Below the pieces are notes generated by a model. It did no database searches. It saw only the letters and a list, made by a program, of their open reading frames with translations, and was not told the DNA's origin. This document shows, piece by piece, positions 1 to 64,000 of a DNA stretch of 64,000 nucleotides. Both the position numbers and the translations under genes were made by a program. Position 1 is the first letter of the stretch. Each line of letters starts with the position of its first letter. The DNA comes from Dicyema japonicum (Eukaryota; Animalia; Dicyemida): NCBI GenBank assembly GCA_011109175.1, contig RDEW01000002.1, forward strand, positions 1,953,413-2,017,412, in the 5' to 3' direction.

Positions 1-965
1 GAGGTTATTGCCAGATTAAAGAATTCACAGGTCTGAGGCCCTGACAAGGTATCTTCAATTCACCTGAAACACCTAAACAAACACGCAATTGGCTACCTCA
101 CGCAAATATTTAACCTGTTTATCAATTGCAATATTATTCACAAGATTTGGAAGAACTCTGTTATCAAACCAGTTTTGATGGCTTTAAAACAGGATTTAAT
201 GCAGCCCATCACACACGAGAACCACAATCAAAGAGTTTAAGTACCAATATGGGCACTCCACAAGGAGATTTTTTATCGCCAATTCTACTTATCATATACC
301 TCGAAGCTGCCCTCGAGAGCTAAGCGAAGATATGGGTCCCAAATACGAAGACACAATCGAATTACTATATGCGGATGATGTAGACATTGTGTCTACTGAA
401 CAGGAATTACTTAACCAAATTTTACTCCAAGGCAAACTTTTTTAAAATAAATCTGTGCATATACATTAAAAAAACTACATACGAATCGAACAAAAAATCA
501 AGAAATGATAAATGCTGGAGATCTGGATAAGAAGTATGTATCACTGAAACTTCGTGTCAGACTATCAGTTTGTTACGACAATATTCCTGAACATGGGGAA
601 TTTCGAAAACGATTTAGACTGTGCATATGACTGGAATCTACTGCCAGAAAAAATCTCAAACGAAAAACTATATACTCTATGTAAATCTAGACTAATTAGC
701 ATAAACGTTATTTTATCGAGATGGCAACTATTTGGATATATTTTTAGACTGGACCCGACTATGGAAATATTTCTACTGCGCCGGAAGTCACGGATTTTGA
801 GGCAGACCGAAATACACTTCCAATTTTCTTAAAAGATGATTAAGAAACAACAGGTCGTAAATTGGTGACAGCAGACGATCTAGACGATGTTCGAAAAATG
901 GCGAAGAGGATGCCTGCAAATCATGGCTCAAGCGAAACCTTTTAGTGCTACGTGAAAGAGCACTT
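1..965 (+). mobile_element. Decayed RTE-like non-LTR retrotransposon, RT and 3' part
   Basis: Fragments PQGDFLSPILLIIYLE, YADDVD and RWQLFGYIFR resemble the intact RT ORF at 44298-46280; many stops and frameshifts. Confidence 0.8.
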
Positions 966-2149
966 AACTAATCGGTTGACTAATACCCAGGGAGTGAACA
1001 CAATCGGTTGACTGCCAACCGACTGCCGAAAAATCAATATGTACGCTTTTCACCTCATACCTGTCACAGAGATCCAAGAATTTTCATTGCTCCTGTCTAC
1101 AGTCTCCCTCAATTCTTGGATTAATGCTCGACAGGCTTCTGAATTTCAACTTCCCATGCGAAGAAAGTCCTCACTAAAAGCCTGCATAGCTGAACGTAGG
1201 ACTCTTGAATTTGGATGTTTCTGTTACAATACTCTACCGGCATACTATCTCGCCGGGTGGAAGATACCTCTGTTGATAGGAGATTCGCGTGATCAGAGAC
1301 TCCACAGACTCAACTCGATGTACCTTAAAACCACACATATGATGGGCCCTCATATTAGATCAATCCTCTTACTCACGGAAACTACGACCCGTAGTCGCTG
1401 ATCCAGATTCCTCCGCGTCTGTGAGGAAGATGGAAACCAATTTCCCCAGTCAAAAAAATAGATTGGTAAAAAGTTCCCTTCCCCAATCGAATTCCTCTGC
1501 AGAAATAAAAGAAGGCTCTTTCTTACGGAAGTGGGAACAATGGGGGATCGCAGACGGTGGATGGCTCGATTGATTGCGGGACTTGGAGTTAACTAAATTT
1601 CTGAAGTTTTTTGTCTTTCTTTCTCGGTGATCTCTGGGTCTACAAAAATAAATAATGAATCAATAGAGCACTCTCTTTAACATTGACAAAATTATTAGAC
1701 AATTTCTCCATTCTGTCGGATCTCTGGGAGCATTCACTCTTGGCTTTGACGTTTTTGTTAGTCAAACGAGGTAAAATTTATGGTGTATGGAGCTGAAACA
1801 CTCTTGCATTAGAAGAGAAGATTCATCCTCTTTCTCATCCTTTTTGCATTGGTGACTCTCCAGACGACCTGCCCTAAATGAGATCATCAATCTGGAGTCA
1901 GTTGAGATTCCGTATCTAATCGAGCCCCAAAGCTTGACCACGTGGGTAGGAAGAGACCTGATGGAATGACTATTTTCTCATTTTCAAAAGGACCGAGTTT
2001 TATTTTTTACGGAAAACAAAATTAAATCAACACTACTAACCGCTTCTAAACCTTTCTCCTCTTAGAAGAGGAATCGTTGACCTGAAACCCATCCATTCAC
2101 TCCTCACCTGGGTTGCCTGGAATGTCATCAAACTGATTTGCTAATTCCA

Positions 2150-2445
2150 CCAGGTGATTGGTTGCTGTAACCAAATCTTCCTTGATAGTGTGCACCCAAT
2201 ATTTATACTTCACCAACATGCTCTCCAACGTCTTTGAGGACAACAAATTGAATGCATCGATTGTGATGGCTCCCAAGTGAGTTCCACGTTAGAAGAATAG
2301 TTATGATTTTGACTGGAGAGCATACACTAACTTGAGCTCTCCTGCCAATAAATCATGCTTGTGCAACTTTTCTACTTCAATGTGCTTCAATAATCCTTGA
2401 GAAGTAATTAAAATTTCAATAAGTACAATTTCATTCTTCATTTTA
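2150..2445 (-). mobile_element. R4/Dong-like (RLE-type) retrotransposon, C-terminal endonuclease fragment
   Basis: Translates KNEIVLIEILITSQGLLKHIEVEKLHKHDLLAGEL, the same motif block as at 11190-11640 and 47830-48200. Confidence 0.6.
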
Positions 2446-2452
2446 TTAATAA

Positions 2453-2753
2453 TAAAGCCTTTTCACGAGAGCCATAATATTTATATCTCTGCATAGGCAG
2501 GACACACACTTTATTTAAGTAAAGAACAGTTAATTTTAACTAATCGTAGAACCAAGGAATGATCTTCACTTCTTCTTTTTTTGTGTGTGGGTCCATTCCA
2601 GTTCCGCAGTGAGTATCCACTGATGACGGCGTCACTCGTCAAACCCTTTCTGCATCGTAGATGCGTGGAACCTTCCACCAGGTGAACAGCAGCGAGAATC
2701 GAGCCCGTAACATAAGTCACTTTAGCCCGACACCTAACCACTACGTCACCCGG
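2453..2753 (-). mobile_element. tRNA-derived SINE, copy A
   Basis: A-box-like TGACGTAGTGG, B-box-like GGCTCGATTC, short (TTA)n tail; near-identical to 4621-4932. Confidence 0.8.
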
Positions 2754-2789
2754 GAAAAACAGTGAATAATATTCTTAATTCCCGAGAGT

Positions 2790-3298
2790 CCATACTAAAA
2801 ACATATAAAAATTATATTCCTTTAACAAAGACTCGCAAATTGTTAAAATTTCCTGAACTTGATACTAAGCCTGTTGAATGGATGGATTTGTTGGGATCTA
2901 AGGGTACTTTTAATTTGTTTATGTTAGGTGCTTTGTTAAATGATGGACTCAAATAAAGCACAAAATATTGCTGAAAAGTTGTAATCAGTGATTTCGAGAA
3001 TTCAAAAGGAATTCTTACAAAATTCAAAAAAAGACATGGTTTTTGAATGCATAAGTTACATGGGAAATACTGACAACCAGCCTGACCTAGAGAGATTTGT
3101 AGATCATTTTGAAGAATCCACGCAGCAGGCTTCCTCAACTGACATTTGTTTAATAGTTAAAAAAAATATATTTTTTAAAAAAATATAATTAAAAAAAAAA
3201 AAAAAAATTAATGGTTTTTCAAATAAATTTTTTTTAAATTTCCAAATTGGCCAAAATAGTACAGGTACATTTTTGGCCAATTTAAGGGACGTACTGTA
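2790..3298 (+). mobile_element. pogo/Tigger-like DNA transposon remnant
   Basis: KFPELDTKPVEWMD (CENP-B HTH-like) fragments; TIR-like end TTGGCCAATTTAAGGGACGTACTG followed by TA at 3297. Confidence 0.65.
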
Positions 3299-3309
3299 GT
3301 TTTTTATAA

Positions 3310-4320
3310 TTACTGTTTATGCTCTGATTTATTAAAGCTTGTTCCTTCGCCCCTTGACAAATCCGTTTCCCCCTCAATTGACTAACAGAAAAATGTCTAA
3401 CAATTCAAAATAATCGGTAATTATTGAGTTGACACATTTTGTGACCGATTTATTCAATATGGCCATACATGTGATGGGACGTAAACCATTAGACGATCCA
3501 CAAGCAGACTTTTTGGGCAATAAATGAGTAACTCCTTTGTAGAACCACATTTCTGGTGAGTATTTTCCGAATTTTTTCACATAGATAATTGTGAAGGGAC
3601 TCGAACTTCTTAAAAAAGTAACACCACATGATTTCTAATTTGGTGATTAATTGATAATATTTTTAATAACTCGTAAGCTCCTTTTTTACTTTTTATATTA
3701 GTAAGGTGTCAAGATGTCCATCAACTTTACTTTTTCTCTGATTTTTAGGTCTCTAAAGGTACTGAAAAAGAAAAGGTTATCTTTAAGCTCAGAAATTTTC
3801 TTTTTTTCTTTCCACAAGCTCGTGACATTGGATATGCCTTTATTAGTGGAGAAACGAGAATTGAATTTCCATCCTCCACGAGGGATCCTTCCAGAACTGG
3901 CTTTGGAACATTTAACAACTTCAGTCACCCAATCGCACTTTTCTAAGTGTTGAACACCAGCGATCATAGCCTTAAGAGGAAGGAGGTGATTAGGCACAGG
4001 TCTTCCTTTAAGGTCCTTGAAAAATCTCACGAGGTTGATGGAGCAAGTCTTCCAACTTTGGGTACTGTATTTTTACTAATTGCTTCAGTAGGAGAGCCAG
4101 TTGAATTCCAAATTCGGACTCTATCCAGCCCTCAGAGATCGACTCCGTTTCATCCCAATCCACTTTGAAACCTGTGAAGAGATGCCAGGGAATTGTCATC
4201 GTTCGTGAAAATGCCAATTGTCTCTTGACAGCTGAGCTTGATTTATTGATAATCTTTTGTTTAAATAAATTTGTAACCCAAAAATTTAAAGTTAATGAAG
4301 TCAGGGTTTTCAACCATAAA
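3310..4320 (-). mobile_element. R4/Dong-like retrotransposon, decayed RT N-terminal region
   Basis: WFYKGVTHLLPKK...LRPITCMAILNKSVTKC and AKEQALIN are typical of RT motifs 1-2 of RLE-type elements. Confidence 0.65.
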
Positions 4321-4620
4321 AGTTGAGGCTCCGTGCACCATTTGATCTCAAAACTATCATTAAAGTCGCCTTATTGTCCTTAACTTGATTTGATATCAAA
4401 AAGATTACTGTTACTCTTATTTTTGAACGACATTGGACGCCTAAAATCGTGATACAAATTTACTAATTTTATCATACAAAGGTGAATTTCGTCACAAAAC
4501 AAGCAGTGGGGCCTCATAAACAAATTTTATAATCCAAAGTGATAGTGGAACTTATTAAGAGAAAGACAGAAAAAGTCAAACAGTTAGGTGGTCACAGTTC
4601 CCGCAATCGACTGAGCCTAA

Positions 4621-4932
4621 TAATAATAATAAAGCCTTTTCACGAGAGCCATAGTATTTATATCTCCGCATAGGTAGGACACACTTTATTTAAGTAAAGA
4701 ACAGTTAATTTTAACTAATCGTAGAACCAAGGAATCATCTTCACTTCTTTTTTCTTTTTCTTGTGTGAGTGTCCTTTCTAGACAATCCAGTTCCGCAGTG
4801 AGTATCCACTGATGACGGCGTCACTCGTCAAACCCTTTCTGCATCGTAGATGCGTGGAACCTTCCACCAGGTGAACAGCAGCAAGATTCGAACCCGTAGC
4901 CTAAGCCCGACAACTAACCACTATGCCACAAC
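4621..4932 (-). mobile_element. tRNA-derived SINE, copy B, full length with TSD
   Basis: Starts GTTGTGGCATAGTGGTTAG (A box), GGTTCGAATC (B box), (TTA)n tail; 14-bp TSD TCGACTG(A/G)GCCTAA at 4607-4620 and 4933-4946. Confidence 0.88.
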
Positions 4933-5031
4933 TCGACTGGGCCTAAGAATTTTTTGTGTCAAAAAACAGTCATTCTCTCAGTTATTTATGATTATTATTT
5001 ATAAAAATTAATAATTGTTTTAAATAATATA

Positions 5032-5630
5032 ATGGTCTTGTGTTGTTGTTAAAAGTAGAAAATAGGACTTGAATTTTCGTTCGAATTGGAGAATGTAAGC
5101 AAAATTGTGGTCCCAGATGACTATGACTGGCACATTAGGATTAAATGTACTTCCTGTGAGGAAAAATCTGAAAACGGACATTTCATAAAAGTAAACCAGA
5201 ATGTAAATTATCACCAATTATTTGAGAATATACAAAAACTGGCCCAGGAACGTGATTGGTCGTGCAATCTCGTCATGTCTTGTAAATTTTGCAGAAAACG
5301 GATCACCGTGGGTAACCGGTAGTTATAACCAAGACATCGACCCCGATAGTATCATCCCTTATAGTTATGATAATAACGGAAACTTTCAGACGGTGGTAAA
5401 ATTCCAACTCAGGGGAGCAGATTTGATCGAATTTAAATTTAGAGTTTATGGTGGATATTCAATTTAGGGAGATTTTGTTGTGGTTTCTGAGGGAGGGACT
5501 GTCTTTGAAGAAGTCTTGTTGGAAGATGGGGTAAAATTGGATTTAATTGTAGGAATGGGCTTCGTATGACGAAGAGTTCAACCAGACTGTGTTAGTCATG
5601 AATGCTAAATGGAGATTTATTTCTGTATAA
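5032..5630 (+). CDS. CZIB: CXXC zinc-binding protein (UPF0587/C1orf123 family), about 160 aa
   Basis: Introns 5035-5058, 5203-5226 (in-frame, less certain), 5312-5333, 5444-5467, 5531-5552. Spliced: MKIGLEFSFELENV...KCTSCEE...SCKFCRK...FQTVVKFQLRG...EWASYDEE, matching the family. Confidence 0.9.
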
Positions 5631-5699
5631 TTTTTAAATTGGTATTGTCCTCAGTCATATATTTTTGTGATAAACTCGGAAAATAATTTAGTATAAAGT

Positions 5700-8660
5700 C
5701 TGGTTATTGTCAACGTCCAGTGTTTTTAGCCTTTATGGTTTTAATAATTATATTCGCCAGCCCCAACCGAGTTGTCATATAAAATTCATTTTCTTCGTCC
5801 TCAAGACAGCAATTAAAACTATTTTTAGGCCCTGTCTCCACAATTTGTCAAAGTGCTCGATTGCGGATAGCTTCAATAAGGAGGATCGTGAAATCTGCAT
5901 TGCCTACGAAGGACTTGCATACGTCATCATGGGTCGGATAAATTGTTCATAAATCATGGCAAGGCTACCAGTATGTCTCAGTATGTCACTTTTAAAATTC
6001 TCATTTTCCTCAGAGCAGAAGTTACTATGTTCTCAAGATAAAGGTGACTCCCAGAATCTTCGGTGTTTGTTAATAAAAATAGCCTCGTTCATCATAAAGA
6101 TTTTTGGTTCGACACAGAGCTGTCTTTGGTAAGTGGTAAACAGCGTGACAAAGGACTTTGTTGCTGATGCGTCGACTCTCCGCTTCGAGAGCCATAGTTC
6201 CAGCTTGTCAAGCATTTGTTGGACTGAGTCGCTGATTGAATGCTTCTGTCCTTGGAAGCAAGAATGATATCGTCGACATAGGAGAGGATTAGACAGTTTT
6301 CATTACAGGTTTGTGGCATGTCGTTTATGTAGAGATTGAAAAAAGATGTCGATGGTAGGGATCCTTGAGGGACTCCATTTGGTATGAGACGGGATTTTGA
6401 TTTTATGTTATTGCAAATCACTTGTCCACGTCTCCACTTGAGAAGTTGGCAATCCATAGTTTTATGTTTGGGTGGATGCATGTATCGTAAATTTTCTCAG
6501 TAAGGAGTTTTCTTGAGACTGTTTCGAGAGCCTTTGTTACATCAACAAAGACCAAGACTGTTCGTTGGTGTGGTTTAGTGAAATTGAATCCCTCCGCAAT
6601 AAACTGGCACAGGGACGTTAGGTATGTTGCAGTGGAGTGTTTAGCCTGGAATCCTTGTTGGAAGGGAGAGAGCGGGATGTAGTCTTTGATATTTATGAAC
6701 ATAGGATCGAGATTGGTCTGTAGGAAAAGGGGTCATTTTCGGATTTTCCTGGGGTCATCGGTTTGATTGATGATCTCTTCCAGACATACGGAATAGTGTT
6801 CATATTTATTGATATTGTGAAATGTAGCGATTAAATCTAAAGCAAGAGGTTCTAGATGCTTTAGTTTAGAAATATTTCTGGACCTCGGTCTTTGGAGTTT
6901 CGGGTTTTTGATATTCCCACTGGACGTCCTTCGCCGTAAATATGGTCCGCACGTATGATCCTTCGGTTTTATTCGTTTAAGAGTACTTGGTGTTCTTTGG
7001 AATGGTTTTATGTGCTATGGAAGCATAGTAATTCATTGAGGTGTTTGGTTTGCAATGATATCCCATTTTGCGGTTCATCAAAAGACCTTTTGATAGACTT
7101 GATTTTGTTCCAGACCTTCTGTACTGACGGATTTTCTGTTAGAGCTTTTGATAGTTCTGTCCAGCTTTTCTCGTTTTTTACTGATATATTTGTTAATCTC
7201 CTTGTTTAGTGTACGAATTCTTATTATATCTCCTTCGACGGTATGTTCTTTTTCTTTAGTTTCTTTCTTTGACTAAATGTTTGGCTGTTGAATTGAATCG
7301 CCTGTTCGTCGGTTGTCTTCCCATTTTCTAGCTTCTTGACTGAGCGAAGAGAACTGCTTTATGATGTTGTTTAATGATGATGCAGCATGTAGTTTTGATG
7401 ACTTGATCTGCATGTCAATACTGACGGATTTTCTTTTAGGGCTTTTGATAGTTCTGTCCAGCTTGCAAATCTTTGCCAGTCGCCTGTTCGTCGGATGTCT
7501 TCCCATTTTCTAGCTTCTTGACTGAGCGAAGAGAACTGCTTTATGATGTTGTTTACTGATGAGGCAGCATGTAGTTTTGATGACTTGATCTGCATGTCAA
7601 TACTGACGGATTTTCTTTTAGGGCTTTTGATTGTTCTGTCCAGCTTGCAAATCTTTGCCAGTCAGCGAGGTTATAATTTATCAAAGTAGGGAATGACCCT
7701 TAATTTGATCTTGTTTTTATTTGTAAAATGATCGGATTATGATCACTCATCGTTTCGTATTTCACTCTCCATGAAATTGAAGAAGCCGGAAGGGAAGACG
7801 CGATTGAAACGTCAGGAAATGATGGTCTAGCATTTTGTCTTGGGGGTTCTTGTGTGAAAATTAGGGTCGTTTAGGATGCAAAATGTTCCCAAGTATTCGA
7901 TTAGCATGTCTCCCCGTCTGATTGACGTCTGACCTCTCAACCAGAGCGGGTGTTTTGTATTTAGGTCACCGCAAAGAAGAACGTCCTTTAGTGAGCTGAT
8001 CGACGAAAGTTTCGGGCAAGTGGCTGATGATAAAAAATAGATATGAATTGATCAGAGTAAGACGTAACTTTGGGAGTTGGATTTTTGTGGCCAGAATAGA
8101 GCGGGTGTTTTGTATTTAGGTCACCGCAAAGAAGAACGTCCTTTAGTGAGCTGATCGACGAAAGTTTCGGGCAAGTGGCTGATGATAAAAAATAGATATG
8201 AATTGATCAGAGTAAGACGTAACTTTGGGAGTTGGATTTTTGTGGCCAGAATTTCGATACTTTTATGGTTTTGGAGACGGTTGTAGACGTATTTGGTGAT
8301 ATCTTCATAAGGGATCCCGTTTTGTATGATAGTTAGTAACCCTCCCCCAAGTTTTCCACATCTATCTTTGGGGACAACTGAGTATCCAGGAAATTTTGGA
8401 ATTATGTTCGCACTTCTGAGTTTGGATTCTTGTAATAGAAGGACGTCAATTCTAGATTTTTCCATAATGTCTCTGACTTCGATGATCTTATATCTCATCC
8501 CGTGTATATTCATTTGCATGGTCTTTAAAGGTCCGGGGTTCGATTCGACGCCCCCACATAGAGACAGTCCGTCCTTGTAACCTAGGGCAGTGTAACTCTT
8601 TTCTTTAAAATGTCTCCAGTTTGGTGAGTTACGTGACATCCAACCAACCACAAAACACGG
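5700..8660 (-). mobile_element. Decayed APE-type LINE (Jockey/I-like) with endonuclease and RT
   Basis: APE motifs MQMNIHG, LLLQESKL, GGGLLTII (8121-8651); RT motifs FQQGFQAKHST, FVDVTKALETV, GVPQGS, SYVDDI (6092-6702). Confidence 0.85.
8529..8600 (-). other. 2A-like (StopGo) peptide directly upstream of the LINE APE domain
   Basis: In-frame GLSLCGGVESNPGP followed by LKTMQMNIHG; consensus is (D)VExNPGP, with G here in place of D. Confidence 0.7.
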
Positions 8661-8676
8661 CGTTTGTAGAGTCTTC

Positions 8677-10890
8677 TTTTATTATTATAGGCACGTACGC
8701 GATGCCAAGATCATGACAAAGCATGTGCAACACGAAAAGTTAACAATCTAATTAACGTCGCCCATCTTTTTCGATCCGTTGCCATGTTCCGTAGCATATC
8801 TAGATCGTCCCAATCTTTAAGGCACTTTCCAATCCTCTTGAGATCTTCATCTAGAATAACCGGCAGTGTTGTTCTCTGACGGCCTCGGAAACAAGAAGCT
8901 TCTAAGACAAAATACTCCTCCATTGCTATGTTGGCAGGGGTTCCCATATCGTGGCGGAGTATGTGTCCAAAGAGCCTCCATCTTGAATCAGTAATATCAC
9001 ATGATATTGGCTTAGTTCCTGTTCTCTTGTATAAGATTTCGGACGGCATTTTGAAAAAGCTTCGAGAAGAAAGGAGTGCTTGGAGATGATTTCTGTGAAA
9101 AAAATTCAACTTTTCGAGTTCCTGCCCTGTACATGCCCATGTACCGGCATTATATAATAGAATTGGGCTCACTAGGGCATTGTATAGTCTCATTCGAGTT
9201 TTAGGGTCAAGCCCTTTGTGCAGAAGCCAGGTCTCTTCATTTTGTTGAAAGCGACATTGGTTAGTGTCTTCCTTCGTGCTATATCTTGTGTCACCGAGTA
9301 GGGACCCTAGTTTTTTTGATCTACGCCAGTGCTCGTCGGTCCTTTCCTCACTTCTTTTTAGCTTTGTGATTTCGGTTTTGTTTGTGTTTACTTTTAATGA
9401 CCACTCAGCCATTTTATCAGGCATTTTCTCCAAAAGTGCAATTANTTTAGGGTCAAGCCCTTTGTGCAGAAGCCAGGTCTCTTCATTTTGTTGAAAGCGA
9501 CATTAGTTAGTGTCTTCCTTCGTGTTATATCTTCTGTGTCACCGAGAAGGGATCCTAGTTTTTTTGATCTACGCCAGTGCTTGTCGGTCCTTTCCTCACT
9601 TCTTTTTAGCTTCGTGATTTCGGTTTTGTTTGTGTTTACTTTTAATGACCACTCAGCCATTTTATCAGGCATTTTCTCCAAAAGTGCAATTAACTTTTTT
9701 TTGTTATTCGAAATAAAGTCCACGTCGTCCGCATATGCTATTGTTCCTTCTCTGATATGAGGCTTCAAGTCTCGTAGAGCTGCCTCCAGATAAATAATGA
9801 ACAAAATCGGGGATAATGGATCTCCTTGAGGGGTACCAATTGTCGTTTCAAATGTCCTCGATAAAGCTTTCCCAGTCCTGACCATCAAACTCGTGTCCGT
9901 CAAGAGTGTCTTTACCATCCTAATCGTTGAGCTTTCCAAGAAGTGCTCCAGTATTTGCAGCAGCTTGTTCCTGTTGACGGAATCAAAGGCCTTTGACATA
10001 TCAATCCCCAGAATGGTTGTCGTTATTTTAAATTTTTGAACAGTCGCACTTCTCCATTTGTGGCTCCATATAACATCTGACGTTGATCTCTTGCGGAAGC
10101 CACTTTGATAAGCCGACAGGTACGGGTCTAGGCGTCCCTCCATTCTTTGAAGCGTAATATTGGCTAGTATCTTCCGTAATGTGTTGGTTAATACCACTGG
10201 TCTTAGGTTCTCAACTTTCCCCGATTTTTTGTTTGGCTTCTGTACTGGTATCAATAGTCCTTCTCAAGTGGCTCCTTTACTATACATTTCGTTTAGAATC
10301 CAGGCAATTATCATGTATAGCTTTTGAGTTCCATATTTGAAAAATTCACCATTTAAGCCATCTGGGTTGGGACTCTTATTGTCCGTCAGTTTGAAACTTG
10401 CTGTCATCACTTCTTCCAAAGTTATTTCTTCGTCTAATTTTCCCTGATCCGTGTTAATGATGAGTTTTGTGCCATTTTTTGATACGAATTGTGCTTCAAA
10501 AAAATCCGCTATAAATTCTGCAATTTCTTGTTGGTTAGCAATATGTTTTCCTTTTTCATCTCGTAAAATCAGTGTTTTCCTTGGTAGTTTTCTGATTTGT
10601 CCGACAGCTTCATAAAACTTCGCATTGTCTTTAAGGCCTTCGATTTTCTCTATTTTTGTTATTGTTTCGTTCTTTAATATTCAACGTGCAGCTTTTCTTA
10701 TTTTCTTTTTGATGACTGTTCTTTCCTTTTGTAGCCGCTGTTTCGTATTTTTGTCATCTGTATTTAGACATTGTATCCATATCGCCTTTTGTTGATTTGC
10801 AAAGAGTTTCAAAGCGGTTGCTTCTTCAGTGGGTATTTTAGTTACGTAGTCCTCTTTCAGGTTACGTAGTCCTATATATCCGCAGCAATC
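8677..10890 (-). mobile_element. RTE-like LINE, 5' truncated and disrupted
   Basis: RT motifs LRPVVLTN, GIDMSKAFDS, PQGDPLSP, YADD, RWRLFGHILR; (TAA)n tail near 8680; in-frame stop near 10265 and a frameshift near 9480. Confidence 0.9.
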
Positions 10891-11189
10891 ATGATCTTCT
10901 GTTTGACCAAGGTCCACGCAATTTGCGGTGCCAAATCTACTGATATTTCTTCCAATCCCTCATCGANNNNNNNNNNNNNNNNNNNNNNNNNNNNNNNNNN
11001 NNNNNNNNNNNNNNNNNNNNNNNNNNNNNNNNNNNNNNNNNNNNNNNNNNNNNNNNNNNNNNNNNNNNNNTATTTAATAGCTGCTGGCCTCCTACAAGTT
11101 AGTGAGGCAAGGGTTACTTAACTAACTAACCTCTATTCCTGTATAGGTGTGTTCACTCAACATTCAGAGATTATCCTAGGTTGACATTC

Positions 11190-12300
11190 CATGCCGTCTT
11201 ACTTCTCACCAGGCATCGATCCTCCATGTCTCTCTTCAGCTTGCATACTCTGCCGAGTTTTCCTTAGCAATTGCGTTTGTATAAAAGCTTTGACACTCTC
11301 CTCCACTTTGAGGGCATCCAGGTGGCATTTGAAGAATCTGGGGACAATTCCATACCAGGTGATGTCCACAGGGATTATTTTCACCTTAGCCCTATGAATA
11401 ATTTCAAGTTCGTTCGCCAGTAGGTCATACTTGTGGAACTTTTTTACTTCAAAGTGATCCCACTTTTAACAAAAGTAATCGCATTTTTTGTCTTATCAAA
11501 ACGAAAAAGTAGGGTTTGTTGTTCGTTACAGCCGTCCGTATCCGTCTCCACAAATTCATTTGCGACAACAGATCATACTGTATGAGTCTTGAGTTTCTTA
11601 GTTTTATTATTCTATATGACGGCAAAGATATAGGTGTTAACATCTGACCACTTCGTTATGCCGCCTGAGATGTGAGCTATTCAGCATTCTCCCACACCTA
11701 GTTGCAAGGTGATCGACGTTCTTTTTTGCTGAGTTACAATGTCCGCAATTAGTTTCTCCGTATCAAAAAACATGCTACGATCCTGAAATAGACACAGCCT
11801 TCTCTCGGTTATAGGAAAGTGATTTTCATGCACTAGCTATCCAGAGGACTCAGCAATATTTACTTCGATGTCTTTCAAACACTGAAATAAAATAGAGTGC
11901 AGAGGTTTTTTCTCAATTTTTTTCAATAAAGATCATGCTGTATTTCCATCAATTTCGACAGGTCCTTCACATTTTCAATGTTGTACTTTCGGGAAATAAA
12001 TTCTACGATAAGTGTGTTTTCTTTGAATTAATGACCCGTCGTATTCCCGCTGTTCTTAGGCAGTAATTTGCCTTATGTTCCAAGTCACCATAAAATCGGA
12101 GGAGCATTCGTTCTGCTTTGCTACTGACAGACTCGAGACATCTTCCAAATTTATTTCTTGGCAGATAAAGTCTTTCTTTGTTCGTCGGTTGCAAGTGAAT
12201 ATGTCGCGAGCACTGAAAGTGATGACTTGACAGGTGGCAACATCTGTCATGATCAGGGTTGTTAAAAATCTTGATTTTTATGAAAAAAAGGTTCCCATTC
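11190..12300 (-). mobile_element. R4/Dong-like retrotransposon, C-terminal half (thumb to RLE endonuclease), decayed
   Basis: HIHLQPTNKERLYLPRNKFGRCL, KFHKYDLLANELEII, KIIPVDITWYGIV, VKAFIQTQLLRKT. Confidence 0.75.
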
Positions 12301-12432
12301 AAAATGGCCTCCGATAAATTTTTTCAGGTTTTGGATAAGTTCATCAATAAACATCACGAGATATTTTACCAAGGTCCTCGACATCTTTAGGTAAAAAAGT
12401 CATCTTTTTTAAATCTTATAAAAATTGATTTT

Positions 12433-13800
12433 AAGGGGTCCTATGGCTAAGTGGAACATTTTACCAAGGTCCTCGACATCTTTAGCTAAAAAAGTCATCT
12501 TTTTTAATATTTTTATATAAGTTTAAAATGAAATATTTATTTTCAAAAGAAAAAAAGGAAAATGATTATAAATGTTAATAGAACACATATTCTACTAAAT
12601 TGAATATATATTCTGTCGGATCCATATTAAGTAATATTTGTTCTTGAACAAATCTCAATATATTCTCAGATAAAGCGATATATTTAGTTTTTCTAAGAAT
12701 TTTTTCTCCATTTTGTAATCTTAAGAATTTAATCATTATGCCTTCTTCTTTTATCAATTTCTTTACAAAATTTCTTGGCGTCTTGTTTAGTGTCCCAAAT
12801 GTATTTCTAAAAACGTTGTGCCAGCCTTCAATTGAGTTATTTGTCCGAGGTAAGTCCTCATATAAATTATCCAGATTATTCCAATAATTAATTGGAAATT
12901 TTGGAATTAATGCATTTTCTTGATTTCCAATATAATTGATCGAAAAATATAATGGATTTAGAATTTCAGGAAAATCTGATCTCGACACTATCCAATCAAA
13001 AGTGTTCTTTACAGTATGTGTAGGAATATAGGAGAGGCATTTCAACAGTTTTACAAATCTATCGTTAATTTTAAATCACATTTAACCTATTTATATCTTC
13101 ATTGTTTATGTCGTTGAAAATTCCTAGTTCCAATATTTTTTATTAATATTTTGTCCTAGATGGAACATGCAGCAATTTATCCGTGCGTTTGGAAATGATT
13201 TTTGAAAAGAGTTTATTGCTCCTTTTTCAAAATCTGAGACAATAACTCTTGGTTCTAAATCCGGAATGAGACGTTTAATTATTTGAAGCATTGTGTCATA
13301 TTCATTTTCAGTTTTTGATGTTAAAAGACAGAATATTATTGGAATTACATGGTGATTAATTATTACCGAGATTGTGAATAATTGCTTCCAAGGAAAAGGG
13401 CAGACAAAAAAAGTCCCATCAATAGACCATATTTTATGATTTTTTAATGGTGTCGTCATTTCAGAATTAAAAAAATACCCATATTTGGTGAAAAGTGTAC
13501 ATATTGATTTTTCAGCGAAAATAGTTAGTCGGTGGAAATATATTTTATATTTAGTCGGTGAAAATACATCAAAAGTGAACCCCGTCGACATTATCGACGT
13601 TGCGTTGCCTTTCACGATTGCAACAGAGATCGATTAGCAGTCAACCAATCATAGATGGTGTTCAATCTCATCTGGGCGTTAGAGGCTGCAATTTGCGTCG
13701 ATCGGTTCCGTATTGCAATTATTGAGTCGTCTGCGTACAATAATAAAAAATTCCGTGTTCTTAATTTGATAGATTGAAAGGGGAAAAAATTGAAAAAAGT
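12433..13800 (-). mobile_element. MULE (Mutator-like) transposon, near-complete transposase with a 28-nt intron
   Basis: WSIDGTF, VSDFEKGAINS, CMFHLGQ, PRTNNSIEGWHN motifs; one A-run frameshift near 13140; intron 13059-13086; GGGGTCC terminus-like sequence near 12433. Left boundary uncertain. Confidence 0.85.
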
Positions 13801-14939
13801 CGGAGAAAGCGAATACCGTAATTTATTTATTTAAATACCCCAAGACAACGGTCAAAAATCGAAACTAACTATAAGTCCTCATCTTTGTCCAATCTTCCTC
13901 TCTCGATCCCACGCATGTACGTATTGGGCGGCTGTTTGCAGAAGTGCCTTGAGTCATTCCGGAATCTAGCCGCATGAGGACTTCCGGAAGAGTCAGTCCG
14001 GATCCATGTTCCCCAAAAGTCAATCACTTCCCGAGGTGAAAAAAGAAGTTTATTACAGAAGGCTTGGTTATCGATGTAAAGATGGCCTTCAACCCTGTTT
14101 CCTAACAAAAAATATATTTAGAATTTACATCCGACGTAAACTACCGGAGTCCCACAATGTTCCCCTTAGTATCCTATTTAACTCATTTCTACACGACTTT
14201 CCTAAGGTCTGGTTCCTATAATCAAAATATTAAATCAAGGAATCCTTCTATATCTATGGTACAGAAAATACTAAGAAAAAATAAAAGAACTTATTTGCCT
14301 GCAAATGAATGAGATGTCTGGTTATACAGAAACACAACCTTCCGAATATGTTTTATCATTTTTCATCAAATTCAACATTTTGGTAATAATCCATAAAAAT
14401 ATCCTTTTAATTTTTATTTTATGTCGATCACACGTATTCGATATGTGTGCAAGAGAAGGACGTCTAGAGTCTCCACCTCTAGAGTCTGCGGAGTCTGACA
14501 TCGAATAGGAGAAGATGGGAGAGACTAGAATCTGGGATCATAAAAACGCGACAAGAATGTAATTAATATGATTCCTAATCTCTGTTATATAACAATTACA
14601 TACCATTTTAGGTCATCAGATCGGTGCATCATATTACTCTATTGTTTCAATGTCATTAGAGTATACCACAGACACCTACCACTTAAGAATAATACTTCTT
14701 TAGATGGAAGATAATCCTTTACGATGTATTGTGGTTATCTAATTGTGATTACTCTCATCTCTTTGTAGATTCCGAGCTAGTGAATATTATTAGAATCTTC
14801 GAAGTAAATTTTTTCGTATTTCAAAGCTTAATTTTTAGAGTCGATAAAAAAAGGTGCCTTAAACTCCCTAAAAAACAAGTAAAACAATTCGCTAAGTTCA
14901 AATAAAGAGGACAAATGTTAAGACAATTTGTTAGTAAAG

Positions 14940-15310
14940 TCAGCAATCAAGGAACTCAGCAGCCATCAGGACATCAAGTAGAGAACTCGGATCGAGGGGG
15001 AAATCAGTGCTGATCCCAGTTTTGACGGCACTGGAGCAATATTGAAAGTAATCACAGACCTTATTTAAGACATGGGATCTAAGAAATGTAATTATGGGGG
15101 GAACGGTATATCCATGAAGAAAATTTCATTACTCTCACGTTCGGTAGAAAGAACTGGGCCATCCAACATTGCCTTAATTGTACCAGAACGGAGGGTATTC
15201 TTCCTTTTAATAATGAATTCAAAGTTATCATTGGAGATTAGTTTGATGTACATTGACTCTGACCCCTCAAGTCCTCCAATTTCGACATTGTCTTCGAAAA
15301 GTGTTGACAT
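14940..15310 (-). CDS. ELOC: Elongin C, about 114 aa
   Basis: [17 protein letters not shown]...SGTIKAML; 26-nt intron 15079-15104 joins MDIP to [11 protein letters not shown]...[13 protein letters not shown], matching the Elongin C C-terminus. Confidence 0.93.
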
Positions 15311-15399
15311 TAACAAGACCTAGATACGAATTTATTATTTATTCATTAGAATTTTTTAAATATTTTTAATTTTATTATTATAATTAATAATAACTAAAT

Positions 15400-17050
15400 C
15401 CAGTAAATTATCATAAGACAATCCAACCTCCCCAGATATCACACTCTGTTCACCACAGCTTTCAACAACAAATAAGTGTCCGTCATCTACGACAAACGAA
15501 GTGATCATAACCCTACTCTGCTAAAAATCAAGAGAAATTACCGGTGGAAAGAAGAAACCTGCATATATATACAATCTTGAAAATTGACAATTATTCCGAT
15601 CAGTTACGGATCAACAGTTGGCTAGTATATAGCTGGAAAACTTTACCTCCCTTGGCATAGTGGTTGCCTACGTTAACAAGGTCATTCTGGAAGCAAGATC
15701 TATGGCTGTCCCTAAAAGATATGTCGTTTACACGAGTGAGTAAGGAAAGAAGGCTCTCGTCAAGGAAAGAAACCGTCTTAAAAGAGCAGGGGTCCGTCTA
15801 AAACTGCTGAACGAGGTAATAAAAGCCAAAGAATTCAAAATACAGAATGCAAAATGGAAGACGGTCCTTACGTCATCAAATCGTAACCGGTCAACATCCG
15901 AAGTCTGGAAAACAATTCGAAATATCTCGAAAATGAACGAGAGGACTCCAGGAAATTACAAATTCAGTCAAAAGGACAAAAAATGAGACTGACTCACGCA
16001 AACCGCAGCTAAGTAAACCGAAAAAAGATCAATTAACTTATTTCACTGAAAAGGAGGTAATGGCATCCCTAAGCCAAACAAAAGAAACACATTCACATGG
16101 TCCAGACGGAATTCCCATAATTATCTAAAAAACCCTAGGTAATGAGGGAATCGGTACCATGACCAAAATCTAAAAATGTCGATTTACTAAAACTCAATCC
16201 CAACGATGTGGAAACTTGAAAACATCCGCCCAGTATTGAAGCCCAGAAAACCGAAAGAAGATCCAGCTTCATTCAGGCCTAATCTCTTTTGTGCTCCATG
16301 TCAAAAATTCTGGAAAAGCTCATCCTCGCGATAAACCGTTCCAGGATGGTTTCAAAAAGGATCTGTCCACAAAAAGCTTCCTCAGCTCCCTGACTAACTT
16401 TATTCGCTCTGGACTTCTGTGCAAGCCAAGACACCAGAAAATTGTGTTATGTTCACTGAACATACACAAAGCTTTTGACTCTGCCGAGAAAAAATCTAAC
16501 ATGGAAAATCTACGAATCAGATATCCCTGAAAACCTCAAACTCTGGCTGACTAACTTCCCTAGCGAACAGAGAGGAAGAATGTGCATAGGAAACATTTGT
16601 TCTGTCTCCCGTTATTCCCAAATGGAGTACCCCAGGGTTCGCCTCTATCACCATTCTTATTCAACTTATTTACGGCTGACATTCCGACGCCGAATGGAGA
16701 AGACGACCTGCTTCTGGCTAATGCAGACGATGTCGTCTTAGCCTCACGAGATCAGAACATCCAAACAGCGACAGAAAGAATACACCACATTGATCGGAAT
16801 ACAACACTAAAAATGTATGTCAATAAATACCGAAAAATCTGTTACAACTCTCTATACCTCTAACAAAAAAGATTGTCGAACAGAACAATAAAAGATACTT
16901 GGAGGGGAGAGCATTACCGTTCAGCAAATAGCAAAAAAATTGGGTCTGACTTTCGATACGCACATGAACTTTTCAGACACGTCACTACGTGCTGAACAAA
17001 TGTGAGAAGAAAATCAACCTTCTGAAATGCCTAATAGGTATCAATACATA
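15400..17050 (+). mobile_element. Decayed Jockey/I-like LINE (RT region)
   Basis: PFQDGF, SLNIHKAFDS, GVPQGSPLSPFLFNLF, ANADDVVL; related to 5700-8660. Confidence 0.8.
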
Positions 17051-17429
17051 AAAGACCGTATTTTTAATAGTTATGTATGAAATTGAAAAAATGTAAGTAA
17101 TAGAATGCTATACCAAAAAATACAACCTAAAAAGGCATTGCCACTCTANACACGTCACTACGTGCTGAATAAATGTGATAAGAAAATCAACCTTCTGAAA
17201 TGCCTAATAGGTATCAATACATAAAAGACCGTATTTTTAATAGTTATGTATGAAATTGAAAAAATGTAAGTAATAGAATGCTATACCAAAAAAATACAAC
17301 CTAAAAAGGCATTGGCACTCTAATCATCGATCATACGATTATTTCAAAGGTTGCTTATTAACCAAGAAGTTATATTGAGTTGCTTATTAATCAACAATTA
17401 GGCTTCAAAATATTCCAGTTTTTGTCCCT

Positions 17430-18500
17430 CTTATTAAAAATTGGTAATTTTGCTTTTTCTTACATCTTGAGGTATGAAAATTGCAACTAAATAGAACTTT
17501 AAAGCATCGGATGGATGACAAATAAATTTAAAAAAAAGACATGAAATCAAATTCAAAATCTTTACGGGCGAAAATAACTCATGCACTCGTGATAGAATTC
17601 AATTTTTTTGAAAGTTTTTTTTATGAAAAAATTGATGAATGTGGGAAAAATAATATTTTCAATCTAGATGAAATTTGTCTTTTATCAAAAAAAAGAAAGA
17701 AACAAAGACCCTTAAAATCATTTGTACAAAACGTAAAAATTCGTCAGGGTCCAAAACAATTAAGGAAAAATTTTTGCTCTTTAGTGATGAAAAATTTAAT
17801 CCTTTATTAATTAGGAAATTAAAAATTCTCAGATGTTTCAGAAAATTATCCCAGAGGATTATGGTGCTAATCCAGAAATGGCTGGATGCCAAGAGATATT
17901 TTTAATCAATGGTTATTTTTAATCAATGAACGAATGAAATTTGGAAAAAGAAAAATCGTAATCCTTCTTGACAACGCTTCGTGTCATGAAAATAAATGCT
18001 ACTCAAATATCGACTTTTTTTACCAAAAAATACAACACCAATTCTTCAACCATTGGACAATGGGATAATCAAAGCTTTTAAAGATAATTATTCGAAGGCG
18101 TTAATTGAATTTATTTGTTGCATAGATGAAGAAGATTTTTTTGCGAATCACTTTAAATAATTAATTTACGCAAATCATTGATAATAGTGTCGTAATCACG
18201 GCAAAATGTATCCTGTGAACTAATTGAAAATTGCTGGGATAATGCCTTCGGCAATGAAATCTGATAATCTGACGGATGATGTTAAAAAACATGTTGTAGA
18301 CGAATTTTTGGAAAGTCCTGAAAGCAGGAATAATGAAGAATTTTTTTATAATGGTATGCAAAATAAAAAGACGACGATCAAAGAAATAGCAAAAAACTAT
18401 TGAACATCAGTTTTAGATAATGCTCCAAGTTAGATAAAGGATTTTTCAGTAGTTCAAGGAAGAACTATAAATATGGAAATAGAATTGATGATTATTTTTC
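17430..18500 (+). mobile_element. pogo/Tigger transposase remnant
   Basis: NIFNLDE, KFNPLLIRK, WMPRDIFNQW, ILLDNASCH fragments in shifting frames. Confidence 0.8.
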
Positions 18501-18684
18501 AATAAATAATGATTTTTAAGACTTTCTTGCATTAATTAAATTATTAAATTTATATTGGTGTTAATTTTTTGACAGACCCTCGGTTTTTTGAGCAACCTCA
18601 GTTTTTTGAACTCTTTGTGTTCACAATCGACGTCCGATTGTATACAATATAAGAGGTCACTTAGAACTTGTAGAAAATAAGATA

Positions 18685-20757
18685 CAACGTAAATAATTGA
18701 ATTAAAATTAATTCCATAAATAAAACAAACTAATCCCGAAATCTTGACACATTCAGTAGATCCCTCATCCATACACAAGTGGTCCACGGCTCATTGTCAG
18801 TGAAGTTAAGATCGATACAAAAACTTATCGTTAGGTAGCCAAATAGTCTAAATAGATCATTTTGAATGGCTGCTAAGTATTGGGCGTCTCCTAAGTAGAG
18901 TAGATATGATTACGCTACCAGATGGAAGTAGGATGAATCCTCAATCAAGTAAGCAGCGACTACATAAGTGTGTGTTGTTTGAGCCCCAAAAAGTATGATG
19001 AGATTGACGGTATGATCCGCGGAGAACTCAAATAAAAACATACTATTCCATGATAATTTGAGCCGTAAACTGTATGGAGTAGTCATACTAAATGAGCGTA
19101 TTTTTATGCAAATACACAAAACCCTGATAGATGAGTCAAGTGTGTCCGCCAGAAGCTGGCCATAATAACGGCCGAGAAAACACTTACATTAATTTATGTC
19201 TGTAATCGTGTCAAAGGCTCTTGATAAATTTATTTATCTTTGATCTGTTGAACATTTCAATCTGCGGCTACAGCCTTGATAACTGGGTCAAGTGTGTCTG
19301 CCAGAAGCAGGCCATAATAACGGCCGAGAAAACACTTCCATTTGTTTATGTCTGTAATCGGGTCAAAAGCTCTTGATAAATTTATCCATCTTTGATCTGT
19401 TGAACATTTCAATCTGCGGCTACAGACTGCATCGGATGTTGATCTCCTTTCTCAAAATCTGCATTGACTTTCTGGTAAGTATTTGTAACGGATCCATTTA
19501 TTCATTTCATAACAATATTTTCCTGAATTTTAATTCTTTAAAATGAAAAAGATTGAATAGAATCAGTAATAATCTTGAATTAGGAAGAGACGTTGGTCCA
19601 TTTGACAGATTTTTTTAAATCTCATCCAAAAATATTATTGGATAACACAGAAATCATCAGAAGAATATATTAGGAATTTACCGGTCGCAGAAATTAAACA
19701 TGACTCTTTACGAGTTAGGTAAATGTGACCGATAAGAAAGAAATTAATAAATGTAGCTAGCGACTCTTACCATATTTTTCGTATGGAAATGATGACAACA
19801 TATAACCTCATTATGGAGAATTTTTAAATCAAAATTATACTGGGGGCTTTCGTGAACAGCAGAGAAATAAAATTCCTAACTGAACTAGAATTTTTAACAT
19901 AATTAAGGTACGTTCCAGTCAACCAGAGAGTAATGATTTTAGCCATCTGTGTATAATGGAGGGATAATCGTTGCGTTTATCTTGTTGCAAATAACGTGAC
20001 GAAGGTCCTGTCTAAGGACTTAGAAACGTCAATGGAGGCAAGGAAAATATGGAGTAGCGGTTTGTGATTGTTGGATCCATCTGCAATTTAGTCAGTTAAC
20101 TTGATAGATGGCTATATGTTGAATACTTTCCGCGGGAGTAGGAAGACAAATTATTCATTTGCTCATGGGTTACGCGGGATTGCAATTAATCAATTGTCTA
20201 AAATTATAATAAATGAGAGAATTAATTAATAAAACCAAATAGTTAACAGCGAATTCCTCCTTCCAATCTATAAGGAAATGTTCTCAGTGAGCCAGCTGCT
20301 ATCTCTTTTTTCGTTTTTATTTTTGCGATGAGCGATCTTATTCGGTTCACAGGTTCAGTGATCTGCTTCATATGAGTCCTGATGTTTACAAGGCGAATGA
20401 TTAAAAATGAACATACAAGGAGACCACTGAGACATTCTTATAAGAAAATAGTAGAGACCTTGAGTAGACTGAAAAATTTAAGACATGACTGATAAAGATA
20501 AAACAATTTCCAAGTAACTTCAATTTAAAATGAGGTCAACTAGTTATGTCAAAAAACACAAAAATAATAGAATTTGTAATCCAAAATTTTGCCTTTAATA
20601 TAAGAAATTCATCAAGACAAGTAAAACAGAGCTAACATATCTATTTTATGAATTCTCCCACTCAAATTGAAAATTTCCAAAACTTAATCAGAACAAGATT
20701 AAAAAAGACATAAGAAATACTGAAGTTGCAAAAGTAATCTGGGGACAGGTTGATACA
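18685..20757. repeat. Left arm of a roughly 2-kb inverted duplication (partner 24408-26370)
   Basis: Collinear reverse-complement similarity across the length, e.g. GGCCGAGAAAACACTTACATTAATTTAT (near 19170) vs its complement near 25870. Confidence 0.9.
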
Positions 20758-21004
20758 CAGAAAAGGAAATAGTTATCGTCTAATGAAATGATCCCGGTGT
20801 GACTGAGTCTTCCTTTGTTTCGACTTTGTCTGCAATTTTTCATGATCGTCCAAAAGAAGGAAAATTGATCTCAAATATGCGAGCACACTTCTGATAAGCA
20901 AGAAACTCATCTTCAAGGGGGTTACCTGAGATCGCACCAATTTTAAAAATTTTTGTTGTTAGTCACGAGATGTTCCATAACTTTTTTGGTATCTAATGTG
21001 TTCT

Positions 21005-21436
21005 TCAGAAAGCCACACTTCATTTTCATTTCAAGCAACATAGTAAGAAAATGTCTGCCTTAATCAAGAAACAACCTCCCGATGGGACTCAGTTCGGTGT
21101 CGCTGGGGTATATCCTCACATCAAGATCGCCATTAGCACTTCCGCTTGTGCGATATTTTCGAGAAATGGGTCTGTCCAGACGCAGCCAGCACTAGATGAT
21201 CATGAATATTGAGGACCTTGCTTGCATATGAGTTTACGAAGTTGAGACCAAAGTAGTGGGTCTCGTACTCGCCGAGGGTGTTATTAATTACGCCAAGAAT
21301 CTCAGATCCGGTCGTTGTCCTCTAACAGATAGTAATAGATTACTACATTCACGAAAAACGCTTTGACAATTTATTGGGGAATCACACGTGGACTGGCAAA
21401 GGTGGCGGATCTATTCGAGAATTGATGGTGGCTCAT
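21005..21436 (-). pseudogene. FERM-domain gene pseudogene (5' part only)
   Basis: Near-identical to 35490-35920 but has a +1 frameshift near codon 12 and is truncated at about 21005. Confidence 0.85.
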
Positions 21437-22072
21437 TTGGTTATCAGGCAGTCAACAATAATAAACATCGATCGCCATCTATTCTATGACACCATAAGAA
21501 TTAACTACGATCGAGTTGTTTGAATTTGTAGCTATTCTCGCAGAATAAAAATAACTAAATAATTCCATTAATTGCCGCATGCAGCATGAATTGTCCATAA
21601 ATGTCGTATATTTGATTAAAGTCGAAGATAGATTTTGTCTTTTATATCTTTTCCGGTTTATCACACAATTTTAAGCAATCCATGTCTTAGTGATGTGAAC
21701 GATCACTGCCTTTAAATAATCAACAGTTATGACACGTGGGAAAGTATACTTTTGGTTCAGTGTTACGATTAATTATTTCTTTTATCGATGACTCGTCTAG
21801 ATTGTTAGCTCTACACAAAAGAAATCGTTTTAAATTCAGGCGAACGACACGATGAACCTCAATAATATTGGAGTGGATTATGAATGTCTCAATTCTGCTC
21901 ATGACGATAATTTATAGTTAATTGGAGCGACTAGTAACTCTCAATTTTAAAATTCCCGTTTAATAAGACAGTGACACTTAACAAAAATTAAAATGAAATA
22001 CATAAAGTCCAAAAGACCTCGGTAGCCCTAAATTAACTAAACAGGTGATCCCGGAAAGATCTGAAAGAGACT

Positions 22073-23173
22073 TCACACAAAGGAGACAACAACTGCAGTA
22101 ATGTCGTCTCTGTAGCTCCGAGATATCCCACGTGGAATTGATAAAAGTTTTTCAAACATCGAGTTATCTTTTAGATTCCCACGAAGAGCAGTTTCAAAAA
22201 GCTTAGTGACTACATTAGGAGAACAACCACCAAATTGTGAAATATGCGATCCAACAATTTCAGCCACGTGTTCATTATCCAAAAAATCAAGAATTCCTTT
22301 GGTTCCCATAACAACACAAATATCCTCAGGCCTGATTGAGTGAGACATAACTTCTGGGTTAGATTTGAGGTATGGGGGAGACTTGTATAATTCAGGAAGC
22401 ATAATATTTCCCTCCATGCCTTTAGAAGTCATAAATTTCTTCACCCCAGAGAGGTATTCACGAGTCCACTTGAACTGGAAGTTTCCGAATGCTCGAAGAG
22501 GCATAGATATTCCACACAGTCCACCATTAACAAAGATTTCTTTTTTTTCTTCCTCAGGGACCGAGTTTTTAATTCTTTCGACTTCGTTTAAATTCTCGAA
22601 AGTATGAGGATTAGTGAGTTTAACTGCTTTGAATTTCCCATTATCAGCAGAAACAACGAATGCGGAACAATCCCCCATATTAGCGACATAAATGGTCCCA
22701 TCAGTGATGTATGCAAGGCAGGTAGATGCTCCGGAAAGAGCTGTCAAGAGAGACTGGTGGATTATTCAAAAAAGTGACCTCAATATTTGGTTGAGAAGAA
22801 TATTCAAGGCTGATTTTTTTATCGAAGAATGTGAACCCCGACGAAATCGACTCCGCTATAGTTGAGGTTAATTTTGAATTAGTCGAATCAAGATGGGAGA
22901 TCTACTTTTTTTACTCATATTTACATTAATTGGTCTGTAAATGAAGGAGCCAATTACGTATGGTAGAAACTTTGAGCAAAATCTACCACAATGATGTCCT
23001 CCAAAACCGTCAACAACGCCAATGAAAAATTCATATTTATTGCAAATCTTTTTTTTGACGATAAAGTCTTCACATATAGTATTGGACAGAAGCTGATTTG
23101 ATATAATGGATTTGACAAAAGGAGAGAAACATCTAATAATTTGCTCGTTCTCTGTTAAGAGTTTCAAACTCAT
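22073..23173 (-). CDS. PP2C-family, pyruvate dehydrogenase phosphatase-like protein, copy 1 (350 aa, probable pseudophosphatase)
   Basis: Introns 22902-22924 (23 nt) and 22754-22778 (25 nt) give an open frame; PDP-like motifs SNQL..N..ED, GVVDG, ANMGDC, MPLRAFG, PPYL..PEV, SRSYRDDIT. Confidence 0.9.
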
Positions 23174-23639
23174 TAAAATTCATAATTTATTTAAATTATT
23201 ATTATTAGGGCAACCAACTAATTTAAATTTCTTTTTAATAAAAATTCATAAAGATATTTATAGATTTGCATTTAATGATTATTTCAGTTATATTATTTTA
23301 AATAAGATTTCAATTTTAATCCATTTTTAAGCCATTGTTATTTACATTTATTCTCAATTATAAAATTTAATAAAATAAATTTTTAGTAAAAAAAGTACAG
23401 ATATCATAGTTGTTCAAGGATGTTAGGTCACGTTCACAGAAAGCTCATTATTACCCTAGAAATATTCGGAGTTTTGTTTTGAACTTAGATAAAAAACTTT
23501 TCTTTTGGAAATGTTCGATTGTCTTTATCTGTTATAAAATTTTTTTTGTAGATACACATTTTAAAACTGCGAATCATTTAAAGGAAAATGTATGATTTCT
23601 ATTTTCATTTCACAATTCATTTAAAAAATGAACGATATT

Positions 23640-24170
23640 TATCTCAGATAATCCCAGCGATCGAGTTAGTTGGTCTTTGAAGGTTACCAAAGCTTTCATC
23701 CATGAGGTACTCTTTCCGTCACGTCTTTTTGAAGAGGGCATTTTGAACTACCTTCTGAAACGAAAACCAGGATTATGTTAAACAGATTTCTGCCAAAAAC
23801 TAATTAAATTGTTTTCTATTTGAGCTTCCTAGCAAATTGTAATTGTTGACAATATGTTTTTTGCACATTAATGAGAGACTCACAAATGAAAGAAGATACA
23901 TAACTTCTTTAATTAGAAATGTTAAACATTCTAAATGAATAAATTTTGCGAATTGTAGAGAAATCGACTCTGCTTCTACTGCATCATCAATTTGTGTTGA
24001 AATTGATAAAGTTATGAAGGAGATTCTACGATATAATTTACGTTCTTTGATTACTGATTCGGCAGGATATATGACTTTTCACGTTAAGTGTATTTCATAT
24101 TTGCTACAAAATTGTGTATTTAAGATAAGATTTTATGTTGGATTAATTTCACCGACTAAAAGAAACTAAA
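23640..24170 (+). mobile_element. Decayed hAT-like transposase remnant
   Basis: LITDSAGYM...HVKCISYLLQNCVFKIR resembles the hAT SDxAxYM...HxxCxAHxLxNC block. Confidence 0.5.
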
Positions 24171-24407
24171 TGTGAAAATCTTCTTGTTGACTCTAGAGAG
24201 GTTGCATCGACTGTGGAATGTGTAACAGTTTTGTTAATTGTTTTTGTATTATTTTATTTAAAAAATCTCTCATATACGAATTTCCATATCATTAGTTTAC
24301 TATAGTTGCATTTGTTACCTAAAAGCTTTCAATCATTGGGATAAATAACACTTCGCAAATTCAATCAGATTAAAGCCGAAAGAGACTCAATCTGCAACTT
24401 TTTAATT

Positions 24408-26370
24408 ATATCGACCTGTCCTTAAATTACTTCTAGCCACCTCAGTATCTCCTATGTCTTTTTTAATCTTGTTCTGCTTAAGTTTTGCAAATTTTCAATT
24501 AGAGTGGAAAAAATTTAAAATCGACATGTTAGATATATTTTACTTGTCTTGTTGAATTTTTTATTTTAAAAACCAAAGTTTGGATTATAAGTTCATTTAT
24601 TTTGGTGTTTTCTGACAAAATAGTTGACCTCATTTTAAATTAAAGTTACTCAGAAGATGTTTTATCTAATCTTAAATTTTTTCAGTTCACTTAAGGTCTC
24701 TACTATTTTCGCATGAGAATGTCACAGTGGTTCGGTAAAGTTCATTTTTCAACCATTCGCCTTGTAAACATCAAAACTCATATGAAAAAGATCACTGAAC
24801 CTCTGAACCGGATAGGATCGCTTATCGCAACAATGACAACAAACAAGAAGTTAATAGCTGACTAATCGAGTGCATTTCCTTAAAGATTGAATAAAGGAAT
24901 TTGATTCTAACTATTTGGTTCTATTAATTAATTTTCTCATTTCTTTTAATTTTAGACAATTAGCTAAATGCAATCACTTTACGCGGAAAGCATTCAACAT
25001 CTAGCCTTCTATCAATTTAACTGACTACATTGCAGATGGATCCAACAATCATAAACCTCTACTTCAAATTTTTCTTGCCTCCATTGATAATTCAAAGGCC
25101 TTAGACCAGTCCTTCGTCACGTTATTTGCAACAAGATAAACGCAACGATTATCCCTCCATTTTACACAGATGGCTAAATTCATTACTCTCTGGTTGAATG
25201 GGACGTTCCTTAATAATGTTAGAAATATCTAGTTCAGTTAAGAAGTGTATTTCTCTGCCGTTCACGAAAGCCCCCAGTTTAATTTTGATTTAAAAATTCT
25301 CCATAATGAGCTTATATGTTATCATCATATCCATACGGAGAATATGATTAGAGTCGAGAGCAACATTTATCACTTTGAATCTTATCGGTCACATTTACCT
25401 AACTCATAAAGAGTCTTGTCTAATTTCTGCGACCAGTGAATTCCTAATATATTTTTCTGCCAATTTCTGTGATATCCAATAATATTTTTGGATGAGATTA
25501 AAAAAATCGGTCAAATGAACCAACGTCTCTTCCTAAATCAAGATTATTACTGATTCCAGTCAATCTTCTTCATTTTAAAGAATTAAAATTCAGGAAAATA
25601 TTGTTATGAAATGATTAAATAGATCCGTTACATCAAGATTATTACTGATTCCAGTCAATCTTCTTCATTTTAAAGAATTAGAATTCAGGAAAATATTGTT
25701 ATGAAATGAATAAATGGATCCGTTACAAATACTTACCAGAAAGTCAATTAGAGATTTTGAGAAAGGAGATCAACATCCGTGCAGTCAGTAGCCGCATATT
25801 GAAATGTTCAACAGATCAAAGATGGATAGATTTATCAAGAGCTTTTGACTCGATTACAGAAATAAATTAATGTAAGTGTTTTCTCGGCCGTTATTATGAC
25901 CAGCTTCTGGCAGACACACTTGACTCAGCTATCAGGGTTTCGTGTATTTGCATAAAAATACGCTCATTTAGTAGGACTACTCCATACAGTTTTCGACCGA
26001 ATTAATCATGGTGTAGTAGGTTTTTATCTGCGTACTCCGCGGATCATAACGTCAATCTCATCATTTTTTGGGCTCAAACACCACACACCTATGTAGTAGA
26101 TGTTACTTGATTGAAGATTTCTCCTACTTCCATCTGGTAGCGTAATCGCATCTACTTTACTTAGGAGACGCCAAATACTTAGCAGGCATTCAAAAGATCC
26201 ATTTAGACTATTTGGCTACCTAACGATGAGTTCTGGTATCGATCTTAACTTCACTGACAATGAACCGTGGACCACTTGTATTAGGATAAGGGATCTACTG
26301 AATGTGTCAAGATCTCGGGATTAGTTATTTTGATTTTATGGAATTAATCTTAGTTCAGGTATTTTACGAT
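24408..26370. repeat. Right arm of the roughly 2-kb inverted duplication
   Basis: Reverse complement of 18685-20757 with scattered substitutions and indels. Confidence 0.9.
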
Positions 26371-26518
26371 GTAAAACATGTAGAATTGGTTTAGTGGAGT
26401 TCCACGAAAAGAAGTTTTACGTCCATATCAATTTATGTCATCAAAATAAAAATCAGTACTGTGGATAATTCAGTGTTTTCTGAGCAAAATGGTATAATTT
26501 ATTGTAAAACCGTTAATA

Positions 26519-27725
26519 CAGTCGAACCCCGGGGTGGGGCATCAAAGTGCCCCAAAAAGCGGGGGTGCCCCATGGCGGGGGTTTTGTTGTGTTTTTCGGA
26601 AGAAAAAACAATTTAACATTTGAGTATTCCAATAAATAATGGCATGTAGCATTATCCATTATTAAAAGTATTTTTCTATCTTGTGAGAGAAAGTCGTCGT
26701 TAATCTTTGAAAGCCACATTTTGAAAATTTCTCTATTCATCCAGGAATTTTTTGACGCTGCATATAAAATACCGAATTTTTCACAATCAAAATCTATGTT
26801 AAAATATAATTAAGCAAACTTTTCATACAACGTGGTGATTTGTATTTTCCAATAACAAGGGGTCTTAATTTATTTCCTGCTGCATTACAGCAAAGGAGAA
26901 CTGTTACTCTTTCTTTACTGAATTTTGTACCATGACATGTTTCTATAGATTCGACATAAGATCTTGAAGGAAATTTTTTAACATACAATGATGTTTCATC
27001 ACAGTTAAAAATATTTTCATGACCATAAGTTTTCAACAAATTATCGAATTGAAAAAAAAAATTTGCCAAATTACTTTTATCTGCTGAATTTTTTTCACCA
27101 CAAATGGCTTTAAAAACCAGATCATGTCTCTTTTTAAATCTGTCTAACCAACCGTTTGAGGCTTTAAAAGATGTTGAATAATTCAATTTTGTCGATATTT
27201 TTTTCGCGATGGCTTTGATTAAAGTACCCGAAATAGAAAAGGAATCATCCCTCAAACGACGAAAAGCATTAAAAGTTAATTCGTCAAGTTTTTCAAATTG
27301 ATTGACTTCATTAGAAACTGGTTTAACTTCATCTATTTGAACTAATCTTGAAATGACTGATCCCGTATTAATGAAAGAAGAAATGTTTTTTTTGATTCGG
27401 GAAATAGTGCCTTTGCTTATCTTGAATTTTTTTGCAACTTCTCTTTCAGAAGAAGTTTGTAGACACTTTGCAATTTTAATTTTTGTTTCAATAGAAATTT
27501 TGGAAGGCATTACACAAAGACAATTATCACGTGTTCAAAAATAATATTATTCAAAATAATATTATGTATTAAAATATTAAAATAAATTAATAAAGTGCCC
27601 CATACTGGGGTTTTAATAATTTCCAAATTTGGAAATTATTAATGGAAAATGTACTAGAAAATAAAATCGCCCCAAAAAGCGAGGGTGCCCCATGGCGGGG
27701 GTTTTATTGGGGCGGGGTTCGACTG
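26519..27725 (-). mobile_element. pogo/Tigger element, internally deleted, TIRs and TA TSD intact
   Basis: TA|CAGTCGAACCCCG ... CGGGGTTCGACTG|TA; ORF from 27510 with HTH, FKASNGWLDRFKKRH, NCDET, KERVTVLLCCN; 26-nt intron 26794-26819; truncated after LPKNTT. Confidence 0.93.
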
Positions 27726-28141
27726 TATTTTGAAATAATAAAATTAAAAAAGTCCTCTCAAATGAGTCGAATGGAACTTTAATGATTTTTATTACTTTAA
27801 ATTAACAAAAAATTTCATTAATATTTAAAATTAAAAAAAATATTTTATTTCGGAAATCAGTTTTTTCCTTAGTGAATTATATTTAACGAATTAAACTATT
27901 TTTATTTAAAAAAAACTGATTGTTATAGTAAAAATTATCAATTATCTTATTGTAATGCTTGTTGATATACAACATTGCTTGTACGACCGTCCGTTGTGAA
28001 TATGAATAGGTTTTCTCGTTCACCTACTCTAGAACAACCTACATATAACTGTCCATGTGCAAAACATTTAAAGATAAACCTACTACTTTAAGAGTTTGTA
28101 CCTGTGATTTGATGATTGTCATTGCGAAACTTAATTTCAAN

Positions 28142-28620
28142 AGTTTTTTCCTTAGTGAATTATATTTAACGAATTAAACTATTTTTATTTAAAAAACTGA
28201 TTGTTATAGTAAAAATTATCAATTATCTTAATGTAATGCTTGTTGATATACAACATTGCTTGTACGACCGTCCTTTTTGAATATGAATAGGTTTTCTCGT
28301 TCACCTTTTCTAGAACAACCTACATATAACTGTCCATGTGAAAAACATTCACTTGCTAAAGATAAACCTACTACTTTAAGAGTTTGTACCTTTGATTTGA
28401 TGATTGTCATTGCGAAACTTAATTTCAATGGAAATTGTAGTCGCTTAAATCTAAATGGTATTTCATCTGAAAATTAATTCAACGGCAGTCGGTTTTATCT
28501 GACCAAATCCACTGCTTAAGATTACATTATAAAAACTCTTCCACCGAGGAATGAAGTGACATCCGCGAAGCTAATACGAGTGATTTTATTTATTTATTAA
28601 ATGATAAAAATAAAAGAACG
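28142..28620 (-). mobile_element. Helitron helicase (PIF1-like) C-terminal fragment
   Basis: [25 protein letters not shown]...[13 protein letters not shown]...NVVY. Confidence 0.85.
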
Positions 28621-28719
28621 TTACTTCACCCTTCTTCATTTTTAAAAAATAATAAACATATTATTTTTTTATAATTTGTGAAATATTATAAATTACAATT
28701 GATTAAATTCAATGCTATT

Positions 28720-28920
28720 TTCTCATCCATATACATGCTCCTCTGTTCCTAGCAAAGGTTCTCATAGTGTCAAGGTCGTCGGCAGTTTCTAAATTTCTTT
28801 TAATATTGACCAGGTTTTTTTGTAAAACTATTGGCAGTGTTGTTCTAGGTCTTCCACGATAGCGGCCTTCTTGACTAAAATAGTATGTTTCTATAGATCT
28901 GTTCGGTAGGGATGTTAGCT
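28720..28920 (-). mobile_element. RTE-like LINE 3' fragment
   Basis: GRYRGRPRTTLP...DDLDTMR; reverse-complement match to 37620-37850. Confidence 0.75.
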
Positions 28921-29504
28921 CTATCCTCAGGACGTGAACTCTTCAGTAGTTTTTATAGTAATTTTATTAGGCATCAGGACACCTTGATGTGGGTTAGTTT
29001 TTTGATTTTATTTTCAAAAATTATGGTATGCTACAAAAATTGGTTAAATCTTTTATAAAATATTTTTATTCATGATAATAATTATTATTATTACCTAAGA
29101 TTAATCTCTATTAGTAAAAATAATGATTTTACATAAAAATGCACAAATTATTCAGAAACTTAAGTATTGAATAATTTTCAACGAGAAGGGTTATGGTTAA
29201 GACAAAAGATTGGAATAGCCATACTCCAAGGGAACTCGTTCGCATTCCACGCAACAGGCTTCCTCAACTGACATTTGTTTAATTGTTAAAAAAAATTATT
29301 TTAAAAATAAATAAATAAATAATTTTCAATTAACATGATAGGTGTTGACACCTGTCAATCATCACTATCAGCGATCGAGACATAATATAACTGAAATAAT
29401 CATTAAATGCATATCTATCAATATATTTATGAATTTTTATTAAAAAGCAATTTTTATCAGCTGGTTGCCCTAATAATAATAATTTAAATAAATTATGAAT
29501 TTTA

Positions 29505-30605
29505 ATGAGGTTAAAACTCCTAACAGAGAACGAGCAAATTATCAGATGTTTCTCTCCTTTTGTCAAATCTATTATATCAAATCAGCTTCCGTCCAATACT
29601 ATATGTGAAGACTTTATCGTCAAAAATAAGATCCCCACTAAAGATGAATTCATCATTGGCGTAGTTGACGGTTACGGAGGACATTACTGTGGTAGATTAT
29701 GCTCGCAGTTACTACCCTCCTTAACTAGCTCCTTCATCTACAAACCAATTGATGTAAATATGACTAAAACTGTAGATCTTCCATTCTGATTCGATTAAGT
29801 CAAAATTTACCCCAAATATAGCGAAGAGGATGTCGTCTGGGTTCACATACCTAGATGATACCATCAGCCATGAATTTTCTTCTCAACCAAATATTGAGGT
29901 CACACTCTTTGATTTATCAATTAGTCTCTCATGACAGCTATTTCCGGAGCATGTGCCTGCCTTGCATACATCGCTGAAGGGAAGATATATGTCGCTAATA
30001 CTGGGGATTGTTCCGCATTCGTTGTTTCTGCAGATAATGGGAAATTCAAGGCAGTTAAACTCAGTAATCCCCATACTTTTGAAAATTCGAACGAAGTCGA
30101 GAAAATTAAAAACTCGGTCCCTGACGAAGAAAGGAAAGAAATATTTGTTAATGGTGGACTTTGTGGTATATCTATGCCTCTTCGAGCATTCGGAAATTTC
30201 CAGTTCAAGTGGCCTCGTGAATACCTCGCTGAGGTGAAGAAATTTATGACTTTTAAAGGCATGGAGGGAAATATTATGCTTCCTGAATTATACAAGTCTC
30301 CCCCATACCTCAAATCTAACCCAGAAGTTATGTCTCATTTAATCAAGCCTGAGGATATTTGTATTGTTATGGCAACCAAAGGAATATTTGATTTTTTGGA
30401 TAATGAACACGTGGCTGAAATTGTTGGATCGCATATTTCACAATTTGGTGGTTATTCTCCTAATGTCGTTACTAAACTTTTTGAAACTGCTCTTCGTGGG
30501 AATCTCAAAGACGACTCGATGATTGAAAAGCTTTTATCACTTCCACGTGGGATTTCTCGGAGCTACAGAGACGACATGACTGCAGTTGTTGTCTCCTTTG
30601 TGTGA
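29505..30605 (+). CDS. PDP-like PP2C protein, copy 2 (350 aa, probable pseudophosphatase)
   Basis: Introns 29754-29775 (22 nt) and 29899-29924 (26 nt) give an open frame; same motifs as copy 1. Confidence 0.9.
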
Positions 30606-31245
30606 AGTTTCTTTCGGATCTTGCCGGGATCACCTGTTTAGTTAATTTGGGGTTACCGTGGTCTTTTAGATTTTTTTATTTCATTTTAATATTTTCTAAG
30701 TGTCACTGTCTTTTTAAACGGGCATATTAAAATTGGGAGTTATTAGTCTTTCCAATTAACTATAAATTGAGTTTATGAGCAGTATTGAGACATTCATCGT
30801 CGACTCCAATGTTCTGGAGAGTCATCGTGTCGTTTCCCTGAACTTTTAAACGATTTCGTTTGAACTAGGTCGAACTCTCTAGACGAGTTCATCGATGAAA
30901 GATGCAATTAATCGTAACACTGAACCAATTTAATACTCTCCCATGTGTCATAACTGTTGATTAATTAAGGGCAATGATCGATCACATCACTAAGACGTGT
31001 TTTTGCTTAAAATGGTGTGATAAACCGGAAAAGTAATAACAGACGAAATCAATCCAAGACGTTAATCATATGTACAACATTAATGCGACAATTCATACTG
31101 CATGCGGCAATTAATGGACTTATTTAGTTATTCTTATTCTGCGAGAATAGCTCCAAAAACAAACAATTCGATTGTAGTTAATTTCCATGGCGTCGTAGAA
31201 TTAATAACGTTTGATATTTATTATTGTTGGTCTCCTGACAAACAA

Positions 31246-31495
31246 ATGAGCCGCCATCAATTCTCAAAGAGTTCCGCCACCCTTGTCAGTCCACGTGTGA
31301 TTCCCCAATATCTAGTCAAAACGTTTTCCGTGATTTTATTCATCTAGTACTAACTTTTAGAGGACAACGACAGGAGCTAAGAATTCTTGGTTCGTGTGAA
31401 CGAGAGACACTATTTTGATCTCAACTTCGTAAACTCTTATGGAAACAAGGTCCTCAATATTCATGATAACCTAGTGTTGGTTGCTTCTGAAGAAA
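31246..31495 (+). pseudogene. FERM-domain gene pseudogene (short 5' remnant)
   Basis: Homologous to 35490-35750; same +1 frameshift as 21005-21436, plus deletions. Confidence 0.8.
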
Positions 31496-31774
31496 TTCAT
31501 TCTGTGAATTTCGCTAAACTAATGCAAATTACACTTTGTCCTATAAACTGAAATTATACTTTGTCTCTTTAGATAATTCGCAGTTTTAAGATGTGTATCA
31601 ACTGCAAATTTATTATTACAGTTCATCGAACATTTCGAGGAGAATAATTCTTTATCCAAGTTCACAACAAATTCCGAGTATTTCTAAGGTAAAAATGTGC
31701 TTTCAGTGATCTTGACCTTATATCCATCAAATAACTATGATATAAGTACTTTTTTATTAAAATTGTTGTCAATG

Positions 31775-33110
31775 TCCGTACGTGCAATTCCGCCGTACGG
31801 AACTCCACTAGAACCAATCAAAATAAAACTTAGTTCACTGGATAATTCAGATTTTTCTTAGTTTAATGTTTTAATTTTTACTTAAAATCGTTAGTATTCT
31901 AAAAACATAAATAAATGTAAATAAATAAATAAAAAACATAAAGTGGCAAAAAACCAGTCAATGTGAATAGAGTGTCACTTTAATGATATTTTATTATACT
32001 TAATTAACAAAAAATTTTATTAATATCTAAAAAATAAAAAAAAAATTATTTGATATCTTGACATGTTTTTAAGCTTCGAGCTGAAGATGGATGAGTTGCG
32101 TCGGATAATTGAATATCTCGATGCGTCGCTCTAAAGAAAGACTAAACAGCACATTTGGAGACTAGGCCCATTGCTAGTTTTCGAGGACGATATAGTCAAC
32201 TATAGAGTAATTTGATTATAATAGAATTAGGGCAACAATTTATTTCAGCAATTTTTTTGCGAAGAAGCAAAAGTGAAACAACAATTGGTAGTATTTTTGC
32301 CTGTTGATCATTAGAGTGAACACAATTTTGCACATATGGGAGGAGAGGAGATTGTTTATTGTTGAAAAAAGATCTACAATTTAACTCGTATAGAAGTTGC
32401 AGATACAGTAGAGAAATGTGTCTACTGTCAAACCAAAAGACTTACTGTAACTAGGCCTCCAATTACTGCTATCATTGCGGAATATCCGCGTGATAGGTTA
32501 TGTAATGGTTGATTCTTTTTCGAAATTTGTTATGGTCTGTAGGGCTAATATTGAACAGTTGAAGAAATGTCTCAGATTTTTCAGAAATTTTTTTACACAA
32601 GGACCACCTACTATATTTCAAATATACAATTGTTTGGTGTTTTGTAACAGGTTAAATGTTAAACATATTTTTGGGCGACCAAGAGCACCGTGGGTTCAAG
32701 GCCAGGTAGAGAGGTATCATTTATATAATTTTGTATAGATAAAGTCAATCTCGTAAAAAATGGTTATCATGCGTTTGTTCTACTGATGGAACTCTTGGAA
32801 AATATCAATCCTTTCTGGGAGATATTGTATTCAGTTACGATCTTACCAATCACGAGACCACCAAGCAAGCTACTTCAAAATTTTTAATGAAATGGATTAT
32901 CCGCCACAAACATCTGATAAACGCTTACTACAGTGTGAAGAAGATGAAGACCTATCTTTGTTACGGGATTCTGCACAAAAGTATACTTTGGTAGCTGCAG
33001 AAAAAATGCGAAAGAAAAGAAAATGAGAAAATGAAGAATCGTTGAATGTAGGAGACAAAGTAATTCTACGAATGGACTGTGACTACAATCAAACAACGAA
33101 AAAAAGCGCT
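31775..33110 (+). mobile_element. Ginger/GIN-like (rve integrase) DNA transposon remnant
   Basis: PITAIIAEYPRDR, MVDSFSKF, QGPPTIFQ, HIFGRPRAPWVQGQVER; terminal region shared with 42899-43150 and 26380-26515. Confidence 0.65.
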
Positions 33111-33397
33111 TGGGATGAATAGGGTCAGGATTTGGGATTAAGGTTAGGGTTTAAGTTTTATGTTTGAGTTGGAGTTTTAACGGTATGGAACTTATTTTAG
33201 TTGGTAAGGGAAAGGGCTAAGAAAAGAATAATTTTTTAATATTAAAAGTTAATTTTCGCTTAGTTTTTTATTTATTTTATAATAAATTTTCCTACATTAA
33301 TTGTAGTGAATTGTTTCAGGTTGTTATAACATCATATTTTACATGAATAATTAAAACCAGAAATCGAATGGATTTGAAAAAGATAGTATATTTTTTA

Positions 33398-33542
33398 ATA
33401 GCCTTTTCACGAGAGTCATAATATCTATAGCTCCACATAGGCAGGACACACACTTTATTAAAGTAAATAACAGTTAATTTTTACTAATCGTAGAACCAAG
33501 GAATGATCTTCACTTTTTTTTCTTTTTCTTGTATGTGGGTCC
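33398..33542 (-). mobile_element. SINE 3' half (5' truncated)
   Basis: GCCTTTTCACGAGAGTCATA...CGTAGAACCAAGGAATGATCTTCAC matches SINE copies A and B; lies about 120 nt upstream of PDP-like copy 3. Confidence 0.85.
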
Positions 33543-33664
33543 TTAATAATTATAATTATTATTATATCTATCAAAATCTAAAATTTTATGAATTTTTATT
33601 AAAAAGTATTTTATATCAGTTGGTTGTCCTAATAATAATTAATTTAAATAAATTATGAATTTTA

Positions 33665-34762
33665 ATGAGTTTAAAGCTTTTAACAGAGAACGAGCAGATT
33701 ATCAGATGTTTCTCTCCTTTTGTCAAATCCATTATTTCAAATCAGCTTCCGTCCAATACTATATGTGAAGACTTTATCATCCAAACTAAGATCCTCAATA
33801 GAAATGATTTTATTATTGGCGTTGTTGACGGTTACGGAGGACATCACTGTGGTGGATATTGCACACGTTTACTACCCGGCATAACTAGCAACTTTATTTA
33901 CGAACCAATTGATGTAAATATGCCTAAAACTTTAGATCTATTCTAAGTCGACTAATTCAACATTAACCTTAAGTATAGAAAAGTCGATCTTGTCGGGGTT
34001 CATAGTCTTAGATAACATGATCAGCCAAGATTATTATTCCCAACCGAATATTGAGGTCACCCTATTTGAGTTATCCATCAGTCTCTCTTGACAGCTCTTT
34101 CCGGAGCATCTACCTGCCTTGCATACATCACTGAAGGGACCATTTATGTCGCTAATATGGGGGATTGTTCCGCATTCGTTGTTTCTGCTGATAATGGGAA
34201 ATTCAAACCAGTTAAACTCACTAATCCCCATACTTTCGAGAATTCGAACGAAGTCGAGAGAATTAAAAACTCGGTCCCTGAGGAAGAAAAGAAAGAAATC
34301 TTTGTTAATGGTGGACTTTGTGGTATATCTATGCCTCTTCGAGCATTCGGAAATTTCCAGTTCAAGTGGCCTTATGAATACCTCGCTGAGGTGAAAGACT
34401 TTATGATTTCTAATGGCATGGAAGGAAATATTATGCTTCCTGAATTATACAAATCTCCCCCATACCTCAACGCTTACCCAGAAGTTATGTCTCATTCAAT
34501 CAGGCCTGAGGATATTTGTATTGTTATGGTAACCAAAGGAATTATTGATTTTTTGGATAATGAACACGTGGCTGAAATTGTTGGATCGCATATTTCACAA
34601 TTTGGTGGTTGTTCTCCTAATGTAGTTACTAAGCTTTTTGAAACTGCTCTTCGTGGGAATCTCAAAGATAACTCGATGCTTGAAAAACTTTTATCAATTC
34701 CACGTGGGATATCTCGGAGCTACAGAGACGACATGACTGCAGTTGTTGTCTCCTTTGTGTGA
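33665..34762 (+). CDS. PDP-like PP2C protein, copy 3 (349 aa, probable pseudophosphatase)
   Basis: Introns 33914-33935 (22 nt) and 34056-34081 (26 nt) give an open frame. Confidence 0.9.
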
Positions 34763-35489
34763 AGTTTCTTTCGGATCTTGCCGGGATCACCTGTTTAGTT
34801 AATTTGGGGTTACCGCGGTCTTTTGGACTTTTTTTATTCATTTTAATATTTTTAAGTGTCACTTTTTTTAAACTGGAAAATTAAAATTAGGAGATTCTAG
34901 TCGCTCCAATTAACTATAAATTGAGGTCGTGGAAAGAATTGAGACATTCATCATCCTCTCCAATGTTCTGGAGTGTCGTTCCTCTGAACGTTTAAACAAA
35001 TTCTATTGTGCTGGGACCGAGCACTCTAGATGACTTTATCGGGTGAAAGATGCAATTAACGCAACATTTAACCAAAGTTGAGACTAATCAAGTGAATTGG
35101 TCTATCACCTCACTAGGATGCGGTTTTACTTGAAGGACCGAGCACTCTAGATGACTTTATCGGGTGAAAGATGCAATTAACGCAACATTTAACCAAAGTT
35201 GAGACTAATCAAGGGAATTGGTCTATCACCTCACTAGGATGCGGTTTTACTTGAAATTATGTGATAAACCGGAAATGAAACAACAGACGAAATCAATCCT
35301 CGACTTTAATCGATACGTACGCCATTAATGTGACTCTTCAGACTGCACGTGGCAATTAATGGAATCATTTTGCTATTTTTAGTCTCGGAATTACTGACAA
35401 CAACAAACAATTAGATCGTCGTTAATCCCTGTGGCGTAGTCCAATCGATGGCGATTGATATTTATTATTATTGGCCGCTTGACAGTCAA

Positions 35490-36556
35490 ATGAGCCGCCA
35501 TCAATACTCAAAAAGTTCCGCTCCCTTGGCAGTCCACGTGCGATTCCCGAATAATGAAGTCAAGTCGTTTTCCGTAAATGTAGTCATCTAGTACTATCTG
35601 TTAGAGGACAACGACCGGAGCTGAGATTCTTGGCGTAATTAATAACACCCTCGGCGAGTACGAGACCCACTACTTTGGTCTCAACTTCGTAAACTCCTAT
35701 GGAAGCAAGGTCCTCAATATTCATGATCATCTAGTGCTGGCTGCGTCTGGACAGACCCATTTCTCGGGAATGTCGCACAAACGGAAATGCTAATGTCGAT
35801 TTTGATGTGAGGATATACCCCAGCGACACCGAACTGAGTCCCACCGGGAGGTTGTTTCTTGATTAAGGCAGACACTTTCTTACTATGTTGCTTAAAAGGA
35901 AAATGAAGTGTGGCTTTCTGACAAAGGACAGGCTCTTACTAACACTCTTGGCAGCTCTCCTAATAAAGGGTACTATCTTGCAATGAGGTTTAGTGGAATT
36001 CTCGGAGGACGAGTTTTGCGGGCTAACTCGCATACCAGTCTACTTTCCCCAACAGGGAGAGCTGGACTACCAAATAATCAATTCGCTGTATTCCGATTTA
36101 CAGTATTGCGTTTTCATAACATTTAGTGGGGTCACTAGAGAAGAGGCTCAGAGTAGATTTCTGAGATTATGCAGTCTCACCGACTCATATGATTGTGAAT
36201 TCTACCCGGCCAATGTAAGATTATCCATTTACGCAAGAATTGTGACTTTAAGAACGTGATGTTGTCTGTAAACCACCGAGGAATCAAAGTGGTCAACAAA
36301 ACTGACCTTCTACGGTATTTTATGTGGGATTCCGTCAGAAAGCTGACATTTGACGGAAAATCACTTACAATAAAAATGATCGTCAGTCCTGTAAAGTGAA
36401 TTGAATAATTTAAAGAAGTTTAACATGAACTTTATATTTCCGACAAAATCCTGCTGTAAAATATTTTGGCGACTCTGCGTGGACTATCACGCATTCTATG
36501 TTAGTTGGTGTGATGATGAAAGCGAGGATGAAAGTTTCACAATTAGCTTTAAATGA
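35490..36556 (+). CDS. FERM-domain-only protein (band 4.1-like), about 299 aa
   Basis: Seven introns (25,25,21,24,24,23,25 nt) leave 900 nt. FERM-N (HYFGLNF, CWLRLDRPI, FDVRIYP), FERM-M (GVTREEAQSRFL), FERM-C (WDSVRKLTF, CKIFWRLCVDYHAFY). Confidence 0.88.
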
Positions 36557-37149
36557 CATTATGTTTTAAATTTAATATTAAATTACTTTTTAATAATTCG
36601 ATGTTTTACTATATATCTGATCAACCCTCTTCAGGGTTTTTATCAAAAGTTTACTATGTGCTCCGCCAGACTCGTCCTCACCTTTGTCGGTCTGGGATCA
36701 CTTAGTTAGATGAGAACTTTTATTTCTTTCTCTTTGACCCAGTGATCCTGGGGGTNATTACTTTTTAATAATTCGATATTTTACTATATATCTGATCAAC
36801 CCTCTTCAGGGTTTTTATCAAAAGTTTACTATGTGCCCCGCCAGACTCGTCCTCACCTTTGTCGGTCTGGGATCACTTAGTTAGATGAGAACTTTTATTT
36901 CTTTCTCTTTGACCCAGTGATCCTGGGGGTAATAATAATAATAATGGCAAATACTCCGGACTAAGGTTGGGAGGCTACCTAAAGAATTTGAGACGCCTGA
37001 CGACCGTTTTCCCCTTATGGTGGTGGTGGCATAATACTAACATATGAGATTTCTACACGAAACCATCATTTTTGGAGGAGCCTTGGAGACGAAGAAAGAA
37101 GTGACCTAACCCCAGATTACCAGTAGTCTTCGATATGCGTAAAATCATA

Positions 37150-37850
37150 ATAGTTATAATTTCACTCGTGCAGCATTCGAAACAATCCTCCGAACCAACT
37201 TCTTCCAATCTCCTCGATCGTAAAAGAGTTTCCTCAGCTCGTCCAGGTCGTCTCCACTTCTTAGACTTTTTTCACGAGCTTTAGGTCTCTGTCAAGTGAT
37301 TCTGGTAGTGTAATACGCCGGCGTCCACGAAAACACGGTCTTTGTCTCATAAAGTAATCCTCCATTGCCATGTTGACAAAAGAGCATTATTATTTAAGCA
37401 CTTCACGAGAGCCATACTACTTATAGCCCCGCATGTGCAGCAAAAGAAACAATTTTAGATGTCATCCTTTTCCATGCTAGACTCATTCCACAGAGGTCAG
37501 CTGAAAAAAATAACAGGAACTACTTAACCTTCGAGAATATCGAAAAATGCTTTACATAAGAGATGCAGCACTAGACCTACCAGTTTAGAAGTACTGGAAT
37601 CCCGATGGAAGCTCTTCGGACACGTGCTGAGGATGGAAGTAACATCCCCACGGAACATATCTATGGAAACATACTATGTTAGTCAAGAAGGCTATCGTGG
37701 AAGACCTAGAACAACACTGCCAAGAGTTTTACAAAAAGACCTGGTCAATATTAAAAGAAATTTAAAAACTGCCGACGACCTTGACACTATGAGAATTTTT
37801 GCTAGGAACAGGGGAGCATGGAAAAGAATCAGAAAAGAGCATTGGATATA
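37150..37850. mobile_element. Two RTE-like 3' fragments in opposite orientation, with an RTE/SINE-type 3' end at 37385-37440
   Basis: CFRGRRRITLP (minus strand) and YRGRPRTTLPRVLQKDL (plus strand). Confidence 0.75.
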
Positions 37851-38192
37851 ATTAATTGTAATTTATAATATTTCACAAATTATAAAAAAAATAAAATGTT
37901 TATTATTTTTTAAAAATGAAGAAGGGTAAAGTAGCATTCTTCCATTTTTATCACTTAATAAATAAATAAAATCACTCGTATTAGCTTCGCGAATGTCACT
38001 TCATTCCTCGGCGGAAGAGTTTTTATAATGTAATTTTAAGCAGTGAATTTGGTCAGATAAAACCGACTGCCATTGAATTAATTATAATTTATATTATTTC
38101 ACAAATTAAAAAAATAAAATATTTATTATTTTTTAAAAATTTAAAATCAATTTGTTTGTTGCGCATATTTAATCGGACTGCCTTATTTTCTA

Positions 38193-39609
38193 ATGGATGA
38201 CCTAGGCAAGTCTCAATCAAGAAAAGATATTATAACAGACTTGATGCTTCCACTGATGAGTAATAGTCCCGAGTCCACGGTTACAATTGATGCCTTTTCT
38301 ATTATTACTGACCAGTGCTATCTACTACTCATGGAAATCATCTCAGTGACCCTTTAATTCTAAACTTTAGAACGCCAAGTGCTACAAATACAAGATCAAG
38401 GATCACAAACTCAGACTAGACCACGTGGTGTCTGCTTTGACTGAGTCTTCCTTCTTCTACCCGGGATCTTGCTTAATTTCGAGAAACGAGACCGTGATTC
38501 GCAAGAAAGACATATTTCTTGAGCCCAAAATTCACTTGGATGGACAAATCAAGGGTCACTGGCTAGTAATAGAGGGGGTTCAACCAATCACGGCTTTAAA
38601 TCCTGTGGACTCCATCAGGAAGGAGGCCATGGAGGCTGCCCTACTCCAACAACCCCCAACCAAGCGACCAAAGTGCATATGTGACTCCAAGACTATGAGG
38701 ACAATAAACAGCCTTACAGCCTACAAGATAAAACCGACTGACTCCCACATAATAACAGCCGTATTTCTGGGGGTTGAAGTATAGGAGGAACAGCTCTTCT
38801 TTGTCGAGTTGACGAAGACGCTGGTGGGTGTTAACGACAGCAAAAGAATGGATTCCCTCAGTAGCCTAAGCAACGATCCCGTGGTCTCCTCCATCATGGC
38901 CCCTCTCGTAGTATTCATATCCCAGGCGGTTTGTCGCTCTCCTTTATTTAGACTCGGGAGAACATATCCACGTGCAACTTTCCGATTCTAATTTACATTA
39001 TCAGAGTGATACACGCTGTTGTGAGGAACCCCCACATTTATGTGGAGCAATATGTAGTGGTAGTGTATATTAGAGCTGCATGAACTGCTCCCCTGTGTCC
39101 TTAGTTGCATTGTCACCAAGGAAGTTTGCTCTGCGAGAGACTTTGGCAGTCAGTGGGCGTTGAGAGACTTTGCTGTGAACACTCTAAGGATGATTGTGAG
39201 GTAGTTGGGTGGTTATTGCAGGGGATTTGACTCTGAGGTTAACCAGATGAAGAATAGAGTGTGCAGGGTATTGGAGAAGGTATTGAAAAACCCAAAGTCT
39301 TCGATCCCTGCGTGTTATGGGGCGACTCATGGGCTCTTAGCACTTGGACATGATGCTGTAGACAAGTATTTGATGCCACACGTGGGTTCGGTAGTTGACA
39401 GGATCTGTGAAGTGGCAGACTCAGCTTACCCGGATAGTGCGGACAGAGTGGCTGGGGATAAATATGTGGATTTCCTGAAGAAGACGATGTCGGATGAGAT
39501 TATGCAGAATGTGAGTAAGGAGGGGGAATCTGAGTATTTGAAGAAGTTGGGGCGGATTGGACCCGTTGTTGCTGCATTCATAAGGGAAAGAACTTACATC
39601 GTTAGATGA
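38193..39609 (+). CDS. TAF6: Transcription initiation factor TFIID subunit 6, about 433 aa
   Basis: Introns 38346-38370, 38761-38784, 38929-38951, 39054-39075, 39201-39221. Motifs KGHWLVIEGVQP, EEQLFFVELT, YVEQYLHELLPCVLSCIV, QWALRDFA, CYGATHGLLALG. Confidence 0.92.
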
Positions 39610-39744
39610 TCATTTATGTTCTTTTTATTACTGTTTTTTATATTGTAACGTGTGANGGAGGGGGAATCTGAGTATTTGAAGAAGTTGGGGCGGATTGGAC
39701 CCGTTGTTGCTGCATTCATAAGGGAAAGAACTTACATCGTTAGA

Positions 39745-40713
39745 TGATCATTTTTTTCATTACTGTTTTTTATATTGTAACGTGTGAATGGGGGTTATTT
39801 AGTCTCGGTTGGGGGATATGTGGAGTCGCTACAATTGTAACTGGTGATTGATCTCTTGTTGGTGAGGCTTGCTTGTCTCGTGCTGGAAGTATTTCAATGG
39901 ATTGGGGTTGGAAGTATATCTCATCAACTATGCATTCTAAACCAAATATTTCAAGAAGGTTATTTCAAGCTCAACCTGAGCGTGTTCATACTTCGATTTG
40001 CACATTACTGACATACACGTGATCAGTGAAGTAAGAATCGGATCCGTAAATCTTGGTGGGATTACTGGAGAACATTAACTTACGAGCTCGATAAGTCAGG
40101 ATCAAACAGAAATGCAATATTATTGAGGACAATCTGTGTTATAGTCATTATAAGAGCAACAGATAGCATAACACTGATATCTAATGCAGCGAATACGACC
40201 ATGGAGATGCTCAAAACTCTGAGATGACCCCGACTTTTTAATGCACTTTACAACCGTAGACTTCTTTGTATACCCTTCAAGACTTATTAAAGCACAAACC
40301 AGACTCTACTATTACGTGAGGGAGGAATGTGGCACTCCGTGGGGTTCCGTCGTCATCAGAAAACTTCACAATCAATCCATGTTTCCCAATCTGATCAGAT
40401 AAAGTATAACCTCCCAATCCTCCATATTATGACATTCTTCGACTGAATGAAGAAGAGAGACCTCACAACTGAGTTGAGGGATCTCATCGGCCTTCATTTT
40501 AGGGAATCGACTGTCTTGAGAACTGAATTCTATTTTCGTCAAATACCTTAAAGTAGCAAATGTACTAAGAGAATAACTGAGGGGAGAGATTTCATAGGTC
40601 CCAATGCAACCACGTGACACATGTGTATTGGTGTATCTCCAGCAGACAAATATAGGACTAATAATAATTATGCAAACTAAACTATTCAAGATTGGCGAAC
40701 TCTGAAGTATCAA
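39745..40713 (-). CDS. Possible orphan membrane-protein gene; exon structure unresolved
   Basis: 113-codon ORF with hydrophobic N-terminus, a second hydrophobic stretch VLSISMVVFAALDISVMLSVALIMTITQIV near 40130-40220, candidate GT-AG introns, Pro-rich end; convergent with TAF6. Confidence 0.4.
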
Positions 40714-40799
40714 CTATTCTAGTGGGCAGATTAAAATTGCTTTGGAGGACACTGAAACAGTAGTACACCATCTCTTTGGTCGCCATATCGGTTAATAAT

Positions 40800-42800
40800 A
40801 TTAAATTTTATTATTTTGTTGTTAAGTCCATTTTTATGAAAATAAATAAATAAATTTTTATGCAACTTGTTGTCATCAAGTAGCTTGTAGTTGTAATGTA
40901 CAATAACAATTGGTGCATTGTTGTTAAGTCCATTTTTATGCAAATAAATAAATAAATTTTTATGCAACTTGTTGTCATCAAGTAGCTTGTAGTTGTAATG
41001 TACAATAACAATTGGTGCAGCTTCGATTCCTCTATCGGCTATTTGGTCCAAGATTTCTTTTCCTTTTTTTTCTTGATATTCTCTCGTTCATGTGGTCTAC
41101 CTTCTTGGATGATGCACAGTGCCGGGATATACTTGCTCCCCCCCCCCCCATTCAGTTGGATGGCTAACTACAACTGCCAGGATTGGATGTGTTCTTTCTA
41201 TTTTGTTGGTTCTGATGAACTTGTACCTGATATTGTAAGGTCTCTGTTTCTATAACCGTGGGAATTAGATACATTTAACTGGTTAACTATTGACTTATTT
41301 CTCAGTATAAATCAAAGTGGTTTATCTGCTGGGAATCCATGTGATAGATTTGATTCGCTGGTTAATTGAGTGAAGAGGTCTCTGTTTTGCTTCTGAAGTT
41401 AGCGTAGTTTCATACAGTCCGTCTGTATTAGAAGGTTTTCAATCCCGGGATAACGAAGAAAGTGACAATTCAACTACCCAAAATCTACTGTGTCATTCCT
41501 TAGAGAGATTGCGACAATTGGAAGGACTGGACGTTTCCTTTTCTTTCGTTTGGTCCTGGATGATCTTGTCTGGACTTTTGTGTGATCTTTGAAAACTTCA
41601 TTGGTTGTCAACTATTAACTTCTACCCCACAATGCTTGGATCTTGTATGACTCATTGATGCTTGCGGAAGGGAGTCTGAGAGCGATCTATAATAAGTCCT
41701 TTCCTCATCACATTAAGTTTCATTGAATATTATTCTGCATTATCATCACCACGTGTCCCCAAAAAGGTCTTAACTCAAACTATAGCTCTGCTCTTACCTA
41801 CTCCTCGAATGACAACGTTTACTGATTTTTGAGTTTATCCAAAGAACCCAGCAATCAATCCCCGTCACTCAATGTTGAAGAGTTAAAAAAGATCCCATTT
41901 GGTCCAAAATCGAAAAAACTTGGGAGATCATCGGATAATCAACAAAAGCTAAATATTATCAAAGCTAGGAGAAGCCAAAAAGAATAAGTTCTATGTGAGG
42001 GTGGGGGCGTCAACTAATATGAGTCACATATGTCCCCTCATTTAATGACTCCTTATCTATTCATGTGGTGTCATGATTGTCAAATAGTTCCTACAAAACC
42101 CTCATACTTGGATTTCGGATACATTCCGTGTGGCAATGATCTTTCAAGAAGCTCAGTGGAGGCCATGACCAAAAATGGTTCAATCTTAGCTGTATATACA
42201 CGGAAGAACATTCCAGAATTCAGACAGGTGCGTAGAAGCGATTTTGGCATTGCATTAGCTTTTTTCCTTCAACTTTGAAAGACCTCTTCTGATCCACACA
42301 AAAAGTGATTTATTCCAAGACGCTGATTTTCCCAGTATTCACGTAAACGTTCCTGTTTTTCATGTTCTTGGAGATTCAAGAAACAGTACGTTTTTCCCGT
42401 AATAAGGATATTCTTCTGTCACGGTACCATTTTCAGTTTTCTCAATACGGTTCACTGTAAGACCTGTTACACTCTAATCAACAAGCATGTAATCACAATC
42501 ATTTCCATAATGGAGTGCTCCACTCGGGTATTCACTTTCATAGTTAAATAAAGTGAGCTCAGAGCGCACACGTGGAACCCGTTTTCTATAGAATTTTCTT
42601 TGATATTTGATTTCCAGCGCAAATGAACGGCTCACTAGCAAAAAAGAAAATTAATGGAGTGCTCCACTCGGGTATTCACTTTCATAGTTAAATAAAGTGA
42701 GCTCAGAGCGCACACGTGGAACCCGTTTTCTATAGAATTTTCTTTGATATTTGATTTCCAGCGCAAATGAACGGCTCACTAGCAAAAAAGAAAATCCGTC
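40800..42800 (-). mobile_element. Possible heavily decayed gypsy-like pol (integrase) remnant
   Basis: Only weak integrase-like fragments among many stops. Confidence 0.3.
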
Positions 42801-42898
42801 AGCGATAGTGTCGTTCGTGCTGATTGATTTTTTGACTAAAATTTCAAAATTTTGACCTTTTGACTTTATGGTAAATTTATCCCATTCTTATCAATTTA

Positions 42899-44110
42899 TG
42901 TCACCGTCCGTAAGTGAACTTCGCCTCGTGGAACTCCACTAGAACCAATAAAAATTAGTACTGTAGGATAATTCAGAGATTTCTGAGCTAAATGGTGTAA
43001 TTTTTAGTTAAAATCGTTAATAGTTTGAAATCAAAAAATAACAAAGTCCACTAAATGAATCGAATAAAATTTTAATGATATTTTATTATTTTTAATTAAC
43101 AAAAACTTCATTAAAATTTGAAAATAAAAAATATCTTATTTCGGTTTTAAGCTTCAGGTTGAACATGATGAATTGCGCTAGGTATCAGAGTATTTAGAAA
43201 AACCACTTCTTGATGCGTCACTTTTCGTCAACAGCTTATTTGGAGACTTTTCCATTGCTAGTTTTTGAATTGAGCCGCGTGGCACATGTGGTGTTTCGTG
43301 GTTAATTGGTTGAAGTTTCTGTTTGTTCGTCTGTTCCTCCTTTCTCTTCATATTAGAGTGGCATCATGTGATCCACCCGTCTAAGTGGTGCCCAGGATCT
43401 TTTGCTCTCCCACATTCCACTGGAGGGGTTTCCACAACTGCCCTTATGGATGTCTTTTACCCTTTATGTTGATTCCGGATGGACTCTGTGGAAGTGGAAG
43501 TGGACCCTGGATACACTTAACTAGTTCTTTACTTTAACTTTTTTCTCGGTTAATCCGGGGTTAATAAATAATAAAAACAGTTTTTGAGGATGATAAATCT
43601 ACTACAGAGTAAGAACATAAATGGATTGGGCAATAATCTTTTTTACCGATTTTTTAAGAAGAATCAAAGCTGAAACAACGATTGATTATAGTATTTTTGT
43701 CCATTAAACGCATAGGTTAAATTAATCTCCAAAAATGGTTATCATCCGTTTCAGCTACTGAAGTAACTCTATAAAAACATCAATCTAGTCTTGGTGATAT
43801 TCGTATTCAGTTACAATATTCCAATCATGAAACAACAAAACATGCTCTATTCAAGATTTTTAATGGGGTTGATCATCAGGCACAAATTTCGGATAAACGC
43901 TTACTACAATGTGAATGAACGCTCGAATAATATACCACAGTGTGAAGAAGATGAAGACTTATCGTTGTCAATGCATTCTGCTCAAAGACATACTTTGCTT
44001 GCTGCAGAATAAATGCGCAAGAAAAAATGCTGGAAAATAAAGAATTATTGAATGTTGGAGATAAGTTATTCGACGTATGGATTGTGAATCCAATCTGCCA
44101 ATGAGAAAAA
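42899..44110 (+). mobile_element. Second Ginger/GIN-like remnant, interrupted by an RTE 3' fragment near 43270-43520
   Basis: Shares GGAACTCCACTAGAACCAAT terminal region and internal blocks (e.g. GATAAACGCTTACTACA, GTGAAGAAGATGAAGAC) with 31775-33110. Confidence 0.6.
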
Positions 44111-44262
44111 ATGGTTAATATGAGTACTTGTACGCATAATTTATCGAATAGTGGAAATATAAGGTTTACATACAATCAGGGGTTGGCAACCGTAGCTCTT
44201 AGAGCCATTATGGTTCTTTGAGTTTTTTATGTGGCTCTTTCGATTATCGCAAAGATAACTTA

Positions 44263-46330
44263 TTATTATTACAGCACTTATCGCCTTGCCATAATAGTTA
44301 TAGCAAAGCATGTGCAATACAAGAAACAATGTTATTAGTTAGCCTCTTCCATCCTCCACGGTTACACGCAGTCGATCTCAGCATGTCCAGATCGTCTCCC
44401 GTCTTTAGGCATTTCTTCATCCTTTGGAGGTCTTTGTGCAGCATGATAGGTAGGGTCATCCTTGGTCTGCCACGGAAGCATTTGCCCTCGAACATGAAAT
44501 GGTCCTCCATCGCCACATTAGCCGGGGCAGCAAGATCCATGCGTAGTACGTGACCAAACAGTCTCCACCGGGCGTCAGTGATTTCCATGCTTAGAGGCCT
44601 ACTCTTGCATTTTTTGTAAATACCGGTATTCGAGATTCTGGCTGGCCACTGCATGCCAAATAATACTCTAAGCTGTTTTCTGTGGAACCCATCGAGAGCC
44701 ATTGATTCCGCACCTGTACAGGCCCAAGTACCAGCATTGTATGTCAGTATCGGTTTCACAAATGCATTGTACATGCGTATCCGCAGATTGACATCTAGTC
44801 CTTTCAGCCATCCCTTTTTGAGTTTTCGCATTGCTACTCCTGCAAGTGTTTTCCTTTTGATGATGTCTTCTGTGTCCCCCAGTAGGGATCCAAGCTTATT
44901 AACATGTCGCCAACGTTCATTAAGGATGTTGTCCATTCTTTTGATTTTCGTGATTTCCGTTTTGGGCCGGTTAACGATGAGGAACCATTCCCCCAGTTTG
45001 TCCGGTGCATTTTCCAGCAGATGTGTGAGAGCTTCTGTATCCTCGGATATAAAATCCACATCATCCGCGTATACGACTTCGTTTATTTTTCCTTCATAGC
45101 AAGTTCTTAGATCCTTTAGTGCAGCTTCGAGATATATCACAAATAGTAAGGGGGAGAGGGAGTCTCCCTGAGGAGTGCCGATTGTAGTTTTGAATGGTCG
45201 GGATAGAGTTCTCCCAATTCGGACTGACAGTTCAGTACTTGAGAGAAGTACTCTGATTATCCGTAGCAATGATTGGTCCACAAATTGATGAAGGACAACC
45301 ATTAGCTTGTGTCGGCTAATGGTGTCGAAAGCTCTTGACATATCGATCCCCAGGATGGTCGTGGCATTTTTGTATCTTTGAGCCGTTGCACACCGCCACC
45401 TGTGGCTCCACAGAATGTCCGCTGTCGACCTTCCTTCACGAAATCCACTATGGCATGCTGATAGGTAATTTCCTGCAGGATGTTTTAAGCGGTCCAAAGC
45501 AACAGATGCAAGAACTTTTCGTAATGTGTTTAACAATATGACTGGGCGTAGGCTTTCTAGTGGTCCCTTTGGTTTGTTAGGCTTTTGTATAGGTATCAAT
45601 GTCCCTTTCCCCAGTGGTAGGACAGAGTTGGATGTAAACATTCCATTTAACAATGTCGCAATGGTTTCGAATAGACGCATAGGTCCATATTTCAGCAGTT
45701 CGGGAGGGATGTTGTCTGGTCCAGCGCTCCTGTGATTCTTTAGCTTACTGCACGGACTCTGAACTTTCTTAGATGTGATAATTGTTTCCAGCATCCGCGG
45801 TTCTCCAATGAAAGGGGCCAGTTCTTGGCCGTTCGCATTGAACAGTTTTTCAAAATGGGCAGCAATCAATTCGATCTGTTCGTCTGGTTTTAAGATAAGT
45901 TTCCCCTTCCCATCCATAACATGTACTGTCGCTTTTTTCTTTCCTCGCATTAGTCGGACTGCAGCGAACATTTGTGCATTGTCCTTTAGTTGCTCCAGCT
46001 CTCTAAGATGTGATAGGAAGACATCCTTCGAGTGTTCATTATTAAGCTTCATGATTCTTCTCTTGATAATATTTCGTTCAGTTCGTAGTTTGTTTTTGAT
46101 ATGTATATCCGTCGTGTTTAGACTCTGTATCCATATTTCTCGTTGTTGTTTTGCCAGTAATAAGAAGTCTGGATGGCCAAGTGACATGTTTCCGGTTGTC
46201 TGCCGTCTCACTCCAAGGTGGGTGTTTGCGGCAAGGCAAATAATGCTTTTGGTCTGATCCCATAGGTCTTGTATAGTCATATTAGCTGGTAATGTATATA
46301 GGTGGTTCTCTATAGGTTTTTTGATAACTT
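44263..46330 (-). mobile_element. RTE-like LINE insertion, 5' truncated, with TSD
   Basis: 11-bp TSD AAGATAACTTA at 44252-44262 and 46331-46341; (TAA)n tail. Confidence 0.93.
44298..46280 (-). CDS. Uninterrupted RTE-like reverse transcriptase ORF (660 aa, no endonuclease domain)
   Basis: GPDNIP, LRPVILLN, GIDMSRAFDT, PQGDSLSP, YADDVD, RWRLFGHVLR, RGRPR. Confidence 0.92.
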   Translation of the reverse strand: MTIQDLWDQTKSIICLAANTHLGVRRQTTGNMSLGHPDFLLLAKQQREIWIQSLNTTDIHIKNKLRTERNIIKRRIMKLNNEHSKDVFLSHLRELEQLKDNAQMFAAVRLMRGKKKATVHVMDGKGKLILKPDEQIELIAAHFEKLFNANGQELAPFIGEPRMLETIITSKKVQSPCSKLKNHRSAGPDNIPPELLKYGPMRLFETIATLLNGMFTSNSVLPLGKGTLIPIQKPNKPKGPLESLRPVILLNTLRKVLASVALDRLKHPAGNYLSACHSGFREGRSTADILWSHRWRCATAQRYKNATTILGIDMSRAFDTISRHKLMVVLHQFVDQSLLRIIRVLLSSTELSVRIGRTLSRPFKTTIGTPQGDSLSPLLFVIYLEAALKDLRTCYEGKINEVVYADDVDFISEDTEALTHLLENAPDKLGEWFLIVNRPKTEITKIKRMDNILNERWRHVNKLGSLLGDTEDIIKRKTLAGVAMRKLKKGWLKGLDVNLRIRMYNAFVKPILTYNAGTWACTGAESMALDGFHRKQLRVLFGMQWPARISNTGIYKKCKSRPLSMEITDARWRLFGHVLRMDLAAPANVAMEDHFMFEGKCFRGRPRMTLPIMLHKDLQRMKKCLKTGDDLDMLRSTACNRGGWKRLTNNIVSCIAHALL

Positions 46331-47049
46331 AAGATAACTTACTCTCCAATAAAATCATTTTCAAAAGAGTTTTTTTTTCCAAAATGTTTTTATGTATATT
46401 TTATAGATGGTATTTTATATTAAATTGTTATTTTTATTTAAATTATTACATTTTTTATATTTTAATTTTAAAAATCTTATTTGCTTAATCATAAATTATG
46501 TTTGTGGCTCTTCAACTATGTCTATAAATTTATATTTATTGAACAAAAAAACACCGTCATAGCCAGAATGAAAAAATTCAGGTTATTCCGGCCTCCCTCA
46601 GCAGTCTTCGAAGGAAATGCCGTCCAGGGGGAACTCCTNTTGTTATTTTTATTTAAATTATTACATTTTTTATATTTTAATTTTAAAAATCTTATTTGCT
46701 TAATCATAAATTCTGTTTGTGGCTCTTCAACTATGTCTACAAATTTAAACTCAATGAACAAAAAAAACACCGTCATAGCCAGAATGAAAAAATTCAGGTG
46801 ATCACGGCCTCCCTCAGCAGTCTTCAAAGGAAATGCCGTCCAGGGGGAACTCCTCTGGATGGTTGTTGACTAATGGTTCTTTTTGCACATAATTTAGGAT
46901 TATATCTGGCGCCACCATAGATGGTGAACCGCACGATTCACGCTAGCAACTAAAGCTACCTGGAGCCAATGGTGAAGAGGAGGAACAGAAAATCAAACAA
47001 ATAATCTTCAAATCATGCAGCCAGATAGCATGACATTAATTTTGGCGTC

Positions 47050-47535
47050 ACGTTGAAAAAAACATGAAAAGAAGTAAAAAACGGATAGAAAATGTACTAT
47101 TCAATTTCAATAGACTGAGACTTTTGCCATCAGATCATCTTCCAAAATGTCTTTTTTGCCAAAAACTCAACCAGAACAAAAAGTCAAATCTTGAGAGACA
47201 AATAAATCTAAATAATGGCGAAAATTCAACAAAATATCTTATTGGCGATGCACGAAAACTAGCTGTGATCTCCAAAAAATATTAAAATTGAAATTTCAAC
47301 ATTATTGGAAGCAGTCTGCCAGGACTACTAATATTGAAGCTTCGTCATCAGTCATGAGATTGCAAAAATTGGGAAACCGTTCACAGATGGTGAATACATC
47401 AAATCTTGTTTTCTAAAATTGTCAACAACTATTCCAAAATTTAAGAATAAAACCGAGATTTTAAATCAATGTGATGACTTTAAAACAGCTTCTGCAATTT
47501 CGATCGGAGTAGCTGAGTCATGTGACTTTATGTTT
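47050..47535 (+). mobile_element. hAT (GTF2IRD2/SPIN-like) transposase N-terminal remnant
   Basis: PKCLFCQK...KKSNLER and ASSSVMRLQ / HEIAKIGKPFTDGEYIKSCFLK; runs into an N gap. Confidence 0.7.
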
Positions 47536-47829
47536 NNNNNNNNNNNNNNNNNNNNNNNNNNNNNNNNNNNNNNNNNNNNNNNNNNNNNNNNNNNNNNNNN
47601 NNNNNNNNNNNNNNNNNNNNNNGGTATTTCGTGCCAGTAATTAGCTGATAGATTCTCGCAATTGTTTCTAAGAAAGACACTATTTTGAAAGATTCTGAAA
47701 AAATATTAAGTATCTTTTGTCGTCTTTCTAAGCATAACCTAAAGTTTCCGAAGCTTGAAGAGAAGTTGGAAGAATGGATGGAGGTGGTAGAGTTTAAAGT
47801 AGTCAAACTCATTTCGCTTCGACGATTGG

Positions 47830-48200
47830 GGTGTCAAGAGATCAACGGGAGAAGCCACCGAGTCTCACGTGCGTCGTGGTTTTTTAGTGTAGATAGGCGT
47901 CCAAGTTACTTTAAGAAACGAGGCGATTTTCCACTTATTCCTCTCAACAACAATTGGGTAGAACAGGGGTGTCAAGCTTTAAAGCACACATTGGACTCCA
48001 GAAGATCTCGTTTAAGTGACTTTTCTACTTCTACCTGTTTTAGTCCACGTTGCGAGGTGACCCCAGCTTCGATCAGAGTAATTGCTTGAAACAGAATAGC
48101 ATCCACTTAATCTAAGTAGGTTGTTTCCATGCAGCAACCAATGGGTAGACTCATTTACGTCATTTTTGTTTTTTTGGCTGATGAATCCGTAGGACTCAAG
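47830..48200 (-). mobile_element. R4/Dong-like RLE endonuclease fragment
   Basis: ITLIEAGVTSQRGLKQVEVEKSLKRDLL. Confidence 0.6.
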
Positions 48201-48789
48201 CTTTTCTTAGACGTAACTCGCCATTTTCCAAGTCCCGGGAGAAGTAGAGAAGTCACAATTATTCATAATTGATACCAACCCAGTTCAAGTTGGCCCTTGG
48301 AAGGTAAAGCCTTTGTATGTCTACATGTTTCGAATGGATTGTCGATTAATAAATGTAGTAATAGAGCATGTTCATTGATGGCTGGTCTGCTTTACTTCCT
48401 GCTCTTCCAAAGATCGGTGATTATCATTTCCATCAAGGAGTCTTCATCTGCAAGTATGTATCAGTCATCCATGATTCTAGGCTCTTTTTGGAATTTTACA
48501 TTTGAGGGCTTTTCACAAGTATATGGATCTGTGGTGATATGGAATCATTCTCATTCTATCCGGGGACTGGTAATCCAATGGGGGAATTCTACCTATTAAC
48601 AGTGTCACGTGTATGACAACCGTTAGGCTATAGCAGTGGCTCGCAACGTCAACTTGCTTTCGGAACATTTTTACATAATTTTTTTTATCTGAAACACTTC
48701 ATAAATAATTATTCCAATTATATTTTTTTGTTAAGAGGATTCTACATTCCTTACCTGAATTCTTTACTGACCAGGACATCGTCATTCTC

Positions 48790-49190
48790 GTGATACCTGG
48801 AGCCTTACCTATCAGTTTTCCCTACCTTCCATGTTCTCTCAGAGGGGACTGGATGATGCTGTATGCCAAAATTCTTTTTACGATCTGCTAGTGTCATTTA
48901 GCCAACATCGCCGTGCCTGTTTGTTGTCGGGGACGTCTTCCGAGAAAATTGCCTGGCTCAACGCCATTCTTAATAGAGTTTTGGGTACCTTTCTGGATGA
49001 TGAATGTGTCCGTATTGGGATCTCATTACGACTGGGATTAAAAATTAGTGTTCCACATCCGTACCGATGCGGAGACCAGATCGGCTGTTCTGGCATACAC
49101 CCTCTCTCCTGCAGGAATAGTCAGTCAGATTTTCCAGACACGTGGCCTTGTACGAACTCGTTAGGCGAGCTTTGGAATTCCACATGAATC
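48790..49190 (+). mobile_element. CRE-clade non-LTR retrotransposon fragment
   Basis: RACLLS...AWLNAI...LDDECVRIGISLRLGL...PHPYRCG...GIHPLSCR is the CRE zinc-knuckle region. Confidence 0.7.
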
Positions 49191-49279
49191 TTTACTGAAA
49201 TACAATTTTTGACTGTTAGCTGCGTTTTTTGCGAAATAAGGTTATCCTGCCAAAAAGTGTATTTGTGTATTCACAATTA

Positions 49280-50826
49280 CACTCGATCCTCGCAAATTGG
49301 CCAATTTTTAAATTGACCACATTTTGAAAAATTTTCTTAGTAAAATTCTATTCTCCTTATTAATTGACCAAATTTTAAATTGGCCAAAATTTTTAAATTT
49401 TTAAATTTAAAAAAAAATAAAAATTTAATTAAATTAAAAAAAAAATAAAAATTTACTGTTTTTGAAAGATTCAAAAATTATCAACCGATTTTTAAAGCTG
49501 CAAATAAACCAAAGTTGCCTAAGCTTGAAGAGAGGTTGATTAAATGGATGTAGGTAATAGAGCCTGAAGGTATTTTTCGACAAATTAATTTTTTTGGTGG
49601 TTTTGTGAATGATTCTTTAATATCTACGAAGGCAGCAATTTTTGCGAATGAGTTACAACTCAGTAATTTCAAAAATTCTAATGGATTCCTGGATAAATTC
49701 AAAAAGAGACACGGCTTCAGAATGCGCAAGTACACGGGGAAATGCAAACAGTTAAATCTGTCGAATTTAAATCCTTTCTTGAAGAATTTTCAAAAGCATA
49801 TAAACCGTAATACTATAAGCTCACTCCATCGAAAAGCATCTGCAGAAACCGATTTCAAGATTACAAAAATTTTAAAGACCGTGTCTCAATTATTCTATGT
49901 TCAAACATGAGCGGAACGCATAAGTTGAAACCAGTGATGATTTCAAGACCAAAAATGCCTCGATGCTTTTTTTAAATTATGACTATAGTTCACAAAGAGC
50001 TAGGATGACTGGATCCATATTTATGGATTGGCTGATTTTGATATTCAGCTCAAGAATAAAAAACGAATTTTACTAATGATTGACAATTGCCCTGTGCATT
50101 GTATCCCGCCGAATTTGGAATATATAAAAATATGTTTCTTTTAAAAATAGTACAGGTTGCTTCAACCCATGGATATTGCCATCATAAAATTTTTCAAGAG
50201 TAATTTTACCAGACGCAATTTAATCTATTTGACGGAACTATTGGAAGCTCAAAATATTTCGGTCTATAATTCTTACAAGAAATTGAATTTAAGGGATACG
50301 GTCTTTTTATAAAAATGGCTTTGGAAGACGTATCCGAAGAGACGATCAGGAATTGTTTCAGTTTTTAATAACTCCAATAACGAAATTCTTGAAATTGATA
50401 TTAATGATACAACAATCAGAAGAACAGACATTTTCGATCCTCTCAAAGTTGAGGATTTTTTAAATATTGAATACACGGAAAATGAAACATTTATTGAAAA
50501 TCAAAATTCTTTAAAGATTCAGAAAATAGTGAACAAGAATCTGAAAAAACAGTTAGATTAACTGCAATGGAGAGAGAACTTAGCCAATGTTGAGAATGAA
50601 CATGAATTTCTTTAATTTCTTTAATAAGAAAGCACAAAGCAAGTATTATTGAAGGAAAGAAAAAACAATTAGGAATTACATTTTATTTTAATAAAACTTA
50701 TTACATTTTTTTGTTTATTTAAGGCAATTATTTGATAATTGTTCTTCAAAATTATTGATTTTATTTTTTCAAATTGGACACAAAATTCTAAGGAACCAAA
50801 AATGGCCAATTTGCGAGGGTCGAGTG
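49280..50826 (+). mobile_element. pogo/Tigger element with 24-bp TIRs and TA TSD; transposase decayed
   Basis: TA|CACTCGATCCTCGCAAATTGGCCA ... TGGCCAATTTGCGAGGGTCGAGTG|TA; FKNSNGFLDKFKKRHG, MIDNCPVH, LQPMD. Confidence 0.9.
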
Positions 50827-51413
50827 TATTTATATCGATTTCGTAGATCAAACCAATTTTTTCCAATTCTATAATAAATGCATGTAAAAAACTCAAAAAT
50901 ACCTTCGGTTAAGTTAACCTTGGCATAAATTTTCTACACAGGGAGTAAAATGATGTCCAATAACTCATACAAGTTTCGTCAACTTTACTTTTCGACTTGT
51001 GAAAAAAAATCATATTCGAATAAGCATTAGTGACCTCGTTGATCCTCAATAAAAAAACTGTAGTTAGAAAATTCGTAGGTGATAGAAAATTTACCAAGAT
51101 ATTTTCTAATAACATTCTTTACCTTTTCAATGACCTTCTTGATTAAATGCGGCATAACAGTTGATGAAACGTTAGTATTTTATTCAAAAATCTAAACATT
51201 AAAAATAAAATCAATTAAAATTTTACTTTATTAACCTACAAAAATAATTTTTGATTTTTTGACATTTTAAAAAATTTTGACTTTTTTGACTTTATAACTT
51301 TTGATTTATATAATATTTTTTTGAGTTTTTTACAATACATTTTTTAACAAAAAAACTAATTTTAATTGAAAAAGCCTGCTATTTTTGATTAAAAATCACA
51401 TTTTTATAAGTTT

Positions 51414-51640
51414 AGCCCTTAGTTCAAATCTCGCTGCTGTACATTCCGGTTGAGGTTCCTCGCATCTATGATGCTTTGGCCTGACAAGCGACGCCGTTTC
51501 AGTGACAATTTCACTACGGCACCGAAAGGTCTATAAGGACATACACCCAACAAAAGTGGAGTTCTCCCTCATCGATTAGTTATACGACTGTTTTTTATGA
51601 AGTGCGTCTCCTGCATGAACGGAGCTAATATGGTGTAGTG
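51414..51640 (+). mobile_element. Diverged member of the SINE family
   Basis: AGTTCAAATCTCGCTGCTGT...GGTTCCTCGCATCTATGATGC aligns to the SINE B-box and core; CGATTAGTTA also shared. Confidence 0.7.
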
Positions 51641-51922
51641 ATTAGTGCTGTTTGGTATAAAAACCGCTACCTACCTGGTCGAAGGATTTTATCATCTCTC
51701 TGCCTTCTTCAGTTCATCATTGATCCACCTAACTGAAGAGCCCAATGACTGGAGGGCATCCAAAAAAATGCCACTCTTCCCTATTCCAGTGGAAGGGTTC
51801 CATAATGGAAGGGACGTGTGATGCTAAAAAAATAGCTCCCACTGTACAAAACCTATTTAAGATGTGGGGTATTAATTATGTAAATATGTGAGCTGCTTAA
51901 TTAATTAATTAAATAATATTTT

Positions 51923-52718
51923 TTATTTAGAAATTTTAAGATGATTGATCAACTCAGAGAGGGATTCCCAGTATCTTTCCTGTCCCTTTGAAGTATATAA
52001 GAAAACAAACCTCAAAGTGTATCTCCCCCGAGTTGGAAGTGAGAATCAAATAATGACTGATGCGTGATTCACTTACTTTTACTGACAGGAAAAAATCATT
52101 TGGATTTATCTTTGATTTACGGACTAGGAATTTCCCGACTTTATGTTTCATCAGCTTTTTCACTGAAGTCTTTTCGGAGACCGCTGGTTGGTACCAATTT
52201 CTGGTGAAACTAGCATTCACGTACTCTGACCCATTATTCGTGTAAAACAGCTGTGCTCTACTCTTATACCACCACTCTTACTTTTTTTCGTTCTCCTTAG
52301 GGAGGAACAAAATGTAGTGACCTAGATTTTTGTCCGAATTGTAGAAGGCTACGATTTAATGTCCTCAATACCTTTGTAGAAGGTGGAGTCAGGGTCAATC
52401 AACTTTTTGAACTAAAGTTTGATAAATACGCATCACAGAGTCGGAGTCCCCTTTGACGAATTCAAAAGAAGCAGTCGAGTCCAATCTAGACATTACGTCG
52501 GGGGTTGGAGGTTCCATCCACCTAAAGCGATAGTCAAATCCAAAATATAATTTTTTGCCTTTAAAAAAATCTGATATCTTTTTGAGAACGACTGAAGTTG
52601 TTATATAACCCTAACTGGATTTTTTATCCTTCTCAATTTCAAAGGCAGATTTAATTCTTTGTTTATTCTCCAATACTTTGTCACGTGGTACAGCCGCGTT
52701 GTATGTATTCAACTCCAT
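51923..52718 (-). CDS. SH3-like plus SH2 domain protein without a kinase domain; 5' end uncertain
   Basis: SH2: NWYQ...GKFLVRKS...FFLSV...ISHYLI; after a 25-nt intron WESLSELINHL*. Upstream SFEFVKGD...FYKAF (SH3-like) joined by 25, 23 and 24-nt introns. Confidence 0.7.
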
Positions 52719-53129
52719 TCTGTCAAATAGTCTGTTTTACGTTAAATTTGGATTAGTTGTTAATTAAATTGCGCTGATTTAATATTATTCACCTCCGCAT
52801 ATGGTCATGTTATCATGCTTTAGTGTTCTACGGTCATCCAATCTGAAATATCAGCAAATCGAGGACCTTTAAACACCCTGTCTCTTATTTAAGGCTAATA
52901 GAGATGCAGGAAACATACGTAATTTTTAAGACATCTCTTTACTGGAGTTGATCCTTGGCTAGAGAAGGTAGAGTAATTATTAAAGCCTCTCCTGTGGCGG
53001 GATGATATGTTGGGGAAAGAATGGAATATGGAAAGTTCCTTGATTTACTTGAGTCAGATATCGCTTGACTACTTAATCACAATAAACAACAAATATATTA
53101 AATTTCTTTATTATTATAAGCAATCTTAT

Positions 53130-54050
53130 AATTCTACTCGTTCAGCATTCGAAACAATCTTCAGAACCAACTTATTCCAACCTACTCGTAAGACAGTTCC
53201 CTCAGCTCCCACTTTTTAGACGTTTGTTCACGAGCTTTAGATCTCTATCATGTGTTATTGGTAGTGTAATACGCCGGGGTTTACGAAAACACGGTCCCTG
53301 TCCAAGTAATTTTCCATTGCTATGTTGGCTGGAGCACCCGAGTTCATACGCATAATATGTCCAAATAGCCTTCAACGCACATCAACAATTTCAAGACTTA
53401 GTGAACCCGTCAATATTTCTCGATTCCTTGTTTTTTCTTGCTGGCCAGTTCAGTCCTAGTAGGGATCTGAGTTGTCTTCGATGGAAAGAGTCTAGTCCAA
53501 GTTGTACATTAGGATCGGCTTGACAAAGGCTTTATACGGTCTCAAATGAAGCAATTCTATGTTTACCAGAAAGGAATTCCTATCTATTGGATTTGAACTA
53601 TAAGATCGGATGAACAATGGAGACCAATAAGCCTGAATTTTTAGTTGGAGAAAAGTGAGGACATCGTTCGAAAAAAGACCCTCGCTACAGCTGCGCTAAA
53701 GAAAGTAAAAATAACTGAGTTGACGGAATATGATCAAGTACATTATTCCAGCTAGGGATATACAATATCCTAGTGAGACCTGGAAGAAAGACCCTCGCTA
53801 CAGCTGCGCTAAAGAAAGTAAAAATAACTGAGTTGACGGAATATGATCAAGTACATTATTCCAGCTAGGGATATACAATATCCTAGTGAGACCTGTCCTA
53901 CCATATAACGACATAAATCTTTAGACATGTCGTGGGCTTTTCATACCGTGAATAGAGACAAACTTATGATCGTACTTGGAGATATTTTGGACAAGGATCA
54001 TGTCAAGATCTTTCGTCTCCTGATATGCAATAATTAAGAACATTCAGTCT
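53130..54050. mobile_element. RTE-like LINE fragments
   Basis: RLFGHIMRMNSGAPANIAMENY (minus strand, 53130-53400) and further RT scraps. Confidence 0.65.
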
Positions 54051-54498
54051 AAACCCTTTCGCACTACATGTGGTGTCCCTCGAGGTGATTCACGCTCTCC
54101 TGTTTTATTATCCCCAAGTCGAGAATTCGGAAAAATTTTAGTGACGCATAAATTAATGAAATTGGGGTCATTCTCTCCGACAGAAAAATATCTCGGAGTC
54201 TAATTATTAAATCCATTCCTCTCCCAGTCCTAATTTACAATTCTGTTACACCGGTGTCCACCTACTAGTTCTCTTCCGAACCAAATATACCTGTCGGTTC
54301 CTGGGAGAGTCCTCGTTTTTATTACCCACCGGTTTCTTTCACATAGAAAGCGCTGAGATTAACACAACAATGAATGCGGCATATGATAAACACGTGTCCT
54401 AGTATATTCTAAACACGCTTGTATGACTGGACAGATGGACTACCAAAACAGGAGACAACATTAATAAGTGAGAATAAAGGAAATCCCAGGGAGACGAC

Positions 54499-55534
54499 TC
54501 AGAACGGATAATCCCTCATAGATTTGGCACTAGAGAATTAGAAAAATACTACGATTCAAACCAGAGAGACCGATATCCCTGACCACATCTGTTCAGCCTC
54601 TCCAGGTCTTCCTCACACAGTTTAAAGTCAAAGATCTGCTCATCAAATTACAGATAACATCGAAATTGCTGCAGATGTGATCCGGGTTCACACTTTTCGT
54701 AATCACAGAGCATCCTCTGTCGATGTGGAATCTCAGTAAGACCTGTGATTCTAACACTCGAGATCTACCTGAACGGGGGACTTGCCGTGCTTCTGAGCAA
54801 TGTCCTTAACAGTCTCGTCGTCAATGAAGGAGGTGGCTCCCTCAGTTCTACGAAATGACCACAGAATATACAGAGGGAGACCCAGAGGACTGTAAGCCGT
54901 CGTATATATATCGTTTTGGAGACAGTGATCAATCCAGTCTCTGTTATCGAGGAATGGATGGGCCTCGATCTGGTTCACGACCGGCTTTATAGTGGAAGCA
55001 TTGAGGATCCGGTAGATTTGGGAGGGATTGAAGTTTGAGACCCCGATATTTTTGGTTAGTCCCGCTTTTTTTACCTTCTCCATGCCTCCCCAAGTCTCTT
55101 CCATAGTCGCACAGCCTTCGACCAGGTTTTCGGCCTCGTCTCTGGGAAATAGAGCATCCCCTCCCATAAAAGTCATGGGCCAGTGGACTAGATACAAATC
55201 GACGAAGTCAAGGCCAAGGTTATTCAGGGACATGTTCAGATTCGTCATGACCTCTCCTTCTCTGTGGAAGGTACACCAAAGTTTGGTGGTTACAAATATA
55301 TCGCTCCTCTTGACTGTTCCGTCTTTTATTTTGTCCCTAATGGCTCTCCCCACTTGACTTTCATTATTATATTCGAAGGCAGTGTCAATGTGACGGTACC
55401 CAACGGATATGGCCGTCTTCACCGCCTCGTATATTTCTAATCCATTCGACTAGAATTTACTTTTCAACAGAGACCTGCCACGTGCCGAATCCAAGAGTTG
55501 GAAAAAGTGTACCGTCCTTAAAAAGCAACGTCAT
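54499..55534 (-). CDS. Aldo-keto reductase family 1 protein, about 304 aa
   Basis: Introns of 25, 24 (in-frame, less certain), 26, 23 and 23 nt; LGFGTWQ, GYRHIDTAFEY, VTTKLW, LVHWP (D/Y/K/H tetrad intact), IGVSNFN, ends RDYPF*. Confidence 0.93.
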
Positions 55535-56889
55535 ACTGAACAGCTTTTTGTGATAATTTTTTAAATAATTTTTTTGAAAAAACAAACAGTCTAAATTTAA
55601 TTATTTAAAAAATAAATTAAATTTTATAGATAAATTATACCTTATGGTCACATCTTTTTTGAGTTCAGAGGCCGTACGAGTATAACGCTTCCCGAAGTTC
55701 TTAATGGATATTTGAGACCAGTTAACAGAGCACTAAGTGACAGTGAATACCACAGCAGTCTGCGGAGTCTGGTATCGAATAGGAGATGGTGGGAGAGACT
55801 ATCATCTCGGATCATACAACGTGGCACGAATGGAAGCTAATATGATTATATGTCGTTGCTTATAATAATACTCTTCTGAGTTACTAAATCCCCTTCTTCG
55901 ACCGAGCTGTCATTCTTCTTGGAAGAATTTTAGCTAATATGATTATATGTCGTTGCTTATAATAATACTCTTCTGAGTTACTAAATCCCCTTCTTCGACC
56001 GAGCTGTCATTCTTCTTGGAAGAATTTTCTCTGGCTTGGGTACTCGCTCTCAGTGGGGTTTGCAGGACCACCATTTTCTTCGGCTGGATGTTAGAAATGA
56101 AGCGGAATCTTACTCGTTAGTGAGACTAAGGTAATTACATTTTATATGTCACTGATGTAGGGTCCGAATCCTGTCCTAGCCAAACTTCGAGGTACATGTA
56201 CAGTGATCATTGGCTTTGAGGAGGACCAGAGGATTATCCCTTGCCTTCTACTATCAACGGGGTAAAAGGCAGAATAATTGATCTATGGGGACTTACCTTA
56301 ATAAAAGATGTTACTCGTCTCCTGCAAGAAATGAAACTCACTTATCCACTCACTGCCTTACCTGGTTACGTCGTCATCTTACAAGAACACTCCTCGGGTT
56401 TTGGAAGAAGACTTAATACTTTTGACAGGAGAGAGATGTGACCACCTATTAACTACCACTGAGGTCATAAGAATTTCTTGTCGACAAGATCGATTGGTCA
56501 TGATCATGGACATATACATACCCCCACTCGGTTCTTGCCTCTAGGACTTGACATCTCCGGGGGATCTCCGAAATACTTAAATTCATAATCAACTGCCATA
56601 TACGGGGGAATTTTATTATTAAAAACCTGGAAAATTTGGTAATCATAAACAACCTAGTGACATACGCAAGATTACCGTAGAAAGTCTACAAAGTACACTC
56701 CAGGTACGTGATGCCCCTTCGGAAAGACAATAACCCCATTCTTATCTCCCAAAAAGAGCGGTCCTCACTAACTTCAATCGTGAATTACAAGAATGTCCAC
56801 TGAAAGGAATCGGTTGCTTTTGTAGACAAAATCTGTTAGGATTCAAAGCCAAGACTTCAAGCCACTTGATAGAGCACTATTCTACTTAG

Positions 56890-57450
56890 TCTATTAGTGC
56901 AAGAGGGGGGTGAATTTTACATCGGAAGCCACCTCTCCCAGGCATATGGAAGAAAAAGTGCCAAGTTAATCGAGGAAACTTTCTCAGAAGTTTTTATGGC
57001 CAAATTCAAGAAACCGTGCAGAGGATCAAGAGAGATCGTTAAAAGTCAGAAAAAATTTAGGGTGACTGGGAAAGACTTACTGTTACTTTAAGCAATTCCC
57101 TTTAGGTGGTGTGGAGCGACTATTTTCACATGAAAAATCTTTCGTTTGGGACGTGACGTGAGTAAAATCATTTACCGTTTCAAGTTTTGTAATTTCTGGC
57201 CATTCTGACAGCCCAAATAATGACTCTGCAGAGTGGAGGAAATTGAAGAAGTACTCAGCCCTCGGAGATCGCCTCCATTTTGCTTTAATCACCTTTGAAA
57301 CATCTTGTCGGAAGAATTGGTAATAGAGTCATCAATGAAATTTGGAATGCAACCACCATGTGAACGGAGATGGCTATTTCAGCGCCTTGGAGTTACCATT
57401 CTCCGCGGCACTGCTCACTGTCTTATCAACTGGTGCCTGATTTGATTCAA
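56890..57450 (+). mobile_element. CRE-clade retrotransposon endonuclease end
   Basis: FVWDVT, AEWRKLKKYSAL, ITFET, WLFQRLGVTILRGTA. Confidence 0.6.
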
Positions 57451-57915
57451 TTACGTGATCCAGTTTCCATATATCGCCCTTGCCATTTTTGTCCTGTGCT
57501 CATCAACTTTATCGCTTCCTTGAAGTATCTCTGCTTGTAAAAATAATGCGTTTAAAAAACTTAGGGAAATATTTTCAAAAAATAAAACTCGGAGATTTAA
57601 TTNNNNNNNNNNNNNNNNNNNNNNNNNNNNNNNNNNNNNNNNNNNNNNNNNNNNNNNNNNNNNNNNNNNNNNNNNNNNNNNNNNNNNNNNNNNNNNNNNN
57701 NNNNNNNNNNNNNNNNNNNNNNNNNNNNNNNNNNNNNNNNNNNNNNNNNNNNNNNNNNNNNNNNNNNNNNNNNNNNNNNNNNNNNNNNNNNNNNNNNNNN
57801 NNNNNNNNNNNNNNNNNNNNNNNNNNNNNNNNNNNNNNNNNNNNNNNNNNNNNNNNNNNNNNNNNNNNNNNNNNNNNNNNNNNNNNNNNNNNNNNNNNNN
57901 NNNNNNNNNNNNNNA

Positions 57916-58590
57916 TTAATAAAAAATAAAAAATATCCCTTTTTCCTTTTATGGGATCATGATTTTCCCTTTTCCTTTTGTGGGTGATCATTCTTTCAAC
58001 ATTACTGCCAACTGACTCTTCAGCCAATTCGGCAATTTCTATATTAAATTTAATTATTTAAATCAATGATTTATTGTCTTTCTTTAAAATGCATTTTATC
58101 ATTAATTTCTTAAAAAATATTTTCTCATTAATAAAAATATAAAAAATATCCCTTTTTCCTTTTATGGGATCGTGATTTTCCCTTTTCCTTTTGTGGGTGA
58201 TCATTCTTTCAACATTACTGCCAACTGACTCTTCAGCCAATTCGGCAATTTCTATATTAAATTTAATTATTTAAATCAATGATTTATTGTCTTTCTTTAA
58301 AATGCATTTTATCATTAATTTCTTAAAAAATATATTCTCATTAATAAAAATATAAAAAATATCCCTTTTTCCTTTTATGGGATCATGATACCCCCTTTTT
58401 CCTTTATTGGTGTATCAATCTTTAATAATCACCACCAAATGACTCTTCAGCCAATTTGGCAAGTTTTTGCGTTTATTATATTTTAATTATATAAATCAAT
58501 AATTAAGTTGTCTGATTATTAAATTACTCACATTTTTTTGCTTTTCTGAACACGTTTTCATCATCTTCAATTGGTTCCGTTCTGGAACAG
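57916..58590. repeat. About 213-bp tandem repeat (about 3 units) with a dispersed copy at 59530-59780
   Basis: AAATATCCCTTTTTCCTTTTATGGGATC...ACTCTTCAGCCAAT recurs near 57930, 58143, 58355 and 59537. Confidence 0.85.
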
Positions 58591-60820
58591 GACGTCCTCT
58601 TAATTGGGATTTATTAGTCTCGGAATCGATCTGATTGCAATATCTTCAAGATTATTTCAGAATTCAAGAAATACCATCAGGACCACACGTATAGGGCTTC
58701 TTAATTGATCTTATTCTTGTGTAACCTGATCGTGACTAATGAGTTCTATACATGAGGTTATTTTTGGTACCAACTTTCGAGTTCGACGGTAGGGAGTTAC
58801 TGAAATGTCTATAGAAACGTAAACTTAATACTTCATTTGCTTCTTTTGAGCAGGGGGAGATTCTGTTTCATTTGCTATGTATAATTTGATTTGAGGGATA
58901 GTATTCCAAATGTCTCGTGGGATTTATTTTTCCAATTGATGATAAGATAGGTTCCTAAAGTTTCCTTTCTTAGCTTTTGCGTCGAATGTCCAATGGAAGT
59001 GGGAAGAAGTAAATCGCACAATTTTTGATCATCAGATTTTTATTTTTTATGGTGGCAACCCTAAATTTTTATCGTAATTTCCCGCATGCTAGATTATTTT
59101 ATGTTATAGCTTTAAAAATTGTGGAAAGATTATTTGGAATATGAAATTCAATGATGCCTTGCGAAATAAATGCCCTGAACATCCAACGAGAAAGAAAATA
59201 TAAGCTACTTTAGAAAATTCATACTACACGTGGAGTTCACATGAAGGAGTCAACAAAATCGAATATGAAATCAGAAAACGACATTTTACTGTGAAGTTTG
59301 TAATTTTCGAATCCTTCCAAAGTTTAATTTCTTTTTATTGATGATATACCAGTTTTTGCTTCTGGTAAAAATGAATGATTTCAGATAAATTTTATTTATC
59401 TAAAAATAAGTCTGCAATTGAATTTTGAAGAATTCATGACAATTGAATCAAAATTTATTAACGTCTAATTTTAGCCTGGAAATGGCCGACTTTAATTAAT
59501 TCGTTACTTTTTTTCTTTTCTTTTTTTTCTCATTAAAAAAATATCCCTTTTTCCTTTTATGGGATCCTGATACCCCCTTTTTCCTTTATTGGGACATAAA
59601 TCTTTCCACCACACAACCAACTGACTCTTCAGCCAATCGGGCAATTACTTGTGTTTATTATATTTTAATTTTATAGATCAACAATTAATTAGTCTGATTA
59701 TTAAATTACTCACAAATTTGTGCTTGGCTGAATAAGTTACTATCATCTTCTATTGGTTCCGTTCTGGAACAGGAGGGTATATCCATTCGTCTCTGGATCA
59801 ACCTATGACAGCCTTATCCGTGCTTTTGTTAATCTGTTGTGGACTGCAAAGAGCTTCTGACTGCTTTATTGGTTCCGCTCTGGAACAGGAGTGTATATCC
59901 ATTCGTCTCTGGATCAACCTATGACAGCCTTATCCGTGCTTTTGTTAATCTGTTGTGGACTGCAAAGAGCTTCTGAGTGCTTTTATTTCTTCGTTTACAT
60001 TGAGATTGGACTACAAAACTATATAGTACCATACAGTCGGAAATCGGAGTTCTTTTTCGATATCTTGATGGCTACTCTCAATGGACTTCAAGGCATCTTG
60101 TGTCACTGATTGCCTTACTAACCTGTAGGCGGTTGACAGCTAATAAATGTGAAACACCAAATACCGGTCCCTCCCATAGATCACTCAGTCCCGGCATTGC
60201 AGACGTACGTTGTGCTAATTCATGACATTCAAATAGGTGATTTGTTGTCAAAGGGACAGAAGACATATACTTCGGTAGAAAGTGGTGGTTCCCACATCGT
60301 AGACAAGTCAGTTTTACCATGACGTCCTTCGGAAGAGATAATTCTGATTGGTCTATCGGAGGAAAGGGCCGGTGTAGATTTTATTATCGTTGAGTATTCT
60401 GATGCTTCTCATAGAAACAAAATCGTGATACAGACTAAGTAACAAAAATAATCCTTAAAATAAATTTATGACAAACCATATGTATAATTTAAATTTTAAT
60501 TTAAAAATAATTAATAAAATAGAATAAATTAATAAATTTATTAAGTAAATTGTAACGACCCGGTTACACAGAGCGGTCGTGTTATTGTGTTCGTTGTCGA
60601 AAATTCTGGACTAGGTTGTCGAAAATAAAATATTTTTTCCCGGATATACTAACTTTATACGATATAGTTTTTTTCGCACAGGCCGGGACATATGAAGACT
60701 GTACTTTGCTCGATAGACGTCCACAAAGCTTTTGACTCTGTGTCAAGGAGGATCCTTACTTGGAAAATTTAATTAATTTGAAAAGCACGTGACAAATATT
60801 TATAAAACCTAATGAAAATA

Positions 60821-62442
60821 CAGTAAACTCTCTCAAATTTGCCGTTTTTGGTTCCAGCGAAATTGTGGCAAATTTGAGAATTGGCAGATTTCAGAATAAT
60901 AATAATAACACAAGAGACCAAACTAACTAATCACGTGATCCCAGCACGCTCTAGCAGGGACCTCATCTTGGCCCGATGCTCCTCCCTCGTGCCCACACTA
61001 GCACGTATCGGTCATTTAATTTATTTGAAGTTTTAATTTATTTGAAGGCTTCCTCAACTGACATTTGTTTAATTGTTAAAAAAAAATTTTTTGTTAACAA
61101 AAAAAAAAAAAAANTTTATTTTAAGATAATTAAACCATTTAAATTAATAAATTTTATTTTTAAGGAAAACAATATTTTTAACCAAGGAAACAAAAATTAA
61201 ATAAATTTTAGTATAATAAAACTCAATTCCCAATTGCCTTTTATTTGAATTTTCAATATTTTCTTAATATTTTCTTATTGAAGTAATGAATTCTGCACCA
61301 TTGTCATTTTCTATGTTTTCTAGAAGATAATTTTCAATCACTTGTAATTTTCAGCCTTTTTTAATGACTCATGTACTTCTACACAACCGGATTCTTCTTG
61401 TTCCCCAATAGCAATTAATTTTTCCTCTTCAATTGAACTCATCTATTTCCCGATCAATAGTGGCTTTAACTTATGTGACTGAAACTCTATCCTTGAAAAT
61501 TTTATATCCGCCGAAAGGTGACAAATTCTCCGAGAAGGTATCAATTTATAAAATATTTCTCTCATCCAAATACCTTGAAAAACCAACAGTTTTAATGAAG
61601 AAAATAAAGTAAACGGTTACATAAAAGCTTCCCTGACTGCGTGGCTATTCCCTATCAGGGTAGCGTGCGAGATTCGCTTGAATTGCCAGCAGCGCTCACG
61701 AGGGTATCCTGTTCGTGTAACGATCCGATTCCATAGACGACATAAGAATTGTAGCGTCGCAGGAGTAACGGAACAAAGCGTCTCAACGGCGAGTGGAACA
61801 AAAAAAATCCTTGGTTATGACCGCGTACTTTTCCTGTTTCATCTTCTCGGCCTTCTCAGCAGGAGAAAAGGCTTCAGAAACAATCATCCGAATTATAAAT
61901 ATTTTCAGACAAGTAACTCTTTGAAACTTCTTCAAATTCTTCAAAAAAACCATCAATGTCCACATGTTTTTTCAGTGCTCATTCCGCCGTGTAATTTGCG
62001 CATTAGAAATCCATGTCTTTTTTTTAATTTCTTCAAAAACCCGTAAGAATTTTAAAATTAATTAACGAAAGCAAATATTGTATCTTTTGATTCCATTAAA
62101 TCCATCCAATCTACTAGATTTTCATCAAGCTCTAGAGATTCTCTTTTTAAAAACAGAAGAAAATCTGTTGCATATCGTCTGACATGAAGCTGATTTATTG
62201 GTTTTTTATACCGCAATATTTCAACTTTTTGAGCAATTGAAAGTCTGGTGTAGCCTCCAACAGGAACATTGCGACCCATGCTTGTTTAAAATTATTTAAC
62301 TCTTTAAAAAAATAAAAATAGTTTTTAAATGTGTTGGCAACTTTCAGAATTGGCAATTATCATTGAAAATAGAAAAAATCGATAAAATGGCAAATTTCAG
62401 AATTGGCAAATTTAAGAGTGGCATATTTGAAAGAGTTTACTG
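60821..62442 (-). mobile_element. pogo/Tigger element with TIRs, decayed, carrying internal insertions
   Basis: TA|CAGTAAACTCT ... AGAGTTTACTG|CA; RLSIAQKVEIL, GFLKKLKKRHGF, KLKPLLIGK. Confidence 0.82.
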
Positions 62443-64000
62443 CATATATAATAATTTTTTTTTATTATAAGGAAAAAGAATAGTTAATTTTAATTTTAAT
62501 TATTCAGCTGTTGGGAGATGCATAAGCTATTCCCACGAACAACAGCCAACGAGAGCCTCTCTTTGAGTCATCTCGTCTCACGAAGATCACCAGTTTTNAA
62601 AATCGATAAAAATGGCAAATTTCAGAATTGGCAAATTTAAGAGTGGCATATTTGAAAGAGTTTACTGCATATATAATAATTAAAAAATTAAAATTGCAGT
62701 GTTGAAATAATTAAAAAAAAGTAAAGTTAAAAAAATTAACCTTACAATTTATTTTATTAACTTTATAATTTTTTAAAATATAAAGGGAGAACGTTTATAA
62801 ATAATGAAAAAAATGAATTTGTTTAAAATTTAACTTTATTAACTTTATCACCCCCTAATTATAGTATATCATAAATTTGATAATGGTGATTATTACACAA
62901 GATCATATTAACTCCCATCCTACAACTTTGACAGATGATGATCTTCCAAGTTCTATCAATTTTTGGTGGACATTCGAAAATGGATCCTAGGTGTACCAGA
63001 TGCTTTCTTTCGTCATAACTTTGAGTTTCCAACTAGGACGTNTTAACTTTATTAACTTTATCACCCCCTAATTATAGTATATCATAAATTTGATAATGGT
63101 GATTATTACACAAGATCATATTAACTCCCATCCTACAACTTTGACAGATGATGATCTTCCAAGTTCTATCAATTTTTGGTGGACATTCGAAAATGGATCC
63201 TAGGTGTACCAGATGCTTTCTTTTGTCATAACTTTGAGTTTCCAACTAAGACGTCATTTCTTCTATGTTTGCAAGAAGTTTGATTCTTCCATAATAAAGC
63301 AAAGTAGACATTTCGTCAATAAAGTTAAATCGACGCCTCAACCATCTGAAGCCCTTGAAATCATACATGCAAATGGCAATTCCTTTGCTCTGTCCGGTTT
63401 AATATGTCTCGAGTCCGTCACGTCGCCCATGCTCATGGGAAAAATAAAACAAGTGCTTTCATACAGTAATTTCTCTTTCAACTATAAAATTGCCATATTT
63501 TGCTCATAAACACTCTAAATTTCATTCTTTATTATCATTAATGTCAATCAGACTTTTAATTTGACGGAAAATCGTCTACTAACGCCGAACTGAGGTTTCT
63601 AAAAAGTCGTAAGTCATCTACTAACGCCGAACTGAAGTTTCGTTGTCGTCCCGAAACATGGGAAGTATTTAATTTTTCGCAGTTGTTGCATATGGGAATT
63701 TTTGCATTCTCTTCCATGATCTGTATGGAGAATAATTGGAGATCCAATTATGCAAAAAAATGCATTCAGGATTCGACATATCTTATTTGCAGATTTGCTA
63801 ACTACACTTTTACCACACCACTTTTCTACAATCTGTTAATTATACTGCATAATAATTACCCAGGAATAATTTTCATTTTGTGTGGAATATCACCTTACAT
63901 CGACAAGATCTACAATGTCTAGCCCATAAGCAATAATACCATAATTACTGGTTTATTCGCAAGCATTCGTTTAGACAATAAGAATTAATAATTTCCCTGA

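Follow-up and report, generated by a model that had tools for sequence, protein, structure and literature searches.

A 64,000-nucleotide stretch of contig RDEW01000002.1 of Dicyema japonicum, here called the window, carries three intact PDP-like PP2C genes (c1, c2 and c3) between positions 22073 and 34762. The explanation that accounts best for them, with a probability of roughly 0.6, is a lineage-specific triplication of a short PDP-like gene whose products would be catalytically dead PP2C-fold proteins with a non-catalytic binding role. The argument combines replaced catalytic residues, open frames under purifying selection, and a syntenic gene whose catalytic site is canonical.

Gene models and arrangement

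Each copy is made up of three exons separated by two GT-AG nano-introns of 22-26 nt, which together take up 48 nt in every copy (Table 1). With both introns excised, each gene yields an uninterrupted coding sequence (CDS), and the spliced sequences bear out a preliminary description of the locus as three intact paralogs of 349-350 residues within 13 kb. The gene models are supported by the pattern of indels, because those that break the frame (1 nt) are confined to the two predicted introns and the intron sum is nevertheless constant; the single exonic indel among the copies is of 3 nt. A ciliate or other alternative genetic code was considered for the apparent in-frame stops and discarded, since no exon is interrupted under the standard code and the stops sit in GT..AG segments that bear frame-breaking indels. 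In pairwise comparison the proteins are 81-84% identical and the CDSs ∼90% identical at the nucleotide level. A tblastn search found no further copies in the window, and a contig search with the ATG-started exon-3 ORF of c2 yielded no record.

An upstream segment of ∼120 nt is common to the three genes and, at p = 0.065-0.085, has diverged less than both CDS and 3' flank; it is likely to comprise the promoter and 5' UTR. Another ATG, out of frame, precedes the start codon by 10 nt, and transposable elements are abundant in the region. Judged by synteny with contig VCDQ01002019.1, c3 occupies the ancestral place, and c1 and c2 are segmental duplicates: the 3' flank was duplicated with them, and at its end stands the FERM-like neighbour gene, reduced to a truncated copy of its 5' part.

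Table 1. Features of the three-gene locus, in window positions (E, Pfam E-value; PP2C cut-off, 20.3 bits)
Feature	Positions	Strand	Details
c1	22073-23173	-	350 aa, TGA stop; PP2C E 9.5e-23
c1 exons 1, 2, 3	23173-22925, 22901-22779, 22753-22073	-	
c1 introns 1, 2	22924-22902, 22778-22754	-	23 nt, 25 nt
c2	29505-30605	+	350 aa; PP2C E 1.2e-23
c2 exons 1, 2, 3	29505-29753, 29776-29898, 29925-30605	+	
c2 introns 1, 2	29754-29775, 29899-29924	+	22 nt, 26 nt
c3	33665-34762	+	349 aa; PP2C E 2e-23; ancestral syntenic position
c3 exons 1, 2, 3	33665-33913, 33936-34055, 34082-34762	+	
c3 introns 1, 2	33914-33935, 34056-34081	+	22 nt, 26 nt
TKG Lys codon, c1	22298-22300	-	AAA; replaces (S/T)DG Asp
TKG Lys codon, c2	30378-30380	+	AAA; replaces (S/T)DG Asp
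TKG Lys codon, c3	34535-34537	+	AAA; replaces (S/T)DG Asp
RAFGN Asn codon, c1	22481-22483	-	replaces RAFGD Asp
RAFGN Asn codon, c2	30195-30197	+	replaces RAFGD Asp
RAFGN Asn codon, c3	34352-34354	+	replaces RAFGD Asp
DGH His position, c1	23003-23005	-	TTT, Phe (DGFGG)
DGH His position, c2	29673-29675	+	TAC, Tyr
DGH His position, c3	33833-33835	+	TAC, Tyr
Conserved upstream segment, c1	23174-23296	-	∼120 nt, common to the three genes
Conserved upstream segment, c2	29382-29504		
Conserved upstream segment, c3	33564-33664		
3' flank duplicated with c1	21005-22072	-	
c2 counterpart of 3' flank	30606-31514		
FERM-like gene, downstream of c3	35602-36505	+	FERM_C E 1.2e-4; syntenic with VCDQ01002019.1 10723-11630
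TAF6-like gene	38554-39609	+	TAF6_C E 2e-10; syntenic with VCDQ01002019.1 13047-14156

The catalytic site

Exon 3 of each copy matches the Pfam PP2C family (PF00481), and the closest solved structure is that of PDP1 (3mq3/2pnq, E 5e-35), in keeping with the PDP-like PP2C identity first proposed for the genes. In the alignment with PDP1, VVMGTKGILDF lies over LVLATDGLWET and RAFGNFQFKW over RAFGDVKFKW; MAFFT and hmmalign agree on the placement of these residues. Three catalytic positions are affected: the Asp of (S/T)DG, the equivalent of PP2C-alpha D239 and an M1/M3 metal ligand, is Lys; the His of DGH, the general acid, is Phe or Tyr; and the Asp of RAFGD, the partner of that His, is Asn. Among the best 150 relatives from 1.84 billion representative proteins, the (S/T)DG position is Asp in all 145 aligned, the DGH position is His in 49 of the 50 aligned, and the RAFGD position is Asp in 145 and Asn in 5.

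All three copies keep the acidic residues of ED, DG, GDC, DGxxD (second Asp) and RDD, and the flap region (FQFKW...PPYL) is intact and strongly conserved. The residue-level claims of the preliminary description hold throughout: its three AAA codons are exact, every alignment places the Lys on the metal-ligand Asp, and RAFGN for RAFGD, DGF/DGY for DGH and the retained ED, DG, GDC and RDD acids all recur.

As for the motifs of catalytic competence, c1-c3 lack DGH and the (S/T)DG Asp and possess the C-terminal DN/DD (as RDD) and the GDS/GDC Asp. The PPM catalytic motif, DGH...DG...DN/D, also serves as a criterion for pseudophosphatases (PMC13216928). Two of its three elements are changed in c1-c3, in addition to the change from RAFGD to RAFGN, and by this published criterion the predicted proteins qualify as PPM pseudophosphatases. 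With three catalytic residues replaced, the products are most likely catalytically inactive; as all other metal-site acids are kept, residual or altered catalysis could persist.

A syntenic gene lies at 9336-10522 of contig VCDQ01002019.1, which belongs to the Octopus sinensis assembly, and corresponds to XP_029655282.1, a partial model of RefSeq that is listed under Octopus. All of its motifs have the canonical form (DGHGG, GDC, RAFGD, TDG and RDD), and so the three catalytic replacements in c1-c3 are, on this sequence comparison, the derived state. The gene has the same short three-exon layout, its nano-introns measuring 24 and 26 nt, and a C-terminus (RYRDDMTAVVVSFV) identical with that of c1-c3; as with c3, FERM-like and TAF6-like neighbours follow downstream. 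It differs from c1-c3 in overall sequence (44-46% identity), in having 12 additional basic N-terminal residues, and in being a single copy within the 20 kb examined, against three copies in Dicyema. The very short introns and the synteny with the Dicyema window cast doubt on the cephalopod label: both the contig and its RefSeq protein look dicyemid-derived. A cephalopod origin of the window itself, suggested by the Octopus filing of the nearest protein, was rejected on the same two grounds.

Selection on the open frames and rival explanations

The open frames of c1-c3 are held by purifying selection that is moderate or weak overall. Across the whole gene, dN/dS (omega) among the copies ranges from 0.47 to 0.59, the bootstrap upper limits being 0.74-0.94, and at least 99% of bootstraps give a value below 1. 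Values are 0.32-0.53 in exon 3 and 0.58-0.69 in exons 1 and 2 together, the latter with confidence intervals up to 1.1-1.4 and indistinguishable from neutrality; exon 2 is at or above 1, reaching 2.4, the excess over 1 being non-significant. A hypervariable stretch spans approximately residues 38-125. The probability that all three copies would have stayed free of stops by chance is 1.4e-4 to 5.5e-3, and between c1 and c2 no indel is observed where 8.3 are expected (P 2.5e-4); silent sites and flanks diverge by 0.15-0.18 among the copies. The earlier proposal that selection has preserved the frames is upheld by omega and by the stop and indel survival tests alike.

These values bear directly on the idea that c1-c3 are young non-functional duplicates, decaying or lately freed from selection, whose open frames are a historical residue. 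The transposon-rich surroundings, the truncated neighbour gene carried along with c1 and c2, the upstream out-of-frame ATG and the fairly high omega (∼0.5, and ∼1 or more in exon 2) would suit such an origin. However, the silent and flank divergence is sufficient to have broken neutral frames, the survival tests and whole-gene omega speak against chance preservation, and conservation extends to the splice sites and the 120 nt upstream, so that decay appears unlikely. An assembly artefact, with the three copies arising from collapsed or expanded haplotypes, is barely credible: divergence between the copies amounts to 9-11% in the CDS and to 15-18% in flanking sequence, one of them is inverted, and different transposons and unique sequence lie between them, even if only 45-56% of the words sampled from the region turn up in the public runs that cover it, which look like DNA.

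It is also rather unlikely that c1-c3 are still phosphatases or other hydrolases whose active site and whose requirement for substrate or metal are altered, for example by combining a single M2 metal with the Lys as electrostatic catalyst. The acidic residues of ED, DG, GDC, DGxxD (second Asp) and RDD are invariant in the three copies and unchanged with respect to the ∼45%-identical syntenic gene, which speaks for this possibility, and some PPM proteins with degenerate motifs, such as Cyr1, are reported to be active (PMC13216928). Yet known PPMs all require two or three metals, and the M2-only TAB1 and PHLPP2 are inactive (PMC12002173). In c1-c3 the replacements strike the M1/M3 ligand together with the general-acid His and the partner Asp, and the His position is drifting, with Phe in c1 and Tyr in c2 and c3, as is expected where a site no longer matters. 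Tandem amplification and hypervariable stretches are common in effector families, and the parasitic lineage, the tandem copies and the variability of residues 38-125, with omega up to 2.4 in exon 2, are circumstantially compatible with secreted effectors directed at cephalopod renal cells. This is very improbable: no hydrophobic core of a signal peptide is present at the N-terminus, MSLKLLTENEQIIRCF..., there are three copies only, the exon 2 values of omega above 1 lack statistical significance, and the canonical syntenic gene resembles a housekeeping enzyme. Of the preliminary interpretation, the PDP-like fold, the Lys-for-Asp replacement and the selection on the frames stand, and the suggestion of a host-directed effector finds no support, a hydrophobic N-terminal signal sequence being absent.

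Proposed role and comparison with known systems

In the favoured explanation, the three catalytic residues were lost before the triplication, through conversion of the (S/T)DG M1/M3-ligand Asp to Lys, the DGH general-acid His to Tyr or Phe and the RAFGD partner Asp to Asn, and the folded beta-sandwich, the flap and the remaining acidic residues were retained. In the absence of M1, the Lys side chain may pair with the aspartates of DG and RDD and so neutralise the acidic pocket. A partner or phosphoprotein might then be bound without hydrolysis, and the protein, like TAB1 and PHLPP, would serve as a trap, a competitor or a scaffold.

A bolder form of this explanation, tentative and with the odds well against it, holds that the only PDP-type gene was converted to a Lys-for-metal PP2C and then triplicated, the Lys ammonium group filling M1 to create a metal-independent phosphate-binding pocket and the product serving as a phosphoprotein reader or trap. 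In that case the hypervariable residues 38-125 would give each paralog its own partner, and phospho-regulation of pyruvate dehydrogenase would be lost or rewired in Dicyema. Neither PP2C nor PDP is mentioned in the papers on the dicyemid genome and on stage expression or in their supplements.

A canonical enzyme in one species and a constrained, triplicated, putatively dead-site version at the same locus in a relative come close to catching the birth of a pseudophosphatase, and the pair offers a clean natural experiment in the repurposing of a metal-dependent phosphatase. The replacement of a metal-ligand Asp by Lys supplies a testable structural idea, that of a side-chain cation in place of M1, and the locus may bear on the control of energy metabolism in a lineage of animals as extremely reduced as the dicyemids.

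The top named database matches of c1-c3 are PDP1 proteins of a crinoid, a lamprey, a fungus and others. With PDP1c and PDP2 (2pnq, 3mq3) they share the PP2C fold family and the PDP-type motifs SNQLxxN..ED, GDC/GDS, RAFGx.KFKW, PPYL..PEV and YRDDIT, whereas DGH, RAFGD and TDG of PDP1c and PDP2 appear as DGF/Y, RAFGN and TKG. The Dicyema proteins are also shorter (∼350 aa, against ∼470-540 aa). They start 27 residues ahead of the SNQL..ED motif, with acidic residues at positions 8 and 10, and their models have no N-terminal presequence region, the aligned PDPs being longer by ∼90-130 N-terminal residues; an unrecognised upstream exon is possible. Exon 1 alone gives a weak match to PDP1 (E 0.1) together with chance matches to inhibin, and for the N-terminal motifs a full-length MAFFT alignment was used instead.

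In the same alignment, ∼60-80 residues are lacking from c1-c3 between DGxGG and the GxSGA strand, and most of this gap recurs in the syntenic gene. The segment matching PDP1c residues 98-151, a proposed surface pocket that binds the E2 lipoyl group (PMC12146199), is missing from c1-c3, as is the C-terminal insert of PDP1c. Since both the presequence region and the segment of residues 98-151 are lacking, functional membership of the PDP family appears doubtful.

To our knowledge, PPM-fold pseudophosphatases are few, comprising TAB1 and, since 2025, PHLPP1/2. These have the PP2C fold, have lost the M1/M3 ligands and possibly retain M2, as is predicted for c1-c3. TAB1 and PHLPP2 are PPM pseudophosphatases that retain the M2 metal only, and the non-catalytic roles shown or predicted for TAB1 and PHLPP1/2 are scaffolding or regulatory (PMC12002173). 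Their evolutionary origin is unrelated: TAB1 and PHLPP1/2 are ancient, metazoan-wide, multi-domain or TAK1-binding and not derived from PDP, whereas c1-c3 are young, lineage-specific and triplicated.

The metal-site Asp mutants PPM1A D146A and PPM1H D288A are substrate traps, the flap recognising the substrate (PMC8567228). Turnover is abolished in them and substrate binding through the flap is kept, which makes them a model for a natural Asp-to-Lys protein. They are, however, laboratory mutants at the M3 ligand, the GDC Asp that c1-c3 retain; in c1-c3 the change is natural, falls at the M1/M3 ligand and is accompanied by loss of the general-acid pair.

Gene models and selection

The three PP2C-like genes c1, c2 and c3 each appear in a standard-code ORF list as an ORF of 93–101 aa followed by one of 224 aa, and a six-frame reading places the middle coding piece of each in a different frame. 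Excision of two GT..AG segments (23 and 25 nt in c1, 22 and 26 nt in c2 and c3) joins the three coding pieces into open CDSs of 350, 350 and 349 aa, respectively, so that the preliminary description of three intact 349–350 aa paralogs holds once two introns are removed from each. The splice model was checked independently by three-way DNA alignment of the copies: frame-breaking indels, of 1 nt each, fall only within the two predicted introns, which together measure 48 nt in every copy; the donor and acceptor dinucleotides are unvarying, and the sole exonic indel is of 3 nt. An out-of-frame ATG 10 nt 5' of the start codon (ATGAATTTTAATGAG) is kept in all three copies; it could mark a short upstream ORF damping translation, or the true 5' end could be different.

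By the Nei–Gojobori method, dN/dS is 0.47–0.59 for the whole gene (upper 95% limits from codon bootstraps 0.74–0.94; dS 0.15–0.18), 0.32–0.53 for exon 3, 0.58–0.69 for exons 1 and 2 together and 0.9–2.4 for exon 2, the N-terminal part and exon 2 being indistinguishable from 1 in the bootstraps. The non-coding 3' flanks are 15–18% different, equal to dS; between c1 and c2 these flanks carry 7 indels in 890 nt, and the CDSs carry none against about 8.3 expected (P = 2.5e-4). In a substitution-only simulation, the chance of all three frames staying stop-free is 1.4e-4 to 5.5e-3. The open frames are thus maintained by selection, as first proposed, although of moderate strength only. The first 37 residues, the flap and the C-terminal two-thirds are conserved, residues ~38–125 form a variable stretch, and the best-conserved part of the copies is the 120 nt upstream (p 0.065–0.085).

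Catalytic positions and the canonical counterpart

Pfam PP2C matches exon 3 of every copy (E about 1e-23), and the closest solved relative is the pyruvate dehydrogenase phosphatase PDP1 (2pnq/3mq3, E 5e-35). In PP2C-alpha, the TDG Asp is a ligand of metal M1 and also contributes to M3, and the general-acid pair consists of the DGH His and the RAFGD Asp. Published accounts are consistent with both assignments (PMC12002173, PMC8567228). The PDP1 alignment sets MGTKGILDF opposite LATDGLWET and RAFGNFQFKW opposite RAFGDVKFKW. A HMMER search run exhaustively against 1.84 billion representatives returned 1126 matches, the named proteins among the best being animal and fungal PDP1. In a tabulation of the top 150 matches, the TDG position is Asp in all 145 aligned (Lys in c1–c3), the RAFGD position Asp in 145 of 150 and Asn in 5 (Asn in c1–c3), and the DGH position His in 49 of 50 aligned (Phe or Tyr in c1–c3). 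The alignment and these relatives bear out the swaps originally described, including Lys at the (S/T)DG metal-ligand Asp; ED, DG, GDC, RDD and the second Asp of DGxxD are retained. The AAA codon for Lys lies two nucleotide steps from GAY for Asp.

The nearest protein (47% identity) is the partial RefSeq model XP_029655282.1, filed under Octopus sinensis. Its gene, at 9336–10522 of the 295-kb contig VCDQ01002019.1 (GCA_006345805.1), has introns of 24 and 26 nt, and the spliced product of 378 aa is 44–46% identical to c1–c3, with 12 additional basic residues at its N-terminus and the motifs DGHGG, GDC, RAFGD, TDG and RDD. The 24-nt intron (9639–9662), a multiple of three in length, contains an in-frame TAG. 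Judged from DGHGG, RAFGD and TDG in this protein, the three substitutions of c1–c3 are derived; being common to all three copies, they either predate the triplication or spread among the copies by gene conversion.

By tblastx, the order PP2C, FERM-like, TAF6-like is common to this contig and the region 3' of c3, with about 50–80% protein-level identity between neighbour genes. The contig could be a paralogous segment of the same genome, but it shares no nucleotide-level repeats with the window and its GC is unlike, which favours another species. Nano-intron genes in the window's order occupy 9336–14156. Among animals, the only groups reported to have introns this short are the dicyemids and the myxobolid myxozoans (PMC13644364), and D. 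japonicum was collected from kidneys of O. sinensis (PMC6854800); given these introns, gene order and source, we infer, short of proof, that this contig of the octopus assembly is dicyemid DNA, as the window is. If so, XP_029655282.1 (173 aa) would be a mislabelled partial model of the 378-aa gene.

Duplication history and setting

The copies c1 and c2 come from segmental duplications of about 2.1 kb, each of which also carried over a truncated 5' fragment of the FERM-like gene; c3 is therefore the parental copy. The FERM-like fragment beside c1 visibly resembles the original on the c3 side more closely than the adjacent 3' flank does (p 0.18), which suggests mosaic gene conversion.

In the D. 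japonicum genome, GC is 36.7%, repeats (many of them LINEs) make up 49% and introns average 38 bp (PMC6736024). The window, at 30–44% GC and with LINE, pogo and MULE elements, is in keeping with this, and is repeat-rich as reported for the species. Its pogo/Tc5-type ORF is truncated inside the DDE domain.

Features of the window
Feature	Position	Strand	Remark
c1	22073-23173	-	PP2C paralog
c2	29505-30605	+	PP2C paralog
c3	33665-34762	+	PP2C paralog
Upstream ATG segment, c1	23175-23186	-	out of frame
Upstream ATG segment, c2	29492-29503		out of frame
Upstream ATG segment, c3	33652-33663		out of frame
FERM-like, with c1	21005-21324		truncated 5' copy
FERM-like, with c2	31300-31514		truncated 5' copy
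FERM-like	35602-36505		full copy
pogo/Tc5-type transposase ORF	26794-27510	-	between c1 and c2; HTH_Tnp_Tc5 and start of DDE_1
LINE reverse transcriptase ORF	44298-46280	-	660 aa
Second RT plus endonuclease-like remnant	8121-10254	-	
MULE transposase fragment	13124-13615	-	
Two-unit tandem duplication	36582-36933		177 nt, 98% identity
Two-unit tandem duplication	27859-28428		about 285 nt, 94% identity
Aldo-keto reductase gene exon	54751-55422	-	Aldo_ket_red, E 2e-41

Likely function

All known PPMs rely on two or three metals, and TAB1 and PHLPP2, which keep M2 alone, are inactive (PMC12002173). Since three catalytic residues are gone from c1–c3, catalysis has most likely been lost; the Lys of TKG would neutralise the acidic pocket. 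Motif-degenerate PPM proteins are known from several lineages (PMC13216928), and full-text literature searches found no described PDP-derived pseudophosphatase and no account of dicyemid PP2C genes. The interest of the family is moderate, and lies mainly in the canonical counterpart at the same locus, which makes the transition traceable.

Unlike PDP, neither c1–c3 nor the canonical product has a presequence region, and both lack a counterpart of residues 98–151 of PDP1c, the segment thought to hold the lipoyl group (PMC12146199). The name 'PDP-like' refers to ancestry and does not stand for an established role at the pyruvate dehydrogenase complex. A host-directed effector, as once suggested, is unsupported, because c1–c3 have no signal peptide. 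A role as non-catalytic binders or regulators is favoured, with a probability of roughly 0.6, by analogy with PPM1A and PPM1H: their metal-site Asp mutants bind substrates and do not release them, and the element that recognises the substrate is the flap (PMC8567228), which is well conserved in c1–c3.
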